A stretch of 64,000 nucleotides of DNA from a virus (lineage: Duplodnaviria > Caudoviricetes). Where the stretch lies: positions 64,001 through 128,000 of IMG/VR virus record IMGVR_UViG_3300017700_000931. The stretch is one strand, 5' to 3'. The notes beneath the pieces were generated by a model. The model was not told the DNA's origin. It did not search any database and saw only the letters and a program-made list of their open reading frames with translations. Positions 1 through 64,000 of the stretch are shown one piece after another (the stretch's first letter is position 1; each line of letters begins with the position of its first letter). The translations under genes and the position numbers were made by a program.

Positions 1-220
1 CTTCATGGGCACCTTTTCCCCATTTATACCATCCAAAAATGTTTGCAATGAAGAAAATTATCTGCAAAATTGCTTGTAAATAAATTTTTTCATTAAAATA
101 AATGACGAAAAAGAGAATTATTGCAACAATTCCGAAAAACCAACACCAAATATTTTGTTTTGCTGTCAAATAAACACAAATCAATGTGAAAATCATTGCA
201 GATATCTCCAAAAATTTCAT
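1..220 (-). CDS. pnuC: PnuC-family vitamin (nicotinamide riboside/thiamine) transporter, 5' part; runs off the window start
   Basis: Not in ORF track. ATG at 220 overlaps the TonB receptor stop. Translation MKFLEISAMIFTLICVYLTAKQNIWCWFFGIVAIILFFVIYFNEKIYLQAILQIIFFIANIFGWYKWG has the PnuC pattern (xNIWxW..G, Q...GWYxW). Confidence 0.85.
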   Translation of the reverse strand, partial: MKFLEISAMIFTLICVYLTAKQNIWCWFFGIVAIILFFVIYFNEKIYLQAILQIIFFIANIFGWYKWGKGAHE

Positions 221-2193
221 TATAAAGACATTTTGATTGTGATATAACCACTTAATGGTGCATTTACATAGAAATACCTAAGATTATCTACAACATACCC
301 ATTAGTATAGTACCGTACACTGGTAATATTGTTAACCCTACCACTAATAGTATAGTCTTTATAGGTATACCCTATACTACCCCCATATATGATAAAAGAG
401 GGGGTGGTGTAATTATTACTAAAATCTAAATACGAACTACTATGGTATTTGGCTGTAAAGGCTAAATTAAATGGTCCATACTTATAATTCAATTCAGCAT
501 TGCTAACTACCGGAGGTGTATACAATGGTTGGAATTTCATTCCATTATCGTTTATTCGATTATAAGATAGGTTCGTATTATTATTCAGGGTCAATCTACC
601 ATTTTCATTATCCAATAAAATAATTGATGTCTCGATTTCAATTCCACTTCTAAATGATTTATCAACATTCATCATTAATGGTAAACCGTTAGAGCCTAAA
701 GCACCTATCAGGGTTATTTCATTTTTGAAATCCATGAAGTATAGATTACTTTTAAATTTGAATCTTTCACTCAAATAACTAAAACCAACCTCATAATCCG
801 TAACCATTTCTGGATTTACTGCTGAATATGAAATTAGATTATCTTCGCCCATGAACATATCATTACGAGTAGGTTCTCGGTGAGATACTCCAACTGAAGC
901 ATATGCTCTAAAATGTCTACAATAATTAAATACTACACCAGCTTTAGGATTAAAGAATAACCAATTTAAGTCCGGCATGACTACATCACCATTATATTCA
1001 AATGTAACATATCTTAATTGGGCATCCCCGAACAATGTGTACTTTCCGATGTCATAACCACCTTTCATGAATCCACTCAATTCATTCTTAAAACCTTTAT
1101 TAGTGTATAACCTATTTTCAACGTGAGGTAAAAGAGCCATACCATGTTCTCTATTGTACATATTACCATGGATTCCAATATTAGCATTTAATTTATCACC
1201 AGAATATTTGTAGTTGGACATCAGGCCATAAAAATTAGAGGCTAATTGGTAATTCAAAACATCGGTACCAGCACCTAATGGATTTAAATCCAAATCCCAC
1301 TCACCATCAAGACGATTATAATAAATTGTTGTATTAATTAATGATTTATTACCCAATCTTTGAGTATGTTGTACTTGAATAAAATTTTGAATGAAATTAT
1401 CATCCTCAACTGGTGTGTTATAATTAGTTCTTGGGTCTGCATTAATATCCAATTCGGAAACTGCATTCCAAGACATTTGATTTAATGACCGACCAGTGAA
1501 TCCTGAAAATTTGATTACACTATTTTTTAAATGGTAACCACCGCTCATGAAGAACGAATAACCCTTACTTCCAGAATTATATTTGTAACCATCAGTATCA
1601 AATGTAGAAAAATTAGTATAGATTGCTAACCCTTTATCATTAATCCCAGTGCTGTGCGAAACATTAAATCGTTTTGTATTAAAAGAGCCATAACCTAATT
1701 CTACTTCGGTGAATTCTTTCACACCACTTGGACTCTCAAAATTGATTGAACCAGCATAAGAGGAAACACCATTCGTAGATGTTCCAACACCACGTTGAAT
1801 TTGCATTGATTGAATATTATTTGAAAATCCGGGGTAGTTAGAGAAATAAACACCTTGGTCTTCTGGTTCATTAAGGGGAACACCATTAAGTGTCATATTA
1901 ATTCTAGTTTGGTCAATCCCTCTAATTCTAAAATAAGTATAACCTTGTGGATGACCACCATCCGTTGATGATGTGATTGAAGGGGTTTTATCCAAAACTT
2001 GTGAAACTTCTTCACCTTGATATCCGGTTTTAATATCATCTCGACCAAGTGTTGTTTCAGTGACTGGAGTTTTGTTATCAGCTCTAACGCCAGTAACACT
2101 TACACCCTCAAGTGTAATCATCTTAGTTGTATCTTCCTGAGCATGAACAAAAACAAGACTCAACAGAGTAATACAAAATAATAATTGTTTCAT
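220..2193 (-). CDS. TonB-dependent outer-membrane receptor (thiamine/vitamin type)
   Basis: Signal peptide, plug motifs (IRGIDQTRINMTLNGVPLN, IQIQRG..S..G...AGSIN), beta-barrel pattern, C-terminal NNIT..RYY..GY; directly upstream of pnuC. Confidence 0.9.
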   Translation of the reverse strand: MKQLLFCITLLSLVFVHAQEDTTKMITLEGVSVTGVRADNKTPVTETTLGRDDIKTGYQGEEVSQVLDKTPSITSSTDGGHPQGYTYFRIRGIDQTRINMTLNGVPLNEPEDQGVYFSNYPGFSNNIQSMQIQRGVGTSTNGVSSYAGSINFESPSGVKEFTEVELGYGSFNTKRFNVSHSTGINDKGLAIYTNFSTFDTDGYKYNSGSKGYSFFMSGGYHLKNSVIKFSGFTGRSLNQMSWNAVSELDINADPRTNYNTPVEDDNFIQNFIQVQHTQRLGNKSLINTTIYYNRLDGEWDLDLNPLGAGTDVLNYQLASNFYGLMSNYKYSGDKLNANIGIHGNMYNREHGMALLPHVENRLYTNKGFKNELSGFMKGGYDIGKYTLFGDAQLRYVTFEYNGDVVMPDLNWLFFNPKAGVVFNYCRHFRAYASVGVSHREPTRNDMFMGEDNLISYSAVNPEMVTDYEVGFSYLSERFKFKSNLYFMDFKNEITLIGALGSNGLPLMMNVDKSFRSGIEIETSIILLDNENGRLTLNNNTNLSYNRINDNGMKFQPLYTPPVVSNAELNYKYGPFNLAFTAKYHSSSYLDFSNNYTTPSFIIYGGSIGYTYKDYTISGRVNNITSVRYYTNGYVVDNLRYFYVNAPLSGYITIKMSL

Positions 2194-2211
2194 AATGGTT
2201 TATTTAGTTGA

Positions 2212-2219
2212 CAAAGATA
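2212..2219 (-). promoter_or_regulatory. Bacteroidota-type sigma70 -7 element (TATCTTTG)
   Basis: TAnnTTTG about 20 nt upstream of the TonB ATG. The same motif is at 3729, 4987, 6734, 8356, 9469, 11252, 12323, 16270, 16905, 17649, 19130, 32808, 38085, 39520 (minus) and 12378, 23629 (plus). Confidence 0.8.
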
Positions 2220-2256
2220 ATAAATTTTTTTTGATTGACCAAATTTAATGAAAAAA

Positions 2257-2280
2257 AAATGGAACCCTAGGGTTCCATTT
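2257..2280. terminator. Intrinsic terminator hairpin
   Basis: Perfect palindrome AAATGGAACCCT/AGGGTTCCATTT flanked by an A tract, at the end of ORF 2284-2688. Confidence 0.7.
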
Positions 2281-2283
2281 GAT

Positions 2284-2688
2284 TTATTTCTTAGGTTCTA
2301 AACCAAGAAGGTGTATTACTATTTCACCAATTGTTTTTCCATCATTAAGGTCTTTATAAACCTTATCCATTCTTATTCGCATTTCTTTGAAATTAGGAAT
2401 AGATGTTGTTTTAACTTCTGATGAAAATAATTTATCAGATAAAACCTTTTTAGCATTATTCCCATGGTGTTCAACATAGTGATTGATATTACCTGAGAAT
2501 ACTGTTGTATCTTTACCATTAGATACAATACTAATAAAATAATCTTCACCATTTACATTATAGGTGAAAACCTTTTGAAAGTAATTGTTGTCAGTGATAA
2601 ATAAATGCTTAGCTGTTTGTTTAAGATAAGCAATAATATTTGATTTAATTTGTACCTTTTTTTCTTGTGCGTTTTCAATTGTTTCCAT
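2284..2688 (-). CDS. Hypothetical protein
   Basis: 134-aa ORF on the dominant coding strand; no recognised motif. Confidence 0.75.
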   Translation of the reverse strand: METIENAQEKKVQIKSNIIAYLKQTAKHLFITDNNYFQKVFTYNVNGEDYFISIVSNGKDTTVFSGNINHYVEHHGNNAKKVLSDKLFSSEVKTTSIPNFKEMRIRMDKVYKDLNDGKTIGEIVIHLLGLEPKK

Positions 2689-2770
2689 TTGTTTTGTTTT
2701 TTTAATTAAACTTTATTACTTTTGGGACAATCCGAACCATATTCGTTCATCCATTCTTACTCGAAGAATT

Positions 2771-2797
2771 TTAAGGTGGCTTTACTTTCTATTTCAT
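2771..2797 (-). other. Minigene ATG AAA TAG AAA GTA AAG CCA CCT TAA (MK*KVKPP*)
   Basis: Read directly from sequence, 20 nt downstream of tRNA-Cys with an A/T-rich leader (TATAAATT-ATG); translation is inferred only. Confidence 0.45.
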
Positions 2798-2817
2798 AAT
2801 TTATAACATTTATGTTG

Positions 2818-2888
2818 AGGTAGGGGGCAGAATCGAACTACCATATCACGACTTGCGGTCGTGCACTTAACCAATCAGTCACCCCACC
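2818..2888 (-). tRNA. tRNA-Cys(GCA)
   Basis: Acceptor GGTGGGG/CCCTACC, T-loop GTTCGATT, anticodon arm CACGA-CCGCAAG-TCGTG, discriminator U73 (Cys identity); CCA not encoded. Confidence 0.85.
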
Positions 2889-2893
2889 TTTTA

Positions 2894-3154
2894 TTACCAA
2901 ATATTGGCTATAATTTCAGTATTTATTATTTCAATTTTTAATTTGGCTCTAAATTTAATACTACCCTTGGTGTGTGGATTTTCTGGTGTTTCTTTAGTAG
3001 AGAATCCAACTCCGGGAGACACATCAATATGATTAACATAATGCGTCAGACCCATATGTTTAATCACCCACATTGGTATCGTATTATCTTCGAGATTTTT
3101 CTTATTAAAGTGAAAAATTATTTCTCGTCTTTTTGTGTCATCAATGATTAACAT
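2894..3154 (-). CDS. Hypothetical protein
   Basis: 86-aa ORF whose start overlaps the Pth2-like stop (coupled). Confidence 0.7.
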   Translation of the reverse strand: MLIIDDTKRREIIFHFNKKNLEDNTIPMWVIKHMGLTHYVNHIDVSPGVGFSTKETPENPHTKGSIKFRAKLKIEIINTEIIANIW

Positions 3155-3501
3155 GATAATACCCCTTTCCCCATTAATGGTAATGAACTAGTTAATTTAC
3201 GACTAGCCTCAGATGGGGCCAATGCAATTGCTGTTAATTCATTATTGATATCCGGTTCCCTAAATGGTGTTATCTTAATATAACGTTCAGCTGCTTTTAG
3301 AATGAATTGTTTTAACTCATCTTCATTAGCTACGGTTAGGAAAATTAAATAATTGGAATTTGTGTGCCAGTCTTTGGCCTCCGTTGGATGTCCATGTTGG
3401 AAATCGATTGCAGCATGAGCTGCTTGTACTGCTTGATAAGCAAGTGGTAAATCACGTCTAGTGATGACAATTAATTTGTTATTTTCAATCTAATTTTTCA
3501 T
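3148..3501 (-). CDS. Peptidyl-tRNA hydrolase PTH2-family protein with an in-frame TAG at codon 4
   Basis: Not in ORF track. MKN*IENNKLIVITRRDLPLAYQAVQAAHAAIDF...WHTNSNYLIFLTVANEDEL...FREPDINNELTAIALAP fits the PTH2 pattern (K.V.V.R.DL, Q.AHA, V..E.EL, T.LA..P). TAG at 3490-3492. Confidence 0.82.
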
Positions 3502-3522
3502 ACTTCTACTTTTTATTTTTAG

Positions 3523-3588
3523 TGCTCTTGGAGAGAATCGAACTCTCTGACACGGGTTTTAGAGGCCACCGTCACATCCTACAAGAAC
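3523..3588 (-). tRNA. Non-canonical 66-nt tRNA-like RNA with a putative CUA (amber) anticodon
   Basis: Acceptor GTTCTTG/CAAGAGC, perfect T arm GAGAG-TTCGATT-CTCTC, loop CTCTAAA; D arm reduced or absent and anticodon stem bulged. Confidence 0.65.
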
Positions 3589-3597
3589 AAATATGTT

Positions 3598-3720
3598 AGA
3601 CCTCTCACAATCCTTTACTCTTGGGTCTCAGGTCTTGCGGACCTGTGAGTTTATTTCTTTCGAAACAAAACGGCTACTGGGACAGGAATTTGGCATCACA
3701 GTAACTTGTACCTCTCTCAA
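3598..3720 (-). ncRNA. Structured leader RNA of the tRNA(CUA)-pth2 operon
   Basis: Follows promoter at 3729. Stems GTTACTG/CAGTAGC, a GAAA-tetraloop hairpin (3649-3671), CAGGTC-CGCAA-GACCTG, and CTCACA/TGTGAG crossing AGACC/GGTCT. Confidence 0.45.
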
Positions 3721-3776
3721 ACACATTACAAAGATAAGAACTTTATTTGAATTGTCCAAACATTTTTGCAATTATT

Positions 3777-4400
3777 TTAAAAAAAAGATAAAACTTTTTC
3801 TTGAGTCGCAATATCTACACTATCTAACATGTCTTCAATTTTATGTTTGACTGCCGGATTATTCTTTTTATAAATTGTTTCGTCTTTAATGTCTACCATC
3901 CATTTAACCCCATTGATTATTATGATTGGTTCATCTTTTACATTATGTGTTCTAGTTTTAGCTAATTGCTCAGCAAATTTATCAATATTTTTAATGGATA
4001 AATCAACATTTAACCTTTTTGCATTATACTCTGGGTTTTTGGTTTGATAATCCATAGCTAACATGAATGTATCGATTTTATTATCCCTAACAATTACCCA
4101 AAATTGATTACCAATAGAACCCTCAATTTTATAATATGGGTTACCCCTGAAAAGTTCAAAATATTGTGATTTGGGATTGGCTTTGAATTCACCTAAAAAT
4201 ATCACATATGATTTATTCTTGGGAAAATCAATATTTTCAATTTTTTTTAAGGTTGAAAAAATGGAACCCTTAATAGTATTGGGTAAGTCTTCGTCTGACA
4301 TCTTAGATATCCTATCCCCAACCCTATCAAGGGTATGAGCATCAACATCTGCTTCCGGCAACAAACTTTCTCTTAATATTTTTCTAATAAACCATTTCAT
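3777..4400 (-). CDS. Hypothetical late protein (N-terminal ILRESL motif)
   Basis: ORF track 3777-4418; ATG 4400 preferred because it follows the TATTTAT motif at 4406-4412. Confidence 0.75.
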   Translation of the reverse strand: MKWFIRKILRESLLPEADVDAHTLDRVGDRISKMSDEDLPNTIKGSIFSTLKKIENIDFPKNKSYVIFLGEFKANPKSQYFELFRGNPYYKIEGSIGNQFWVIVRDNKIDTFMLAMDYQTKNPEYNAKRLNVDLSIKNIDKFAEQLAKTRTHNVKDEPIIIINGVKWMVDIKDETIYKKNNPAVKHKIEDMLDSVDIATQEKVLSFF

Positions 4401-4420
4401 TGATAATAAATATATCAAAA

Positions 4421-4445
4421 AACCCTTAGCGACTAGCTAAGGGTT
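4421..4445. terminator. Hairpin terminator
   Basis: AACCCTTAGC-gacta-GCTAAGGGTT with adjacent A tract. Confidence 0.65.
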
Positions 4446-4469
4446 CTATCTTATTTATTAATTTTATGA

Positions 4470-4976
4470 TTACTTGACTAGTATTTCACCTAATCTTAAT
4501 ACTCTTTCTTTAAATTCTTCGTATGTCCCATTATTAGGTACAATGATATCAGCCATGCTGATATCGATATCGAATGAATCAGATGATTCTAGTGGTAATC
4601 TATCAGATGCATCGACCCAGATAATCAATTTAAATAAATTTTGTTTTTTACACTCCTTAATCTCTTCACCACTTCTCATACCAACATAACAATCAGCTTG
4701 TTTTAGAATACTCTTAGCTAATCTTGCTCTATCATCTTTATTGTAATCACAAATAAGATTATGCCATTCAGCTCTATGATTTACTCTATCTTCAAAACAC
4801 TCTTCTGGTGAGGTATAACCATATTGCTCCTTTAGTGTGTCATACAGAAATATTTCTGAAGCGGCAACTGAAGAAGATTTATATTTAAACCCATAATGTT
4901 CATTTAGAATTTCGGCAAATGTATCCTTTCCGTGTCTAGCGTGGCCCAATATTAAATATTTTTTATCCATTTTCAT
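4470..4976 (-). CDS. Deoxynucleoside monophosphate kinase-like P-loop protein
   Basis: GHARHGKDT P-loop after a hydrophobic strand, and a DIIVPNNGT tail. Start trimmed to after the promoter at 4987. Confidence 0.7.
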   Translation of the reverse strand: MKMDKKYLILGHARHGKDTFAEILNEHYGFKYKSSSVAASEIFLYDTLKEQYGYTSPEECFEDRVNHRAEWHNLICDYNKDDRARLAKSILKQADCYVGMRSGEEIKECKKQNLFKLIIWVDASDRLPLESSDSFDIDISMADIIVPNNGTYEEFKERVLRLGEILVK

Positions 4977-5027
4977 CAATTTTTTACAAAGATACGAGAA
5001 TTTATTTTCACTCACAAGTTTAAAACA

Positions 5028-5052
5028 GAAAAGGACCCATTGGGTCCTTTTC
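5028..5052. terminator. Hairpin terminator
   Basis: GAAAAGGACCCA-T-TGGGTCCTTTTC right after the RF1-like stop. Confidence 0.7.
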
Positions 5053-5054
5053 AA

Positions 5055-5733
5055 TTATTTTAAAAGCTGAATTTTTCCTCTTAGGATATCTTTCAATTTG
5101 GCAGTTTTATTAGTAATATGGTCAACTACGATATCATCCTTTACACGATATGTTCTACGTTTATCACCACGATTACCAACCCCAATCTGATTTCTACGTT
5201 CTTTAACCTCTTCTTGGTCATGTCCGGTTTTATAAAACGTATTAACACGTAGTGTTATTTCCTTAAAGGCTGCTTCTTTATTTTTATGTTGGTCTCGGCC
5301 ATCACGAACCACTCTGATACCTGTTGCATTATGTGTCATGATAACACACGAATCAGTAGTATTTTTATGTTGACCGCCACTTCCAGTTCCTCTAGTAAAT
5401 TCAATACGGACTTCATCGTGTCTGATTTCGACATCCTTATATTGTGGTTTATCTAAAATTGCTACTGTGATTGATGAAGTTTGAATACGACCCTTCTTTT
5501 CTGTTGGAGGGATACGTTGCCACCTATGGTTGCCTACTTCATTGTTAAATATTTTTTTTACACCAGACCCGCTAAAGGCATAGACAGACAAATCCTTCTC
5601 TGTCTTCAACTAACATTCAGTTAATGTTGTTAATCTTCGCTGTTTTGATGTAGATATCTCTCATATCTCCCACCAATAACTTAGCATCTTTGCCACCTTC
5701 GGCATCTCTGATTTCTAAATAAATCGTTTCCAT
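5055..5733 (-). CDS. prfA-like: RF1-like class I peptide release factor lacking domain 1; needs TGA readthrough (5617-5619) and a +1 frameshift at CTT TAG C (5577-5571); about 225 aa
   Basis: Frame 1 gives LEIRDAEGGKDAKLLVGDMRDIY (cf. RF1 LEVRAGTGGDEAALFAGDL). The +1 frame gives SGSGV...EVGNHRWQRIPPTEKKGRIQTSSITVA (PxT motif) and TGSGGQHKN (GGQ). Confidence 0.88.
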
Positions 5734-5765
5734 CGTTTCTTGGTTTTAGGAACTTGTTATAAAAA

Positions 5766-5789
5766 AAAATGGAACCGAAGTTCCATTTT
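5766..5789. terminator. Hairpin terminator closing the ncRNA/tRNA transcript
   Basis: AAAATGGAAC-cgaa-GTTCCATTTT with an A tract. Confidence 0.65.
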
Positions 5790-5856
5790 AATGTTTCAGA
5801 ATCGTTTTTTTTTCTTATCCATAGAAGTTTTTAACTGCTGTATCGATTCTTCTTGT

Positions 5857-6720
5857 GGGGATGTGAGGGCTTTCTCCTCAAACTACGTATTACACATAGC
5901 ATCCCCAGTTAAGTCGAGCCTTGTTCACAAATACATTCTGGTGGGAATGTATTTGAGTAGATGTGCTCACCCACCTCCTGACGAGGTCTGCATCGACTTA
6001 GTGGTTGTAATAGGACCTTCCCCTATAGAACACCATTAAAGATGTTTACAACCTTGTTTGAAAATGTGGGGGCTTTCTCCCCAAACCATACATCTCTAGT
6101 ATAGCATCTCCATTTGTAGCGGGGGGTGGAATTGAACCACCGACCTCAAGGTTATGAGCCTTGCGAGCTACCACTGCTCTACCCCGCAATATCTTGTTCT
6201 TCGTAATGGAGCTTCCACCATTAACCCAGCTCTTAAACTGGCGAAGAATTTTTACGCTGAAATTCAAACATTTCATTGTAATATCTGACAGGTTAGTTTT
6301 TTTAACGCTTTAGAATTTGAGTCTAATGTTTTAAATGTTTGCTGTATCTAACCATTTACGCTGTGGCCCGTCGAAGATTCAACTTCAATCTATATTGCTA
6401 TAGAACGGACCTTGTGTGGGGAAGAAGGGGCTCTAACCCTTTCTACCTTTCAGTGTGCTCAAATAATATTAGTTACCTAATGAGTACTTTCCTCGTTTAC
6501 ACTACTTCCCCGTATAATAATTTTGTCCAGAATGATGGTTTAAGCTTTTTTACATGTGCTTAGCACCATGGCAGTTATTCAATTCGGATTACCGTGGGGG
6601 AACCTATGTACTAAAACCCCTTTTCTTCTTAACTGTAGATTTGTTTTTGTTTTACGGTTTGCCGTAATCATTCTTCTGACAATTTTTTAATCTCAATAAA
6701 TAAAAGAACGCTTTCTTTGT
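5857..6720 (-). ncRNA. Large modular structured RNA with embedded tRNA-Met (GOLLD/ROOL-like architecture or new family)
   Basis: No credible ORF; GC-richer than flanks; eight or more closed helical domains joined by short A/C-rich linkers between promoter 6734 and terminator 5766. Confidence 0.7.
6117..6188 (-). tRNA. tRNA-Met(CAT), initiator-like
   Basis: TGCGGGG/CCCCGCT with a 1:72 mismatch, anticodon arm CAAGG-CTCATAA-CCTTG, T-loop GTTCAATT; only two G-C pairs next to the anticodon loop. Confidence 0.9.
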
Positions 6721-6797
6721 TTTAAATATAATACAAAGATACGAAAGTTATTTTAAATAGCAAGCTTTTTTTGAAATATTTTTAAAAAAAATTTATT

Positions 6798-7007
6798 TTA
6801 ATTCAAAAGTAGTTTATTTAAAACACACGCAAACCTATATGAATTAGGGCTTTCAGCCTTTAATATCGCTAATTCTCTTAATGTCCCCATTTCGATAAAT
6901 TTATAGTGCTCAATAATTTCCGGCTGAGTTTCTTGAATGATATTTCTATATCGAACATAAAATTTGTACCTATCAATTACCTCTCTAATCTTAAATGTTT
7001 TTTTCAT
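6798..7007 (-). CDS. Hypothetical protein
   Basis: 69-aa ORF coupled to the upstream gene. Confidence 0.6.
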   Translation of the reverse strand: MKKTFKIREVIDRYKFYVRYRNIIQETQPEIIEHYKFIEMGTLRELAILKAESPNSYRFACVLNKLLLN

Positions 7008-7296
7008 CCTTTAACGATTGTTCATATTCTTCTTTATCTTCTTTCATTTCCATGTGTTCTTTTATTGGATTTATAATCCAAGCAAATATCAATAAAATGA
7101 GTATAAATACTAACCAATAGGCAACGCCAATTAAATATAGCCAGAAAGCCCAACCGTTATATGAGCTGGTATATGATAATCTAGCATCTATGCGCCAAAA
7201 AATTAAAAACCAGACGAAAGCTAAGACCATCCTACCTATGTTAGTTAACACTAACCATTTAGGGATTAGCTTAATGATGTCAATCAATTTTTCCAT
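6991..7296 (-). CDS. Small membrane protein (2 predicted TM helices)
   Basis: Two hydrophobic stretches and a charged C-terminus; TATTTAT motif upstream. Confidence 0.7.
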   Translation of the reverse strand: MEKLIDIIKLIPKWLVLTNIGRMVLAFVWFLIFWRIDARLSYTSSYNGWAFWLYLIGVAYWLVFILILLIFAWIINPIKEHMEMKEDKEEYEQSLKDEKNI

Positions 7297-7333
7297 GTTT
7301 ATAAATATGGAAAAATTTAGGAAAAAACGTAAA

Positions 7334-7555
7334 TTACATTGATTTTTGTGGGTCTCCGTCTAAAACTTCAACAATAATAAAAATACCATGTTTTTTTAGT
7401 ATGTGATGAACAACAAAAACTACCTTATAATATTTTTTATCTTCCAAATAAATAAATTCTCCAGAACGGGGAATATGTTTGATTTTGATTAGTGGGATAA
7501 TCGTCTTCCAATCCTTATCTAAGATTGAAACACTATATCTATTGAATAGCCCCAT
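7334..7555 (-). CDS. Hypothetical protein
   Basis: 73-aa ORF overlapping the peptidase stop. Confidence 0.65.
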   Translation of the reverse strand: MGLFNRYSVSILDKDWKTIIPLIKIKHIPRSGEFIYLEDKKYYKVVFVVHHILKKHGIFIIVEVLDGDPQKSM

Positions 7556-8351
7556 AATTGTAGGTTTTATTACCCAATTCTATTATTGTGCTGGCACCAA
7601 GATTGATGGCTTTTTGAACATAACTTAATACTACGAATTCATGACTAGAATGCATATCCATGTATCCGGCAAAATAATTTATACAACAAACAGGATAGTT
7701 TTTTTTCAATTCTTTGACATCTGTGAATGGGTCTCTAATATTTGGTGCCGACATGTTATAAACGTCCCAAGTTGGTTTTAATATTTTAGCGAATGCATCA
7801 TCAAATAACTCAATACCACCACAAACTCTTGAAATCCAATTATCGGTTGGTGCATCGAACTGAATAAAGTAACCAACATCTAATAACCATTCTTCTTTTT
7901 TAGCAAAAGCAGAACCTCGACAACCGATTTCCTCTTCAACAAAAAAGGCACCCTTGATTGTTTTAAAATTAAGAATTAATGATAATGCAATGAATATTCC
8001 GGCTTTGTCATCACCACCACAACCTGTATTAACTTCCATTCCATTTGGTTTGAATTTAGTGGCATATAAAATATCACCATATTCACCATTAATTTCTTTT
8101 ATATTCAATTTGGAGCTCGACTTAACCATCAATACTTGGTCACTGTGTACTGTATCCATATGTGCAACCACACAAGGGTAAGATTCACCATCGAGTAATT
8201 CACCTTTTTTCATGAATATATTACCCTTTTCATCTTGTTTGACATCAATATTATTATCGATAGCCCAATTAATTAAAAATTCTCTAACTGATTCCTCTTT
8301 AGTAGAACAGCTTGGTATTGATAATATTTCTTTCAGTAATTCCTTATTCAT
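7539..8351 (-). CDS. M20/M28-family zinc peptidase
   Basis: AHMDTV, GGDDKAG, EEIGCRGS, QFD and C-terminal H metal ligands; ends in TAG. Confidence 0.85.
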   Translation of the reverse strand: MNKELLKEILSIPSCSTKEESVREFLINWAIDNNIDVKQDEKGNIFMKKGELLDGESYPCVVAHMDTVHSDQVLMVKSSSKLNIKEINGEYGDILYATKFKPNGMEVNTGCGGDDKAGIFIALSLILNFKTIKGAFFVEEEIGCRGSAFAKKEEWLLDVGYFIQFDAPTDNWISRVCGGIELFDDAFAKILKPTWDVYNMSAPNIRDPFTDVKELKKNYPVCCINYFAGYMDMHSSHEFVVLSYVQKAINLGASTIIELGNKTYNYGAIQ

Positions 8352-8466
8352 CTAGCAAAGATATGGGTTTTTTTATTAAAAACCAAATTTATCTGACTTT
8401 ACTATTTATTTTGGTTTGAAATGATATTTATTTAATAGATAACATATTACTAAAACTATAGAAATC

Positions 8467-8559
8467 ATGGGTTGTGGATGTAAAAAGAAAAAAACTGTCA
8501 TTGTAACTACTAACACTAATACAAGCACAGATACAAGTGGAACAAATGGTGGAAATTAA
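8467..8559 (+). CDS. 30-aa small protein MGCGCKKKK...
   Basis: Not in ORF track. TATTTAT motifs upstream (about 8402-8432); the stop lies inside a perfect hairpin at 8544-8571. Confidence 0.55.
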   Translation: MGCGCKKKKTVIVTTNTNTSTDTSGTNGGN

Positions 8560-8571
8560 TTTCCACCATTT
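8544..8571. terminator. Bidirectional terminator
   Basis: AAATGGTGGAAAT/ATTTCCACCATTT inverted repeat between convergent genes. Confidence 0.7.
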
Positions 8572-8578
8572 TTTTTAA

Positions 8579-8932
8579 TTAAACATTATCAGCGTCGCTT
8601 GGTTTATCAGTATTGAATGTCTCTGTTACTGATTTTGACGATTGGGTGGTTGTAGTTTGTTGTTTATTTGACTTCATGACTTTAATCAACTCAATGAATT
8701 TACCTCCGAATACATAACCCCCAAATAATGTCATAGCATATTCTAATGCATCAACAATCATTTTGAAATTTTCCATTTGAATATCGTTTTTTACGATTCC
8801 AGAATACGTTAAGATTCCTAATGTGATATAGTAAGCGATTACTGACCAAAATAAATAAACTCTACCTTGTGAGTATACTCCATTTTCTTTAAGGATATCC
8901 TTAAATAATTTTACATTCCATTTCTTTTCCAT
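8579..8932 (-). CDS. Two-TM membrane protein (possible holin-like)
   Basis: Two hydrophobic helices and a polar tail; start MEKKW follows a TATTTAT motif. Confidence 0.6.
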   Translation of the reverse strand: MEKKWNVKLFKDILKENGVYSQGRVYLFWSVIAYYITLGILTYSGIVKNDIQMENFKMIVDALEYAMTLFGGYVFGGKFIELIKVMKSNKQQTTTTQSSKSVTETFNTDKPSDADNV

Positions 8933-9054
8933 CCTTAATTTGTTTAAAGATAAATACTCTGGAAAACAAAAAAAGCCCACCGAGTGTGAGCTTTTATGTC
9001 CTAGTTAAAGGTCCAATTTCTGACTTAGCGAATTTAAGCCAGAAGCAGTTTGCG

Positions 9055-9434
9055 TGGAGCTGGAGGGAGTCGAACCCTCGTCCTAATCTATTCTTCAATC
9101 ATTTTCTACGTGCTTAGTTCATTTTTTCTTTTCGAACAAAATATCAAATTTATTTACAACCCCATTTGCAAAGTTGCCCAGCCTTTTTATTTACATCACA
9201 GGTTAGGTCCTAGTGATGGGTTTCGTGAGTTTCCTCAGTTTTCCTATTGCATCAATTAGGCTGCAACAGCCTCTCCAGCAACAACTTCTACAGAAGCGTT
9301 AGCAAGGAAGTTTTCGGAAATATTGAAAATATTGCCATTTGAACTTTTGTAAAATATTGTTTTAACTGCTTATTCACATCGCAGTGCATGCTTACAATTT
9401 ACGACCATAGACAGTCAAATCCAAGGTCAGCCCC
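9055..9434 (-). ncRNA. ssrA: tmRNA
   Basis: 5' GGGGCTGACCTTGGATTTGAC and 3' GGGTTCGACTCCCTCCAGCTCCA form an Ala acceptor with G3-U70. Tag ORF 9336-9256: GNIFNISENFLANASVEVVAGEAVAA*. Confidence 0.95.
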
Positions 9435-9507
9435 AATAAAAAAAGAACGTTAGTCTTAATAACTATCACAAAGATACTAAAAAAATTCTAAATGACAAGC
9501 TTTTTTG

Positions 9508-10236
9508 TTATTTTTTTCTTTCAATAACATTATCAACAATACCATATGATACCGCTTCTTCTCCAGTTAACCACATATCTCTAGTTGCGTCATTTAAAAC
9601 CTCTTTTGGGTCTTTATCGCAATAAGAACCAAGCAATCTAAACAATTCATCATTGTATTTTTCTGCTTGTTGTTGGTTAATTCTAGTATCTTGTACGTTA
9701 CCTTGACTACCATGTGAAACTTGATGTAACATTACCTTTGAATGTGGTAAAATTAATCGTTTACCTTTGGTTCCATTACCCAATAAAATTGAACCCATTG
9801 ATGCGGCCATACCAGTACAAATAGTTGATACATCGCAATGAATATAATTCATAGTATCAACAATTGATAATCCTGACTTAACAGAACCACCCGGAGTGTC
9901 AACATACACTGTAATATCATCTTTTTTACCTAGACTTTCCAAATATAATAATTGGGCTTGGACCACGGTGCTCATTTGGTCATTCACTGGACCAGCTAGC
10001 CAAAGTGTTCTATCCATCATCAATCTCGAAAAGATATCAATCATGGTAACCTCTAATTTATTTGGCTCCGGCACGTATGGTGTCATTGAGGCACCAACAT
10101 TCAATGTATTCACATTGTTATAAAGTGAGTCTTGTAATTTTTCCCAATAATGGAATTGAATACCGGATACACCCATATGATTTATTGCAAAATTTTTAAA
10201 ATCTGCATACCAATCGTAATTTCCTACTGCGTTCAT
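9508..10236 (-). CDS. clpP: ATP-dependent Clp protease proteolytic subunit
   Basis: IFSRLMMDR, TPGGSV, GMAASMG (Ser), MLHQ (His), RDMWL (Asp). Confidence 0.95.
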   Translation of the reverse strand: MNAVGNYDWYADFKNFAINHMGVSGIQFHYWEKLQDSLYNNVNTLNVGASMTPYVPEPNKLEVTMIDIFSRLMMDRTLWLAGPVNDQMSTVVQAQLLYLESLGKKDDITVYVDTPGGSVKSGLSIVDTMNYIHCDVSTICTGMAASMGSILLGNGTKGKRLILPHSKVMLHQVSHGSQGNVQDTRINQQQAEKYNDELFRLLGSYCDKDPKEVLNDATRDMWLTGEEAVSYGIVDNVIERKK

Positions 10237-10238
10237 AC

Positions 10239-10445
10239 TTATTTAGTCATTAATTTTTTCAATTCTACTAAGTCAGCATTTGCAGCCTCTTTTGTATTAT
10301 ATGGGTAATACCATGTTGTATTATCGTCTTCAGCGATAGCGATTTGTGGTTGGCCATCATGCTCGACTACTGAAATTCCATTCACATCTGAATTTAGTAT
10401 TTCATATAATGCTTCTTGAACGGCCCTATTAGTTAATTTTATCAT
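10239..10445 (-). CDS. Hypothetical protein
   Basis: 68-aa coupled ORF. Confidence 0.65.
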   Translation of the reverse strand: MIKLTNRAVQEALYEILNSDVNGISVVEHDGQPQIAIAEDDNTTWYYPYNTKEAANADLVELKKLMTK

Positions 10446-10768
10446 TCTATAGATTTTATTGTGTTAATAAAAATAGGAGTTGATTCTCCAACCCAACTTC
10501 CAATTACATTGTAATCGAAATATTCTTGAGCCATTTCATATTTTTTATCTTCTGCTGTTTGACCATCTTCTAATTCAGAATCATCAACAACCATATCTTT
10601 CATTAATATTTTGATACATTTGTTTAGGTCATAAGCAACAACCGGATTTAAATTTAATCGCTCAGCTGTTCCTATAATAGCATCGTCAAATCCGTCATAG
10701 AAGATGACTTCAGTGTCATCCCCTATAATTTCAATGATTTTTTCTCTATTATTCAGCGGCTTCGCCAT
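10442..10768 (-). CDS. Conserved phage hypothetical protein
   Basis: GFDDAIIG...VAYD...EYFDYNVIGSWVGE.TP pattern typical of a common phage family; start trimmed to MAKPL. Confidence 0.7.
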   Translation of the reverse strand: MAKPLNNREKIIEIIGDDTEVIFYDGFDDAIIGTAERLNLNPVVAYDLNKCIKILMKDMVVDDSELEDGQTAEDKKYEMAQEYFDYNVIGSWVGESTPIFINTIKSIE

Positions 10769-11222
10769 TTTCTTCGTCTTCTTGTTTTGCTTTATCGTAT
10801 AAAGATTTGATAGACTCTTGAAGAATTTGATAAGATGTTTGACCACCTTTTTTAGCCTCATCGTAACCATATTGGTTCAATAAACCTGAGTATGTGAATA
10901 CATCACCCTTTCTGTAATCCACTTTACTTCCTGACCAAGATATACCAGCCAATGCTTCTTCAACTTGAAGAATTTTTAATGGTTCAGTTAACCCTTCAAA
11001 AATTCGTTGATTAATGATGATATAGATATCAACATTTGTCTCGTGTTTCAATAAAGCATCCGACTTTTTAATCGTAAAGATTTTCTTTTGTGAATCTAAA
11101 GCCAAAACTTTAATAGTAATACCATACTTGTCAAGTTGTGTTCTCAATATTACATCTTCGAATACTGATTGAACATCTGGAAATACTTCCACATAACCTG
11201 CTACTTCTTTCTTTTTTGCCAT
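10749..11222 (-). CDS. Hypothetical protein
   Basis: Start MAKKK downstream of promoter 11252. Confidence 0.7.
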   Translation of the reverse strand: MAKKKEVAGYVEVFPDVQSVFEDVILRTQLDKYGITIKVLALDSQKKIFTIKKSDALLKHETNVDIYIIINQRIFEGLTEPLKILQVEEALAGISWSGSKVDYRKGDVFTYSGLLNQYGYDEAKKGGQTSYQILQESIKSLYDKAKQEDEENGEAAE

Positions 11223-11271
11223 CGTAATTAAATTTATTTTTCTTATTTGTACAAAGTTACTGGGTTTATAT

Positions 11272-12318
11272 TTATTCGACAACCCCTTCTTTGATTTTTT
11301 TTATTTTTTCTAGTAGTTCTTTTTCTTCATCAGAAATTTCGGTAGGATTATTAATATCAATTTCTAATAACATATCACCCCTAGACTCTGAATCGGGTAA
11401 TTTCATTCCCTTACCAACTATTCTAAGACTAGAACCCAATTTACTAAATTTAGGTACCGTCACCTTAATTAAACCACCCTCAATTGTATTCATATTAATT
11501 TTAGTACCCAAAATTACATCATAGTAATTCAATTTGATTTTACTTCTTAAATCATTTCCAACTCTAGTAAAATCTTTATGTGATGATTCACTGATAACAA
11601 TTATTAATTTCCCATAATCGCCATCCTTAATACCATGACCCATACCATTTAAAGTCAATCCATCACCATCTGCAATTCCATGTGGAATATCAACATCTAC
11701 CATAGCTTCTTGACTAGAAACACCATGACCATCACAATGATTACATTTTGTTTGATAAGAATTTCCGCTACCTAAACACTCAGGACAATCATTGATAGAT
11801 TGCATCATACCAAGTTGTGTTTGGACCACTTGGATTACTCTTCCTTGGCCCTGACATGTTTTACATTCGCCATGGCCGGAGCCACCTCTACCACCACAAG
11901 GTTCGCATTTAGTTAATCTACTGTATTTGAATTTTTTATTGACACCAGCATACATATCTTCCAATGTAAGTGATACATTTAATCTCAAATCATTACCACG
12001 TCTAACCTTCATTGAGTGTTTTCTACCACCAAATCGTTCTTGGAAGTGTCTCATGACATCTTCCATGGTATCAGACATACTAGGGCCAGCATTTTTAAAA
12101 TTATGACCTAATCTATCGTATTTTGATTTACTACTTGGGTCTGATAAGACTTCGTATGCTTCAGCAATTTCTTTAAATTTAGCCTCTGCTTCAACATCAT
12201 TAGGATTGGTATCTGGGTGATACTTTTTAGCCAATTTACGATATGATTTCTTGATATCATCAGCTGAAGCTGATTTATCTACACCTAGAATTTCATAATA
12301 GTCGTTTTTTTGAGCCAT
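11272..12318 (-). CDS. dnaJ: DnaJ chaperone
   Basis: J-domain with HPD, four CxxCxGxG repeats, C-terminal domain. Confidence 0.95.
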
Positions 12319-12388
12319 AATGCAAACTTATAGTTTTTTTAAGTAGTTTACAACCTTTATTATGAAATTTTGTTAATTATATTTGATT

Positions 12389-13051
12389 ATGGCTTACAGA
12401 GTTGTCTTAACAAAAAATGGTGAATATAAAAAAACCTTGTATAAATCAATAGGTAAAGAAGCGTCATTCATAAATTATCGTGTTTATAAAAAAATGAATG
12501 AAGCGGTATTATTTCCTCGTAAATACATTAATTATAATGGAATCAAAGATGTTCATTATCAAATTCTATTAGTTAAAGATATTGAGGAAGGTGATACCAA
12601 TAGATTTGTTAGGGATTACATGGGTAAAATATACCAAGAACAACCATTAGGTGGGATATGGACCATTTTAGATTCTAGTGAATACAACTTCGAAGAAACA
12701 TTTTGGGTGTTCGGACATGATGCAAAGAATAATAGACTTACAATCCATGATATCATTAAAAAATTGATGGTAGGTGTTAACAAACATAAAATGGTGAAAC
12801 AAATACTAGTTGTTCATAACAAATTAATTATTCACTCCGAAGAGGAATTCGAAATGATTATTTGTAAGAACAACATTGATGCAAAACGACTACATGATGC
12901 ACTATTTATGGCAGCTAGAAATGGTAGAATTAAAAGCCTCTTATTTTTAGGTAATGCGAGTCCGGCAACAATTAGTTCGATGTATGAAATCATACACGAA
13001 AAAACAAAATGGCCTTTAACCAAAATTAGACGAACATCTACACGCCCTTAA
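12389..13051 (+). CDS. Hypothetical protein
   Basis: 222-aa plus-strand ORF with its own TATATTTG promoter at 12378. Confidence 0.8.
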   Translation: MAYRVVLTKNGEYKKTLYKSIGKEASFINYRVYKKMNEAVLFPRKYINYNGIKDVHYQILLVKDIEEGDTNRFVRDYMGKIYQEQPLGGIWTILDSSEYNFEETFWVFGHDAKNNRLTIHDIIKKLMVGVNKHKMVKQILVVHNKLIIHSEEEFEMIICKNNIDAKRLHDALFMAARNGRIKSLLFLGNASPATISSMYEIIHEKTKWPLTKIRRTSTRP

Positions 13052-13280
13052 TCAATAATAATTTTTTCTTGCGTGATAATTTCTTTATTTGATATTCAAC
13101 TTTGGATGCTTCGGACCTATTGGGTTGTTCCCAATATGCCTTAAGGACAACCGGACATCTACTTCGTGTATATTTAGCTCCAGTACCATTATTGTGGGCC
13201 CCAATACGCTTTTTTAAATCATTGGTTATACCAGTGTATAGTGTTCCATCAGAGCATTCTACAATATAAACAAACCACAT
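13038..13280 (-). CDS. GIY-YIG nuclease (YhbQ/UPF0213-like)
   Basis: WFVYIVECSDGTLYTGITNDLKKRIGAHN.G.GAKYTR. Confidence 0.92.
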   Translation of the reverse strand: MWFVYIVECSDGTLYTGITNDLKKRIGAHNNGTGAKYTRSRCPVVLKAYWEQPNRSEASKVEYQIKKLSRKKKLLLIKGV

Positions 13281-13282
13281 AT

Positions 13283-13909
13283 TTATTCCTCCTCTAAGGT
13301 TGATTCAATTGTATCGATAATTTCTTTAGATACTCGATTATATTCTTCAACATCAGGATAATTTAAAATATTGATTACCCCAGTATATTTTCTTAATTTC
13401 TGATTAATATAATCAGCATTTTCAATCATATCATAAATTTTAATAACTACTTCATCCATCTGTCCTTCTATTTGTGTAAACTCTGGTAATAGAATTCTAT
13501 TACCATAAAATTCTCTAGATTCCATTTCATGTGTGACAATTATTTCACCAAGTTTTAGATAATCATCAAATTCTATTCTATATCTACCAGCTATAACTTG
13601 ATGGCCAGAACCATCAGTTTGTATGTATTCTAAAGTATCTATTAACGGACCCAATTTAGAATGCATAAATAATTTATTAGCACCACCTTTTAACGTATTT
13701 CTATGAATATATGCAGAAAGTTGGTTTATTTTAGTGATTAGAGTTTGATTCCAATCACTTTGAGAAATACTATGAGGGTCATATTTATCTCCACCATTAT
13801 AGTCCCAATCAAGAATTAAATTATCTTCAAATTGTGTTAAATCTTCTGGATAAACATATGTAATACAACCAGTATTATCTACAAGTCTTAATTTAGGCAT
13901 CTTTTTCAC
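13283..13909 (-). CDS. Protein containing a gp23-type major-capsid-like segment
   Basis: WDYNG...DWNQTLITKINQLSAYIHRNTLKGGAN...DTLEY...AGRY resembles my recollection of large-phage gp23-family capsid proteins; not searched. Confidence 0.55.
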   Translation of the reverse strand: MKKMPKLRLVDNTGCITYVYPEDLTQFEDNLILDWDYNGGDKYDPHSISQSDWNQTLITKINQLSAYIHRNTLKGGANKLFMHSKLGPLIDTLEYIQTDGSGHQVIAGRYRIEFDDYLKLGEIIVTHEMESREFYGNRILLPEFTQIEGQMDEVVIKIYDMIENADYINQKLRKYTGVINILNYPDVEEYNRVSKEIIDTIESTLEEE

Positions 13910-14225
13910 CTATTTCAATTTCGTTATCAGGATTATCCTTTCCTTCATCAGCACCTTGACCAATGTCTAAGAAATTTTCAGCAATATTATCAACCATTCT
14001 CATGATTTTAGCCATTTTAGTTGGTTCTATTTGAACCGGATTGATGCATTCGACTCTTTCTTCACCATCAGTAGGTAAGAAGAAAGCCATGGCGTTTGCT
14101 TCTCTCATTGCAATCATTCTATCAACATGCTCCGCAAAACCAGTTGCAATAGCTCTATTGGAGAGTAATTCTCTATCCAAATAAAAAACTAAAATTAGTG
14201 GATATGATTTATTAATTTCTGACAT
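13893..14225 (-). CDS. Hypothetical protein
   Basis: ORF track, start trimmed to MSEINK. Confidence 0.7.
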   Translation of the reverse strand: MSEINKSYPLILVFYLDRELLSNRAIATGFAEHVDRMIAMREANAMAFFLPTDGEERVECINPVQIEPTKMAKIMRMVDNIAENFLDIGQGADEGKDNPDNEIEIGEKDA

Positions 14226-14472
14226 AATTTTCTTCGATTTGTTTAATGTTATTTTGATGTTCCTCATAAGAAATTATGTGAACAGGTAAATCATTACCAT
14301 ATTTAGCTTGGGAGTCTTTGACTGCTGCATTCATGAAGATATCTCCACACGTATTTATACATGATACGGCAATATCATCATTGGTCATTACATAGACCAA
14401 ATATTCTGGAATGGTGTCTTTATTATTGATTGAGCTTCTAAGATTATCAATGTGCTTTATTACGATTTTCAT
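14212..14472 (-). CDS. Hypothetical protein
   Basis: 86-aa coupled ORF. Confidence 0.65.
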   Translation of the reverse strand: MKIVIKHIDNLRSSINNKDTIPEYLVYVMTNDDIAVSCINTCGDIFMNAAVKDSQAKYGNDLPVHIISYEEHQNNIKQIEENYVRN

Positions 14473-14543
14473 TCTGTTTTTTTATTTTAGAATTTGTTAT
14501 GATTCAAATCTATTTAAAACAAATGAAATAGTAAACAACAAAA

Positions 14544-14569
14544 AAGGTCTAACTTTAAAGTTAGACCTT
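14544..14569. terminator. Palindromic terminator
   Basis: AAGGTCTAACTTT/AAAGTTAGACCTT followed by a U tract on the minus strand. Confidence 0.7.
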
Positions 14570-14584
14570 ATATTGTTGCAATCT

Positions 14585-14731
14585 CAGAATACGGGGGCTT
14601 TTTAATTCCAAACCCAGTTAGGAACGATGGTTTTTTTGTTGAGCTAGATGCCCGATTTTGTAGGTACCAATCAAAACCTACTTTCTGTAGAATGTATCAA
14701 TTTGTTTTTTTACAGTTGCAGAAAGTATTCT
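14585..14731 (-). ncRNA. Candidate small RNA downstream of the DUF2828 gene
   Basis: Closing stem AGAATAC/GTATTCT, TTTCTGCAAC after the 5' strand, internal hairpins; bracketed by hairpins at 14751-14782 and 14544-14569. Confidence 0.4.
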
Positions 14732-14789
14732 TCTAGATAGCGTAAAAACCGAATGGGTATCAACCTAAATCAATACCCATTCATTATTT

Positions 14790-16220
14790 TTAAATTGAAA
14801 CTGCCGAGTAACGGTCAGCACCAATAATATTCATCATCATTGAATAAGGGTTTAAATCCTTACCAGACAATAGACTTGTCAATAATGCCGGACTGAATCC
14901 AGATACTAACGCAGTTCCATTTTTATCGTGTTGAACTGGTTTATTTTTATCACCATGTGATTTAATATTCCAGAATACGATTTTTGGTAAAACGTAACCA
15001 GCTTCAGTATACATGTTTTCAATCATTTTAATGGCTGTTGCATTATAACGAGTACATGAATCAAATTCCATATCACTAAGGATTAGAATCATTGTTGGCA
15101 TTTCTTCAGCCGGAACTGAATGTTTAACCGCTTGGGTTAGAACTGTCTTAAATGCAGCTTCCAAATTAGTATTCATATCCCATTGTGCTCTGGATAATTG
15201 ATTACATCTTTCGGACAATTTACCTTTAAGAATTTGCAATTCTGGACGAGCCGAGAATGTCAAGAACGCATCTTTGAACAAACCAACGTTTCTCTCAGAG
15301 ATATACAATCCAAGTGATAATGCAACATCCATTGCACTAACATTTGGGTTATTACCTGCCGCAGTACACATTGAACCAGATACATCCACCATTGGTAGAA
15401 CTCTTTCTTCATTTCCAGACATATAGTTTGGAAGTGCGTTCCATTGTGCATCAGCTCCCCTAGCATTACCATTTCTAAGGTTCTTAATAATATCATAAGG
15501 GTAGACAGCACCAGCATTAATCTTTGTTTCACCTTTTTCAAGTGAATTCAAATACTCAGTGAATCTAGCATGGTCATTCTTACCAAATGCTTTCATGTAA
15601 TCAGACATCGCTTTAGATGGAACGTGAGCATAATTAATAGCTTGCCATTCTTTAGCACACATTAATTGTTCTACGGTTTTTGACAACCCGACAATCAATT
15701 TTCTATAGTCCTTTGGAGCTAACTTAAGATAAGTTCTAATTGCATTAGCTTGTTTTTTGTTAGCACGATTTTTTCCATTACCTCTTGGGCACCATTTAGC
15801 GCACAATTGATTTCCGGCTGACAAACCTTTAGAGATTAATTCTAGTGCATCCTTTTCCAATTCTGTACCAATTAATTCTACAACATCTGACCATCTTCCA
15901 TATTCTGGAATTAGGTGAATGTTTTTTCTCATGACTTCAGTATGGTTATTAGCCAAGTGTGTCATGATATCAATTGCTGTTTGTCTTTCACCAGCACCAC
16001 CTCTAACATCTCTTACCCAGAATAAGATTTTCATTGCAGTCAATGCATCTTCTGAATAAGCTTTTATGAAGGCGTTAATTTTTCTTTGTTTTTCAGCACC
16101 CCTTACGGCACCAATCATTGAAAATAAATCCACACAGTGGTTAAGGGTTGAGGAATTTGTAGACATTCCATTTTGAGTCACTGAATCCTCAGTTCTCATA
16201 GCATTTAATAATTTGCTCAT
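14790..16220 (-). CDS. DUF2828 / TROVE(Ro60)-like protein with C-terminal vWA domain
   Basis: RDVRGGAGER, EYGRW.D, AKWCPR, vWA MIDAS DVSGSM, ILSDMEFD, FWN and SGFSP. Confidence 0.88.
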   Translation of the reverse strand: MSKLLNAMRTEDSVTQNGMSTNSSTLNHCVDLFSMIGAVRGAEKQRKINAFIKAYSEDALTAMKILFWVRDVRGGAGERQTAIDIMTHLANNHTEVMRKNIHLIPEYGRWSDVVELIGTELEKDALELISKGLSAGNQLCAKWCPRGNGKNRANKKQANAIRTYLKLAPKDYRKLIVGLSKTVEQLMCAKEWQAINYAHVPSKAMSDYMKAFGKNDHARFTEYLNSLEKGETKINAGAVYPYDIIKNLRNGNARGADAQWNALPNYMSGNEERVLPMVDVSGSMCTAAGNNPNVSAMDVALSLGLYISERNVGLFKDAFLTFSARPELQILKGKLSERCNQLSRAQWDMNTNLEAAFKTVLTQAVKHSVPAEEMPTMILILSDMEFDSCTRYNATAIKMIENMYTEAGYVLPKIVFWNIKSHGDKNKPVQHDKNGTALVSGFSPALLTSLLSGKDLNPYSMMMNIIGADRYSAVSI

Positions 16221-16319
16221 TGCGTTAAAGTTTTAAAATAAATTCGTTATATTGAATTTCAGCGTGGTACAAAATTACTATTTATTTTTTAAATGGCAAG
16301 TCTTTTTGAAAAAAAATTT

Positions 16320-16883
16320 TTAATATTCTTGACCTCCAAACATTTCACCATTAATGTCTGAATCATAAGTTGTTGTTGTAAATGTAAAATAGTGATTAAT
16401 GGCATCATAAGTTGTTGTTCCGAATTCAAATCTAAATAAAACACTCCCAATATTATAAGGTCCATATAATGTTTCTGGACATCCTTGTGAATCAGTAGTG
16501 TTTAAATGAATTATCATGGTATAATAACCATCTTCTTCCATATTATTACCATTTATTAAGTCATCACTAGTAAATTTCAATGTTGGTTCTGAAAAATTAA
16601 TATCATTAGGGTGTAAAACTAATGTATTAATTTTAATCCCACTAATATATTGGTCTATGACAATGCTATCTAAATCTTCAACAAACGCATTCGTTTTGAC
16701 AGCGAATTTAATTCCACCAGTTGTTTCAGTAGTATCAACTGGTGGCACAGTGGTTGTGTCAACCGGAGGTGGAGTATCAGTAGTATCAACCGGAGGTGGG
16801 GGTGGTGGAGGACCAGCATCTTTTTCACAAGAGGTAAATCCAAGACCAACAATCATCACAAACAAAAAGATTAAATTTTTCAT
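16320..16883 (-). CDS. Lipoprotein with Pro-rich PPVDTT repeats
   Basis: Signal peptide ending FTSC-EKD; three PPVDTT units. Confidence 0.8.
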   Translation of the reverse strand: MKNLIFLFVMIVGLGFTSCEKDAGPPPPPPPVDTTDTPPPVDTTTVPPVDTTETTGGIKFAVKTNAFVEDLDSIVIDQYISGIKINTLVLHPNDINFSEPTLKFTSDDLINGNNMEEDGYYTMIIHLNTTDSQGCPETLYGPYNIGSVLFRFEFGTTTYDAINHYFTFTTTTYDSDINGEMFGGQEY

Positions 16884-16941
16884 AATTTTTATTATTAATT
16901 TATACAAATATAAGTATTAATTTTCAATCCACCAAATTTTT

Positions 16942-17133
16942 TTAAGAATTTATTAGTTCAATCAATTTAACATTTAATAAATCAATCTTTCTTTGGTTCT
17001 CATCAATTTGTTTTTGAATGTTTGGTGGAATATTACCAGCATACTCACTTTTAAGTTTGGAGTTATTCTTTTCTAGTAAGCTACCTTGATTTACATAATC
17101 ATCGTATAATGCTGCTTTTTGGTCATTTTTCAT
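16942..17133 (-). CDS. Small coiled-coil protein
   Basis: 63-aa ORF coupled to the lipoprotein gene upstream. Confidence 0.65.
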   Translation of the reverse strand: MKNDQKAALYDDYVNQGSLLEKNNSKLKSEYAGNIPPNIQKQIDENQRKIDLLNVKLIELINS

Positions 17134-17625
17134 TTAATTAATTTTTATAAACCATGCATTTATGGTTGTCGCCGAGTTTTGTATATCTTCAAACTCAATG
17201 TTATTTATTACCTCATCCTCGAAAAAATACATTCCAAGTTGGCCAGAATAGTGACTACCACCAAATGGGGCAAAGAAGTATAGGCTCAAATCCTTATTAG
17301 TTGAACCAGTAATATTACTCAATTGGTAATTTCTAACACCCCCATTATTAAGTGTATAATGAGTATTGTCTACGAATTTTATTGTATCATTTGGGAACTC
17401 AATATTGAGTGGTGAAAAAACCACCTTTGTTAGAACCCATTCAGTACCAATTAATTCATTAACTGAACCACCGGACCCATTGGGTAACGTACCTCCGTTT
17501 GTATAGTCATCAGACCATAGTGTTGAGTCTATTTCCTCTTCAGGGACATCAATATATGGGGGTAATTCTTTTTCACACGAAATGAAAATAAGGCTTAAAA
17601 CTGTAAATAAAAGTAAATTTTTCAT
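17134..17625 (-). CDS. Lipoprotein (lipocalin-like beta domain possible)
   Basis: FISC-EKE lipobox; LIGTEWVLTKV beta-strand motif. Confidence 0.78.
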   Translation of the reverse strand: MKNLLLFTVLSLIFISCEKELPPYIDVPEEEIDSTLWSDDYTNGGTLPNGSGGSVNELIGTEWVLTKVVFSPLNIEFPNDTIKFVDNTHYTLNNGGVRNYQLSNITGSTNKDLSLYFFAPFGGSHYSGQLGMYFFEDEVINNIEFEDIQNSATTINAWFIKIN

Positions 17626-17697
17626 AATTAGTTGGTTTTAATGTACTACAAATATAATACAAATAAACCAATAATCCTAATTATTATAATAATATTT

Positions 17698-17922
17698 TTA
17701 CTGACCTTCTAAAATCTCCTCAATCATGCCGATGATTTCTTTAGACATTCTGTAGTATTCATCATCTTCTCTGGCCTCTATAAACATTTCTGCTGCTCGT
17801 TCACAATAACAACCCTCACACATGAAATGGTAAGACATCCTTGGTCCACCAATTATATGTGTTTCACAGAAATTGCAAAGTTCATCTTGGTCAATTTCTT
17901 CCTCGATTTCTTCATCCATCAA
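17698..17922 (-). CDS. Small Cys-rich protein
   Basis: CNFC and CEGCYC. Confidence 0.6.
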   Translation of the reverse strand: MMDEEIEEEIDQDELCNFCETHIIGGPRMSYHFMCEGCYCERAAEMFIEAREDDEYYRMSKEIIGMIEEILEGQ

Positions 17923-18320
17923 TTATTTTTATTTAAATTGGCTTGGATTATGAATTCCTTATGGACGGCATCTCGATACATATCTCGGTCTCCGGTGACA
18001 TTATTTCTTTCATAACATCTGGTACAAGTGAGTTCTCCTTTATTAATGACGAATGGCCAATCTGTTACAAATTCATTTTTACAACTCGGACATGTTTTCG
18101 TTTCTGGCTTTTCAGCTAGAACTTGAAATGGGAATTTGTTTGGGATTGCATCGATTCGTTCATCAACCCAAACAAAACCCTCTTTACAGGTTCTTACTTT
18201 GTGTATTGAACCATGGTTATATAAATCACAATGTTTATTGTGCTCACTGGATATCATTTGAATTAAAAATGGTGGACTCAATGTTCTACCAACACGTTTT
18301 TCGTTCTCTTCTTGATTCAT
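17919..18320 (-). CDS. Zn-finger-like hypothetical protein
   Basis: CPSC...CTRC. Confidence 0.65.
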   Translation of the reverse strand: MNQEENEKRVGRTLSPPFLIQMISSEHNKHCDLYNHGSIHKVRTCKEGFVWVDERIDAIPNKFPFQVLAEKPETKTCPSCKNEFVTDWPFVINKGELTCTRCYERNNVTGDRDMYRDAVHKEFIIQANLNKNN

Positions 18321-18925
18321 AATTTTTTCTTTTGATTTTCTAACCACGTTTTAACATACTGGGTTCGGTGGTATGAACAAATACCATGTTTTAAAATACC
18401 CTCACCATGTTTTTTGCAGTAATAACCCTTACTACCATTGAAATTATATTGTGGGTGTATCTTATGGACCTTAGTCATGTAATCATCACGACTAACCTTA
18501 GCTAAAATAGATGCGGCAGCGATTGATAAAAATGTATTATCACCCTTCACCACACAAGTATAAGGAACGTTGTTCCAATCAAGCCATTGGTCGCCATCAA
18601 TCAATAAATGTGTTGGTTTAACCGATAAGTTATCCAAACACTTATGCATTGTTAAAAAAGTAGTGGCATTAATACCCTCTGCATTAATAAGCTTAGCTGA
18701 ACCAGCCTGTATTGAATATGTAATGGCATTTTCAATGATAATTTCATATGCTTTTCTACGTTTAGTTTCTGTTAATTGTTTTGAATCAATTATTAATTTA
18801 TGTTCAAAGTCTGGCGGAAAAATCACAGCAGCAGTCACTACTGGTCCAGCAAAACAGCCTCTACCTACTTCATCCAAACCAGCAACATATCTGATGCCAC
18901 TTTCTCTGGAATAATTTCTAAGCAT
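18317..18925 (-). CDS. rnhB: Ribonuclease HII
   Basis: AGLDEVGRGCFAGPVV, DSKQL, LIDG, VKGD...SIAAASILAKV.RD. Confidence 0.95.
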   Translation of the reverse strand: MLRNYSRESGIRYVAGLDEVGRGCFAGPVVTAAVIFPPDFEHKLIIDSKQLTETKRRKAYEIIIENAITYSIQAGSAKLINAEGINATTFLTMHKCLDNLSVKPTHLLIDGDQWLDWNNVPYTCVVKGDNTFLSIAAASILAKVSRDDYMTKVHKIHPQYNFNGSKGYYCKKHGEGILKHGICSYHRTQYVKTWLENQKKKL

Positions 18926-19124
18926 AAAATTTTTTAAGTTTTGGTTTTATAGAATCATTACCCAATGACTCCAAATCCGGTTTCTCAACAATAGGTAATG
19001 TATTTCTGATAAATTCTCTAAAATCAGCATCAGATAGCTTATCATTGTCAACATTAGCCATTACAGTTCCAATAAAATTTTTTGCTGGAACTTTCCAATT
19101 ATTTGGTGTTTTATTATCACTCAT
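18918..19124 (-). CDS. Hypothetical protein
   Basis: 68-aa ORF behind promoter 19130; ends in TAG. Confidence 0.65.
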   Translation of the reverse strand: MSDNKTPNNWKVPAKNFIGTVMANVDNDKLSDADFREFIRNTLPIVEKPDLESLGNDSIKPKLKKFYA

Positions 19125-19148
19125 AATCGCAAAGATATGAATAATTAT

Positions 19149-19400
19149 TTAACTTTCCAAATCATATGTGAATTTGGCTCCCTTTTTAATAAATTTAACC
19201 AATATCCCACCTAGTTCTATTTCAAAGACTTCTTGATGCTCAAAACCTACTAAACCACCAGTTAATTTGATGCATAATTCTTCATCCAATTGTCTGTGTC
19301 TAATTTCATCTAATTCATAGATAAGTGTAAGACCAACTTTATCAATTTGGTCGTTATCCACGATATTGCTTATTGTTTGTATGATTTTTTCGTATGTCAT
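19149..19400 (-). CDS. Hypothetical protein
   Basis: 83-aa coupled ORF. Confidence 0.7.
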   Translation of the reverse strand: MTYEKIIQTISNIVDNDQIDKVGLTLIYELDEIRHRQLDEELCIKLTGGLVGFEHQEVFEIELGGILVKFIKKGAKFTYDLES

Positions 19401-19401
19401 T

Positions 19402-19728
19402 TTAAAATTTTGTAAATATGCTTTTAAACCAAGTAAAAAATCGTTTTATTAAGGATGGTTTAATGATTTTAACCCTATTTGGGTTTTCTTTGATTTTAGT
19501 CCCCAGACCAGTTTTTAATTCATTAATAAATCGCTCTTTGGCTAAATCAGTTTTTATTTTAGTGGATTTAATATCTGATTCAATCATATCATAACTTTCA
19601 CGACTAGCAATTTCTTCTTCTTTCTCAATTTCATTAATCAATTTTCGTTGTTTAACACCATTGACAGCTAATATCTCATGAATGCTCATATAACCATTTT
19701 CAATACTATAATCCTTTTTGTTCGCCAT
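19402..19728 (-). CDS. Hypothetical protein
   Basis: 108-aa coupled ORF. Confidence 0.7.
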   Translation of the reverse strand: MANKKDYSIENGYMSIHEILAVNGVKQRKLINEIEKEEEIASRESYDMIESDIKSTKIKTDLAKERFINELKTGLGTKIKENPNRVKIIKPSLIKRFFTWFKSIFTKF

Positions 19729-19729
19729 T

Positions 19730-20128
19730 TTATTTCAACAATTTATCAATCTTATCAATGATATTCGGATATAAAGGTTCTGGTAGATTGCTTAAATCAC
19801 ACCAGATATAATCCAAATTTTCATAGTCCAATGTAGGTATAAATTCATTATCAGTCAAGCCTTCATAATAATAAAACTTACCATTTCGCTCATTTTCGTC
19901 ATGAATTCTAGTAAATTCAATAATATTTGGGTCTATTTGACACTCTTCATAAATTTCTCGTTTAAGACCTTCTAAAACATCTTCACCATCATTTATTCCA
20001 CCACTAATTAATCCCCAAGTTAGTGGATGAATCGCATTTGGATTTCTTAACATCAAAAACACCCTATTAGTATCTTTAGCTTTCACTAAAACACCAGCAA
20101 ATTTATCTTCAGTCCTTTTTTCCATCAT
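19730..20128 (-). CDS. NUDIX hydrolase
   Basis: Nudix box-like SGGINDGEDVLEGLKREIYEECQI. Confidence 0.88.
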   Translation of the reverse strand: MMEKRTEDKFAGVLVKAKDTNRVFLMLRNPNAIHPLTWGLISGGINDGEDVLEGLKREIYEECQIDPNIIEFTRIHDENERNGKFYYYEGLTDNEFIPTLDYENLDYIWCDLSNLPEPLYPNIIDKIDKLLK

Positions 20129-20193
20129 TACTTTATCTATAAATATTTACTTATTATCACCAAATCTGTAAGTTTAAAATAAAACATTTACTT

Positions 20194-20538
20194 ATGGTAT
20201 CTTTATTAATTTTTATTCTAGTTGCTTACGGAGCAAGCAATATTATGGTTTTTAGTTCAATTTTCAGTAGATTTAGGGAACTAGTTGGGGTGAACCGAGA
20301 TAATCCACCGTTTTTTGGTAAATTATTTGGTTGTATGATGTGTCTACCTTTTTGGTGGGGAATCATTTTATCACTATTTTTATTTTCACCAACGCTTAGT
20401 ACAAATTTAATGAAAAATATCGATATTTTCGAACTATTTACCATTAATAAAATTATTTTAAGCACATTTTTTGATGGATGTTTAGCATCCGGGGCAGTAT
20501 GGTTAATTCATACAATTCAAGAGAAATTAGAAAAATAA
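20194..20538 (+). CDS. Membrane protein (DUF1360-like)
   Basis: Several TM helices with a CMMCLPFWWG motif. Confidence 0.7.
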   Translation: MVSLLIFILVAYGASNIMVFSSIFSRFRELVGVNRDNPPFFGKLFGCMMCLPFWWGIILSLFLFSPTLSTNLMKNIDIFELFTINKIILSTFFDGCLASGAVWLIHTIQEKLEK

Positions 20539-20566
20539 TAAAGGCCCCATTGGGGCCTTTATTATT
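20534..20566. terminator. Bidirectional terminator
   Basis: AATAATAAAGGCCCCA/TGGGGCCTTTATTATT between convergent genes. Confidence 0.75.
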
Positions 20567-21215
20567 AAATAGCTAGTTTTTCGTCAACACATACTGGGCA
20601 TACTTCATCACCAATACATTTACATACTAATTCTGGTTCCGTATAATCTTCCAATTCTATAGAGCCCTTTGGTGGTAATTCTATTTTTTGATTCCCTACC
20701 TTAGCTCTATTAGGAATTTTTTTTTGTGATACTTCTTCAGTTGGTTTTTTGACTTCAATTGGTTTGTCCTCAACAATATTTTCGATTGGGGCTGGGTCAA
20801 CATCAGAAATTGTTATTTCGTTATCAAAGTCATTCGGCATAATATCAGGAATTAATTTTTCCCCACCAAGGACAAACTTCATACCCAATAATTTGTTTAA
20901 TGAATTTTTTTTGAAAACTTCTTTCAATTCTTCGGTTTTAACCTTTAGTAATTCATACTTTTTTTCTCTTTCGATGTTGATATTAATTACTTGTTCGATA
21001 AAGTCTAATACATCGTCTAAACCTAGGTCTTCTTTTTCAGTATAAAACATATAATAATTTAAGTCCTTATCTTCGCCCTTTACTGCACTAACAAGTTTAG
21101 ATTGTGGAACCCCCCAACCATCCTTAAATACAACATCAACTACCGCTGTTCCATTTGCAAATCGCATTTGCAAAACATATGGTTGTAATGATTTTATTCT
21201 TTGTTCAAAATTCAT
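20565..21215 (-). CDS. Hypothetical protein with C-terminal Cys motif
   Basis: Start trimmed to MNFEQR; ends CKC..DEVCPVC. Confidence 0.75.
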   Translation of the reverse strand: MNFEQRIKSLQPYVLQMRFANGTAVVDVVFKDGWGVPQSKLVSAVKGEDKDLNYYMFYTEKEDLGLDDVLDFIEQVININIEREKKYELLKVKTEELKEVFKKNSLNKLLGMKFVLGGEKLIPDIMPNDFDNEITISDVDPAPIENIVEDKPIEVKKPTEEVSQKKIPNRAKVGNQKIELPPKGSIELEDYTEPELVCKCIGDEVCPVCVDEKLAI

Positions 21216-21225
21216 AATTAAATTT

Positions 21226-21396
21226 TTATTCGCCTGATTGTGGCTGAGTAGGTTTTTTTGGCTCAATAGCAATTCGTAAAGTTTGTAAAGCAACACTTAC
21301 GCTAGCAGCCTCATCAATAGATGTTAATATACCACCATTTGCGATGCAAAGATTTGATACATTTTTTAAAATCTGTAATGCTTGTTCTGGATTCAT
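21226..21396 (-). CDS. Small hypothetical protein (56 aa)
   Basis: Not in ORF track; MNPEQALQILKNVSNL... fills the gap on the coding strand. Confidence 0.6.
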   Translation of the reverse strand: MNPEQALQILKNVSNLCIANGGILTSIDEAASVSVALQTLRIAIEPKKPTQPQSGE

Positions 21397-21411
21397 TTTT
21401 TTTAGTAATTT

Positions 21412-21618
21412 TTATATTGTTATTCCTGTGAATATACTAGATATCATATAGGCTAAAGATAAGCCCAAAAATATTAAAGATGTTGTACCCATTCGATATT
21501 TAATTGGTGTTTCTTCATCCGATTTAACCCATGCTTGAATAAAATAATACGCATGTCTAATAACGTTAAGGGTACTTAACACAAATACCATCACTAATAT
21601 TTTGTTTATAATTTCCAT
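21412..21618 (-). CDS. Small two-TM membrane protein
   Basis: Two hydrophobic segments. Confidence 0.65.
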   Translation of the reverse strand: MEIINKILVMVFVLSTLNVIRHAYYFIQAWVKSDEETPIKYRMGTTSLIFLGLSLAYMISSIFTGITI

Positions 21619-21622
21619 AGTA

Positions 21623-21796
21623 TTAATTCTTATTCGCTTGTGAGATTTCGATTCTCATTTCTTGTGCTACTCGTTTAATTTCTTGTAAACCTTTTCTAAC
21701 TCGCACTCCGGCTATTTTAGTTCCTTTTTCAAAAAATTTTTCTGAATCTGCCTCAATTGAAGCAATTAATTGTTTTAATTCATTAAGCTTTTCCAT
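21623..21796 (-). CDS. Histone H1-like (Hc1-family) protein
   Basis: Not in ORF track; MEKLNELKQLIASIEADSEKFFEKGTKIAGVRVRKGLQEIKRVAQEMR matches the Bacteroidota Hc1-like KF..KG...AG.R.RK..QE pattern. Confidence 0.8.
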   Translation of the reverse strand: MEKLNELKQLIASIEADSEKFFEKGTKIAGVRVRKGLQEIKRVAQEMRIEISQANKN

Positions 21797-22016
21797 CTTG
21801 TTCTATGTTTTTTTCATTTGTTATAGGCAAATATGTTTTCCATTTATTCACCATTAGGTCATTTTTTACGAGATTATCTAAGGCAACCTTAATTTGATTA
21901 ACTTTATCTGGTATATTACCATTTAGATTGATTACTCGCTCTAACTCTTCTTCTAACTGTAATCTGTCATTGACTAAGTCAGTTAATACAATATTGAATA
22001 TGTTAAATGCATCCAT
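21783..22016 (-). CDS. Hypothetical coiled-coil protein
   Basis: 77-aa ORF. Confidence 0.65.
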   Translation of the reverse strand: MDAFNIFNIVLTDLVNDRLQLEEELERVINLNGNIPDKVNQIKVALDNLVKNDLMVNKWKTYLPITNEKNIEQDGKA

Positions 22017-22055
22017 GATAGGGTAATAATACTAGAAGTATTTTAAAAATAAAGT

Positions 22056-22547
22056 CTAAAAATCAAGTTTTTTACCATTTTTCATGGATTTTTCGAACAT
22101 TTGATAGACATCAATGAACGTATCGACATCAGAACGTGTCTTAACTATCTTGTAATTGAAGATGTATTTCCACAATTTAATTATATTGTGATTTATGTTT
22201 GTATCGGAATTTTTTTCATCAACAGAATAATATACTTCAACCATAAAGTTTGAGAAATAATCAAATAATTCTTGATTATTGCCAATATGTATTCCCTCCA
22301 GTTCAAAATTTTTAATAGTCCTATTCCAACACCACTTAAAATGATTCAATCTTTGTTCATCGTTAGTAATGGAATCACCCATATAGGTATCAAAAATTAA
22401 ATCAGATAATGACACCACAAAATCACAAAACAAATCACATTTTTCAAACATTATATAGTTAGAGCTATATAATAACTCAATGCTTGTTTTGCTTAATGGG
22501 TTGGTAATATAGCTCAAAAATTCCTTTGTATTTTTTAACTTACTCAT
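22056..22547 (-). CDS. Hypothetical protein
   Basis: 163-aa ORF; ends in TAG. Confidence 0.75.
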   Translation of the reverse strand: MSKLKNTKEFLSYITNPLSKTSIELLYSSNYIMFEKCDLFCDFVVSLSDLIFDTYMGDSITNDEQRLNHFKWCWNRTIKNFELEGIHIGNNQELFDYFSNFMVEVYYSVDEKNSDTNINHNIIKLWKYIFNYKIVKTRSDVDTFIDVYQMFEKSMKNGKKLDF

Positions 22548-22582
22548 ATCCTAATATATGATATGTTTAAAGAAATTAAATA

Positions 22583-23581
22583 TTATTTCAAGCTTTTTAT
22601 CATTTTTATCAAGTTCGGTTGTGGAGACATATCAAATTTGTCTTTTCTAACATTGGTGTGTGTCCATAAACCATATTTTTTTGCATTATAAGCATCGGTA
22701 TTGAATTCAAATGCTTCTGCTGGTGTCTTACTTTCTAATTCTTCTAATAACCCCTTAGTGATGTCAATAGTTGGGTAGATTTCTTTGATGTGTAGAATTA
22801 ACAATCTAAGACTTTCTATTTGTGCATCAGAATATTTATGCCAATATTGATAACCTCTGAATTTGTAACCCAAATCAATAACTTGGTCCAATGGTACCTC
22901 AGTATTTACGTAAGTAAAAAATTTATCATCCTTTTTAGTTACATAACCAAAGTTATTCACCTCAATACCTACTGATAATTTAGATGCATTAAAATTACCG
23001 ACTTCACCTAAATGCCAACCAATATAATTGTTAGGTATACATTCTACTACCACACCATCATATACCACTGTACCTTTAATACTTGGTCCACCAATAACAT
23101 ATTGTGTTCCAACACGACCTCTATCATCACCATTCCATGAATTAATACAATTATATGGGTTATCCCATCCGGCAGTATGGTGGATAAATAAATTCTTTGG
23201 CAATATCTTTCCGTAGTCCTTAACGTATTCATCAGTATCCAAGTATGCTTTATCAATCTTAAGACCTAATGTGGTATTATATGAACCCAAATATGCTAAT
23301 TTACCATCAGTATCATTAGCGGGTGGTGATTTCACAACATCATCCTTTGGTGCTACTGTGTCTTGTCTATCAGTATCGATACCTTCTAAAAGATATTTCA
23401 ATGTAGTTGGACCCACTTTACCATCATCCTTAATTTTTTTTGATAATTGGAAGGCTTTCACTGATGCCTCAGTCTTAGGACCAAAGTCCCCATCAATCTT
23501 CCCATCATAAAAACCTTTGTTTTTTAATAATTGTTGAATTTCCTTAACAGCTCTGCCGTTATCCCCTAATTTTACTACCAT
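22583..23581 (-). CDS. Endolysin: peptidoglycan-binding domain + N-acetylmuramoyl-L-alanine amidase
   Basis: G.G.AVKEIQQLL..DGDFGPKTEASVKAFQ..DGKVGPTT; IHHTAG, SVGIEVNN, HTNVRKDK.D. Confidence 0.9.
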   Translation of the reverse strand: MVVKLGDNGRAVKEIQQLLKNKGFYDGKIDGDFGPKTEASVKAFQLSKKIKDDGKVGPTTLKYLLEGIDTDRQDTVAPKDDVVKSPPANDTDGKLAYLGSYNTTLGLKIDKAYLDTDEYVKDYGKILPKNLFIHHTAGWDNPYNCINSWNGDDRGRVGTQYVIGGPSIKGTVVYDGVVVECIPNNYIGWHLGEVGNFNASKLSVGIEVNNFGYVTKKDDKFFTYVNTEVPLDQVIDLGYKFRGYQYWHKYSDAQIESLRLLILHIKEIYPTIDITKGLLEELESKTPAEAFEFNTDAYNAKKYGLWTHTNVRKDKFDMSPQPNLIKMIKSLK

Positions 23582-23654
23582 AATAACATTTTATTAATAA
23601 ATAGTTTGGTGGATTGGAAAATTCTACTTATCTTTGTGACAAGCATCTAACATT

Positions 23655-24035
23655 ATGAAGAAGATTTATAACATAGTTTGCATACCGAGTTTACTTTTAC
23701 ATGAGTTATTACACATAGTAATGACCATTGTGGTTTTCTCAAGCTGGATGGGCATTAAAATTAAAAAACATGCTGATTTCAATAAAACATTTGGATTCAC
23801 ATTCATTGTTTTTAGTGTTTCCAAATATCGGTTTCAAAACACCTTAATACATTTAGCTCCGTTTTTTGCATTTTCATTACCACTAGTATTTTTCTTTATG
23901 GACCCATACATAGGTATTCTTGTTTGGTTATACCAATTGATTACAATACCAGTCGCCATGCCTAGTAAAGAAGATTATTTGGCTATTGCGAACTATAAAA
24001 CTAATGCTGAATTAATTCACGAATTATACGAATAA
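23655..24035 (+). CDS. Membrane protein with HExxH (putative metalloprotease)
   Basis: LLHELLH in a TM segment, LAP motif, S..D; own promoter TATCTTTG at 23629. Confidence 0.65.
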   Translation: MKKIYNIVCIPSLLLHELLHIVMTIVVFSSWMGIKIKKHADFNKTFGFTFIVFSVSKYRFQNTLIHLAPFFAFSLPLVFFFMDPYIGILVWLYQLITIPVAMPSKEDYLAIANYKTNAELIHELYE

Positions 24036-24036
24036 A

Positions 24037-24060
24037 AAAAGCCACCCATGGGTGGCTTTT
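24037..24060. terminator. Bidirectional terminator
   Basis: AAAAGCCACCCATGGGTGGCTTTT perfect palindrome. Confidence 0.75.
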
Positions 24061-24080
24061 GTTTTTTTATATTTTTTTGG

Positions 24081-25340
24081 TTATGCACCAACTGTTCCAG
24101 AACTTGAACCAGCAGCCATTTTACCTAAACCGGATGCACCAGCTTTGTAAATCAACATACCTTTAATTGGCATCAATTTTCCTCTAAATTTATTTGCAGT
24201 ACCTTGTCTGATAAGTGATTCTTTATCAACTTTCATTCCTTTTTCAATTGCCTTATCGATAATTGCTAGAAATTCTTGTTCTCTTTGTTGAACAACATCA
24301 CCCTTTTCCATACCCAAGAAATCTCTCCAACCTTCATCGATTAATGATTCCATCACTTCTTCTCCTTCAGTTTCTTCAACTTCTGTCAATTCAGCTTCTT
24401 CTTCTGATTCAGTCAATAATGATTTAGTCTTATCCATGATTTGTCTGAATGTAGCATTTTCAGTCAATCTTTCATCACCTTTAAGTAAACCAAGAGTATC
24501 TTTTGATTTATACCCCATAAGGTGTTTCATTTTTTGAATGTCCTCGTTAACCATGTTAGCGTCGCAAGCTGTTTCAACAATAGCTCTACCTTCAGTAGCT
24601 GAACCTTCCCATCTAATGTTATAAGTTTCATTACCATCAGTCATTTCGAATTCTTTCAAATCTACTCTATATGTTTCAGGTATTAATCTCAATGCATTTC
24701 CTACGCCATCGAATGGTTTTTTAAACCTTAGTCTTTTTTTCATTTTTGTTTCGTTTAACTGTTTATTGTTATTTGCTTTATTTTCAACAGCGACTTTTCT
24801 AGCTTTACCTCTGGTTTTTTCATTACCAGAATTTTCAATATCATCACCGAATTGAATTAATTTATATTCAGCATCATTTCTTTTTTTAGTTGACGCTTTA
24901 ACTGCTTTTACTATTTCTTCACCAGTATGTTTACCACCAGATGAACCCCACACTTCTTCAGTGTTTCCGTTATCTTTACCAGTGTAGGTTTTATTCCCCA
25001 TTTTAGAATCACCTTTTAGAGCCATTTCAGCTCTTTCTTTGAAATTCTCAGTTGGTTCATTATCATATTTCAACATTTCTTGTCCATTAAGAATTTCCAT
25101 CTCATCATGGTATTCTTTTTCTTCTGAACTCAGTTCACGTTTTACTGGAACAATGGCATCTTTATCCTCTTGTTTTGCAGCTTTATCGTAATCTTTCATT
25201 TTTTTGTTAACATCAGTATAGTATTCACTATTTACCTTTTTTTCGGCTTTTTGAACCTTTTCAGCAGTAGCAAGACCATTAGGTTTATCTTCATTAATGA
25301 GATTACCGGATAAGTGTTTATTTATTAAATTTTTATACAT
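24081..25340 (-). CDS. Late, charged hypothetical protein (possible head-internal protein)
   Basis: 419 aa, Lys/Glu-rich with many (L/I)xE motifs. Confidence 0.75.
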   Translation of the reverse strand: MYKNLINKHLSGNLINEDKPNGLATAEKVQKAEKKVNSEYYTDVNKKMKDYDKAAKQEDKDAIVPVKRELSSEEKEYHDEMEILNGQEMLKYDNEPTENFKERAEMALKGDSKMGNKTYTGKDNGNTEEVWGSSGGKHTGEEIVKAVKASTKKRNDAEYKLIQFGDDIENSGNEKTRGKARKVAVENKANNNKQLNETKMKKRLRFKKPFDGVGNALRLIPETYRVDLKEFEMTDGNETYNIRWEGSATEGRAIVETACDANMVNEDIQKMKHLMGYKSKDTLGLLKGDERLTENATFRQIMDKTKSLLTESEEEAELTEVEETEGEEVMESLIDEGWRDFLGMEKGDVVQQREQEFLAIIDKAIEKGMKVDKESLIRQGTANKFRGKLMPIKGMLIYKAGASGLGKMAAGSSSGTVGA

Positions 25341-25341
25341 C

Positions 25342-25401
25342 TTAAAATAGTTTTATAGTCATACCTGTAATCCAAATCTAAACTTCAGAATGTTTTGACA
25401 T
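25342..25401 (-). other. Upstream ORF MSKHSEV*IWITGMTIKLF* with an internal TAG
   Basis: Begins right after the TATTTATA motif; TAG at 25378-25380; the final TAA is 1 nt before the ATG at 25340. Confidence 0.4.
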
Positions 25402-25432
25402 TTTATTATAAATATATGAAATAAGAGTAAAA

Positions 25433-27772
25433 TCACCCTTTTTTTCTTTGAATTATCTTTTTAACTTCATCAATGGTTCTACCAGTTTTTTTGGCTACCT
25501 CGTAATATACTGCATCATCAGAAATAACAGAATCTTTCGTTTGTTTCAATTTAACCACCTTATCAACGGCACCAGTACTGCAACCACCATTTTGGGCCTT
25601 TTTATTGTTGTTTAATTTAGTACAATCGTCCAATTTGACAAAACCACCTTCTGGATAAGCGGTTGATGTAGTATTCACCGATTCCTTTATAGTCTTATCA
25701 ACAATCTTTCCCTTTGGATACATCGTTTTTTTACCAAATCTCATATTTGCTTTATCTTTGGCCCAGATTTTTGGTTGAACAAAAGACCCACTTGAAGCAG
25801 CTGTTGTTGTTTCCTCCACTTCATTTGGTTTAAGAGCTTCTTTAAGACCATCAAATACAATTGAATATAATTCGTCAAATACAGAATAGGCATCACGAAT
25901 TTTTTCAGATTCTTGATTGAAAATCAATTTATCTTTTTTTGTTTCTTTATTAAAAATATACAATAATTCACTATTGGAAATTTTACCATCTTCTCTTAAT
26001 AATGAAATAGAATACTCTAGTGTTTTTTCATTATCATTTTTATTAATGACTTTATCAATAATAAAAACACCTAACGCCGGGTGTTGAAAATTTTTGTATT
26101 TTAAATTACTCAATTTTTCATTTTCAGAATCATTACCTTCAACCTCACCAACAATTTTTTTCATTTCAGACGCTGGGTCATTCTTATTGATTGTTGTTGA
26201 TGAACCCATCGGTGCAACAAATGCTCCACTGGATGATGCTGTTGTTTCACTCAAGGATAAATTACTAAGTGTTGATATCAATTCTTGTTTTTTTGCTGGG
26301 TCACTAATATGTTTAACTAACGCCATCAATTCATCAATCATTTCTTGGTCAATTTCAACTAATTGTTTACCATTTTCATAATCAGAATAGCCTTTACCTA
26401 GCGATAAATTAGCATAGTTATCATTAACATAGGAATCTATGATATTACTATCCATTTCCCAATCCCCATATTCAACATCCATCATACCGTCTTCATCTCG
26501 ACCTATTGGTGTTTCATCACGACTAGCATAATTAGCGAATTCATTTTTATCAACTGTTTCAACATTAAAAACATAGTACTTACCATCCTTTTCAAAGATT
26601 GCATTTTCTTGATGCCACCATAGTAAATCTAATGGTCTATTTTGTGGGGTTATTCCCGGATTAGGTTCTTTTTGATTCCAAGGCGCACTAGGGTCTTCAT
26701 TAGCACCCATTGGATAGTTATCCTCCTCAATTGGTTTATCAGTTTCTGATTTTCTTCTTTTTAGTTCTTCAGCTCTTTTTTGTTTAATTTTAGAAGCGAT
26801 TGATTCAGGTGATGGTTTTGGACCTTCCTTCCTTTTCAATTGTTGTTGAAGATTTGTTTTGATTTTATCAGATGATTCCGCAATTTCTGGAACATACTCT
26901 TTGTATAATGCTTTTACATTATCGTAGAAATTTGGTTTTAATATTTTAATCAATTTTTTACCATTAATTAAATTATGACCAATCATCCCAATTTCAAACA
27001 TTTTTTTGGTTAAATCGTTTTTACTAACACCACGGTCTCTCCAAAATTTATTTATATGCTCATCAGTTGGGTCCGTTAAAAGTTCTTTAAGGAATTTTAT
27101 TACCTGTTGACCAAATTCAATGATATCTACTTGCGAAGCCGGATTACCCTTATTTTCATTAAAGGATTTAGTTGTTTTAATATTTTCTTTTTCAGTTTGA
27201 GGCTTAAAATCACCCCTAAGTGTATCTTCAAATTTTATATTGGCTTTAGGTATTGACCTACCAGCAGATTTAAAATTATTAGTTACCTTTGTTGATGGCC
27301 TCATTGGTTTTGGTGGCATTTTAAATTCATGTTCGTTGGATTCACCGACTGAATTAGTTGGGCATAGTTCTTTTGGGTTACCAATTAATTGAACTCCCAA
27401 TCCTTCACCTTCTTCTTTTACAATTTCTTCTTGAAGTTCTTTATTATAGAATCCTTTCGCATAAGCGGCACACATTTCTTTACCATTATTAAAATCACTA
27501 CTATCCTTTGAATATGGTTGCCAAGTTTTAGCCCTATCACTATAGAAACTTCTACCTAGATAAAAACCTTTTGGTGTTTTATACATCATGATATCACTCA
27601 CTGGCTCATTATCACGGCTCTTAGCGACCACTTCGAATTTCTCATCAATTCTATTTTCAAACAATCGATTATATTGTTCACTAGTAATTTTTACCAACTT
27701 TTTTTTTGGTAATTGTTCTTCTAGACTTTGTAACATCACAATTTGTGATTCAGTTAATTTAATTTTTCCCAT
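25433..27772 (-). CDS. Large late hypothetical protein with repeated ETT(T)A(A)SS(S)GxFVxP motifs
   Basis: Start trimmed to MGKIKLTE; two similar motifs near 26212-26255 and 25772-25820. Confidence 0.78.
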   Translation of the reverse strand: MGKIKLTESQIVMLQSLEEQLPKKKLVKITSEQYNRLFENRIDEKFEVVAKSRDNEPVSDIMMYKTPKGFYLGRSFYSDRAKTWQPYSKDSSDFNNGKEMCAAYAKGFYNKELQEEIVKEEGEGLGVQLIGNPKELCPTNSVGESNEHEFKMPPKPMRPSTKVTNNFKSAGRSIPKANIKFEDTLRGDFKPQTEKENIKTTKSFNENKGNPASQVDIIEFGQQVIKFLKELLTDPTDEHINKFWRDRGVSKNDLTKKMFEIGMIGHNLINGKKLIKILKPNFYDNVKALYKEYVPEIAESSDKIKTNLQQQLKRKEGPKPSPESIASKIKQKRAEELKRRKSETDKPIEEDNYPMGANEDPSAPWNQKEPNPGITPQNRPLDLLWWHQENAIFEKDGKYYVFNVETVDKNEFANYASRDETPIGRDEDGMMDVEYGDWEMDSNIIDSYVNDNYANLSLGKGYSDYENGKQLVEIDQEMIDELMALVKHISDPAKKQELISTLSNLSLSETTASSSGAFVAPMGSSTTINKNDPASEMKKIVGEVEGNDSENEKLSNLKYKNFQHPALGVFIIDKVINKNDNEKTLEYSISLLREDGKISNSELLYIFNKETKKDKLIFNQESEKIRDAYSVFDELYSIVFDGLKEALKPNEVEETTTAASSGSFVQPKIWAKDKANMRFGKKTMYPKGKIVDKTIKESVNTTSTAYPEGGFVKLDDCTKLNNNKKAQNGGCSTGAVDKVVKLKQTKDSVISDDAVYYEVAKKTGRTIDEVKKIIQRKKG

Positions 27773-28026
27773 TACGATTCTTTGTTTTTCAAGCTGGACT
27801 GCCAAAAATTCCTTTTAGTCCACAATGTTTTATATAATTGAGCAAGCACATTTTTACTGATATCTACCATGAATTTCTCCAAATCTGGGTCATTCTTGAT
27901 TTTATCCTTAACAATTTTCGCCACTTTATCAGATAGTGCATTAGAATCTAATACCTTATCGATTTCACGATTTACATCTGATTTAGTCAATTCTTCGTTA
28001 AGCCTATTTTTGATGAACTCTTTCAT
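27772..28026 (-). CDS. Small late protein (MKEFIKNRLNEEL)
   Basis: ATG 28026 follows a TATTTAT motif. Confidence 0.7.
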   Translation of the reverse strand: MKEFIKNRLNEELTKSDVNREIDKVLDSNALSDKVAKIVKDKIKNDPDLEKFMVDISKNVLAQLYKTLWTKRNFWQSSLKNKES

Positions 28027-28060
28027 TTCATGTTTATTAATAAATATTGAGCTTAAAGCA

Positions 28061-28089
28061 AAAAAGCCCACCATTATGGTGGGCTTTTT
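28061..28089. terminator. Terminator hairpin
   Basis: AAAAAGCCCACCAT-T-ATGGTGGGCTTTTT. Confidence 0.75.
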
Positions 28090-28104
28090 ATTGTGAATGT
28101 GTCT

Positions 28105-28911
28105 TTAAAATCTAATCAGTGAGTATTGTATGGAGATACCGAAACTAAACCCGATACCAAGGTTTGCTGTTGGCATCGTATTAATGTTAACCCCAAAACC
28201 AGCATATGGTCCAATACCCCATCTTTTTGGTTCGGTGAATTTTTTCATTACTGGATGATTTTTTGGGTCAATAATAGCACCATCTAATTGTATGTTTTCA
28301 AATCCGGGGAAACCAGACCTCACAAATATTTCGATATTACCATCTTTCTCTCTTAATCCCGTAACTAAATCAAATTTAAAATAATCCTTAGTTATAATTG
28401 TTTCCAGCGGTATAATATTTCCACTGGAATCTATAGTAAATTTACTAATACCGGATAGGTGCCTCTCATTATTTTGATTATAGATAGTATCATTTGACCA
28501 AGATAAGCCATTTTCTCCATTTGGGTAGCTGATTAATGTATTGGTCAAGTATGTTGTATCTCTTTCAATCTTAGATACCAATTTGATGATTTCATTAACC
28601 TTACCTTTTTCTTTTTTGACTTCTTCAGCTAAATCTGCATTCAAATCTTCTAAATCTCGCTTCTCAGCAATTAAAATGTTTTTTGAATACTCAAGTTCGC
28701 CAACTTTATTTTCAGACACTCTGACTGAATCATTTAACGCTTTGATATTTTGCTCTGAGAACATCAATTTGGTTTTTAAATTAGAGTATCTATTGAATCC
28801 AATACCAAATGCTAATGTTAAAAGCAATAGAACTATAACTAAGATGTTTCTTTGTCTTTTGGTAGAAACAATACTAGTTAATTTTGTTGAAATATTTTCT
28901 TCTTCACTCAT
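28105..28911 (-). CDS. Membrane-anchored coiled-coil protein (spanin-like candidate)
   Basis: N-terminal TM, coiled coil, C-terminal KRWGIGPYAGFG beta hairpin typical of Bacteroidota phage lysis-region proteins. Confidence 0.55.
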   Translation of the reverse strand: MSEEENISTKLTSIVSTKRQRNILVIVLLLLTLAFGIGFNRYSNLKTKLMFSEQNIKALNDSVRVSENKVGELEYSKNILIAEKRDLEDLNADLAEEVKKEKGKVNEIIKLVSKIERDTTYLTNTLISYPNGENGLSWSNDTIYNQNNERHLSGISKFTIDSSGNIIPLETIITKDYFKFDLVTGLREKDGNIEIFVRSGFPGFENIQLDGAIIDPKNHPVMKKFTEPKRWGIGPYAGFGVNINTMPTANLGIGFSFGISIQYSLIRF

Positions 28912-28913
28912 AA

Positions 28914-29333
28914 TTATGATTTTTGTGATGGTTTATATTCGGAAGCTAGTTTTTGAAACCATTCTGACTTCCAATTGTCATAAAACCCCTTAAGTTTTTT
29001 GATTTTATCTGATACTTCATCAGTAATTTGTATATTACTACCAGTGATGTATAAACCATTAGAATCTTCTAGTGTCATTTGAAATTCGATACCACCCATA
29101 CCTTGGATTACACCACCAAAAACGACGTTATTAGCCTCTGGGTACACATTAAACACAGTAAATTGTGTGGAACCATCAATAATTTCTCTAAATTTTTGTT
29201 CTTCAGCTTTCCTCTCTTCACCACTCAATTGTATTACACCATTGTTTGGTGTTGAATTTTGATTAACACCGGAGTTTTCTCTAATAATATTCAACATCTT
29301 CATTGTGATGTCGTGTTCATTAAGGTTTTTCAT
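28914..29333 (-). CDS. Hypothetical late protein
   Basis: 139-aa ORF. Confidence 0.72.
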   Translation of the reverse strand: MKNLNEHDITMKMLNIIRENSGVNQNSTPNNGVIQLSGEERKAEEQKFREIIDGSTQFTVFNVYPEANNVVFGGVIQGMGGIEFQMTLEDSNGLYITGSNIQITDEVSDKIKKLKGFYDNWKSEWFQKLASEYKPSQKS

Positions 29334-29338
29334 TTCAA

Positions 29339-29959
29339 TTATTTTAATTCTAAATTATTTTTAAACTCATCAAATTTAAATGCCGGACTAATATCAGAAA
29401 AATACTTAGTAAAATTGGCTCTATAAAGAATCCCTTCGAAATCACCAGCACTTTCAATATTAGTGTTATGAGATAAAGCGACCAATGGTATATTAAATCT
29501 CTCACAAATATATTTACATAAATTAATCAAGGAATTCATTTGTTCTTCAGTGTATGGACACCAGTATGAATGGTTTCTCCATCTTTTTTCAACAACTTCA
29601 TCCTCTTGATTATAAATATCACCAAGCCAAGTAAGGTATCTGTTATTTTGTAAATCCTTATATAACCAACCTTGATTTTCAAGAATAATTGGGATTGCGT
29701 GTTTATCGATTTCTTCGATTCCAACAAAATCTGAATGATATTTTGGGTCGTAATGGATGTGTATAGTTCCATCTCTGAGGATTGTGAATGGGGCCGTAGC
29801 TTTATACTTACCATTCAATCGTGTTTGCCATTTATTCAAATGGTCCAAATTATTAGACATTGAATGACCAATAATGATTTGTGTTTTTTTATATTCAGTT
29901 TGATAAAATTGATTCGACCCTAATAAGTGGGTGTTTTTCATTAAAACATGATTAATCAT
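29339..29959 (-). CDS. Amidase_2-like protein
   Basis: IIIGHS, F.I.RDGTI, I.LENQG, YTEEQ.NSL..LC; metal ligands look partly degenerate. Confidence 0.7.
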   Translation of the reverse strand: MINHVLMKNTHLLGSNQFYQTEYKKTQIIIGHSMSNNLDHLNKWQTRLNGKYKATAPFTILRDGTIHIHYDPKYHSDFVGIEEIDKHAIPIILENQGWLYKDLQNNRYLTWLGDIYNQEDEVVEKRWRNHSYWCPYTEEQMNSLINLCKYICERFNIPLVALSHNTNIESAGDFEGILYRANFTKYFSDISPAFKFDEFKNNLELK

Positions 29960-29961
29960 AT

Positions 29962-31275
29962 TTAATCAATTCTTGGTCTTTTAAAATAAAACTTCTTTGG
30001 TTCATTAGTTCTAATTTCTTTGTTAGAACCAACTTTTTTAGGTTGGGGAACATTAACTGAATAACCCCTACTACCTTGTTTTATCTCCTTTATTTCTTCA
30101 CGTTTAACAGTACCAGTAGGTATAACAGGTTCTTGTTTGGCTTCTACAATATCTTCTGGTTTCAATACTTCTTCTTGTTCATCAATAATTTTGACTTCTT
30201 CCACTACATCAATAACCTCTGGAATATTGATTACCTCTGGCATAACGGTTTCCTCATTGATGCTATCCTCAATATTTTCATTAGTACTACCAGATGGTTC
30301 CGGCTCATCAATTATTTCATCCACCACTTCAGTATCTATAATATCAACTGTATTAATATTTTTCGGTGTAATTAAAATTGGTTTATCTGCATCAGGTAAT
30401 TTTACTGGGTCGTCACCATCTGGTTTTTTTTTGTTTAATTCAAAAACCTTATTAGCGGCTAATAATAATGAAATGGCCATTGGGTCGAAGATAAAGATGA
30501 TTAACAAAACTATCCAATTGATAATTGAATCCATAGGTCTACCAGTTAATGTTGAAATGTATTTTAACGGACCTATTTCAGCAGCTACATCTGATGTTGA
30601 TTTTAATTCTAAAATTTGAACCTGATATGAACTAACTGAATCTTGTAATGCTGAATTTGATTTAACTATGGTATCAATATCAGAAGTTAATTTTTGAATC
30701 TCGGTATTCGCAATATCAATTTCACCCCTAGTTCTTTTAGCGTTGGTGCTTTGCCCCTTTGAGACATATTCATCCAACCTAGCTTCTTGTTGTGCTCTTA
30801 AATTAGATAACATACCGACCCTATCACGTTTGGTGCCGATTACTTTATTATTATCATCAATTTTTATTTGAAAGATATCTCTTTTACCCTCAAGGATTAA
30901 AACTTCACCCTCATGAACTTCCATTTTATTGGCAGTATCTTGATAGGCATTTGTTAAAAAACCATAAATACCAACTGATGTTAAAAACATTGTTGCAATC
31001 ACACCAATACCCAAATATGTTCGTAATGAAACTAATCGTTTAAAAAAATAACTAATCTTAGTGTGCCCCTCACGAGACGGCATCGTTTTCTTACCATATC
31101 TATGAAGATATAATGTAGTAACAACCTTAGCTGATTCTATAATGGCCATAACAACCATAACAATCATAGCCTCACCAGCAAATAACTTTCCCCATCCAGC
31201 AACTGATATGTATGCGGCTGAACCTGCTAATGTGATAGCAAATAATCCTAAAATATATCCTAAGTGTAATTTCAT
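29962..31275 (-). CDS. Multi-TM coiled-coil membrane protein
   Basis: Three N-terminal TMs (ESAKVV, TSVGIYGFL), coiled coil, EIGPLKY..IFIFDPMA, acidic tail. Confidence 0.78.
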   Translation of the reverse strand: MKLHLGYILGLFAITLAGSAAYISVAGWGKLFAGEAMIVMVVMAIIESAKVVTTLYLHRYGKKTMPSREGHTKISYFFKRLVSLRTYLGIGVIATMFLTSVGIYGFLTNAYQDTANKMEVHEGEVLILEGKRDIFQIKIDDNNKVIGTKRDRVGMLSNLRAQQEARLDEYVSKGQSTNAKRTRGEIDIANTEIQKLTSDIDTIVKSNSALQDSVSSYQVQILELKSTSDVAAEIGPLKYISTLTGRPMDSIINWIVLLIIFIFDPMAISLLLAANKVFELNKKKPDGDDPVKLPDADKPILITPKNINTVDIIDTEVVDEIIDEPEPSGSTNENIEDSINEETVMPEVINIPEVIDVVEEVKIIDEQEEVLKPEDIVEAKQEPVIPTGTVKREEIKEIKQGSRGYSVNVPQPKKVGSNKEIRTNEPKKFYFKRPRID

Positions 31276-31307
31276 ATAATCCTTTTATTATAAATATTCA
31301 ATACCTA

Positions 31308-31329
31308 AAAAAGGGCTTAAGCCCTTTTT
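31308..31329. terminator. Terminator hairpin
   Basis: AAAAAGGGCTTAAGCCCTTTTT palindrome. Confidence 0.7.
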
Positions 31330-32224
31330 ATTCATTCATTAATTCATAAAGATTATGAACATTATGTCTGAGTTTTCTGATAGCCTTTTCTTTAATTTGA
31401 CGAATTCTTTCTTTAGTTAAATCATATCTATCACCAATAGCTTCTAGGGTCATTGGCTCACAATCCGTATTTAATCCAAAATAACATTCAATGATACTTC
31501 TTTCTCTTTCATCAAGAATATCAAGTGTTTTATACAATTCATTCTTAACCCTATCATTATCGGTATCAAAAATACTAATGTCTTCCTGTGTTTCATCTGG
31601 AATTACTTCCAATAATTCATCACCATCTTCATTTATTTTTTGATTCAAAGAACCACATGATGGAATATTAGTTACCTCTTCGAAAGATTCTTGTTCACCA
31701 TTTCTAGTTAAAACTTCGTCACCATCGATTGGGGTTCTACCGTTTTCGGTTTCAAATCTTTCGATTTGTTTTCTAATTTTATAAAGTTTGTTGATTACAT
31801 TAGCCGGAAGTCTAATTGACCTAGAATGGTCATTTAAACTTTGCATAATTGATTGTTTAATCCAATAAACAGCGTAAGAAATAAATCGAAACCCTCTTGT
31901 GTGGTCAAATCTCATTGCGGCTTTAATTAAGCCGTAATTACCTTCACTAATCAAGTCAGCCAGTGTTAATCCCTGACCTTGATATTCTTTTGCTATTGAA
32001 ATAACAAATTTTAAATTAGCCATGACTAATTCGTCAATAGCTTTTTCATCACCATTTTGAATTCTTATGGCTAATTCGATTTCCTTTTCAGGAGTAAGGA
32101 TTTCGCTGGTTCTAATTTCCTTAAAATATTTGGTTATGCTATCGTCTTCATTTGGACTGATATATTTTTTGTTCATTGGTTTTTCTTCTTTTCTACTATC
32201 GGTTATTTTAGTTCGAGTGAACAT
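31328..32224 (-). CDS. RpoD/SigA-type sigma-70 factor
   Basis: Region 1.2 YFKEI, region 2 ANLKFVISIAKEYQGQGL..DLISEGN.GL..A..RFD..RGFRFISYAVYWI, region 4 TLEAIG..LTKERIRQI. Confidence 0.93.
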   Translation of the reverse strand: MFTRTKITDSRKEEKPMNKKYISPNEDDSITKYFKEIRTSEILTPEKEIELAIRIQNGDEKAIDELVMANLKFVISIAKEYQGQGLTLADLISEGNYGLIKAAMRFDHTRGFRFISYAVYWIKQSIMQSLNDHSRSIRLPANVINKLYKIRKQIERFETENGRTPIDGDEVLTRNGEQESFEEVTNIPSCGSLNQKINEDGDELLEVIPDETQEDISIFDTDNDRVKNELYKTLDILDERERSIIECYFGLNTDCEPMTLEAIGDRYDLTKERIRQIKEKAIRKLRHNVHNLYELMNE

Positions 32225-32308
32225 ATTAATGTACTACACAAAACCACTAAAGTAAAGCCTTTTACGCATATTTACCTTCTTTTTTTTTAGTTTAAAAACG
32301 TTTAAATT

Positions 32309-32767
32309 CTATTTCTTTTGTTCACTTGAATTAATTTCATCCCTTAATTCAGCAGCTCTAATGTAATCTTCATTATTGATAGCTAATTGAAGTTGGTCCT
32401 CCAACGATAAACCATCAATTTTAGTTTCAGTGGTATCCGGCATTCCTTCATTACCAGTAAATATATTTTTAATTACCGACCCAAAGCCATCCTCAAGATA
32501 ACCGAATAATTGTTCATGGATGTCTTCTTTACCGATTTTATAAATACTTTTACCTTCCCCGACTTCAAACACAAAAAATGTTCGCTTATCTTTTTCAAAG
32601 ATATCTTTCAATTCACTAATAGTGAATGCTGATGAGAATGTGGCTATTAAAACACCTTGTTGTTCCAAACATCTAGGATTAGTTTCAGATATTTTCTTAA
32701 CCAAATCTTTGATTCCAGTAATATCCCCTAACCCAATAATGCAATAATTATTAAACTTCATAATCAT
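32309..32767 (-). CDS. Protein with C-terminal UVR (UvrB/C) coiled-coil motif
   Basis: LEDQLQLAINNEDYIRAAELRDEI. Confidence 0.75.
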   Translation of the reverse strand: MIMKFNNYCIIGLGDITGIKDLVKKISETNPRCLEQQGVLIATFSSAFTISELKDIFEKDKRTFFVFEVGEGKSIYKIGKEDIHEQLFGYLEDGFGSVIKNIFTGNEGMPDTTETKIDGLSLEDQLQLAINNEDYIRAAELRDEINSSEQKK

Positions 32768-32818
32768 AAATATTTCAAAATCTAAAAGTAATACAATCCA
32801 TTTTATACAAAAATACGA

Positions 32819-35188
32819 TTATTTTATGAGAATCTTCGATATATTGTTGGTTTTTTTAACCGTAATGATGTTATCACCCCAATCCTTCACATAATCAATG
32901 TGTGATATCAAAAACACAATGTCATACATGTCTTTTATCTTATCAAACAGTGGTTTTATCTTTTCTAAGTTCTCAGAAGCAACAGCCCCAAATGGTTCAT
33001 CAAATGTTATGAAATTGGGCATCGGTAAATGAGATATTTTACCTAAAACACAACGTAGTGCTATACTGGAGATAGTTTTTTCAACCCCACTACCGGATTT
33101 CAATTTTTTATCAACCCCATCCTTAGTTAAGGTAAATTCAACATCATTTTTAGCATTTATGTTCAATTCTATGTTGAAATCACAAACATCTTCCATAAGT
33201 CGGTATAGTTCAGAATTAATAATTGGTAATACTGACCTTAGAATCAATTTACTAATACCCTTTTTACCTATCATCTCAACATAGATTTTAAATAACCTAT
33301 CTACCTCTAATTCTTTCTTTATAACCTCAATTAATGATGTTTTTTCGGTAATATTTGCTTCATTAGTAGCAATATTACCTTCGGTTGTCTGTATTGAACG
33401 AATAAATGTTTCCTTCTCTCGTTCTTTTACAACGATGTTGGTTTTTACCACTTCAATTTCGGCATCAATCGCTCTATTATGGTTAATTGCACCTTCATTG
33501 TCCTTATATTTTTTTAAATCCAGCTTTTTTTCCTTTATTTTGTTCCTCAAAGCTCCAATTTCTACTTCGGCACGGTCTTTTTGTAACTCAAGTTTGTTTT
33601 TTTTGTCGACTTTTGATTTATTTTCAGTCATTAAATTAATTTTGGCTTGAATATCTAATAATTTTGTGTTTCCGGCAGCATATTCTAGGTCTAATTTTTC
33701 AATTTTAGCTTCTTCAAGCTTAATTTCAACACTATGGTCAACATCTTCAAGTGCTCTTTTACATGTTGGGCATATCTCACCATTTTTTAATTGGTCAACC
33801 ATCTTAACATGCCCATTTTTTTCAATCCTATTAGCATTTAATTGTGCATCCAGCGCATTATACTCCTTATTCAAATTAAAATACGACACCTCATCATAGG
33901 TAACGTTACCAATTTCAGCAATTTCTTTTACGTATTCTTTAATTGAATCAGAAAACTTTATACCAGTATCAGTTATGGTTTTAATTTCTTTTTCAATGTT
34001 AGTTGGGTTGAGCTGTGTTATTGTTACATCGATAACTTTCTTATCTGCTATGAATCCGTCTTTTTTAGTATTCAAATTATCAATTTCTACTTTATTTGCA
34101 TCCAATTGTTGTTTCTGTGTTATCAATAACGCTTTGTTCGTTTCAATTACATTACCATGTTCTTCAATTTCAATCTTTAATGTTGCAATGTTATATTGAT
34201 TCGATTTCATGGTTTTAATGTACTCGTTATGCATTTTACGAGCAATTTCTTCCTTCATTTCAATAACCTCGATACCAATAAATTTAGTTAATAATTTTCC
34301 ACTCTCAGTCGGTGTTGTATCGATAAGGTTTTCTAAATTTTTACCAGTGGTTAAAATCGTAATATCAAAATCTTCTTCATCACCAATGGTTTTTTTAATT
34401 TCCAAAGTAGTTGCAATTGCATCTTCTTCTTCCATTTCTTCTTCAGAACCATCCGGCATTAATTTATAATAATTTAATTTATTCTTAACGGTATAACCAC
34501 CAACTCTTTTTCCAGTTCTAGTTAATATTCTTTCGATGATAACATCTTTATCATCATAATTGAGCATACCCCTTACGACTGTTTTATTTTCATCAGTGAA
34601 TGTATTGAATACCTCATCATTTTTATCAGTTTTACTAGTTTTACCGAATAATAAGAATTTAATCGCATCCACACTAAAAGTAGTCTTACCGCCTTGATTG
34701 GCTGGTACAGAATTGATGGTTGTTAAACCTCTTAATTTACCAAAATTAACGTAATTTTCTTGACCATAACATAAAAAATTATTGACTGCTAACCATTTAA
34801 TCTCCCATTTTCTATGATTGATTTCTGTTAAATCTACATTCAATGACCCATTGACTTTTTCATCCAATCTAACTATTCGCTCAAAATCAACATCCTTACC
34901 TTCTCGTGCAATCCATTCTTTCATTAATTCTCGTTGATAATTAATGTCCATAATGTTATCAATACCAGCCCCAGTGATTTCAATAACATTACCGTTTTTA
35001 TCAATTTTAGTTGGCCGGAAGACTACATTAATATTGTTTTTTTGTACCCCGTATTTTCTGGCAAAATGTGATTGTACACGATTTCTAGCTTCTCTAGAGT
35101 AATTCTCTGGTCTATCATCCCAATAAACTTTAAGTTTTGCATATGTTGGGATTTGTAATTTTTTTGTTTGTGTTATATCATTCTCCAT
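32819..35188 (-). CDS. SbcC/Rad50/gp46-like ATPase
   Basis: Walker A NQGGKTT, coiled coil with CPTC zinc hook, signature KSGSGVEK, Walker B ITFDEPF, ISH. Confidence 0.92.
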   Translation of the reverse strand: MENDITQTKKLQIPTYAKLKVYWDDRPENYSREARNRVQSHFARKYGVQKNNINVVFRPTKIDKNGNVIEITGAGIDNIMDINYQRELMKEWIAREGKDVDFERIVRLDEKVNGSLNVDLTEINHRKWEIKWLAVNNFLCYGQENYVNFGKLRGLTTINSVPANQGGKTTFSVDAIKFLLFGKTSKTDKNDEVFNTFTDENKTVVRGMLNYDDKDVIIERILTRTGKRVGGYTVKNKLNYYKLMPDGSEEEMEEEDAIATTLEIKKTIGDEEDFDITILTTGKNLENLIDTTPTESGKLLTKFIGIEVIEMKEEIARKMHNEYIKTMKSNQYNIATLKIEIEEHGNVIETNKALLITQKQQLDANKVEIDNLNTKKDGFIADKKVIDVTITQLNPTNIEKEIKTITDTGIKFSDSIKEYVKEIAEIGNVTYDEVSYFNLNKEYNALDAQLNANRIEKNGHVKMVDQLKNGEICPTCKRALEDVDHSVEIKLEEAKIEKLDLEYAAGNTKLLDIQAKINLMTENKSKVDKKNKLELQKDRAEVEIGALRNKIKEKKLDLKKYKDNEGAINHNRAIDAEIEVVKTNIVVKEREKETFIRSIQTTEGNIATNEANITEKTSLIEVIKKELEVDRLFKIYVEMIGKKGISKLILRSVLPIINSELYRLMEDVCDFNIELNINAKNDVEFTLTKDGVDKKLKSGSGVEKTISSIALRCVLGKISHLPMPNFITFDEPFGAVASENLEKIKPLFDKIKDMYDIVFLISHIDYVKDWGDNIITVKKTNNISKILIK

Positions 35189-35648
35189 AAAAATCTTTTG
35201 TTGATTTTAATTTTATTATTTCCATATCCTTCTCCGCCAATTTTTTATCGCAGTCTATTTGCAATAATTCTTTCTCTTTGTTGAGACGCATAATCATCTG
35301 GGTCTGTATTTTCCTATTGTCTTTGAATAAATCAATATTTTCTTTATAGGATTTTTCATTTTCATCAATTTGATTTAGTAGTCTAGATATTTCTGAATTA
35401 TCCGAAACCTCAACAGTCTTAATCACTTCAACCTCTTTTATCACTTCAAAAGGAACCTCTTTAATTACTTCTACGATGACTTCTTTCTCAATTATTTTAG
35501 GGGTTTCTTGCTTATTTGATGGTGTTTCACCAAATTTTTCAATAGCAAATCCACGAGATAACATTTTATTAATTAATGCATCTACATCATCAATGTTGTT
35601 AGCCTCGGCGTAATTTTTTATATCTGACAATAAACTTGGTTTTATCAT
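35178..35648 (-). CDS. Hypothetical protein with (V/I)KEV repeats
   Basis: EKEVIVEVIKEVPFEVIKEVEVIK low-complexity run. Confidence 0.75.
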   Translation of the reverse strand: MIKPSLLSDIKNYAEANNIDDVDALINKMLSRGFAIEKFGETPSNKQETPKIIEKEVIVEVIKEVPFEVIKEVEVIKTVEVSDNSEISRLLNQIDENEKSYKENIDLFKDNRKIQTQMIMRLNKEKELLQIDCDKKLAEKDMEIIKLKSTKDFYGE

Positions 35649-36460
35649 GGGTTTGTGTGTTCTTCTAATCCATTATCTAAATCATCAAGAGATTTTATTT
35701 TAAATTGATAAAAACCATATCTGGTCGGTACATCAAATTCTTCAAATGTTTTAGAACTGACATCCCAAACTAAGAATCCATGTTTACTTACTGTTTCACC
35801 AAAACTTTGTTGAATCAAAGAAGAAGGGTATGCAATATTAATTCCATGGTGATTAAATGATTGCCTTTTATGGATATCACCTAATAAAACCATATCACAA
35901 CCTTCAAAATGTTCTAATGATGTATGATGTTCATCAAATTCATAGCCAATATCTGTAGTGGCTCCAACTAACGGAGCATGATATAATCCCACATACGTTT
36001 TTTCCTCACCAGAATTATTTCTAGCTGATTCGATATCCGGCCTTTTATTTTCTTCAAAGATAGAATAATTAGCCCAAATAATGTTGTTATCTTCATAACA
36101 AAGGCTTTCTTTAAAAAATGAAATATTAGGATTATCTAATAGTTGAATTAATGGACTAATTGAATCCATCCTATCCTTATTATTTTCTAATAAATCATGA
36201 TTTCCAGCGACAATTACAACCGGACATATTTTTGACAACTCAGACAAAAACCAACAACATAACATTAATTGTTCATTAGATATTGTTATTTTTTGATGCA
36301 CTAAGTCACCAACGATAACTATTCTAAGTTCATTATACTCAAATCCTTCAGCTAATGATTTTGACTTATCAATGAATGTTTGAAAAATTTCTTTATATTC
36401 TTCATGCATTCTAAATGTTCTAATGTGGATGTCAGCAATATGAATAATTTTTTTAACCAT
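35645..36460 (-). CDS. SbcD/Mre11/gp47-like metallophosphoesterase nuclease
   Basis: HIADIH, GDLVH, AGNHD, YHAP, LGDIH motifs; adjacent to the SbcC-like gene. Confidence 0.92.
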   Translation of the reverse strand: MVKKIIHIADIHIRTFRMHEEYKEIFQTFIDKSKSLAEGFEYNELRIVIVGDLVHQKITISNEQLMLCCWFLSELSKICPVVIVAGNHDLLENNKDRMDSISPLIQLLDNPNISFFKESLCYEDNNIIWANYSIFEENKRPDIESARNNSGEEKTYVGLYHAPLVGATTDIGYEFDEHHTSLEHFEGCDMVLLGDIHKRQSFNHHGINIAYPSSLIQQSFGETVSKHGFLVWDVSSKTFEEFDVPTRYGFYQFKIKSLDDLDNGLEEHTNP

Positions 36461-37397
36461 TGATAATTTCTTTTAATTTTTTGATTCGATTTTCCTCTCG
36501 AAGAGCATGATTCTTCTTATAGGAAAAAACCTCATTTATTCTTGGTAAAGGTGGTGAATTCAATACTGTGTTAATGAATGCATTTTCAACTCGATATTCA
36601 ACATATCTACCATCTCTCAATAAGTGAACAATTATACAACCTAAAAATTTAATATTAGCGTACTTGGTACCTTTTAACATGTCTAATATTAATCTACCAT
36701 ACAATGGTAATTGTATTTTGTAATGACTTAGTGCTGTATCTACAAATGCTTCAAATGGTGGTAACATTTGGGTGGTCCAATCTTGGATTTCAAAATTCTT
36801 TGGTTTATTTGTTTTCCAGTCAGTGATAATAAAACCTAGTTGACCATCTTTATCCATTATTAACCAAACCTTATCCGGTTGTCCAGTATAACCCAACTCA
36901 ATACTACCTAATACCATTTCCGTATCTAAGAGAACTGCTCCACGCCTATGCATTAATTGTATAAATTTATGCCCAGCATCTATCATTTGATTACCGATGA
37001 AAATCTGTTCTTCGTTACATTCAAATATGGGTTTTCTGACTTTTTTGTCAGATTTGTAGATTTTTAATAAATCAGTTTCTAATAAAAAGTGAACTCTTGA
37101 CCCAGTACTATTAGCATAATTTGCAGCCTCTCTCCATTCTTTTAATAAAGAATCTTGCTCTACCAAATTACCATTACACATTTCTAGTGATTTAGTTAAA
37201 TCATCAAATGGTGTGTAATATTGAGTAATCACTGTAGAAACCGATGGTAAATTGCTTACGATTTTACCATCTTTATTTTTTATAAAATAAGTGTGAGTTT
37301 CTTCAACAAACGACAAAGACATTTCTCGTTGTTTATCAGCTATTATACCCCTAATTTCTTCAGCTATTAACAATAATTCTTTATTATTCACTGGCAT
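36453..37397 (-). CDS. PD-(D/E)XK RecB-family exonuclease
   Basis: TGQPD, ITDWKT, HYKIQLPLY. Confidence 0.85.
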   Translation of the reverse strand: MPVNNKELLLIAEEIRGIIADKQREMSLSFVEETHTYFIKNKDGKIVSNLPSVSTVITQYYTPFDDLTKSLEMCNGNLVEQDSLLKEWREAANYANSTGSRVHFLLETDLLKIYKSDKKVRKPIFECNEEQIFIGNQMIDAGHKFIQLMHRRGAVLLDTEMVLGSIELGYTGQPDKVWLIMDKDGQLGFIITDWKTNKPKNFEIQDWTTQMLPPFEAFVDTALSHYKIQLPLYGRLILDMLKGTKYANIKFLGCIIVHLLRDGRYVEYRVENAFINTVLNSPPLPRINEVFSYKKNHALREENRIKKLKEIING

Positions 37398-38071
37398 TAT
37401 TGCTTACCCTCTTTATCCTTCTTTTCACGTAATATTTTTCTAATTCTTTCCTTTTCTTTTTCAAAATCCTCTTTGAATTTTCTGTTCTTAGCTTCAAGAA
37501 TGTATTTTTTACTCAATTCTTCTTTGTCCATTTTACCAAAATTATTTTGTGGATTAATTAAGGGTTGTTCAACCCTACCTATCATATCCATTATTCGTCT
37601 TGTAGCAAGACTATCGTTTCTTTGAAACCTTCGTGATTCAATACTCGGTATTTGTCTAGCACTATGGTCTAATTCACCCATATTTAAATAAGATTCCCCT
37701 ATAAAAGATTCTCCTCTGGCGGGTATAAAAATGTCCCTACGATTTGAAATAGGAGGAGTAATCGTGGTATTCGTCTTAATGGTGAATGTTTTCACTTGAT
37801 AATCAGCTAGATTTAATAATTCAATACACTTATGTTTGTGTAAAGCTAATTTATTAAATTGTCTTTTTTTAAAAAAAGACAATTTAATAAGCCTACCATC
37901 AACAACAAGCTTTAATTTCCTAAAACCCAAAAAGGTGTGGTGATAATCCTTGATTACAAAATTTAACCCCCTATCTGGGCTACTATAACTTAATTTACAG
38001 TCAAGTTGATTAACTGACCATCCAGTCAAACTAATATCCTTTAATTTGTCAATTATATTATCAATAACCAT
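37397..38071 (-). CDS. Hypothetical protein
   Basis: 224-aa ORF behind promoter 38085. Confidence 0.65.
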   Translation of the reverse strand: MVIDNIIDKLKDISLTGWSVNQLDCKLSYSSPDRGLNFVIKDYHHTFLGFRKLKLVVDGRLIKLSFFKKRQFNKLALHKHKCIELLNLADYQVKTFTIKTNTTITPPISNRRDIFIPARGESFIGESYLNMGELDHSARQIPSIESRRFQRNDSLATRRIMDMIGRVEQPLINPQNNFGKMDKEELSKKYILEAKNRKFKEDFEKEKERIRKILREKKDKEGKQ

Positions 38072-38144
38072 AATACTTTTTTAACAAAAATACGGGTTTT
38101 TTGCCAGAGGCACAAGTATTTATTATAAAGAATTTAGATACAAA

Positions 38145-38573
38145 ATGAAGGAATTTATTGCAAAATTACTAAGAGAATCATTAATGGGCCCGGATTTTAG
38201 ATTTAACGATGGTAAGTTAAATAAAATTGGTCCAAATGTGATTTATATGAATGATGAACCAATTGTTGATTTCGGAATCGGAAAAATTGGTAACTTTACT
38301 GTTGGAGATAAGGAAATTGAAAATGGTCTTTATCTACAAGGTGGTTATAATGCAGCAAGTCAAGGTAGGGGTTATGGGGCCATGGGTCTTAAAGTAATTT
38401 TTACTAAATTACCTAAAATCGAAAATATTGTCGTACAATGTTATGATACAGCATGTCCATTTTGGTCTAAAATGGGTGGTGAAGAAATAGAAGCAAAGGA
38501 TATTGCTAATTCTGGTAAACCATTAAGAACATTAGTTATTAGAAGAGATAAATTCATCTCACATTACAACTAA
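38145..38573 (+). CDS. GNAT-like acetyltransferase with N-terminal LLRESL motif
   Basis: QGRGYG acetyl-CoA motif A and FWSKMG; TATTTAT motif at about 38117-38123. Confidence 0.65.
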   Translation: MKEFIAKLLRESLMGPDFRFNDGKLNKIGPNVIYMNDEPIVDFGIGKIGNFTVGDKEIENGLYLQGGYNAASQGRGYGAMGLKVIFTKLPKIENIVVQCYDTACPFWSKMGGEEIEAKDIANSGKPLRTLVIRRDKFISHYN

Positions 38574-39514
38574 AGCTGACTCTCAGGTATTATTTTAGAT
38601 TTGGATAGTGTTTTCAAATATGTTTTCCTACCAAATTTTTGATTAATCAGTGAAGGGTCATATTTTTTATTCAATTGAACAAGCCTAACCCGATTCCTTA
38701 GATTGCCCACATTTAATTTAAGATAAATTTCCTTAGCATCTTCATATGCATCACCATCTAAGACAATTACAATATCAGCATTCGCTTTGGTTTGTAACAT
38801 ATGGAATAAATAATCTGATACATATTTACCTAATAATGGAATTGAATTAGGCGTTACTAGGTGGTCAAAAGGACCTTCAATCAAGTATATTGTTGCATCC
38901 CAATTTATTAAACCTTCATTGAATATTATCAATTCCTTTTCAGCTTCCTCATTTAATATTTTAGGCTTAACCCATTTGTAGAATGCTCTACCAACAAAAA
39001 AATTCAATTCGTTATCTGAATCATATGATGGAATAATAATCCTATTTGCGTATTTACCATCAGTACAATACCCTATTTTTTTATCTTTGATAATATCGTC
39101 AGTGATTCCTCTGGAATGTACATATTTTATAGCGTCTAAAAATTTCTTACTATTTTGATTTGGCCCGGATAGAAGTTTAAAACCTTCTGGCAATTTCATG
39201 AAATGTGTTTCGCCTGATTCAGTCTTTTCTTTAAATTCAGGTTTTACGAGTATGAAGTCTTTTAGTATTTTAGCATTACCGTATCGTTTAATCAGATACG
39301 GCAATCGTCCCTTCATATTATTTCGTTCTCCACATGACCAACAATGGAACCAACCCTTTTCGTAATTTACTTCAAGATTACCTCTACCATTACCTTGTGG
39401 CATATCTTGTTCTTCTGAACAAGCCGGACAGTCAAATTGCATTTGACCACTACTTGGATTGTGACCCCTTGTTGTGCCTAAAAATGATTCTAATATTTCG
39501 ACAACCATCGACAT
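38570..39514 (-). CDS. DNA primase (Zn finger + TOPRIM)
   Basis: CPAC...FHCWSC, RIIIPSYD, IEGPFD, VLDGDA. Confidence 0.9.
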   Translation of the reverse strand: MSMVVEILESFLGTTRGHNPSSGQMQFDCPACSEEQDMPQGNGRGNLEVNYEKGWFHCWSCGERNNMKGRLPYLIKRYGNAKILKDFILVKPEFKEKTESGETHFMKLPEGFKLLSGPNQNSKKFLDAIKYVHSRGITDDIIKDKKIGYCTDGKYANRIIIPSYDSDNELNFFVGRAFYKWVKPKILNEEAEKELIIFNEGLINWDATIYLIEGPFDHLVTPNSIPLLGKYVSDYLFHMLQTKANADIVIVLDGDAYEDAKEIYLKLNVGNLRNRVRLVQLNKKYDPSLINQKFGRKTYLKTLSKSKIIPESQL

Positions 39515-39544
39515 AGTTGCAAAGATATGATTAATTTATGATTA

Positions 39545-40198
39545 TCACAAGACTTTCCAGAATCCCTCTCTGTTCATATGACCACGAACAGCAGCATAGG
39601 CATCAGTCATATCAAAATTCTCACTCATTAGTGTATTTTTTTTACTATATAACCAATTGATTTGTGGTTCTAAGTCACAAACCTTATCATAAACAATCAT
39701 TTTTTTATCGGTAGTTTCTAAATTATAAGCACCAAATAAAACTGGGTCCTTACCTGATAATACTTTCGCTGAATAAGCTTTACCTGACTTATCGTGAGTT
39801 CTTACAGCCATTAATTCTGGGAAACCATACTTTCTAGCATCATATGAAGAAATAAATTCTGGTACAATACCTAATGTATCATAAACCGACCTTGATATCA
39901 TTCCATTAAATCGTAAAAGGGTTGCAACGGTATTAACGTTGTTCGAACGTAATAATGGTTCCTCGATAACTACTTTTGTAATACCTATATCAGCATACTT
40001 ATTCAAAAATTCTTCTTCGAAAATTCTAGCTTTCTCAAACAATTGTTGCATTTTATTATCTGGATTCGGTTTAACCTTTGGGGTAACGTGGTGTAGCAAT
40101 TTTAATGCACCTTTGGTGCCTAAATCTTCAAATAGTGCGATACCAATAGTTTTGGTGGATACGTCTAAACCTAAAATGTAATTTGTTTCTTGAGCCAT
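39545..40198 (-). CDS. RuvC-like Holliday junction resolvase
   Basis: ILGLDVSTKTIGIA, VVIEE, DMTDAYA catalytic triad pattern. Confidence 0.8.
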   Translation of the reverse strand: MAQETNYILGLDVSTKTIGIALFEDLGTKGALKLLHHVTPKVKPNPDNKMQQLFEKARIFEEEFLNKYADIGITKVVIEEPLLRSNNVNTVATLLRFNGMISRSVYDTLGIVPEFISSYDARKYGFPELMAVRTHDKSGKAYSAKVLSGKDPVLFGAYNLETTDKKMIVYDKVCDLEPQINWLYSKKNTLMSENFDMTDAYAAVRGHMNREGFWKVL

Positions 40199-40246
40199 AA
40201 AAATTTATTTCTCAAAAGATAAGCATGTATTTAACAAAATAAAGTA

Positions 40247-41449
40247 TTATACAGTAATTTTGATACCTAATGCCATAAATTGTTGTGCCGTTTTTAAAAT
40301 GTGTCTATCAGTCTTAGCCACAGCGATAATATTTTTACTAGAATCTAATAACAAAACTTCACTGATTCTAACGGTGTCACCTTTACTGTAAGTAGTGTTA
40401 TTGGATGTTGCGAATTCGCCTCTATCCAGTAAACATGTTACTTCTTGTACAACCTGTGTAGATACACTATCAAATGCTACTGTCGTTCCGGTGTCACCAG
40501 ATACAGACATTGCATTAACAATGGTTGGGTGAGTGACCACGATAAAACCTTTATCTAGAAAAGCAACCCCAACAACTTCATCTGCAACCGTTGAAGTTAT
40601 TGTATCATTTTTCATGTTAAATAATGATTTATTACTTACACTATATGGTTTTGTTGCGAAGTGTCCGGTCGCCCAACTTTTAGTTGCATCAGCATTTGGT
40701 TTTTGTATTGTATCGGAAAATAAAAATACTATGTTAGAACCAAAAATTGCTGAGTTAAATGAAGTTTCTTTGAAATTTGCATCTTGTTTCTTAGTAGTTG
40801 TTAACGTCTTTTCGTATGTACCATATAAAGTATAAGTTGTTGCACCAGTATCAGTCACTTCAACTTTAAGTGTTTTACCATCTAATAATTCACCATATTG
40901 AGAATTATCTATTCCAATAACAAATATTTTATCAGTGGCAATACCACTTAATGCGGTATCAGCATATCCACCACGACTAGCTGTCGTTGCGGTAAATAAT
41001 GCTTCATCAGCAGCATTTATCGGTAATCTGAACGAATAAAATAAATTAACTAATGAATCAGTTTCATAATCATTTTTATCAATAACGTTTTGAGTTAATG
41101 TTGTGGCACTAACAGTTTTTTGACCCAACAACGATGTTGAGTTGATAATATTGCTGGAACCTTCCTTAACCAATTTAGCTGTTTGACCTAAAGAATTATA
41201 ATAAACCAAAGACCTTGGTGAATAACCAATCGCAACACTATTACTAGTATTGTTATTTAAACCCAAATTACCTGCTGAGCTAATTACTTCACCTGTTTCA
41301 AGTGGTAATGCGGCATTATAATTTGCGTCACTGTCACTAACAGAAAAATGAGTTATAATACTAGAACTTTTACCTAGTAATTGTTGTCTACCAAAAGCTG
41401 TTAATTTAGCTGTTAAAGATATAGTCGATGCTGTGCTATTAAATCCCAT
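40247..41449 (-). CDS. Virion structural (baseplate/tail) protein
   Basis: N-terminal LTAFGRQQL..FSVSDSD and C-terminal ISEVLLLD..NIIAVAK, shared with the next gene. Confidence 0.7.
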   Translation of the reverse strand: MGFNSTASTISLTAKLTAFGRQQLLGKSSSIITHFSVSDSDANYNAALPLETGEVISSAGNLGLNNNTSNSVAIGYSPRSLVYYNSLGQTAKLVKEGSSNIINSTSLLGQKTVSATTLTQNVIDKNDYETDSLVNLFYSFRLPINAADEALFTATTASRGGYADTALSGIATDKIFVIGIDNSQYGELLDGKTLKVEVTDTGATTYTLYGTYEKTLTTTKKQDANFKETSFNSAIFGSNIVFLFSDTIQKPNADATKSWATGHFATKPYSVSNKSLFNMKNDTITSTVADEVVGVAFLDKGFIVVTHPTIVNAMSVSGDTGTTVAFDSVSTQVVQEVTCLLDRGEFATSNNTTYSKGDTVRISEVLLLDSSKNIIAVAKTDRHILKTAQQFMALGIKITV

Positions 41450-41451
41450 GA

Positions 41452-43578
41452 TTAAAAATCCATACTTAATTCAATCATTACTGTATTACCCGCTTCTAAT
41501 TTAATAGGTTTGCTAAGTTTTCCAATAACAACCAAGTCGTTATCACTATCATAAATACCAACTTCACTAATCCTAATATCCGGTGGATTTGTTGTTATGT
41601 CAGTACTTCTAGTTTCGTTTGTTGTTGCAATGAATTGACCAGAATTAATTCTAATATCAAAAATCGTTTTAAATATTGTTGCACCAATATATGTTTCTAA
41701 ATTACCATAGAAAAATCTCTCATCACCAAATTGTAATACTTGTGGGTCTGCTAATGCAGCCATAGATAATGATTGAGTAATATCGTAAGTTGTGGTACCA
41801 GAATCTTTAATCATATCGATTACGAAACCATTTGTTACTGGGCTTTGATTTTCTAATTGTAAAGGATTGATAGTTTCACCAACTGAGGTTGTTAAACCAC
41901 TTGTTGTGTAATCATAAACCTTCCAAGCTGTTGGGTCTGGTCTATCGTCTTCATTTGCTACAATTTGATACAATACTTTAAGTTCATATGCATGGAATCC
42001 TCTTCCGTCATAACCCATCTTTTCGATTTTTCTCATGTATGGGAATAATCCAGTTCCTTCAATTCTAAATTGAACATCCTTAGCCACTGATGTTTGATTT
42101 GTAATCTTAGCATACTTTTGGCAAGCTAATGATGTTGTTAAACCAGTTCCGGTGCTATTTTCTAATGCATATGTTACATACATTGTTTCATTTTGTATCA
42201 ACAATCCTGTCGATGTACCACCACTAGGATTTGCTAGTGTAGCAGCCAATGGAGGTAATGTCCAATTTCGGTTTGATTTGTAAGATAATGCAGCAACAAT
42301 TTCTTCATCATCAATAACAACAACTTTCAATTGTGGGAAAACCTTTCCTACGACGATTGGTGTTGTTACCATGGTTGGGTCCTCAATCAAATCAATGTAT
42401 TCTAAATTTGATGTACCTATAAATTGTGTTTCACCACTAGCTATAAATGACATACCCATAATATCACCAGTTTCTGTTCCACCAGTAAATGCCCTTCTAT
42501 GGTACATTAAATCAGGTAAATGAAGCTTCAAGGTTTTATTATTTGCATTATCAATATGGAAAAATTCACCATAGAAATTCGATATCGAATTATTTGTGTA
42601 ATGAATAATAGCTATTGATTTGTTAGCACCGTCTAACTCACTAAGTCCGGCACATCTTAAAGATGTGTCTGGGTCAGCTAAAGTAGCACATGGGTATTCA
42701 AAGAATGGATTTTTTTGTCCTAAATATGGATATGAACCAAAATACTCATGACCTTCGTAGGTTGTTGCAGTTATACCAGCAAGTGTTTCACACCACACAT
42801 TATTCATGTTCCAGACTGGAACATCACCACATGAAATATCACAAGCACTATCAAATGATAATGTTCCTGAATCCCAATAAGATGTTGTACATCCTGAACC
42901 AATTGTATTATAGACTTCACCACCAGTGTAAATTATGTATTGAATAGATGTACCACCAGTACCACCTAAATTAGGTAATTCTCTATCTACAGTAATTGTT
43001 GCTGCTGATGTTGCTTGAACCTTATACCATAAATGTGGTACTGGTTCTATATTTGAATTGTTAGCTATCGCACCAAGTGTGCTATTCGACATTTTAATAA
43101 GGATTAAATCACCAACACTTCTTGTTGCTCCGGTACCGATAACTAATGTGGTTCCACCACTAATAGTTGCATCAGTAATAAATCCAGTATAAATTGTGTA
43201 TGGACTACCAGTATATGTTGTAAAACCACTTATTGAATCACCACTAAAAAATCCTCTTTCAGTTGCTTCGTTATTAACCACTACTTTAAGTGTTTTAATG
43301 TTAGATGCAGTCATAACTTGAAGTGGATTGGTTCCACCAGTAGTTATCCATGATTTTATATCCGGTTGTCTATCTTTTGGTCTTAATATTTTAGTTTGTG
43401 CTGACAAAGTGATATCAGTTGGGTTAGCATCCAATATAATTTCTCTATCGTAATTAATTTCAGAATCGCCGATTGCCCAAAAAGAAAAATTAAGTGTTCC
43501 TTTTGCTAGTTTTTGTCTACCAAGTTCGGTTAATTTTGAATTGATGTACGCATCTGTATTGTTAATAATGTAACTCAT
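41452..43578 (-). CDS. Virion structural (baseplate/tail) protein
   Basis: LTELGRQKLAKG..WAIGDSEI and RISEVGIYD..LVVIGKL; Thr/Gly-rich; two TATTTAT motifs upstream. Confidence 0.72.
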   Translation of the reverse strand: MSYIINNTDAYINSKLTELGRQKLAKGTLNFSFWAIGDSEINYDREIILDANPTDITLSAQTKILRPKDRQPDIKSWITTGGTNPLQVMTASNIKTLKVVVNNEATERGFFSGDSISGFTTYTGSPYTIYTGFITDATISGGTTLVIGTGATRSVGDLILIKMSNSTLGAIANNSNIEPVPHLWYKVQATSAATITVDRELPNLGGTGGTSIQYIIYTGGEVYNTIGSGCTTSYWDSGTLSFDSACDISCGDVPVWNMNNVWCETLAGITATTYEGHEYFGSYPYLGQKNPFFEYPCATLADPDTSLRCAGLSELDGANKSIAIIHYTNNSISNFYGEFFHIDNANNKTLKLHLPDLMYHRRAFTGGTETGDIMGMSFIASGETQFIGTSNLEYIDLIEDPTMVTTPIVVGKVFPQLKVVVIDDEEIVAALSYKSNRNWTLPPLAATLANPSGGTSTGLLIQNETMYVTYALENSTGTGLTTSLACQKYAKITNQTSVAKDVQFRIEGTGLFPYMRKIEKMGYDGRGFHAYELKVLYQIVANEDDRPDPTAWKVYDYTTSGLTTSVGETINPLQLENQSPVTNGFVIDMIKDSGTTTYDITQSLSMAALADPQVLQFGDERFFYGNLETYIGATIFKTIFDIRINSGQFIATTNETRSTDITTNPPDIRISEVGIYDSDNDLVVIGKLSKPIKLEAGNTVMIELSMDF

Positions 43579-43636
43579 ATCTTATAAATATCTTTTATCC
43601 CTTATGTTAATTATAAATACTCCTAAGTCAATAAAA

Positions 43637-45067
43637 TTAATAGGAATTTATGGCATTTGACATAATTGTTATTGGAACTACCTCACTATAGGCTGTTGTT
43701 GTTATAACATCACCATTTACTGTAACATAATTCTTTTCATTAATGACCCTATAAACCAAATTTGTGCCTACGGCTCCGGTTAATACGACTTCAGATGAAT
43801 ATGATACCTCATTTGCAACATATTCTGTTGTAGCTGTGGCCACAATACTCACAAACGAGTCATTTGTCGCAACCTCAACAGTGAATTCACCATTATTTAA
43901 CTCTGGAGCATCAATAGTCCAATAAATTCTAGGGTTATTTGTATATATTTCACCAACATAATTAGGGTAAGCATTATAGATGATGTTAATAACATCATCA
44001 TTTAACAAATCACCCTCAAGTATCACCCTATTTGGGTTGGTTATCGACTGATAATAATCTATATTGGGTGCTAATGTGATACCGTTGAGTGTAACAATAA
44101 TATTATTACCTGATATTGGGGTTAGAATTGTGTAAATCTCGTATTTATTTTGTGTTGTATTATAATAATATAAATTGTTACCTTCACCATCAGTTGCACC
44201 ACTAACTAGTGGTGTTCTGATTAATAAATTATCAACAACTACACCATTCGACTCAGAATTAGCTACAGACACATATGTTAATACATCACCGGATATCGTT
44301 GCTGCACTCAATGTTACGATATCATTTGAATAGGTATAATCTAGATTTTCTGCTAACATCAATCCATTCAAATAAATAAGTAAATCACCTTCTACGTTAG
44401 TTGTTATTGGGAATACTGTTTCACCGCTTATTGGTAAAATAGAAAATGCCACTAATGAACCTAATGGTCTAGTACTCGCAACTGAGCTATGAGCGAATTG
44501 TGGTTTTTTTGCTTTTTCACAAACCACAAAATAGTAATCACTTGACGAATTATATAGGCCATATTGTGAACCATTTTTAAATAATGAAGTATCATTTCTC
44601 AAGCCAAGTCTACCAAGTATATCAGTACAAACTTCATGAGTATAATAACCCTTAATTAAATAATCCCCATCGATTCTTAATGTGTTAAGTGGTATAGTAA
44701 TGGTTATTGCTGATGTTGCACTAAAAGCACTAAAAGAAATATCCTCTGATTTATATATTGCTGGTTGTTCAAACACCAAATTCGTATGATGGTATTTGTA
44801 TATTTCATATTTAAAATCAACTTCAGTATTAAATGAAGAAACATTACCAGTGAATGAAAAACCTAATGTTAAATCACCAGAATCAGAATCAACTAAGTAC
44901 ACTCCTGTTGTTGCAGAAGTTGTACCACTCATGATTTTTGTTGTTCCAGTAACATCAAATGTTGGTGCATAAAAAATACATACATCAGAACTCAGATTAA
45001 CATTTAGTAAATCACGATTTCTAACATGGTTGCCATTTTGATTATATATGTTTTGTTGATGCCTCAT
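43637..45067 (-). CDS. Virion structural protein with Ig/beta-rich domains
   Basis: Repeated YLNGL..L..N.DY modules typical of tail/baseplate proteins. Confidence 0.7.
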   Translation of the reverse strand: MRHQQNIYNQNGNHVRNRDLLNVNLSSDVCIFYAPTFDVTGTTKIMSGTTSATTGVYLVDSDSGDLTLGFSFTGNVSSFNTEVDFKYEIYKYHHTNLVFEQPAIYKSEDISFSAFSATSAITITIPLNTLRIDGDYLIKGYYTHEVCTDILGRLGLRNDTSLFKNGSQYGLYNSSSDYYFVVCEKAKKPQFAHSSVASTRPLGSLVAFSILPISGETVFPITTNVEGDLLIYLNGLMLAENLDYTYSNDIVTLSAATISGDVLTYVSVANSESNGVVVDNLLIRTPLVSGATDGEGNNLYYYNTTQNKYEIYTILTPISGNNIIVTLNGITLAPNIDYYQSITNPNRVILEGDLLNDDVINIIYNAYPNYVGEIYTNNPRIYWTIDAPELNNGEFTVEVATNDSFVSIVATATTEYVANEVSYSSEVVLTGAVGTNLVYRVINEKNYVTVNGDVITTTAYSEVVPITIMSNAINSY

Positions 45068-45306
45068 TAATATGATATTTCTAATTCAATAAATTCTTCT
45101 TTTTTATTTCTCAATAACCCAAATTGTCTAGGGGTTTCATAGACTTCAGTTTCACTAACATTCGTAAAATTTTGTAAGAATGCTTCAAATGAATATAATT
45201 TGATATAATCTTCCACACCAATTTCTCCACTAGTGGATAAAATTGTAACACTAGTGGAGAAATTATCTAGTACATTTGCTTGTATGTTTCTTATTAAGGC
45301 TGGCAT
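45067..45306 (-). CDS. Small late protein
   Basis: TATTTAT motif just upstream; coupled to the next gene. Confidence 0.6.
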   Translation of the reverse strand: MPALIRNIQANVLDNFSTSVTILSTSGEIGVEDYIKLYSFEAFLQNFTNVSETEVYETPRQFGLLRNKKEEFIELEISY

Positions 45307-45317
45307 ATCAATAAATA

Positions 45318-47828
45318 TTATTTAAGTAATAGAATGTTAAAATTAGCAGTATCTGAACAACCATTAGTATCAGTTACAGTTACTGAATAAGCTCCGGCAG
45401 TTAATCCAGTTATTGTTGGGGTGGTTTGACCATTTGACCAAGTATACGTAATTGGTCCTTGTGCTCCGATAACATTAACACTAGCAGTACCAGAACTCAA
45501 GGCATATGCTGGTACATCAGTAGTACTAACACTTGTGATATTTATCATACACTCATTGATAACGAAAACACCACTCGTAGTTAAACCAGTTGGTGCTGGT
45601 AATGTGATTATTCCACCAATCACCCTTACTGCACCAATAAATTCTGAACCATCATTTATTTGTTGAATCATCACACCATTACAGATTGTTGTTTCACCAC
45701 TTGGAGCTAAGCAATCTGGTCCAACGTATTCTGGAACGCTTAAATCTGTAATTATAGCCTCAACATTTGATTGTCCACCATATATTGGACTTGGGTATTG
45801 AATTCCGTCTGGAGTTGTTGTACAAGTTGTTAATGTGTATTTTTTGTATTTAAATTTATCTTGGTCGTAAACCGTATTACCGTATTTGTATGTTGAACCC
45901 CATATTGTTGTGGATGGTATAACTTGTTCGATTAAATCTACCCAATAGTTACCAACTAATGAAACGAAATCACCCATTTTAGTGTAATCAAAAGCAGAGC
46001 TATTTGGATTGTTTTGGAATCCGTATTTATATCTGTTGTAAAGTGCTTTTAGTGTTGGGTACGCTGAAATAGTTTTTCTATTTTTTGCATCAATTAATTC
46101 TGTTGAAATTGCATTATTGAATTCTTTAACAGTAGTAATAGCACTAAGTTCTGTGGTTAATAATTTCTGTAAATCCAATCCATAATCACCACAACCATTA
46201 ACGGTTGTTGCAGTTGATAAATCAAGCATTGATTCATTGTCTTTAACATAACACCAAACATCTGTTTCAATACCATTAGCCGGACTAATATCCAAATCAA
46301 CTTCTTTTGTATTTATTGCTAACTTATGGTGATTAATATTATAATCCGTTTCTCTCATTGATAAGAAGAAATCTCTTTCTTGATTTTCCTCCGTAGCAAC
46401 CCAAGATTTTTTATTATCGCACACCCTTTCAAGTTCAAAGTTTGGACATTTTGATACATAAATGTTTTCTTTGTCAATAGAAGTACAAACTTTATTGATT
46501 TCAATTCTATCAATTAGTATTGAAAAATCGCACACAGTATTTTCTATTACGAAACCTAATTTAACTTTCTCGTTCGTAATTGCTGATAGAGTAGCTTCAT
46601 CAGATATTACAAATTTATGATGTAACCAATCTGAATTTAATGTACAAGCACTAAAAACACCACAATTACCACTTAAATTATATATAATACATTGTGATAA
46701 TTGTTGCATGCAAGTTGAGTCACCAGTAACTAATAATCCAGTATTACAATTACCATCAAAATAATCCACAATATCAGTGATTTTATATAATTGACCACTA
46801 TAAACGGTAGTTAGTGTTGTGTTATCAACAAATGATGATTGACCACTTAAAATTTCATTATCCGGCCTCACATCTACTTTATCTAAAGTAACCGACACCG
46901 ATAAACCAGAAAAAATATCCAGACAGTTTGCAACACCACTTAAATTTGGTGTTGCATCACCTAATTGTGTTTGTAATAAAGTTAATTGAGCGTTTGATTC
47001 ATTAATTAATGTTTGATAAGTGGTAATGGTATTATTTATTGCTGAAATTTCATTATCACAATTTGATTGCGCCAATAAATAATCACTATTTAATTGCGCT
47101 AATACTGTGTTACTTTGTACTAATAAAGTTTCGTAAATTTGTTGTTGGGCGGTAAATGCTGCTATCTCCTCTGGTACTGAGGAACCATCAATCAAAGTTT
47201 GATATTGTGCAATTAAGATAACTAAATTATCTGATTCACTTTGTTGAAATTGAATGTCGTTAGTGAATGTAGTATCTATTGCATTACAAGCATTGGTTTG
47301 TTCACTTAATTGTGTTGTTAAGATACCAATGGTTTCTGTGTATTGTGTGATTGTATTTTGAACATCAATAATTTGATTTTGTAAATCAATTATTTCATTA
47401 CTATCATTCACATCTTCAACCAAACAATCTGAAAGTGTACTACAATCAAATTGAAATAAATAATTGAATTCAACCTCTAAATGACATGTTTCATTCTCAT
47501 CAATTTGAAACCATGCACCATCATTTCCTTGTGCACCCAATACGATTTTAAAATCCGGGCCTTGTGCACATGTTTCAGACCAATAACATGTATTAGTTGA
47601 TGATTCCCAAATAAAGTTCAATGCGTTACAGCAATTTTGACTAATTGGGGATAACATCGTTCCAGCTTGAAGTGTATATGGGTTTGATACCTCACCTTGG
47701 TATGTTGATATCATTGGGTCTAAATTTGTGGACCCAGATGGAACCACACCTGATACGGTTCCATCTTCGTTAAATACGAATTGTGAAACGTCTAAACCAT
47801 TAATATCTTTACAAGTAAAATCTGCCAT
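45318..47828 (-). CDS. Virion protein with coiled coil and a C-terminal SprB repeat
   Basis: Gln/Leu heptads; GPITYTWSNGQTTPTITGLTAGAYSVTVTDTNGC. Confidence 0.75.
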   Translation of the reverse strand: MADFTCKDINGLDVSQFVFNEDGTVSGVVPSGSTNLDPMISTYQGEVSNPYTLQAGTMLSPISQNCCNALNFIWESSTNTCYWSETCAQGPDFKIVLGAQGNDGAWFQIDENETCHLEVEFNYLFQFDCSTLSDCLVEDVNDSNEIIDLQNQIIDVQNTITQYTETIGILTTQLSEQTNACNAIDTTFTNDIQFQQSESDNLVILIAQYQTLIDGSSVPEEIAAFTAQQQIYETLLVQSNTVLAQLNSDYLLAQSNCDNEISAINNTITTYQTLINESNAQLTLLQTQLGDATPNLSGVANCLDIFSGLSVSVTLDKVDVRPDNEILSGQSSFVDNTTLTTVYSGQLYKITDIVDYFDGNCNTGLLVTGDSTCMQQLSQCIIYNLSGNCGVFSACTLNSDWLHHKFVISDEATLSAITNEKVKLGFVIENTVCDFSILIDRIEINKVCTSIDKENIYVSKCPNFELERVCDNKKSWVATEENQERDFFLSMRETDYNINHHKLAINTKEVDLDISPANGIETDVWCYVKDNESMLDLSTATTVNGCGDYGLDLQKLLTTELSAITTVKEFNNAISTELIDAKNRKTISAYPTLKALYNRYKYGFQNNPNSSAFDYTKMGDFVSLVGNYWVDLIEQVIPSTTIWGSTYKYGNTVYDQDKFKYKKYTLTTCTTTPDGIQYPSPIYGGQSNVEAIITDLSVPEYVGPDCLAPSGETTICNGVMIQQINDGSEFIGAVRVIGGIITLPAPTGLTTSGVFVINECMINITSVSTTDVPAYALSSGTASVNVIGAQGPITYTWSNGQTTPTITGLTAGAYSVTVTDTNGCSDTANFNILLLK

Positions 47829-47845
47829 TTATTATAATTATTCAA

Positions 47846-50467
47846 TTATCTAATTTTTGTTCCACCAAGTGGTTGTTTAGCATCAATAAGACCTTCATCT
47901 AATGCTGCCGTTTCAATACATTGACCACGACTATTTGGTTCGTAACCTTGTGCAATACAACATTCAGGTGGTATATTAGTCGTTAACTCACCAAATGGTG
48001 ATTGCCAATTAACTATTCCACTTTCCGATTGAATTGAGACTGCTACCCAATCATTACAATCTGTTTCTGGATTATAACACTGATATCCACCTTCAACAGC
48101 TATTGGTATGAATCCAAATGCTGAACAACATGAACTACTAACTACTGTGGTCCCAACTTGTAATTCATTATTAGTCCATATGATAACACCACTACTTAAT
48201 TCACCGTCCGGTACATAACCTCTACATGGTGTAGCATCTACTGTTGTGACGTTAGTCCACATACATGATATGTTACCTTGTGTATAAGTAAAGCCCAATG
48301 CTTCACAACACTCTTGTGATATTGTTGGTGTTTCTGAACCATTTGGTAATTGAAACATAACAAAACCTTCTCCGTTAAGAGTAAATCCAGTGTATCCACA
48401 ATCAACTGGTGTCGGTGTTGTAGAAACACTACCATTTAATTTTTTTATCGATATTTTAATCGCATCATCACCTTCACCAGTTTCACAACCACAATCTGTC
48501 ATTTCAGTCGTTGGTTTTGGGTCCTCAATAATTTCAGCAGTTATTTCATAACAAGCACTTAGTGAAATATTGTCCAAATTTACAATATCTGCCCAAACTT
48601 CTGTTTCTAACGCATTATTAACTAAACCGCTGTTGTAATTTGTGAAAATATTAGTACTTCCAGTGTTTATAGTTTGGTTATAAATTGTCACAGCAGAAAA
48701 ATCTGGTATTAAACAACCAAATTGGTCAATATATTCTTGACCACCATCATATGGACCAATATGTGGGTTATTTCCAGTCAAAACATCAATATTTGAGTCC
48801 GGCCCAGCAGTTTGTCTGTACCATAACCCACCTTTTTGGAAATACATTTCTGGTGTGTCAGGAAGTGTTCTTGGGAACCCGTCAGAATCAATATTTAACC
48901 CCTCTAATGAGGTACTACCATTCAATTCTACCAAAATATCGTTAAAAAGCCTCATATTTAAAGGTTTTTTAGCTTTATAAATGTATTCATTGAAAGAAAC
49001 TAAACCTTTCGGTGTGCCAATGAAATTAAAAAAGAATTCAACAACTTTTCTAGTACCTTTTGACTTCCAAATCCATGGTGTATTCAAAATTAAACGTCTC
49101 CACAACTCAATTTCAGCTTCGACTGGTGTTAAACCTCTTGAATGACCACTATATGATGTGTTTGCTGGTGTTAAATACGCTTTTAATAAATCATTTTCTA
49201 CCACTGATGATACTAAATCCCATCCAAGCACTCTTGCAAGGTTTTTTAGATATACATCCGGCGTATTATCCTTCTTATCATATGTAACTCTGTTAGAAAA
49301 GGCAATACCATCAATGTATTTTTTGATTTCATCATACTCCCTACCATAAATTTTAAGTGTTTTATTCATTTTTTGACCTGCGGTCTCTTGAATTTCACCA
49401 TCACAATTAGGTAGTGTATCGAAATCAGATATTGATTCAGATGTTAAGAATCTTGTCATCAAATCTGTCTTAGTTTTATCTGATGATTCACCAATTTGAA
49501 CTAATTTTGTCGCAAAACTTAGATAATCTGTTGTATCGAAATCGATATTGTATCCATCACTTACTGGCCAGATAACTTCTTTAGAAGTTCTATAGATTGC
49601 ACCAGAATCATTTTCAATGTTAAAACTATATTCTGATTTATATTTTGGTAGAGTAAATCTATTTAATAAATTTGATTCAAAATCTGGTAATTTATTAAAA
49701 AATTCTTCAATTTTATTATTGTTTGGTCTAATATGGTATTTTTCTATGCTTGGGGTGGAGCCGGAGAATGGATTACCAAGACAAGTTATCCAAAGATAAT
49801 CATTAGTGTCATTAGTATTCCCTGTGAAATCGATAATATCATAATCACCAGTTTGATTAGACACAACATAATTAGCATAATTGACACTAAGATTTCTAGT
49901 GTCATTTGTTTCATTATATGTGTTGATAATAGTTCCTGTAGTTTTATGATTTATATTAAATTTATTGGTAATTCTACCAACTCCAACTTTAAATGTTGAT
50001 TTATTTTTTACTGAATCAAATAAATAATCTTCAACTGTATAACCAGTTACGTTTGTTTGTTCCTCGATATCCCTTATGTATAAGGATGCTGGCCAATTAA
50101 TAATGATATTCTCTAATGAAACCCTAATGAATTCAGTCAATGACCCAAAATAAGCGTAATAATTCAAATTAGCTTTATCTAAATTAAGCTTAACAGTTTT
50201 ATTTTCTAATAAAATACTGATTGTACCACTATCTACCTTAAGGTCCGTTAAGCTCATAAATGAACTAAACTTATTAGTAATAAATAACTTACTTGGTTTA
50301 GTATCAATCGATGTGGTGATATTAAAATTAGCTGAAGTAAATAGCGTAGCTCCTCCATTACTAGTGAATTGATTACCCACTAAGTCATCAGAGAAATTTC
50401 TATATTCTATACCGTTGTTGTAAAATACTTTTTGTGCATATCCAACTACTTTTATTTTATCAGCCAT
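47846..50467 (-). CDS. Baseplate/tail protein with C-terminal Cys-Cys repeats
   Basis: Central YLKNLARVLGW..LWRRLILNTPWIWKSKGT (gp7/tail-I-like) and three CC..GF modules. Confidence 0.7.
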   Translation of the reverse strand: MADKIKVVGYAQKVFYNNGIEYRNFSDDLVGNQFTSNGGATLFTSANFNITTSIDTKPSKLFITNKFSSFMSLTDLKVDSGTISILLENKTVKLNLDKANLNYYAYFGSLTEFIRVSLENIIINWPASLYIRDIEEQTNVTGYTVEDYLFDSVKNKSTFKVGVGRITNKFNINHKTTGTIINTYNETNDTRNLSVNYANYVVSNQTGDYDIIDFTGNTNDTNDYLWITCLGNPFSGSTPSIEKYHIRPNNNKIEEFFNKLPDFESNLLNRFTLPKYKSEYSFNIENDSGAIYRTSKEVIWPVSDGYNIDFDTTDYLSFATKLVQIGESSDKTKTDLMTRFLTSESISDFDTLPNCDGEIQETAGQKMNKTLKIYGREYDEIKKYIDGIAFSNRVTYDKKDNTPDVYLKNLARVLGWDLVSSVVENDLLKAYLTPANTSYSGHSRGLTPVEAEIELWRRLILNTPWIWKSKGTRKVVEFFFNFIGTPKGLVSFNEYIYKAKKPLNMRLFNDILVELNGSTSLEGLNIDSDGFPRTLPDTPEMYFQKGGLWYRQTAGPDSNIDVLTGNNPHIGPYDGGQEYIDQFGCLIPDFSAVTIYNQTINTGSTNIFTNYNSGLVNNALETEVWADIVNLDNISLSACYEITAEIIEDPKPTTEMTDCGCETGEGDDAIKISIKKLNGSVSTTPTPVDCGYTGFTLNGEGFVMFQLPNGSETPTISQECCEALGFTYTQGNISCMWTNVTTVDATPCRGYVPDGELSSGVIIWTNNELQVGTTVVSSSCCSAFGFIPIAVEGGYQCYNPETDCNDWVAVSIQSESGIVNWQSPFGELTTNIPPECCIAQGYEPNSRGQCIETAALDEGLIDAKQPLGGTKIR

Positions 50468-50477
50468 TTATAATTTT

Positions 50478-51380
50478 TTAAATGTTTGTAATAGTATTAA
50501 ATGACTTCAAGAAATCAATACCAGTTCTTGGTTCCCTAACTTCAAATAATGGTTTACCAGTAAATTGGTCTTTAATTTCAAATAGATTAAACTGTTTGTA
50601 AATTTGATTTTCAAAGTTATATATTGTATAAATACCATCTTCAAGACTTTTAGTTTGTGGACCAAATAATCCATACGCAATTGTTTCAAAGTCATGTTCT
50701 ACTATTTCTATTTCAACCATAACCGGATTGAAAAATGTGTTAGTAATAATAACATTTTGATTAGGTTCACCAATAAATGGTAAAACATTTGGTTTCACAT
50801 TAGATACTGAGTTTGGTGTAACAGTGGCAAAGCTTAATGATGAATTATCATTGAATCTATATCTAATAGCTTTTTGACTAGTATTAGTCAAATTTTGATT
50901 TACTGGTTCAGCTTTATTGTTTGATGTAATTACAGTAAAAAAATTATTAATTTTTTCATTATTAATTGGGCTCAAATATTCAACTCTATAACCGATTAAA
51001 TTATTGTTTTGAAATTTACTAACAAATGTTGCATCAACTTCTGATAAATCAAATACTAATCCCTTAACATTTGGGAATGCTGATAGTACACCACAATCTA
51101 CTATTCTAGTTCTGATTTCGATAGGTTTAATCATCAACGTATAAAATCCTTTTGCTGAAAATATTGTTGCTGGTAAATTTAATGTATACATACCACCAAA
51201 CACTTCATTTGTATTGGTACTATTCGGATTTGAAACTCTTTGTAAAATTTCAAATGAATCTAATTTCGTTAATGTTGTATCACCAACTCTAGACCTAGAT
51301 GGTGTATAATGCATAAATATTTCTACATCACTTGGTGATACATCCGCTGGTCTTAGTGTCCCATATGTTCCATTTGCCAT
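50478..51380 (-). CDS. Virion structural protein
   Basis: 300-aa ORF within the baseplate block. Confidence 0.7.
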   Translation of the reverse strand: MANGTYGTLRPADVSPSDVEIFMHYTPSRSRVGDTTLTKLDSFEILQRVSNPNSTNTNEVFGGMYTLNLPATIFSAKGFYTLMIKPIEIRTRIVDCGVLSAFPNVKGLVFDLSEVDATFVSKFQNNNLIGYRVEYLSPINNEKINNFFTVITSNNKAEPVNQNLTNTSQKAIRYRFNDNSSLSFATVTPNSVSNVKPNVLPFIGEPNQNVIITNTFFNPVMVEIEIVEHDFETIAYGLFGPQTKSLEDGIYTIYNFENQIYKQFNLFEIKDQFTGKPLFEVREPRTGIDFLKSFNTITNI

Positions 51381-51398
51381 ATTCTATTCTTTTATTTT

Positions 51399-51545
51399 TT
51401 AATGTGATTCTTCACCACTTTTTATGTATTTTTCAATCTCCTCTAAGTAATAATTTCTTTCATATTCTTCTAAGGAATTTATTTGAGAAATTGTCATTTG
51501 GTAATGTTTAACCAATAAGTAATTCTCATATAAAATTTTTTTCAT
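51399..51545 (-). CDS. Small protein, possibly gp51-like baseplate hub assembly factor
   Basis: Not in ORF track; MKKILYENYLLVKHYQMTISQINSLEEYERNYYLEEIEK resembles the L..H..S..E..M...ER.YY pattern. Confidence 0.5.
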   Translation of the reverse strand: MKKILYENYLLVKHYQMTISQINSLEEYERNYYLEEIEKYIKSGEESH

Positions 51546-51549
51546 TCAA

Positions 51550-52413
51550 TTAACTTTTTACAATATTATAAAACCCATTACCAAATCGTTCCAAGTGTTC
51601 AAGACTTTCAACTTCAGATAATTTCAAATGTTTTTCCATAACAGTTGTCGCACCCCTATCTATAAATACATCGCTAAAGACTTCTGGGTCATTAATTATT
51701 CCCATTAAATATTCTTCCTTCGTAATAGCTGATAATGAGGAGTTTGTTGTGTTCCAACCCTCAGCTTTAAATTGTAATGTGGCTATTGATTTTGTTGCCT
51801 TAATTAAACCATTGGCCACACCAACACCAACATCTAAAATATTCTTATTGTCTTTATATAATAAACCAGTTGTTTGTCCGGTGGTACCCAAAAATGCATC
51901 ATTATTAGCATCAAATGTATATTTCTTCGCTAAATCAGCATCACTCATCAAAACTCTACTTACACCACTAATTGTTTGGTTATCATAATTAGTGTATACG
52001 TTTGCCTCAATATCAAATCCAACAATGTATGGATTTAATTTATTATAACTCTTCAATTCATTAATTCTAGGTTCCGTAGTAGCGGTTAAAACACTCCCAT
52101 AACTGTACCACTCACTTACATTCGCATTATCATGTCTGGTACATGCTGTAAAACCACTTAATATTACTGATGGTGGTAATGTACCCGACATAAATGGAAA
52201 AGTAAAACCACTTGTATTCAATTTATCAATCAAAATTGTGTAATCCGGTGTGATATTATTGAAATCAATATCAGTAAAAACACCCATATTATCAATTGTT
52301 TGAGTTAACATAATATTGACATAAAAAGTACTAGCAGTCATCAACCCATAAGTGGTATCTGAATTTCTACTAATTCCATTTTCTAATAATATAGTTCTTT
52401 TTATTACTTCCAT
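51550..52413 (-). CDS. Virion structural protein
   Basis: 287-aa ORF in the baseplate block. Confidence 0.7.
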   Translation of the reverse strand: MEVIKRTILLENGISRNSDTTYGLMTASTFYVNIMLTQTIDNMGVFTDIDFNNITPDYTILIDKLNTSGFTFPFMSGTLPPSVILSGFTACTRHDNANVSEWYSYGSVLTATTEPRINELKSYNKLNPYIVGFDIEANVYTNYDNQTISGVSRVLMSDADLAKKYTFDANNDAFLGTTGQTTGLLYKDNKNILDVGVGVANGLIKATKSIATLQFKAEGWNTTNSSLSAITKEEYLMGIINDPEVFSDVFIDRGATTVMEKHLKLSEVESLEHLERFGNGFYNIVKS

Positions 52414-53300
52414 TAAATCGCTTGTACTTGATATAATTCTAATGTTTGTATTCCACCAACTAGTGAAATATTGGTGGAATATGTTTCATCAATTTCATAC
52501 CACCATCCGGTATTATCTCTTTTTAATATATACTTCATATGAAGTTTACTGACTAAATTATCAATTGTTTGTGGTGTACCATCGGTTATTAATGCAATTG
52601 ATTCACCAGTTTTAGCATTATTCCAACTAGCTCTCATAAACAATTCCTTTGGTAGTGTATCACTAACATCATCTTTAAAATGATAAATGTTATAACCTTC
52701 AGATATTCCATCAGGAAATTTAATTGGGTCCTCAACAATAAATCTTATTGGAATGGATGTAATAGGGTTTGGTAAACCACCATTTGGAACTGGTGCTGGT
52801 AACGTTACTGGACCAAACGGTGTTGATGTAGTAATATTTTGAGTTAATGGTATAATGTCATTAACCGTTAATCTACAAAACAATGTCATAAATGACATTA
52901 AATTTTGATTGGTAGGAATATCTGAATCATAAAAACTTAATCTAAGAAATGACCTTTTAAATGAATTTTTACCAAATCTAACATCATTATATTCAAAATC
53001 TGCATGTGAATACATAGTTGTGCTCGGAAATGTTGGTCCGTCCAATAAATTTATTTTATAAATTAAACTATCAATTTGTACATTATTAGAATCTACTGGA
53101 ATAAATCTTACTTTTTCAAAATCAGTAATAGGATTAATCGAATTTTCAAGTTCTTTTTCAACAAAATCTCTTTCAACCACTTCAGCTTGGTCAATAGGTT
53201 GAAATGTCATAACAATTGGTATGTTAATAGTTGTAGCACTTCCACTACCTATTTTTATCTTATAACTATTAGCAGACATCTTGTGATTTTTTAACAACAA
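52413..53300 (-). CDS. Virion structural protein
   Basis: 295-aa ORF in the baseplate block. Confidence 0.7.
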   Translation of the reverse strand: MLLKNHKMSANSYKIKIGSGSATTINIPIVMTFQPIDQAEVVERDFVEKELENSINPITDFEKVRFIPVDSNNVQIDSLIYKINLLDGPTFPSTTMYSHADFEYNDVRFGKNSFKRSFLRLSFYDSDIPTNQNLMSFMTLFCRLTVNDIIPLTQNITTSTPFGPVTLPAPVPNGGLPNPITSIPIRFIVEDPIKFPDGISEGYNIYHFKDDVSDTLPKELFMRASWNNAKTGESIALITDGTPQTIDNLVSKLHMKYILKRDNTGWWYEIDETYSTNISLVGGIQTLELYQVQAI

Positions 53301-55014
53301 ATTTATCTAACATTCTATATCCGAAAGCATCCCTTGGGAAAGTTCCGTAATACAAACCATATTGTGCAAATGGGTCTTGTCTTCTTAATGGGATGCAATA
53401 ATTTTGATGAATATAATGACAACCATTTAAAAATGGATAGTCAATTGGTGTGGTACTTACATCTGAAAAACCAATATCCAATAAATCTCTCCAAAGCCAT
53501 CTTCCATCACCTAAGTTTTCAGCATAATCTGGAATACCTTCAGTTGAAGAATCACCCTGTTCAATATAATTAGAAAACTCTCTTAATCTGATTTGATAAT
53601 GTGGTTTATAAAAATTACTTTCGAATCTTTGACCCATATCAAAAGAACCTTCGTTTGAGCCACCTATTGCTGGGTCAATAACCACACCACCTATTTCTCT
53701 ATTCAATGTATTGAATTTGTGTCTAACTTCTCCTAGAATAATTTCTTTAACCTCAAATCTATTATATGAAGCAACATCCCCATAAAAATCTGCATCAGTA
53801 ATTAATACCGATGTATCTAGTGGTGTGTGTGATGTCGGTAGTGGTGATGAACCATTATGTATTCTTCTAATATCTGGAACACTAGTTTCAAATGAATTGG
53901 TGTTTCCAATAAATGGTAATTCAATACCGGATTGTGTTGGAGTGAATATTGGCCCCGAACCTTGATTACTATCAGTTTTTATTATTGTTAAATAAATTTC
54001 ACTTAATGGCCTACCCAAGTTATCGGTTAATCCGGCAATATCAATATCTTCATTAATAACAAATTGATAATTTACATCATTATATAAACCCTTACTGAAA
54101 TTTAGTGGGTAAATATCATAATCATCATCAACCATTTCAGTAGTATTTACTGTAGCAATTTTTTTAAATTTCCTATAATAATATCTGGTTGGTTCTTGAC
54201 CAACCATCCTAGACATTCTACTATTATTACTCAATGATACACCAGTTGCTGGGTCGATATCAATTACAAAATAATAATCTTTTAAGTCACCATTGTCTAA
54301 ACCTACTCTAATTACTGAATAATCATTATCATAAATTGGTGATGAAAGGCCAGTTATTCTAACAGTACCACCTTGTGTCAAACCATGTTTCACTGGGGTA
54401 GCTATAGCAATCATTGGTCTATTTCCAATCATAACTGGAAGAATTTCAATACACAATAATCCTCCTTGAGTCATGTAAGTATCCGCACTTAATGCCGGAT
54501 ATGTTATTGTTAAATCCCAATTTTTTATTTTATTTGATGGAGCGAAAGCAAATAATTCTCTACGTGGTTCCATATCATACCATAAACACAATGAATTACT
54601 ACCAAGATTTGGGTCTTTAAAACCATACCAACCATTTATTTCTTTTAGTTGGGTCTTGATTGCTTCTCTATAAGTTAAATCTTCATTTTCGTCAAAATCG
54701 ACAGTATTAGATGGGTAAGATTTATCCCTAAATAATGTGTTCGTTAACATATAACCAAAACTATTTGGTCCTGTTGTATTAAATAACACATTACTGAAGA
54801 TAGTTGAAATTGTTCCATTAATCCTATAACAAGTACTATCTTGTCGTTCTTTATTGAAACGGTCCCCAACATTCAGTACTCGATTTAGTTCACCCACTGG
54901 TAACAATCTTTGGTCTGAAGTTAATTGTAAATTTGTTTGTGCATTCACATTAACCTCTCTCTGAGATTGTGTTTGATTTAATCTATGTGTTATTTTTTTA
55001 TCCATTATTAACAA
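53269..55014 (-). CDS. Virion structural protein
   Basis: 581-aa ORF in the baseplate block. Confidence 0.72.
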   Translation of the reverse strand: MLIMDKKITHRLNQTQSQREVNVNAQTNLQLTSDQRLLPVGELNRVLNVGDRFNKERQDSTCYRINGTISTIFSNVLFNTTGPNSFGYMLTNTLFRDKSYPSNTVDFDENEDLTYREAIKTQLKEINGWYGFKDPNLGSNSLCLWYDMEPRRELFAFAPSNKIKNWDLTITYPALSADTYMTQGGLLCIEILPVMIGNRPMIAIATPVKHGLTQGGTVRITGLSSPIYDNDYSVIRVGLDNGDLKDYYFVIDIDPATGVSLSNNSRMSRMVGQEPTRYYYRKFKKIATVNTTEMVDDDYDIYPLNFSKGLYNDVNYQFVINEDIDIAGLTDNLGRPLSEIYLTIIKTDSNQGSGPIFTPTQSGIELPFIGNTNSFETSVPDIRRIHNGSSPLPTSHTPLDTSVLITDADFYGDVASYNRFEVKEIILGEVRHKFNTLNREIGGVVIDPAIGGSNEGSFDMGQRFESNFYKPHYQIRLREFSNYIEQGDSSTEGIPDYAENLGDGRWLWRDLLDIGFSDVSTTPIDYPFLNGCHYIHQNYCIPLRRQDPFAQYGLYYGTFPRDAFGYRMLDKFVVKKSQDVC

Positions 55015-58000
55015 GCATTAGTACTTATAATTAGTGATGCTGATGTACAGTTTTGTGCATCTCTAGCTTGGAACGAATATCCCGTACCACAAGCTAAACC
55101 TGTGAATACCGGACTGGCTTGCCATGTTCCAGCTCCTATTCTAAATTGATATGGTCCACCATTACCACCAGAACCACTCACAGTAACAGATGTTTGTGAA
55201 GTACTACTAGGTGCTACCGTAACAACTGTTGGTTGTGTTAATGAAACAATCAAGTTTGGAGCAGTACAAAGGTGTTGTGTATCTCTCGCTGCAATAGTAT
55301 GTGAACCAGAAGCTAAACCAGTAAATATATGAGATGTTGATATACCAATCCATGGTCCACCATCAATCCTAACTTGATATGTACCAAAACCAATAGCTGG
55401 ATTACCACCACTAACACTAACAGTAATTTGTCCATTTGAACCACCATTACATGTAACATTGGTTTTAGATACAAGAGTAATTAATAATACTGGTGGTTCA
55501 AGAACTTCAACAGTAAAATCTTTAATACAACCATTCGAATCGGTTACGGTTGCAGTATATATTCCAGCCGGATATGCGAGTGTACCAATTGGTTGTAATG
55601 TTGGCCCCGTATAAACAATTGGACTTGGTGTTGGTCCGTCCCAAGAATAAACAGAATTATAAGGTGGTGTACCACCTGCAAGACCTGTTACTGATATTAC
55701 ACCATTCGCAGCACCATTACATGTTATATGTTGTGGTGTAATATTTCCAGTTATAGCTGTCGGTTGGGTAATCGTAAATACTTGTGACGCTGTTTGACCA
55801 ATATTATCAGTCATAGTTACTGTGTAGGTACCAGAATCTAATCCGGTTTGTAATGTTTGATTATTTAATGGATAACCAGCCAGTGGTGGTACTACTGTTG
55901 TAACTGAAGTTACTGGTGCAACACCTGTTATGTAATTAAATTGTATCGAACCATTTGATGCCCCATTACATGTGATATTTGATGATGTACCACTCATAGT
56001 TAATGCTGGTGGACTAGTTATAATAACACCGCTAGTTGAACACGTTGATGATTGTGATGCACTATCTGTTGTAGTTACAACATATGTTCCAGTTGGTAAT
56101 CCAGCAAACATATCTGTTGGACCAACAATACCTGAATGTGTCACTGTTACTGGTCCAACAATTTCAGTTGTGTATGGACCTATTCCACCACCTATACCAA
56201 CAATTTGAATTGTACCGTCAGATGCACCATTTGATGAAACTGGTGTTGCCGATGCAAAACAATTGACTGCGAATGGTTGGCCAACATTAAATGTTGTTGT
56301 TGCTTGTAAACCTTCAGCATCAGTAACAGTTACCGTATATGTTCCAGCTGGAACACCTGTTATATCTTCACTAGTGGCACCATTAGACCAAACATAAGTG
56401 TATGGACCTGTTCCACCAACAATTGTAACATCAACACTACCATCTGACCCACCATATGTTGTCACATCGGTAATGACTCCAGTAATTAAAAAATCATCTT
56501 CTTCTATGATTGAACAATTTTCAAAATACTTAGTATTCATTTTATCTAAACCTGTTTTATTTGGTGTTAAACCAAAATAAAAATAATACGAGCCACCCCA
56601 AGGTTGTTTAATTAATTTATTTTGTATATCTCTAAACAATTCATATGAACTAATAGCACCACTATCAAAGAGTGCATGTCTTGATGCTGTAACAGTATCA
56701 CTTAAATCTATACCAACGTATGGATTATTTAATTGGGTAAATGCATCTCTGATGAATAAATTATCAATATCACAATTATTTATTTTAACATCTGCTTCAC
56801 CCGCTCCACCACCAACTGGAACACAACCTAATGGTGTTGATTCATCAGTTCTTAATTCATCAAGACCGACACCAATCTCACATTGTCTTTTAATGTTTGT
56901 ACAATTTAATGCAGTTGTGGTCAACCCTAAACAACTAATATCAAAAAATAATGATGGTGTATTACTTGCTAATCCCGGAGAGTCATACCCACTCGTTACA
57001 AGCTCACCAGTTGTATCATCATATTCATTTAATAATTCTGGTGCCTTATAAGATGTTGGTACTAAGAATGGTTGAATTTTTGGTTTTCCTTGCCAATCAC
57101 ATTCAAACATTGCACCTAAATCAATAATGTCGGTCGCAAATAATTTATATCCGGCTTCATGAGTAAATGCTGCATAATATAATTCATCTTGGTATGATTT
57201 AACCAAACCATCTCTAATCAATGCTGACTCACCAGTTTTAACACCATCAGCAGTACAACTATCGACTAACCAATTATTTTGACATTTATTATCAGGATTT
57301 CCATTATTATCTCCATCAACACCACCACTAAAATCATCACAATCGAACTCACAGAATTTCTCTTTATCTTTTCTCTTCTTTTTGTATTTTAACAGGAATG
57401 AATATAATGAACCATTTACCCAATCATTATAAAAATCAAATTCCCAAACATTTAATGCTTCAGCAAGAGTAAGTGATATACAAAAAGACCACCCAGCATC
57501 TCCAATTGGTACTGTTTCTAGTGTTCCATGTCCAGTATGCCCATCATTAGGCCAATGTTTCATTGGTGGTTTATCTGTTGCCGCCCAAGGTAATGGTTTA
57601 CCACCTTGAAAACAACCCGGACCATATTCTTCATCTTGACATGATAATGTGATACATGGAATGTATGGGATAATATCTTTACAATCACAATCATCACACT
57701 CATCTTCACAATCACCAATACAAGCATTTTTTCTACATTCTTTTCTACTATCAGCATCTAACGGATACTTCAACGCACAGGCTATCTTACCGACAAAAAA
57801 TACGACCTCACAAATAACAATTAGAACAGCATTTAATATAAAAATAATCGCATTTATGAGAGTAATAATAATCGTATTAATTAATATAACGATAAATGAA
57901 ATTATTTTTATGATAATACAAAGTATTGAAAATAGTGGGTTGATATCTGAATCCATTCTATTGAATGGAAATGGATTATGTAAACCAGTACAGTCATCAA

Positions 58001-59345
58001 CATCTTTTATCCCCAACATTGCTCTAATACTAACATCTGGGCTCAAAGTACCAACTTTTTCAAGACCACCCATGGTTTGAAATCTTGGTATGAAATTTTT
58101 AACTGAATAAATTTTATTCCAATACATATCCTTAAAGTGTTTGTCACCATTAAGTCCATGACCAGTAGATTCATCAAATGAATAATCAGTTTCATTATAA
58201 TTATTTGGATTATGCGGTACTAAGTATTTGGCTCTGGTTCTTATTTTCCCTTCACCACCAGTAACATCCATACCAATTTTAAATCTAACACTAGCTCTAG
58301 TTGGTATTCCTCTAGTTGAATCCTCTGTTGGTACCAAATCACCATATTCGTTAGTAATCATATAATCAAGATTCATGGGTACTTGATAAGCCCACGCACC
58401 ATTATCATCGATTACCCTACCACCATCTACATCAAACCTTTGATTTTTTCCATCAAGGTCTTTTCTGAGCATTTCAATCGTTCCAGCTCCAGCAACAGTT
58501 TCGCAAAGGCTACCTAATTTTTTTCTAGGTTTACATCTTTTATTTATCGAGTTTTTTTCATTGTCACCAAAGATTCCACCCATAAAAATAGCAGATGGTT
58601 TTAATTCATGTTTTAAATCAACATCCAATCTTGTAATACCAATAGAACATTGGTCCTCATCTCCCCAAAAAGGTCTTATGTTTACACTTGTTTGTTGATT
58701 TTTAATTTGATTTAATTTATTCAAATCTTCACCACCCTTGAATTTATTTGATGTTTCAAAAGAACTTCTTGGTTGGCCAACTGCCATAAAATCATATGGT
58801 CTTTGTGAATAAATTCCTATATCGGATAAATCACAATCAATGTTTATAAAATGTGTTCCGGTTGGGACTCCGAAAATCATATAATCACCAGCTGCATTTG
58901 TAATTGCAGAATACTTGTAATATTTACAATGAATATCTAACTTAAGGTCGTTATCTAATATCTCTCTTTTAGTGGCTAATGTACCAACTGGTGTGTGACA
59001 ATCAAATTGAGATGAATTTGGTAATAAATTGTATCTTTTACCATCTGGGTCTTTATCATTTATTGTTTCGAATGGATATAAATCTCTAATTTCTTCATCT
59101 TGTAAATCTTCTTCATCGATTGGGACGAAAATCGATACTTTTGCATTAGGAACACCAACACCATTGTTCATGATAACTCTACCAACAACAACACCATAAT
59201 CAGAACAAAAACGCCTATAAACCTCCTCTTGCGAAATACTCAATGAAAGTATTTCAAGAAAATCAAAACTTTGTTCTAACTTAACTTTTAAATGTTTCCC
59301 ACCAAATTCTTGTGGGTTGGTTCTAATCCTAACTCTATTTGACAT
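55008..59345 (-). CDS. 1445-aa virion protein: N-terminal carboxypeptidase-regulatory-like domain, hydrophobic segment, Cys-rich region, C-terminal SprB repeats
   Basis: GRVIMNNGVGVPNAKVSIF; repeated GGT.PYTY.WSNG..TGL.AGTYTVTVTD.GC units from about 56490 to the end. Confidence 0.82.
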   Translation of the reverse strand: MSNRVRIRTNPQEFGGKHLKVKLEQSFDFLEILSLSISQEEVYRRFCSDYGVVVGRVIMNNGVGVPNAKVSIFVPIDEEDLQDEEIRDLYPFETINDKDPDGKRYNLLPNSSQFDCHTPVGTLATKREILDNDLKLDIHCKYYKYSAITNAAGDYMIFGVPTGTHFINIDCDLSDIGIYSQRPYDFMAVGQPRSSFETSNKFKGGEDLNKLNQIKNQQTSVNIRPFWGDEDQCSIGITRLDVDLKHELKPSAIFMGGIFGDNEKNSINKRCKPRKKLGSLCETVAGAGTIEMLRKDLDGKNQRFDVDGGRVIDDNGAWAYQVPMNLDYMITNEYGDLVPTEDSTRGIPTRASVRFKIGMDVTGGEGKIRTRAKYLVPHNPNNYNETDYSFDESTGHGLNGDKHFKDMYWNKIYSVKNFIPRFQTMGGLEKVGTLSPDVSIRAMLGIKDVDDCTGLHNPFPFNRMDSDINPLFSILCIIIKIISFIVILINTIIITLINAIIFILNAVLIVICEVVFFVGKIACALKYPLDADSRKECRKNACIGDCEDECDDCDCKDIIPYIPCITLSCQDEEYGPGCFQGGKPLPWAATDKPPMKHWPNDGHTGHGTLETVPIGDAGWSFCISLTLAEALNVWEFDFYNDWVNGSLYSFLLKYKKKRKDKEKFCEFDCDDFSGGVDGDNNGNPDNKCQNNWLVDSCTADGVKTGESALIRDGLVKSYQDELYYAAFTHEAGYKLFATDIIDLGAMFECDWQGKPKIQPFLVPTSYKAPELLNEYDDTTGELVTSGYDSPGLASNTPSLFFDISCLGLTTTALNCTNIKRQCEIGVGLDELRTDESTPLGCVPVGGGAGEADVKINNCDIDNLFIRDAFTQLNNPYVGIDLSDTVTASRHALFDSGAISSYELFRDIQNKLIKQPWGGSYYFYFGLTPNKTGLDKMNTKYFENCSIIEEDDFLITGVITDVTTYGGSDGSVDVTIVGGTGPYTYVWSNGATSEDITGVPAGTYTVTVTDAEGLQATTTFNVGQPFAVNCFASATPVSSNGASDGTIQIVGIGGGIGPYTTEIVGPVTVTHSGIVGPTDMFAGLPTGTYVVTTTDSASQSSTCSTSGVIITSPPALTMSGTSSNITCNGASNGSIQFNYITGVAPVTSVTTVVPPLAGYPLNNQTLQTGLDSGTYTVTMTDNIGQTASQVFTITQPTAITGNITPQHITCNGAANGVISVTGLAGGTPPYNSVYSWDGPTPSPIVYTGPTLQPIGTLAYPAGIYTATVTDSNGCIKDFTVEVLEPPVLLITLVSKTNVTCNGGSNGQITVSVSGGNPAIGFGTYQVRIDGGPWIGISTSHIFTGLASGSHTIAARDTQHLCTAPNLIVSLTQPTVVTVAPSSTSQTSVTVSGSGGNGGPYQFRIGAGTWQASPVFTGLACGTGYSFQARDAQNCTSASLIISTNAC

Positions 59346-59347
59346 AA

Positions 59348-59686
59348 TTATTTTATAACATCCACATTCGTCAATTCATAGTCGTCTGGGTTGATTTCAT
59401 TATCGTCGTCATCTTCATAATTGTCGAAAACTTCTTCTTTTTTTCTTTTAAATAACTTACCAATACCCAATAAGGTTCCTTGAACATTAGTTGTTTTTTT
59501 ACGCACGATTTGATTAAATAACATAATCAAAATTAATGGTAAAATTACTGGTATAAGCGTTATACCTACAATTGCAACACTTATTAAGAATAAAAATATT
59601 CTCATCCCAAGTGAATCACTAAATGCTGCTTTATCTAGATTTTTTTGGCTTATTTTTTTGTCGTTTTTACATCCACAATCACTCAT
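59348..59686 (-). CDS. Small membrane protein (N-terminal CGCK)
   Basis: MSDCGCKND, long hydrophobic stretch, acidic tail. Confidence 0.72.
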   Translation of the reverse strand: MSDCGCKNDKKISQKNLDKAAFSDSLGMRIFLFLISVAIVGITLIPVILPLILIMLFNQIVRKKTTNVQGTLLGIGKLFKRKKEEVFDNYEDDDDNEINPDDYELTNVDVIK

Positions 59687-59731
59687 AATTTTTATTTTAA
59701 ACGTAACATTTTTTAATCAAAAGGAAATGAT

Positions 59732-61543
59732 TTATTTAACCCTAACAGTTATATCTTTTTCTGGTAACTTAATTTCAAACATTGAAGTAGGCTCACCAAA
59801 TAGTCTAAATTCACCCAATAAATCAATTTGTCTTGTTTCGTCATCAATATATGGTTGAGCTATTTCATTTGTGGAATAATTACCAGCAACCTTATTGAAA
59901 ACCCTAATATCTATTACGTTAAGAACACCATTCACATTATTTATAGCCTCTAATAAAGGTGCCATATAAATGTTTTCACCCATATGGTGTTTGTTGATAT
60001 CCATATAAGTTGAAACTTGATTAATAACTTCTGCAATAATAGCTGATTGTGGATATTGTTTATCGATAAATAAATCAATCTCAAAACCTAAATTAATTAC
60101 ACGACCATTGTTAACCTCAATATAATCGTTTAACATTCTATATTCACTAAGGTAATCAGCAACATTTTGTTTTAAAACGTTCGTTGCTGAACTAGTTAAT
60201 TTACCATTCGGGTCTAAACCTAAAACTGATACTGAAATTTTATTTTGGTGCTCGTATACTCCGCATCTAAATGGAACTCCAAATTCACCATTCATTAAGG
60301 CAATTCTAGCTTCATAATCTTTTAAAGTAACAGCTCTATTTTGTGATGCGAAATTATACCTAACTAAATTTCTTAATTCTTCAATTGATGGCTCATCTCT
60401 ACCACCCATAGCAGGTACTGGATTATTAACGGTTAAAGATGTTCTAACGCTAGTATTTTTGGTGTTATTTGGGCCATTCACAAACATTTGAATAGTATTC
60501 ACCGATTTAATTGTATTACTACCTATATTTGATGATGCACCACCACCAACTCTATATCTAACGAACATTGTTTGGTTAGCAGTTGGTGTGGTCCCAAGTG
60601 ACATGTTATTGATGAAATCACCAATTCTATTAACCATAGCCGGATTTACATCAAAATCACATAATTGACTCACGTCTTGTGTTCCGGCACCAAAAATTAG
60701 TTTAGTAAAACCTAAGTCTGTATATTCGGTAATAAATCTTTTGTTTATTTCAAGCCATTTACCCGGAGTGATACCACTATTATCTGAAACTGTATTATAA
60801 TCCTTAACAAATACTTTGTTCTCGACCAACGCATCGACTTCATACCATCTATCTTCAACAAAGAATTTATCAGGTGATGGGTCATTTGCTATATTAGTCC
60901 CCTCTTGGGTGATGATTGAATCAACTGATAATACATCATTATCTGGTAATATTAATTCAAAAAATGGTACCACATCTTGGGTGGTAATAATTTTCTTAAA
61001 TATTTTACTACTTCCATTCAATACAATTTCTCTTTTTACTAAATTATAACTGGTAATATTATTATTAGCATCAATATTTGGTAAAATTAATCGATTAGGT
61101 AGGCCACCTGTAGTAAATGGAGAGGCGAAATCAATATCGTCAACAGTTTCAAATACTTTACCACCACCAGCAACTTGTGCACCTCTTCTAATTAATGGAG
61201 CATAAGCAATATCAAATGTGTCACCATCAACTGGTACTGTTACTGTAAAGTCAACAAGTGTGATTGATGGTCGCTTCCCCGGAACCTTCAAACCAAATGT
61301 TCTAGCCATAGATAAAATCGATTTACGTTCTTGAGCATAATCGATTTGTGTTTCTTGAAACATACGGTCGGTATGGAAACTTAAAACATCCCCAATGGCC
61401 GCATTTAATTCAATCAACATCATACCCACAGATGAATCATTGAAATCATTCAAAATATCTGGATAGTATTGTCTAACAAAGTTGATTAACTCCGTCCTTG
61501 CATCAACGAAATTTCTTGCATAATAATTTATTTTACGTGCCAT
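59732..61543 (-). CDS. Baseplate wedge protein (gp6/J-like)
   Basis: DFNDSSVGMMLIELNAAIGD.LSF, AQERKSI..MARTFG, GGRDEPSIEE.R, QNRAVT.KDY. Confidence 0.88.
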   Translation of the reverse strand: MARKINYYARNFVDARTELINFVRQYYPDILNDFNDSSVGMMLIELNAAIGDVLSFHTDRMFQETQIDYAQERKSILSMARTFGLKVPGKRPSITLVDFTVTVPVDGDTFDIAYAPLIRRGAQVAGGGKVFETVDDIDFASPFTTGGLPNRLILPNIDANNNITSYNLVKREIVLNGSSKIFKKIITTQDVVPFFELILPDNDVLSVDSIITQEGTNIANDPSPDKFFVEDRWYEVDALVENKVFVKDYNTVSDNSGITPGKWLEINKRFITEYTDLGFTKLIFGAGTQDVSQLCDFDVNPAMVNRIGDFINNMSLGTTPTANQTMFVRYRVGGGASSNIGSNTIKSVNTIQMFVNGPNNTKNTSVRTSLTVNNPVPAMGGRDEPSIEELRNLVRYNFASQNRAVTLKDYEARIALMNGEFGVPFRCGVYEHQNKISVSVLGLDPNGKLTSSATNVLKQNVADYLSEYRMLNDYIEVNNGRVINLGFEIDLFIDKQYPQSAIIAEVINQVSTYMDINKHHMGENIYMAPLLEAINNVNGVLNVIDIRVFNKVAGNYSTNEIAQPYIDDETRQIDLLGEFRLFGEPTSMFEIKLPEKDITVRVK

Positions 61544-61549
61544 ATTCTA

Positions 61550-61933
61550 TTATATTTGTATTTCAACAAAGTCTTTGGTTTCAAAAACATCCTGACTTAT
61601 TGTGTAATCTATTCTTATTTTAGCTGCATATTCAGACATTGCTGATTGTTCGATATCAACACTATTCACTTTTAAATTAGGTAGATATTTCTTAACAGCT
61701 TCTTTTATTTCTTCTGATATTTCAGCATAAGTAAATCCATCATTTGGTTGGAAAATAAACCTTCTTAAGTTAGTCCCAAATTCTGGATTGTAAAACCTTT
61801 CACCTTTATTGGTTAATATTAAATGCATTAAATCAGATTTTATAGCCGCTGAATCCGTTTTTGTTAGGTCAAGGAAAAACCCCTTTACACTATCTTTAAA
61901 TGGAAAATTGATATTTATGAATTTTTCTGCCAT
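61550..61933 (-). CDS. gp25-like baseplate protein
   Basis: IKSDLMHLILTNKGERFYNPEFGTNLRRFIF.P. Confidence 0.9.
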   Translation of the reverse strand: MAEKFININFPFKDSVKGFFLDLTKTDSAAIKSDLMHLILTNKGERFYNPEFGTNLRRFIFQPNDGFTYAEISEEIKEAVKKYLPNLKVNSVDIEQSAMSEYAAKIRIDYTISQDVFETKDFVEIQI

Positions 61934-61997
61934 AACACTGTTCTTTTATGATAAATATTGTAATACATAATTTTGAGAATTAAATAGTGAAATAAAA

Positions 61998-62024
61998 AAA
62001 GCCCACCTGATTCAGGTGGGCTTT
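61998..62024. terminator. Terminator hairpin
   Basis: AAAGCCCACCTGA-T-TCAGGTGGGCTTT after the RNR gene. Confidence 0.75.
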
Positions 62025-62046
62025 ATAAAAAATTATTTAATTATAT

Positions 62047-64000
62047 TTATGCTTTTATAGATGACAAGTCAATATCAATCTCACAAGAGCCTCCGGCACA
62101 TGCTGCCTCTCCTGATAAATTAGTGTTATCCTCAATTTCAATGACTTTAGTTAAATCAACATCCACTAAGGTTTTCATTAATTCATTGTATTTTTCTTTA
62201 GTACAGTCCTCAAATGGAGCTTGAATATAACTTCCACCATCATATGGTAATACTGATATACCATTAAAAGTTTCACGATTATCCCACATCCATTCACCAA
62301 CTACACCCCATTCATTGATTCGGTAAATAACATTACCTTTTTCATCTTTTTTGGGCTCGTAAACCACTTTTCCGTCAGTTCCCTTAATCGGAGTACCTTT
62401 TTCATCTTTGATTGAAACAACTTCAGCTTCTTTCTTAATCGAAACAGTAACAGATACATTATGTGTATTTTGTCCGTCAGTGTGTCCAGCTCTAACCCAT
62501 TCTAGGTTGAATTTTTTCACCCTTTCAAGTAGTTGCATAGGTGATTCATGTCTAAATATTGAACCATCTGGAGCCTTTTGTGGTATAGATATTACTGCTT
62601 GTTCATTTGGTCTAAAGTATTCATCTTCCACTAATTGTGGGTGGTGAATAGCTAAATAACTATAAATTGCTTCATTCTTACCGACTCTAATCCTTCTAAG
62701 ATAATAATCATTATGCCAAGCATGTACACCGGATGCGGTACCTAAAACTAGTGATGAGGTTCCTGATGGTTTAACTGTTGTTGTCCTTGCCGCTGGATTA
62801 ATGTTAATCAAATCAGCAATTCTTTTATTTTCTTTTAAAACTTCAGCCGCTGCTTCTTCTAAATCAAATCCTAACACAACACCAGAACCAATTCCTGTCA
62901 TTCCAACACCAACTAACGCATCTTTTTCTGTGGTTCTTTTCCATACATCTCTCAAGTAATGAAAATCAGTATATCCAGCTTGTAATGTACCAATAAAGGC
63001 GGCAGCTCTTACTCTTTCATTTAAATCTTCTTGGGAAGTGATATTTGAAGCGTTGATTTCAGTTAAATTACAAAATTGATAAGGTCTTAATGCAATTTCG
63101 CAACATGGATTAGTTCCCCAATCTTTATCATTTGAAAAATACACACCCGGCTCTCCACTACCACTTTCTTCAATTTTTTTCCATAAATCAAAAAACGTTG
63201 ATTCAGTTATTTTATGTCTCAACATAACAGCAGAGTTATTCGCTCTACCTCTTTGCGGATTTAATTCATACCATGCTCCAAATTTACATGTTCTCATATT
63301 ATCATCATCCATTGAGAATAATGAAATTAATGCCGCTCTCCTTATTCCACCAGCTAATACTGCATCAGCAATATAGCAAACAATATCATGTACTTCAAGA
63401 GTTGTTAATTTACTTCCATCCTCTTTGTTACTTAAAATTTTAGTAATATTATGGATACAATCTTTTAATGGTTGTGGTCCCGGAGCTTTACCACCACTAG
63501 TTACTAATAATGCACCTTTTTTTCTAATATCAGAATAATCAAATATTGGTTCTGAGGTATTTTTGTTTGTAACATCAAGATAAGATTTCATCAAAATCTT
63601 AATTGTGTCAGCCCAACCTTCAATGTTATCACTAACAACATATCTACGTGTTCTACCAGCTTTAGGTTTTCTAATTTCTGGTAATTGCTCCACATGATGT
63701 CTTTGTACCGAATATCCAACACCAGTACCACCTAACAACAAAAACATTATTTCACTAAATGAATTGTAATGGTCTATTGGTAGATACGCACAGTTGTATA
63801 TTCTATTTGGAGAGATTTCAATTGGTTTACCACCAAATTGAAGACTTCTCATTGAAGGTAACACCTTCTTATCATACACCATTTTAAAAACATCTTCAAT
63901 CTCACCCTTAATGTGTGGATATCTTTTTTGGTGCATTTCTTTATTTCTTGTAACCAATTCTTCCCATGTTTCTCTTCTTTTTAACTTGGGTAAGTATTTG
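62047..64000 (-). CDS. nrdJ: Class II (adenosylcobalamin) ribonucleotide reductase, 5' end outside the window
   Basis: Frame open to the window edge (KYLPKLKRRETWEELV); LPSMRSL, NCAY, GGIRRAA, TNPCCEI, TTVKPSGT, C-terminal CAGGSC. Confidence 0.92.
   Translation of the reverse strand, partial: KYLPKLKRRETWEELVTRNKEMHQKRYPHIKGEIEDVFKMVYDKKVLPSMRSLQFGGKPIEISPNRIYNCAYLPIDHYNSFSEIMFLLLGGTGVGYSVQRHHVEQLPEIRKPKAGRTRRYVVSDNIEGWADTIKILMKSYLDVTNKNTSEPIFDYSDIRKKGALLVTSGGKAPGPQPLKDCIHNITKILSNKEDGSKLTTLEVHDIVCYIADAVLAGGIRRAALISLFSMDDDNMRTCKFGAWYELNPQRGRANNSAVMLRHKITESTFFDLWKKIEESGSGEPGVYFSNDKDWGTNPCCEIALRPYQFCNLTEINASNITSQEDLNERVRAAAFIGTLQAGYTDFHYLRDVWKRTTEKDALVGVGMTGIGSGVVLGFDLEEAAAEVLKENKRIADLININPAARTTTVKPSGTSSLVLGTASGVHAWHNDYYLRRIRVGKNEAIYSYLAIHHPQLVEDEYFRPNEQAVISIPQKAPDGSIFRHESPMQLLERVKKFNLEWVRAGHTDGQNTHNVSVTVSIKKEAEVVSIKDEKGTPIKGTDGKVVYEPKKDEKGNVIYRINEWGVVGEWMWDNRETFNGISVLPYDGGSYIQAPFEDCTKEKYNELMKTLVDVDLTKVIEIEDNTNLSGEAACAGGSCEIDIDLSSIKA

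Follow-up and report, generated by a model that had tools for sequence, protein, structure and literature searches.

A phage RF1-type release-factor gene interrupted by an in-frame UGA and a proposed CUU-UAG-C +1 shift site

The release-factor locus and its product

The DNA analyzed here (the window) is a stretch of 64,000 nucleotides from a virus record that is complete, has terminal repeats and measures 362,532 bp; within this record it occupies bases 64001-128000. Its minus strand carries a release-factor gene, of which the existing ORF call covers only a 184-aa fragment. As proposed in a preliminary description of this DNA, the gene starts with the ATG at 5733, and not at the track start at 5609, since release-factor homology begins at codon 2-3. 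The same description had placed an in-frame TGA, codon 39, at 5619-5617 and a +1 shift site, CTT TAG C, at 5577-5571, and each of these coordinates was verified on the minus strand. The features of the locus are as follows:

5766-5789, minus strand: terminator-like hairpin 33 nt upstream of the ATG, with a 10-bp stem followed by a T run
5731-5733, minus strand: start ATG of the release-factor gene (0 frame), with release-factor homology E-I-R-x-A-E-G-G from codon 2-3
5620-5733, minus strand: codons 1-38 (0 frame), start of release-factor domain 2; positions 101-141 of Pfam PCRF correspond to residues 3-43
5617-5619, minus strand: in-frame TGA, codon 39, in the context AAC TGA A(TG), a proposed leaky stop at a position conserved in homologues
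5575-5616, minus strand: codons 40-53 (MLVEDREGFVCLCL), 0 frame, between the two recoding sites and collinear with in-frame homologues
5571-5580, minus strand: shift cassette TGC CTT TAG C, 10 nt conserved in homologues
5571-5577, minus strand: +1 site CTT TAG C, composed of CTT (5577-5575), TAG (5574-5572) and C (5571)
5055-5573, minus strand: +1-frame ORF of 172 codons plus TAA (5057-5055), with AGC (5573-5571) as first codon; it covers the remainder of domain 2 as well as domains 3 and 4
5502-5510, minus strand: PPT, the RF1-type PxT stop-codon recognition loop, aligned to PAT of E. coli RF1
5370-5378, minus strand: GGQ motif for peptidyl-tRNA hydrolysis, with GSGGQH aligned to GAGGQH of RF1, inside the Pfam RF-1 domain
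5028-5052, minus strand: terminator-like hairpin directly after the TAA, with an 11-bp stem followed by a T-rich tail

The upstream hairpin marks the end of the preceding unit, which holds a tRNA-Met gene (6116-6188). The sequence in front of the ATG at 5733 is A-rich with A at position -3, has no SD, and resembles that of other genes of the genome. A tmRNA gene (9052-9434), ClpP and a Pth2-like ORF are found as neighbours; the Pth2-like gene is itself amber-interrupted.

The N-terminal piece of the gene matches positions 101-141 of Pfam PCRF, a match that spans the TGA, and the C-terminal piece matches PCRF positions 159-194 together with the RF-1 domain (E 5e-22). The 14-codon segment between the recoding sites follows the pattern E-E-R-E-G-F-V-x-hydrophobic-x-L of in-frame homologues. 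When the pieces are joined, a product of 225 aa is obtained, in agreement with the factor of ~225 aa, continued in register in the +1 frame, that had been described earlier; it aligns with residues 111-340 of the 360 residues of E. coli RF1, and there is no gap at either recoding site. The join at the shift site is likewise gapless when the product is compared with in-frame homologues. Domains 2-4 are kept, and domain 1, i.e., the ~110 N-terminal residues, is missing from the phage factor. The PPT and GGQ motifs assigned to the +1 frame were located there at 5510-5502 and 5378-5370, and the alignment to E. coli RF1 places the two third-base readers of RF1, Q (in WQR) and T (in QTS), beside PPT.

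With the NCBIfam models, the joined product scores 178-187 bits for prfA, 94 for prfB and 75 (74.8) for prfH. The score of 187 misses the prfA equivalog cut-off of 400 bits, and the match begins at model position 105 of 347. Judged by its sequence, the gene product is a domain-1-less release factor of the RF1 type. Membership in PrfH was considered and rejected, since the 74.8 bits stand against a cut-off of 166.65 and the genome contains no RtcB. This is the only gene with an RF-1 domain in the genome.

The extra T is genuine: three independent Logan assemblies from different runs (ERR12082678, SRR10520202 and ERR12082741) are identical across TGA39 and CTTTAGC, and two of the three differ solely by downstream changes that are synonymous in the +1 frame. 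That the gene is a decaying pseudogene, or that the stop and the extra T are errors of assembly or sequencing, is a next to negligible prospect. A single T added to a TT run is a frequent type of error or mutation, and the annotation shows just the 184-aa fragment; however, the three assemblies concur, dozens of diverged homologues are interrupted at the same codons with the other ~170 codons open and conserved, and the variation on both sides of the shift site is synonymous in a frame-specific manner. Transcriptional slippage was rejected as well: the T3 run is too short for it, and the A8 run, which lacks conservation, is located at ~5552-5545, past the stop of the 0 frame.

Stop-codon gates among the homologues

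In a tblastn search against GenBank phages, the first relatives came from the phages of 485-735 kb described by Al-Shayeb et al.; they carry in-frame TGAs or, in LR745208, a classical GGAGGGGT CTT TGA C site. A protein search gave 335 relatives, and pattern scans gave 80 loci each from IMG/VR and from metagenomes. The N-terminal regions of homologues on phage and metagenome contigs, 127 distinct ones, were then classified. Class A (~61 regions) is in frame, with TGA at codons 39, 44 and/or 52, four members having TAG at codon 52. Class B, the type found in the window, comprises 19 regions with a +1 site at codon 54, in one of them two codons earlier. The 45 regions of class C have a +1 site at codon 38, where CTT is followed by TGA (39), TAG (5) or TAA (1). 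Only one of the 127 regions is uninterrupted; two further uninterrupted homologues, L004 (LR756511) and P0086, lie outside this set. A comparison with homologues had been put forward as a check in the preliminary description, and its outcome is that both signals recur at fixed codons, with the family neither uninterrupted nor broken at random.

Nearly all members of the three classes have a PPT-type loop. The class B sequences come from phage and metagenome contigs, encode proteins that are 46-83% identical, and have a median contig GC of 0.33, compared with 0.55 for class C. In 41 of the 44 distinct class C contexts, an SD-like GGAGG is present 3 nt upstream of the site, i.e., the architecture of prfB. 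Among bacterial genomes, close relatives are restricted to three MAG contigs that are probably mis-binned phage; the other bacterial matches, on MAG, plasmid or chromosomal contigs, are at most ~47% identical.

When the C-terminal 170 residues are placed in a maximum-likelihood tree, class C comes out as nearly one clade, and the members of class B are dispersed within the clade of class A, where well-supported branches force at least seven changes. This scatter requires either repeated gain or loss, with gates that interconvert, or recombination of the short N-terminal segment. By either evolutionary route, the sequences suggest that lineages seldom stay free of a gate.

Of the 18 distinct class B contexts, 17 share the 10-nt sequence TGY CTT TAG C without change and at one and the same codon, the remaining one having TGA; the flanks are heavily diverged. 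Elsewhere in these genes, CTT and AGC are minority codons, with 18% of the Leu codons and 10.5% of the Ser codons, respectively. Column entropies show the 0-frame third position as the most variable phase until 9 nt before the stop, and the +1-frame third position past the cassette, with the switch exactly at the cassette. Third positions also vary most throughout codons 1-38, which marks the 0 frame as coding. Stops in the +1 frame occur just 3-5 codons upstream of the site in some class B members, and six of the 19 have no +1-frame ATG, GTG or TTG upstream of the junction. The TTG at 5609, from which the ORF track starts, is for this reason an artefact, and the second ORF is not started independently, so that the shift must take place within the last few codons. 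An independent start of the +1 ORF was also rejected on the ground that its start codon is not conserved. The nearly invariant cassette and the phase switch at the site both support the earlier proposal that translation of this RF1-type gene involves a programmed +1 shift at CTT TAG C.

No SD-like stimulator was found before the shift site in the window or in any of the 18 class B contexts. This is in agreement with the preliminary description, which had noted that an internal SD is missing, and the genome as a whole shows no SD use: an SD is present at 5% of starts as compared with 4% of random positions, and upstream regions are A-rich, as in Bacteroidota. Conserved RNA structure was likewise not found at the shift site, the alifold energies being equal to those of column-shuffled controls. 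By analogy with E. coli prfB, a slip that has neither an SD nor a structural stimulator may be inefficient.

In the 80 distinct genes of classes A and B, TGA is present at codon 39 in 31, at codon 44 in 27 and at codon 52 in 48, and is almost absent from other N-terminal codons. The alternatives at these three codons are V, C, Y; E, D; and C, S, Q, K, and such variety implies that the residue there is not constrained. Without exception, in 107 of 107 cases, TGA is followed by A or C. A Leu codon after TGA is always CTN (41 of 41, compared with a background of 44%; p 1.5e-15), and the codon before TGA favours a C ending (AAC 17:1, GAC 9:0 and CAC 16:4); all these figures count related sequences as independent. 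Of the 27 real TGA stops of the genome, most (15) read TGA-T. TGA39 and the UAG shift occur together in five class B members, including the window. The recurrence of TGA39, always followed by A or C, strengthens the earlier suggestion that the upstream in-frame UGA acts as a functional gate.

Two assignments of the TGA codons to amino acids were considered and set aside. Tryptophan is not supported, given that TGG never occurs at codons 39, 44 or 52 of class A and B genes and that the 225-aa database proteins which appear uninterrupted are table-4 gene calls, where W at the critical codons corresponds to TGA in the DNA. For selenocysteine, the TGAs lie at three different variable positions, often two in a gene, and the protein has no redox role.

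The window has an ATG directly after the TGA, and the preliminary description had pointed to re-initiation at this adjacent AUG, which would give a product without residues 1-39 and make readthrough unnecessary. This alternative fails on conservation and is very unlikely: other members with TGA39 continue with ACT, CTG, ATA, AAA or AGA, codons 1-38 are conserved at the protein level as part of release-factor domain 2, and the +1 shift would be required all the same.

The genome has a GC content of 32.7% and 57 tRNA genes. Its 252 ORFs of at least 150 codons end in TAA (204, or 81%), TGA (27) or TAG (21), and the base next to a genuine TAG stop is C once only. No UCA or CUA anticodon of a suppressor tRNA was detected by ARAGORN among the 57 tRNAs of the genome, and treating TGA or TAG as sense merges no ORFs, whether within the window or across all 362 kb. 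The code in use is thus the standard one. Ten other candidates for TGA-joined ORFs were found in the genome, none with a Pfam match, and they are uninformative with respect to further interrupted genes.

These observations bear on the possibility that TGA is a sense codon for the phage, in general or late in infection, in a table 4-like manner known from stop-codon-recoded gut phages, so that only the frameshift would be special. RF1 genes are indeed present in the TGA-recoded Jade phages, and phage suppressor tRNAs can evade detection (Borges et al., 10.1101/2021.08.26.457843); furthermore, many homologues have been translated with table 4 by gene callers. A code change is nevertheless very improbable in view of the missing ORF merging, the 27 of 252 long ORFs that end in TGA, and the restriction of TGA in the release-factor genes to three codons at which TGG is never used. 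A UCA-anticodon tRNA was found by ARAGORN neither here nor in the first 400 kb of LR756501, and the RF1 gene of the Jade phages is itself written in the standard code (Borges et al., 10.1101/2021.08.26.457843).

It is also unlikely that, in place of spontaneous slippage and near-cognate readthrough, a dedicated phage tRNA does the recoding, for example a tRNA-Leu that reads CUUU as a quadruplet or an unusual one that reads UGA. The 57 tRNAs include tRNA-Leu(AAG) and tRNA-Leu(GAG), an 80-nt tRNA-Trp(CCA) and a tRNA-like gene whose anticodon loop has 6 nt, and a tRNA-like gene of a relative is read by ARAGORN as having a 4-base anticodon. However, no AAAG-type or UCA anticodon is present among the tRNAs of the genome, and what is conserved is the stop together with its +4 base, a feature relevant to competition with release factors and not to quadruplet decoding.

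Proposed mechanism and regulatory logic

We consider it likely that the full-length RF1-type factor of the phage is made by two programmed recoding events, UGA readthrough and a +1 slip at CUU-UAG-C. The ribosome would decode UGA39, most likely with a near-cognate tRNA in the leaky context C-UGA-A. At the second site, tRNA-Leu would sit on CUU in the P site with the weak stop UAG-C in the A site, and would re-pair on UUU in the +1 frame; this step is modeled on the resemblance to prfB. AGC would then be the next codon read, followed by the main body of the protein. Both events would be in competition with termination, so that the yield should increase with a shortage of RF2, at the UGA, and with a shortage of RF1, the phage factor included, at the UAG. 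The production of additional termination capacity would in this way be tied to the demand for it, and the factor should read TAA, the stop codon at 81% of the long ORF ends.

The preliminary description had regarded the gene as the RF1 mirror image of the RF2 switch. The part of this claim that concerns the amber +1 site is supported by the conservation of the site; the family as a whole departs from it, the commonest gate being UGA and not UAG. As UGA gates outnumber UAG gates, most members are not simple mirror-image autoregulators, and simple autoregulation does not explain the pattern of the whole family. Moreover, a UGA gate cannot be direct self-regulation by a factor of the RF1 type. 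RF2 is the more abundant of the two factors in E. coli, and the UGA gates may, as one possibility, report the load on RF2.

The conservation of the signals in the sequences supports the reading as programmed recoding. The feedback and the AND gate put forward in the preliminary description are proposals, the former by analogy with prfB. In a broader and tentative reading, for which we see somewhat less than an even chance, phage RF1-type factors would almost as a rule be sensors of termination capacity. UGA gates would report a shortage of host RF2, and UAG gates a shortage of RF1 or of the phage factor, and the two gates of the present gene would be connected in series as an AND gate. Together with tmRNA, ClpP and the amber-interrupted Pth2-like gene, the factor could belong to a stop-codon-gated module for rescue and termination that is called upon when release factors run out.

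The main rival, to which we assign a rather low probability, holds that the signals are real and selected but act mainly as fixed attenuators, keeping a potentially toxic factor at a very low and constant level with no sensing of RF1 or RF2. Over-produced RF2, and to a lesser extent RF1, lowers the fitness of B. subtilis (PMC12421855). A very low output would be expected of two leaky stops one after the other and of a shift site that has no stimulator, and the finding that nearly all members are blocked, by a type of block that varies, fits selection for low output by any means. On the other hand, weak initiation or rare codons could serve the same end, and the blocks are instead always stops in weak-termination contexts, the +4 base being A or C throughout (107 of 107) and the shift sites reading TAG-C or TGA-C. 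The output of such a design depends on release-factor activity, as in prfB.

Comparison with known recoded release-factor genes

The programmed frameshift in prfB is the textbook example in which a translation factor gauges how active it is, and to our knowledge programmed frameshifting in release-factor genes has been thought to be unique to RF2. Craigen and Caskey reportedly described the autoregulatory +1 frameshift of prfB (RF2), with CUU UGA C and an upstream SD. The phage gene shares with prfB that a release-factor gene is split by CUU, a stop and C, and that the +1 frame resumes the protein in register. In both, the encoded factor belongs to the class with specificity for the stop in question, which makes feedback possible. 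The stop is UGA in prfB and UAG in the phage gene (17 of the 18 class B members), and the product is a bacterial RF2 in the one case and a phage-encoded RF1-type factor in the other. The site of prfB is at about codon 26, in domain 1, whereas that of the phage gene is at codon 53/54, in domain 2. Furthermore, prfB has an SD stimulator 3 nt upstream of CUU, a feature seen in 0 of 18 class B contexts, and lacks a second gate, unlike the phage gene with its upstream in-frame UGA.

In a survey of more than 12,000 genomes, none of 8,164 prfB motifs used TAG, and prfA showed no programmed shift (Prince et al. 2025, PMC12421855). The phage family supplies both cases missing from this survey, i.e., a TAG version and a programmed shift in an RF1-type gene, in hundreds of natural variants. 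According to Atkins et al. (2016, PMC5009743), neither an in-frame UGA in RF2 genes nor its UAG/RF1 counterpart is known, and Mimivirus is the sole case that they cite. Phage release factors are not mentioned by Burroughs and Aravind; RF1, RF2 and tmRNA of huge phages are listed by Al-Shayeb et al. with no mention of recoding; and Borges et al. (10.1101/2021.08.26.457843) reported a standard-code RF1 in the 'code change module' of the TGA-recoded Jade phages. In the literature searched, no release-factor gene of the bacterial type is reported to have a UAG frameshift or to contain an in-frame stop, and we found no description of recoding in this family. With regard to annotation, such genes are at present called as N-terminally truncated fragments or mistranslated with table 4.

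Both precedents cited in the preliminary description hold, the prfB switch (PMC12421855) as well as the class-I release-factor gene of Mimivirus and Megavirus, which combines readthrough and frameshift (Jeudy et al. 2012, PMC3521657). The Mimivirus factor is also a viral release factor with two internal stops to be passed, one by readthrough and one by frameshift. However, it is of the eukaryotic/archaeal eRF1 type and belongs to an amoebal virus, whereas the present factor is of the bacterial RF1 type and phage-encoded, and the two arrangements are not homologous.

PrfH (RF-H), a bacterial factor paired with RtcB, resembles the phage protein in having no N-terminal domain 1. The phage protein, however, scores far better on RF1 models (187 versus 75 bits), keeps the PxT loop, and has no RtcB in its genome. 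The Jade phages likewise carry an RF1 of their own, but there the genome is recoded, and the RF1, in standard code, is accompanied by TrpRS and by a suppressor tRNA for UGA, whereas here the genome uses the standard code and the release-factor gene alone is interrupted.

A further comparison is with the codon-38 class (LR745208 and ~45 distinct contigs), which belongs to the same domain-1-less RF1-type family and shares the +1 slip on CTT beside a stop. Its site lies 16 codons farther upstream, is SD-assisted, and mostly uses UGA, a stop that should be unreadable by an RF1-type factor, and the median GC is 55% as compared with 33%. The family offers a natural series, which includes SD-less UAG +1 sites, found where phage genes lack SDs as in Bacteroidota, SD-assisted UGA sites in phages of higher GC, and in-frame UGA gates. 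This series bears on the minimal needs of a +1 site, on frameshifting by ribosomes that do not use SDs, and on the monitoring of host release-factor supply by phages.

Stop-codon gates among the release factor homologues

The stop codons that would have to be passed for full-length release factor vary among the fetched homologue loci. In one subgroup (L054, L055, L060, L141, L143 and L156), TGA at codon 44 and TAG at codon 52 (ATT TAG C) are both in frame, so that these genes combine a UGA gate with a UAG gate and involve no frameshift. Two release factor loci, L044 and L065, lie ~3 kb apart on a single phage contig, IMGVR_UViG_3300042502_001233, which at 362,018 bp is similar in size to the present phage genome. 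Among the few homologues that are truly uninterrupted is P0086, which has a phage IF3 gene directly 5' of it (L190, 890-2181). Within the +1-frame coding part of the present gene there is also a homopolymeric run, for which conservation was looked for in the release factor homologues and found to be absent.

5545-5552 of the window, minus strand: A8 run just 3' of the shift site

Annotation of the homologues in databases

Many of the public 225-aa "full-length" homologues are table-4 translations ("with_TGA=W") of genes with in-frame TGA, as exemplified by the database proteins P0004 and P0006-P0049 and by loci L188 and L189. The tryptophans at codons 39 and 52 of these 225-aa homologues are gene-caller artefacts; the DNA has in-frame TGA. 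Other homologues are annotated as fragments of 160-186 aa. Close relatives (L194, L195 and L196) also occur on contigs of 1.6-170 kb in metagenome-assembled genomes labelled as bacterial or archaeal (Bacteroidetes, Methanobacterium and Aenigmatarchaeota); these contigs are probably mis-binned phage.

Unusual tRNA genes and a tRNA-like element

Several tRNA genes of the whole phage genome (G000) and of its 735-kb relative LR756501 are atypical.

G000 c[25456-25530]: tRNA gene with a 6-nt anticodon loop
G000 c[57930-58009]: tRNA-Trp(CCA), 80 nt, with a long extra arm
LR756501 c[204243-204333] and c[228902-229090]: odd tRNA genes
Window 3523-3588, minus strand: tRNA-like element with acceptor stem and perfect T arm (UUCGAUU loop)

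ARAGORN assigns a 4-base anticodon (ttac) to one tRNA gene of LR756501, and two others have anticodons of 2 bases. The tRNA-like element is devoid of a D arm, and its possible anticodon loop is CUCUAAA (anticodon CUA). It was called neither by ARAGORN nor by Rfam, and its folding is not better than that of shuffled sequence (z -1.16); a role as amber suppressor is putative and unproven.

Translation-related neighbours of the release factor gene

3148-3501, minus strand: predicted Pth2-like peptidyl-tRNA hydrolase ORF (Pfam PTH2, 29.7 bits; cut-off 23)
7539-8351, minus strand: ORF with a weak and partial M42/M20 peptidase match
9052-9434, minus strand: phage tmRNA (Rfam RF00023, 89.7 bits)
9508-10236, minus strand: ClpP gene (Pfam E 6e-59)

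Codon 4 of the Pth2-like ORF is an in-frame TAG (ATG AAA AAT TAG), making it a second translation gene with a stop interruption close to the release factor gene. The tmRNA adjoins the ClpP gene and the M42/M20-like ORF, and since all three lie within 4 kb of the release factor gene, they have the appearance of a translation quality control cluster.

What the first reader, a model, noticed from the sequence alone, without database searches (positions are those of the whole stretch)
5857..6720. About 850-nt ornate non-coding RNA with an embedded initiator-like tRNA
Seen (minus strand): closed domains at 6418-6511 (GGGGAAG/CTTCCCC with a T-arm-like AAGGG-TTAGAGC-CCCTT), 6365-6411, 6289-6353, 6197-6248, the tRNA 6117-6188, 6060-6111, 6003-6053, 5910-6000 (11-bp hairpin; possible GGTGGG/CCCACC loop pairing) and 5857-5906. 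They are joined by 2-11 nt A/C-rich linkers in most cases, with GNRA loops, between one promoter and one terminator. Known: GOLLD and ROOL are giant phage-associated RNAs near tRNAs, and GOLLD can enclose tRNAs. Inference: either a divergent GOLLD/ROOL in a Bacteroidota phage or a new giant RNA family.
Basis: partly seen in the sequence, partly recalled or inferred. Interest (0 to 1): 0.8.

Follow-up and report, generated by a model that had tools for sequence, protein, structure and literature searches.

The report
Phage array of tRNA-like small RNAs
A 362-kb phage carries a roughly 965-base non-coding transcription unit that is most likely a string of separate small RNA genes rather than one giant RNA. 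It holds one initiator-like tRNA, seven tRNA look-alikes (five shrunk to about 50 bases) and three 'handle' RNAs of the kind found beside Ro60-like genes in many phages.

Summary
On the minus strand, one promoter box (6734-6741) and one terminator (5766-5789) bracket about 965 nt with no reading frame.

The GOLLD/ROOL reading fails. Rfam gives only the tRNA, even at E<=10.

The unit is modular, with three kinds of part:
- An initiator-like tRNA-Met.
- Seven elements with a perfect 7-bp closing stem. Six of them also carry a T-arm-like hairpin on the stem's 3' strand. Five are followed by A-C, as this phage's true tRNAs are. Five are ~50-nt Y shapes.
- Three 'handle' RNAs (AAGAAU..UNCNGCAA..AUUCUG).

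The handle motif also flanks DUF2828 genes in 22 of 58 phage loci. This phage's DUF2828 protein (14790-16220) is predicted to fold like Ro60.

Relatives shuffle, lose and interrupt the modules. Their fuller versions pass Rfam's tRNA threshold, and one metagenomic relative has a compensated Y module right after its tRNA-Met.

Processing into small RNAs is inferred, because no RNA-seq was available.

This scan has already noted the handle-RNA/Ro60-like pairing in other phage genomes. The 50-nt Y modules are what is new at this locus.

The parts
6734..6741 (-). Promoter -7 box TATCTTTG (Bacteroidota type TAnnTTTG). It is the only such box on this strand between 6741 and the terminator.
   Evidence: The same octamer lies upstream of the tmRNA (9469-9476), the peptidase gene (8356-8363), the suppressor-tRNA region (3729-3736) and the TonB-receptor-like gene (2212-2219). 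Relatives have TATCTTTG or TACCTTTG at the head of their arrays.
6525..6680 (-). D1: handle RNA with a ~130-nt body. The 5' strand is GUC-AGA-AGAAUGAU followed by UACGGCAA. The 3' strand is AUCAUUCU-G-GAC.
   Evidence: z = -2.66. It is homologous to L112:1739-1878 and to the first elements of L013 and L124. Its body shares the CCCCC..GCCAUGGUGCU module that stands free in L003, L005 and L009.
6418..6511 (-). D2: tRNA-like element with a large insert. It has a 7-bp closing stem GGGGAAG/CUUCCCC and a T-arm-like hairpin AAGGG-UUAGAGC-CCCUU directly on the 3' strand, then A-C.
   Evidence: It is homologous by sequence to L112:1887-1986 and has the same closing stem as L120:2140-2232. Both of those pass Rfam's tRNA gathering score (33.5 and 44.7 bits); D2 itself does not.
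6365..6411 (-). M1: 47-nt Y module (7-bp stem, 6-bp hairpin with GCAA loop, 5-bp hairpin), followed by A-C.
   Evidence: (z = -3.57).
6291..6353 (-). D3: variant handle RNA, GGUUAG-AUACAGCAA ... CUAACC-UG. The helix sequence has changed with compensation, while the single-stranded CAGCAA box and the 3' UG are kept.
   Evidence: Sequence and fold. The counterpart at the same place in L112 is 1992-2051, AAAGAAAGGGUUCAGCA..CCUUUCUG.
6252..6281 (-). Small hairpin, UUACAAUGAAAUGUUUGAAUUUCAGCGUAA.
   Evidence: The counterpart is L112:2060-2091, with the same ..UUUGAUUUCAGCG.. sequence.
6197..6248 (-). M2: 52-nt Y module, 8 nt upstream of the tRNA.
   Evidence: z = -3.04. The counterpart L112:2095-2160 keeps the AAUGG/CCAUU arm but has a wholly different, fully paired closing stem (GGGAGUC/GACUCCC against UUCUUCG/CGAAGAA).
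6116..6188 (-). tRNA-Met (CAU), initiator-like.
   Evidence: ARAGORN and Rfam tRNA at 66.9 bits. Features are a U1xU72 mismatch, A11:U24 and a CUCAUAA loop. It is conserved at 84-94% in relatives.
6060..6111 (-). M3: 52-nt Y module with hairpin-2 loop AGAAAGC.
   Evidence: It is a paralogue of M6 with compensated changes.
6003..6053 (-). M4: 51-nt Y module, followed by A-C.
   Evidence: found by the M3/M6 covariance model at E = 0.004 in 20 kb; z = -2.97.
5910..6000 (-). D4: 91-nt closed domain with an 8-bp closing stem and a 10-11-bp hairpin. A 5-nt loop pairing GGUGG/CCACC is possible. It is followed by A-C.
   Evidence: z = -4.09. No homologue was found, so there is no comparative support.
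5857..5906 (-). M6: 50-nt Y module, GGGGAUG ... CAUCCCC, followed by A-C-A-A.
   Evidence: z = -3.71. L112:2244-2293 has the same closing stem with both arms compensated.
5797..5853 (-). D5: short handle RNA, AGAAGAAUCG-AUACAGCAG ... CGAUUCUG.
   Evidence: It is clearly homologous to L120:2238-2286 and to the handle that precedes the terminator in L003-L011 and L020.
5757..5789 (-). Intrinsic terminator: a 10-bp stem with UUCG loop and a U9 tract. It lies about 20-30 nt before the release-factor gene, which starts at 5735.
   Evidence: Every relative has a terminator at the same place.
14790..16220 (-). Associated gene: a DUF2828/DUF7788 protein predicted to fold like Ro60 (TROVE ring plus vWA). 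It is the likely partner of the handle RNAs.
   Evidence: Pfam. AlphaFold2 model with pLDDT 88.7. The top 13 PDB matches are all Ro60/TROVE, at E 6e-9 to 5e-5 over the full length.
14585..14734 (-). Associated RNA: a long handle RNA directly downstream of the Ro60-like gene (AGAAGAAUAC-UUUCUGCAA ... GUAUUCUG).

Best explanation
The locus is a tRNA-operon-type transcription unit of about 965 nt. I read it as a string of independently folding small-RNA genes, not as one integrated giant RNA.

Shown:
- One promoter box and one terminator bracket the unit.
- It contains one initiator-like tRNA-Met.
- It contains seven elements with a perfect 7-bp closing stem of acceptor-stem length (D2, M1, M2, M3, M4, D4, M6). 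In all but D4, a 5-6-bp hairpin with a ~7-nt loop stacks on the 3' strand of that stem, in the acceptor/T-arm geometry.
- It contains three 'handle' RNAs (D1, D3, D5). These have a conserved helix AGAAU/AUUCU, extended by covarying pairs, and a single-stranded UNCNGCAA box.
- The closing stem of five of the seven elements is followed by A-C, the same N73-C74 signature as this phage's true tRNA genes.
- Fuller homologues in related phages pass Rfam's tRNA threshold but carry a GNRA-capped rod or odd loops where the anticodon would be.
- The handle motif is tied to the Ro60-like DUF2828 gene across phages.

Inferred:
- The primary transcript is cut by the tRNA-maturation enzymes (RNase P at the 5' ends, 3' trimming and CCA addition).
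- This yields the tRNA, a set of non-decoding acceptor/T-arm mimics and the handle RNAs.
- The handle RNAs then bind the phage's Ro60-like protein in the way Y RNAs bind Ro60.
- The five ~50-nt Y modules are pseudo-tRNAs that have lost one arm but remain under selection for their fold.
For: - Boundaries: promoter box and terminator. No ORF is possible in any code.
- Modules: MFE and z-scores. The Y-shape descriptor is clustered here and rare elsewhere.
- Closing stems: in 20 modules from this phage and relatives, 139 of 140 closing-stem cells pair. With shuffled partners the mean is 81 and the maximum 104. Every position shows three or more pair types. Sixteen of the 20 have a hairpin of at least 5 bp and a 4-7-nt loop on the 3' strand.
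- 3' signature: ARAGORN's calls for the phage's 57 tRNAs end in N-C (54) or CCA (3), mostly followed by AA. Five of the seven modules here, and the relatives' modules shown, are followed by A-C.
- tRNA origin: L120:2140-2232 (44.7 bits), L124:2144-2215 (39.5), L112:1887-1986 (33.5) and L124:1857-1928 (32.3) exceed Rfam's tRNA gathering score of 29. L112 aligns with this locus from the promoter through the tRNA (86.5 bits). L112 has a Y module, with M6's closing stem and compensated arms, 6 nt after its tRNA-Met.
- Modularity: relatives carry different subsets and orders of the modules. ORFs with weak GIY-YIG or HNH matches sit between modules. Folding restricted to spans of 165 nt gives -250.1 of -261.3 kcal/mol.
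- Handle RNAs: five invariant pairs plus two pairs showing CG/AU/GC and GC/UA/AU; 0 of 500 shuffles reach the covariation score. The motif occurs within flanks of about 500 nt of DUF2828 genes in 22 of 58 loci, with only one match on the opposite strand. Some bodies are permuted tRNAs (T arm, acceptor hairpin, D arm) as in YrlA (L065 and L069).
- Partner protein: the DUF2828 protein is predicted to fold like Ro60.
Against: - No transcript data could be obtained, so co-transcription and processing are inferences.
- The five Y modules, D2 and D4 do not hit Rfam's tRNA model even at E<=10.
- Hairpin-2 loops such as AGAAAGC lack the U at T-loop position 1.
- M2 and M3 are not followed by A-C.
- Only one Y module was found outside this genome (L112). 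The strict descriptor found none in about 1 Mb (both strands counted) of related loci, so comparative support for the Y shape rests mostly on paralogues.
- D3 and D5 are not exceptional in folding energy.
- Binding of the handle RNAs to the Ro60-like protein is untested.
Confidence: 0.65

Rival explanations
1. It is one functional giant RNA: a new GOLLD/ROOL-like class. The ~965-nt chain stays intact and its many three-way junctions pack into a particle or scaffold that displays the initiator tRNA.
For: - There is a single promoter and a single terminator.
- Linkers between domains are very short (2-11 nt).
- The overall z-score is -4.84.
- Several loops are GNRA-type, and a loop-loop pairing is possible in D4.
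- GOLLD and ROOL are phage RNAs found near tRNA islands, and GOLLD can carry tRNAs in its linker (PMC12286853).
Against: - No Rfam hit to GOLLD, ROOL, OLE or raiA at E<=10.
- No long-range helix is needed: 96% of the folding energy is local.
- Module content and order differ between related phages, and ORFs are inserted between modules.
- Short linkers are equally typical of this phage's ordinary tRNA arrays.
- Most modules end with the tRNA-gene 3' signature.
Confidence: 0.15
2. The Y modules and D2 are decaying tRNA pseudogenes with no function of their own. Only the tRNA-Met, and perhaps the handle RNAs, matter.
For: - They lack anticodon loops and fail the tRNA model.
- Their number varies between relatives, and most are private to this phage.
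- The genome holds many other odd tRNA-like elements in its tRNA arrays.
Against: - Every closing stem and hairpin is perfectly paired, with G-U wobbles but no mismatches.
- The paralogues M3 and M6 differ by compensated changes in the closing stem and hairpin 1.
- The L112 orthologue has both arms compensated.
- The z-scores of -2.1 to -3.7 are not what drifting pseudogenes would keep.
Confidence: 0.12
3. The array is mainly a regulatory leader for the release-factor gene. That gene has no recognisable promoter of its own and would be expressed by read-through of the terminator at 5766-5789.
For: - Only about 20-30 nt separate the terminator from the start codon at 5735.
- No TAnnTTTG box lies between them.
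- The order array, terminator, release-factor gene is conserved in all relatives.
Against: - A 965-nt leader built of tRNA-like genes and handle RNAs is not needed for attenuation.
- The same module types occur elsewhere in the genome without a release-factor gene, for example in the tRNA array at genome 15112-15177 and downstream of the DUF2828 gene.
- This reading is compatible with the best explanation rather than an alternative to it.
Confidence: 0.05

Closest known systems
Bacterial and phage Ro60 (Rsr) with Y RNAs YrlA/YrlB (Chen et al. 2014, PMC4201824)
   Same: - The RNAs are closed by a stem joining their 5' and 3' ends, with a conserved protein-binding-type sequence in the 5' strand.
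- Several RNAs come from one precursor.
- tRNA-like domains are present, and in Mycobacterium smegmatis YrlA a 7-bp acceptor-like stem allows RNase P cleavage and CCA addition.
- The RNAs are genomically linked to a Ro60-type gene.
- Some relatives' handle RNAs carry the same permuted T / acceptor-hairpin / D body as YrlA.
   Different: - The protein is the DUF2828/DUF7788 type, not Pfam TROVE. It has no sequence-level match to solved Ro60 structures.
- The conserved RNA sequence is AAGAAU..UNCNGCAA..AUUCUG rather than GNCGAAN0-1G.
- No Rfam Y-RNA family matches.
- At this locus most tRNA-like parts are free-standing modules outside any handle, 8 kb from the protein gene.
GOLLD and ROOL RNAs (Rfam; Kretsch et al. 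2025, PMC12286853)
   Same: - Phage-encoded, large and highly structured.
- Located near tRNAs; GOLLD can enclose tRNAs and one example lies next to a tRNA-Met.
   Different: - No covariance-model match at any threshold tried.
- No conserved 3' core and no long-range architecture.
- The modules are independently gained and lost between relatives.
Phage tRNA gene arrays with co-transcribed stable RNAs of unknown role (e.g. the T4 tRNA cluster with its species 1 and 2 RNAs; from my own knowledge, not checked here)
   Same: - One transcript carries closely spaced tRNA-shaped units separated by a few nucleotides.
- Homing-endonuclease-type ORFs are inserted in relatives.
   Different: Here only one unit is a decoding tRNA. 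The rest are non-decoding mimics, down to 47-52 nt with just two arms.
Dictyostelium Class I RNAs (Rfam RF01414; Kjellin et al. 2021, PMC7919456)
   Same: - About 60 nt long.
- A short stem joins the 5' and 3' ends, a conserved ~11-nt single-stranded motif lies next to the 5' strand, and the rest is variable.
- A relative's handle RNA (L124:1386-1435) aligns to the whole RF01414 model at 25.4 bits.
   Different: - That score is below the gathering score of 41.5, at E = 0.49.
- The handles of this window give no hit.
- The biology is different (amoebae; partner protein Rnp1A).
- My recollection that the amoebal motif contains UUACAGCAA could not be checked in the text held.
Arm-less mitochondrial tRNAs of nematodes and mites, and tRNA-like minihelices such as the tmRNA tRNA-like domain (from my own knowledge)
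   Same: Acceptor stem plus T-arm-type stack with one or more arms missing; total length 45-55 nt.
   Different: Those tRNAs still decode (or, in tmRNA, are charged through G3:U70). The modules here have no anticodon-type loop and no G3:U70 (one search lists the stems).

Membership tests
GOLLD RNA (Rfam) | Match to the family covariance model, which captures the conserved 3' domain. | tested here: not met
   cmscan of the window at gathering thresholds and of 5000-7500 at E<=10 with permissive filters. No GOLLD hit.
ROOL RNA (Rfam) | Match to the family covariance model, which captures a multi-pseudoknot conserved core. | tested here: not met
   No ROOL hit.
GOLLD/ROOL-type giant RNA (as a kind) | A single long RNA whose domains depend on each other: long-range helices or a conserved overall architecture across homologues. 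| tested here: not met
   Local folding gives 96% of the MFE. Homologous loci differ in module content and order and carry ORF insertions.
GOLLD/ROOL-type giant RNA (as a kind) | Accumulates as a full-length RNA and forms an RNA-only multimer. | not testable with these tools
tRNA (Rfam RF00005): the Y modules and D2 | Score at or above the gathering score of the tRNA covariance model. | tested here: not met
   Only 6117-6188 hits, and no other tRNA hit appears at E<=10. Homologous or equivalent modules in relatives do pass, at 32.3-44.7 bits against a cut-off of 29.
tRNA-like acceptor/T-arm mimic (as a kind) | A 7-bp closing stem with a 5-bp stem and ~7-nt loop directly stacked on its 3' strand. 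| tested here: met
   All seven closing stems here are perfect 7-bp helices. Six of the seven have the 3'-adjacent hairpin. Over 20 modules, 139 of 140 closing cells pair.
tRNA-like acceptor/T-arm mimic (as a kind) | T-loop sequence (U at position 1, A at position 5, purine at position 4). | tested here: inconclusive
   D2's UUAGAGC and the relatives' UUCAAGU, UGUGAAU and UGAAAAU fit. M3 and M6 (AGAAAGC) and the genome-26012 module (AGCAAUA) keep R4-A5 but have A at position 1.
tRNA-like acceptor/T-arm mimic (as a kind) | Cleaved by RNase P and given CCA. | not testable with these tools
   Only the shared A73-C74-type trailer points that way.
Bacterial initiator tRNA | Mismatch at 1:72, purine11:pyrimidine24, and three G-C pairs at the foot of the anticodon stem. 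| tested here: inconclusive
   U1xU72 is non-canonical and A11:U24 is present. Only two G-C pairs (G30:C40, G31:C39) are present, with A29:U41 as the third pair (alignment).
Y RNA / YrlA (Ro60 partner): the handle RNAs | Encoded next to a Ro60-type gene. | tested here: met
   The motif lies +10 to +64 nt after the DUF2828 gene, or within a few hundred nt before it, on the gene's strand in 22 of 58 loci, with one opposite-strand match. This window has one copy at 14585-14734, directly after the gene. The protein is predicted to fold like Ro60.
Y RNA / YrlA (Ro60 partner): the handle RNAs | The 5' and 3' ends form a stem that carries a conserved binding sequence. | tested here: met
   Five invariant and two covarying pairs; 0 of 500 shuffles reach the covariation score.
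Y RNA / YrlA (Ro60 partner): the handle RNAs | Match to an Rfam Y-RNA model, or the GNCGAAN0-1G motif. | tested here: not met
   No Rfam hit. The nearest sequence is GUCAGAAG in D1, which has an extra A.
Y RNA / YrlA (Ro60 partner): the handle RNAs | Physical binding to the Ro60-type protein. | not testable with these tools
   No protein-RNA test is available.
Dictyostelium Class I RNA (RF01414) | Score at or above the gathering score of 41.5 bits. | tested here: not met
   No hit in this window. The best hit in a relative is 25.4 bits at E = 0.49.

The most novel reading that the evidence does not exclude
The ~50-nt Y modules are a new class of minimal tRNA mimic. On this reading the host's tRNA-maturation enzymes cut them out of the array. 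They then work together with the handle RNAs and the phage's Ro60-like protein as a phage-run system acting on tRNA metabolism or RNA surveillance, for example as decoys for tRNA-targeting host defences or as tethers to tRNA-binding enzymes. The system would be built around the phage's own initiator tRNA.
Probability: 0.15. Interest if true: 0.8.

Novelty: new variant of a known kind. Interest (0 to 1): 0.6.

Why it matters
Giant phages carry large sets of translation-related genes. This window alone holds a tmRNA, a release factor, a suppressor tRNA, ClpP and DnaJ.

This locus shows that such phages also maintain whole arrays of non-decoding tRNA look-alikes and Y-RNA-like 'handle' RNAs beside their initiator tRNA.

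Three things would follow if the inferred steps hold:
- A graded series runs from cloverleaf pseudo-tRNAs in relatives to two-armed 50-nt modules here. That series would be a natural experiment on how little of a tRNA is needed to be kept by selection, presumably for recognition by RNase P, CCA-adding enzyme or other tRNA-binding proteins.
- The link to a Ro60-like protein would extend Ro/Y-RNA biology to a second protein family that is widespread in phages. I found no description of its RNA partners in the papers searched.
- It also warns against reading every long structured phage region near tRNAs as a GOLLD-like giant RNA.

Tried and rejected
- GOLLD, ROOL, OLE, RNase P and Y-RNA membership: rejected by cmscan.
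- GenBank phages by blastn: only the tRNA matched.
- Exact-pattern scans of IMG/VR for the M3/M6 type. The full pattern gave nothing. The hairpin-2 pattern gave 14 loci without tRNA context, which I judged to be chance.
- MAFFT alignment of the five Y modules was structurally inconsistent and was not used. A covariance model from M3 and M6 found M4 (E = 0.004) and M2 (E = 1.1) but not M1.
- A naive 'best 8-mer complement' test for the handle stem did not separate signal from an AT-rich background. It was replaced by anchored tests.
- The generic promoter pattern TAnnTTTG is not enriched in the window. Only the specific TATCTTTG box is informative.
- Y modules as decoding mini-tRNAs: rejected, because the hairpin-1 loops are 4-7 nt and share no anticodon-loop pattern.
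- AlaRS-type charging: none of the stems listed has G3:U70.
- One giant handle enclosing the whole unit: rejected. The 5' strand of D1 and the 3' strand of D5 would form only 4-5 pairs, whereas the local partners form 6-7.
- Sequence search of the DUF2828 protein against solved structures found nothing. Only the fold comparison did.
Full report
**Setting.** The window is bases 64001-128000 of a complete 362,532-bp phage genome with direct terminal repeats. GC content is about 31% and ARAGORN tRNAs. The first 12 kb of the window is a translation and proteostasis neighbourhood, all on the minus strand. It holds tRNA-Cys, a release-factor gene (5055-5735), the locus studied here, a tmRNA (9052-9434), ClpP and DnaJ.

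**Observation.** The minus strand between 6741 and 5757 has no usable reading frame: all six frames are closed by many stops, TAA included. It starts with TATCTTTG (6734-6741). The same octamer precedes the tmRNA, the peptidase gene, the suppressor-tRNA region and the TonB-receptor-like gene, and no second copy lies inside the unit on this strand. It ends with a strong intrinsic terminator at 5789-5766.

Folding gives -261.3 kcal/mol, z = -4.84.

**Not GOLLD or ROOL.** Rfam 15 reports only the tRNA in this region, both at gathering thresholds over the whole window and at E<=10 with permissive filters over 5000-7500. GenBank phages match only the tRNA.

**Three kinds of module.**

(a) *The tRNA-Met.* It has a non-canonical 1:72 pair, A11:U24 and two of the three initiator G-C pairs. 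'Initiator-like' is therefore fair but not complete.

(b) *tRNA-shaped elements without an anticodon.* D2, M1, M2, M3, M4 and M6 share a perfect 7-bp closing stem and a 5-6-bp hairpin with a loop of about 7 nt placed directly on the 3' strand of that stem. This is the acceptor/T-arm geometry. D4 has an 8-bp closing stem but no such hairpin.

- Five of them (M1, M2, M3, M4, M6) are 47-52-nt Y shapes with no junction nucleotides.
- A strict descriptor finds about one such shape per 6-9 kb per strand in this AT-rich genome, nearly all of it weak A/T pairing.
- After an energy filter, only 7 hits remain in 1.78 Mb (both strands counted) of this genome plus related loci. Four of them lie in this 560-nt stretch, with M2 just missing the filter. 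One more lies at genome 25963-26012 in another RNA-rich region.
- Single-module z-scores are -2.1 to -3.7.
- At least seven G-U pairs fix the folding strand as the minus strand.

(c) *Three 'handle' RNAs.* D1 and D5 have the helix AGAAU/AUUCU extended by variable pairs. The helix is preceded by A(A/G), followed on the 3' side by G, and has a single-stranded box UNCNGCAA after the 5' strand. D3 keeps the box and the 3' UG but has a compensated helix (GGUUAG/CUAACC).

**The handle RNAs and the Ro60-like protein.**

- The 476-aa protein at 14790-16220 is Pfam DUF2828 plus DUF7788.
- An AlphaFold2 model built on 25 homologues has pLDDT 88.7.
- Its 13 best PDB matches are all Ro60/TROVE proteins over their full length (Xenopus, human, Deinococcus, Thermus phage phiLo), at E 6e-9 to 5e-5.
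- A long handle RNA lies directly downstream of the gene, at 14585-14734.
- In 58 IMG/VR loci that encode homologues (34-66% identity), the motif GAAU-N(2-8)-UNCNGCA(A/G) lies 10-64 nt after the gene in 14 loci, 277 nt after it in one, and within a few hundred nt before it in seven more. It is always on the gene's strand, and there is a single match on the other strand.
- In an alignment of 19 short handle RNAs, five pairs are invariant and two show CG/AU/GC and GC/UA/AU. No shuffle out of 500 reaches the covariation score, and slid registers pair at only 30-50% against 90%.
- Some relatives' handle RNAs enclose a permuted tRNA (T arm, acceptor-like hairpin, D arm; L065 and L069). This is the architecture described for YrlA (PMC4201824).
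- Another copy sits between tRNA-Gln and tRNA-Tyr in this phage's own tRNA array (genome 15112-15177).

**The tRNA-like modules are tRNA-derived and share tRNA gene punctuation.** ARAGORN's calls for the phage's 57 tRNAs end in N-C (54) or CCA (3), and 31 are followed by AA. After the closing stem, D2, M1, M4, D4 and M6 have A-C, while M2 and M3 do not. The modules of relatives shown all have A-C.

Relatives were reached through the downstream release-factor gene: 19 viral and 68 metagenomic loci. They keep the synteny tmRNA, array with tRNA-Met, terminator, release factor, suppressor tRNA, tRNA-Cys.

The closest for the RNA is L112, with nhmmer 86.5 bits from the promoter through the tRNA. 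Its array reads D1, D2, D3, small hairpin, M2-like, tRNA-Met, one Y module, terminator.

- The Y module of L112 (2244-2293) has M6's closing stem GGGGAUG/CAUCCCC, while both arms differ with full compensation.
- The M2-like module keeps the AAUGG/CCAUU arm, but all seven closing pairs are replaced.
- Over 20 modules from this phage and relatives, 139 of 140 closing-stem cells pair. Shuffled partners give a mean of 81 and a maximum of 104. Every position shows at least three pair types.
- In relatives the equivalent modules are 67-99-nt cloverleaves. Four of them exceed Rfam's tRNA gathering score (32.3-44.7 bits against 29), yet they carry a GNRA-capped rod or odd loops where the anticodon loop should be.
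- The modules of this window fail the tRNA model.

I read this as a reduction series from pseudo-tRNA cloverleaves to two-armed mini-modules that are still under selection for pairing.

**Array or giant RNA?**

For one RNA: a single promoter and terminator, linkers of 2-11 nt, and many three-way junctions.

Against it:
- The linkers are no shorter than in the phage's ordinary tRNA arrays.
- Folding with pairs limited to 165 nt recovers -250.1 of -261.3 kcal/mol, and only 26 of 281 expected pairs span more than 170 nt.
- Related phages carry different subsets and orders of the modules.
- In L006, L009, L010 and the 362-kb relative, ORFs lie between modules. Two of them have weak GIY-YIG or HNH matches, below Pfam's cut-offs.
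- The D1 body contains a module that is free-standing elsewhere.

I therefore favour a polycistronic small-RNA array (0.65) over a single giant RNA (0.15). Processing by RNase P and 3' enzymes is an inference. It rests on the 7-bp stems, the T-arm-like stack and the shared trailer, and on the precedent of M. smegmatis YrlA. No expression data could be obtained.

**Limits.**
- D4 has no homologue, so its proposed loop pairing is untested.
- D2, D3 and D5 are not exceptional in folding energy.
- The Y shape has only one orthologue outside this genome.
- The role of the mimics is unknown.
- The resemblance of the handle to Dictyostelium Class I RNAs rests on shared architecture and one sub-threshold Rfam hit in a relative (25.4 bits). 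It is a lead, not membership.

**Prior notes of this scan.** The pairing of DUF2828-type Ro60-like proteins with 'handle' RNAs has already been noted on other phage genomes. Those notes agree with my independent tests. I found no paper that describes these RNAs. What this locus adds is the embedding of handle RNAs in an initiator-tRNA operon together with minimal Y-shaped tRNA mimics.

Noticed in passing
G000:C1:25531-26100 (minus strand; outside the window): A second RNA-rich non-coding region. It holds a sixth Y module (25963-26012: GGGGGUG ... CACCUCC, UU linker, hairpin-2 loop AGCAAUA), a 123-nt element with an 8-bp closing stem and a true T arm (25620-25742), and ARAGORN's 'tRNA-???' (25456-25530).
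   Followed up: partly
G000:C1 tRNA arrays at 13.4-16.3 kb, 30.5-33.8 kb and 55-58.4 kb (minus strand; outside the window): Many gaps between called tRNAs contain tRNA-shaped elements that ARAGORN does not call. Some have large inserts (13506-13610, 30587-30714). One looks like a D-arm-less tRNA with a UUC anticodon loop (within 31170-31270). Several are 67-91 nt with T arms (15599-15671, 15762-15828, 55689-55781, 56623-56790, 57831-57921, 58066-58137).
   Followed up: partly
window 5735-5789: The release-factor gene starts about 20-30 nt after the array's terminator, with no promoter box between. The same layout is found in all relatives, so its expression may depend on terminator read-through.
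   Followed up: no
window 5055-5735 and 3148-3590: The release-factor reading frame is interrupted: there is an in-frame TGA after ..INNIN, then the frame changes near CTT TAG C. A Pth2-like ORF has TAG as its fourth codon, next to a shrunken tRNA-like gene with a CUA loop. Both were seen on reading the sequence, and earlier notes of the scan cover them.
   Followed up: no
L006:3632-3720, L009:2960-3048, L010:3627-3713, L013:3364-3449, L020/G001: Relatives carry a second 85-89-nt CAU-anticodon tRNA with a long extra arm between the initiator-like tRNA and the 3' handle RNA. This phage lacks it at that place and has M3-M4-D4-M6 there instead.
   Followed up: no
L004:3463-3524, L005:3186-3241, L011:3371-3428: Another recurrent module in relatives, GGGACAG ... 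UGGACAGUCCC (about 58 nt). It is absent from this window.
   Followed up: no
window 220-2193: A phage-encoded TonB-dependent-receptor-like protein (Plug plus beta-barrel domains). This is unusual cargo for a phage.
   Followed up: no
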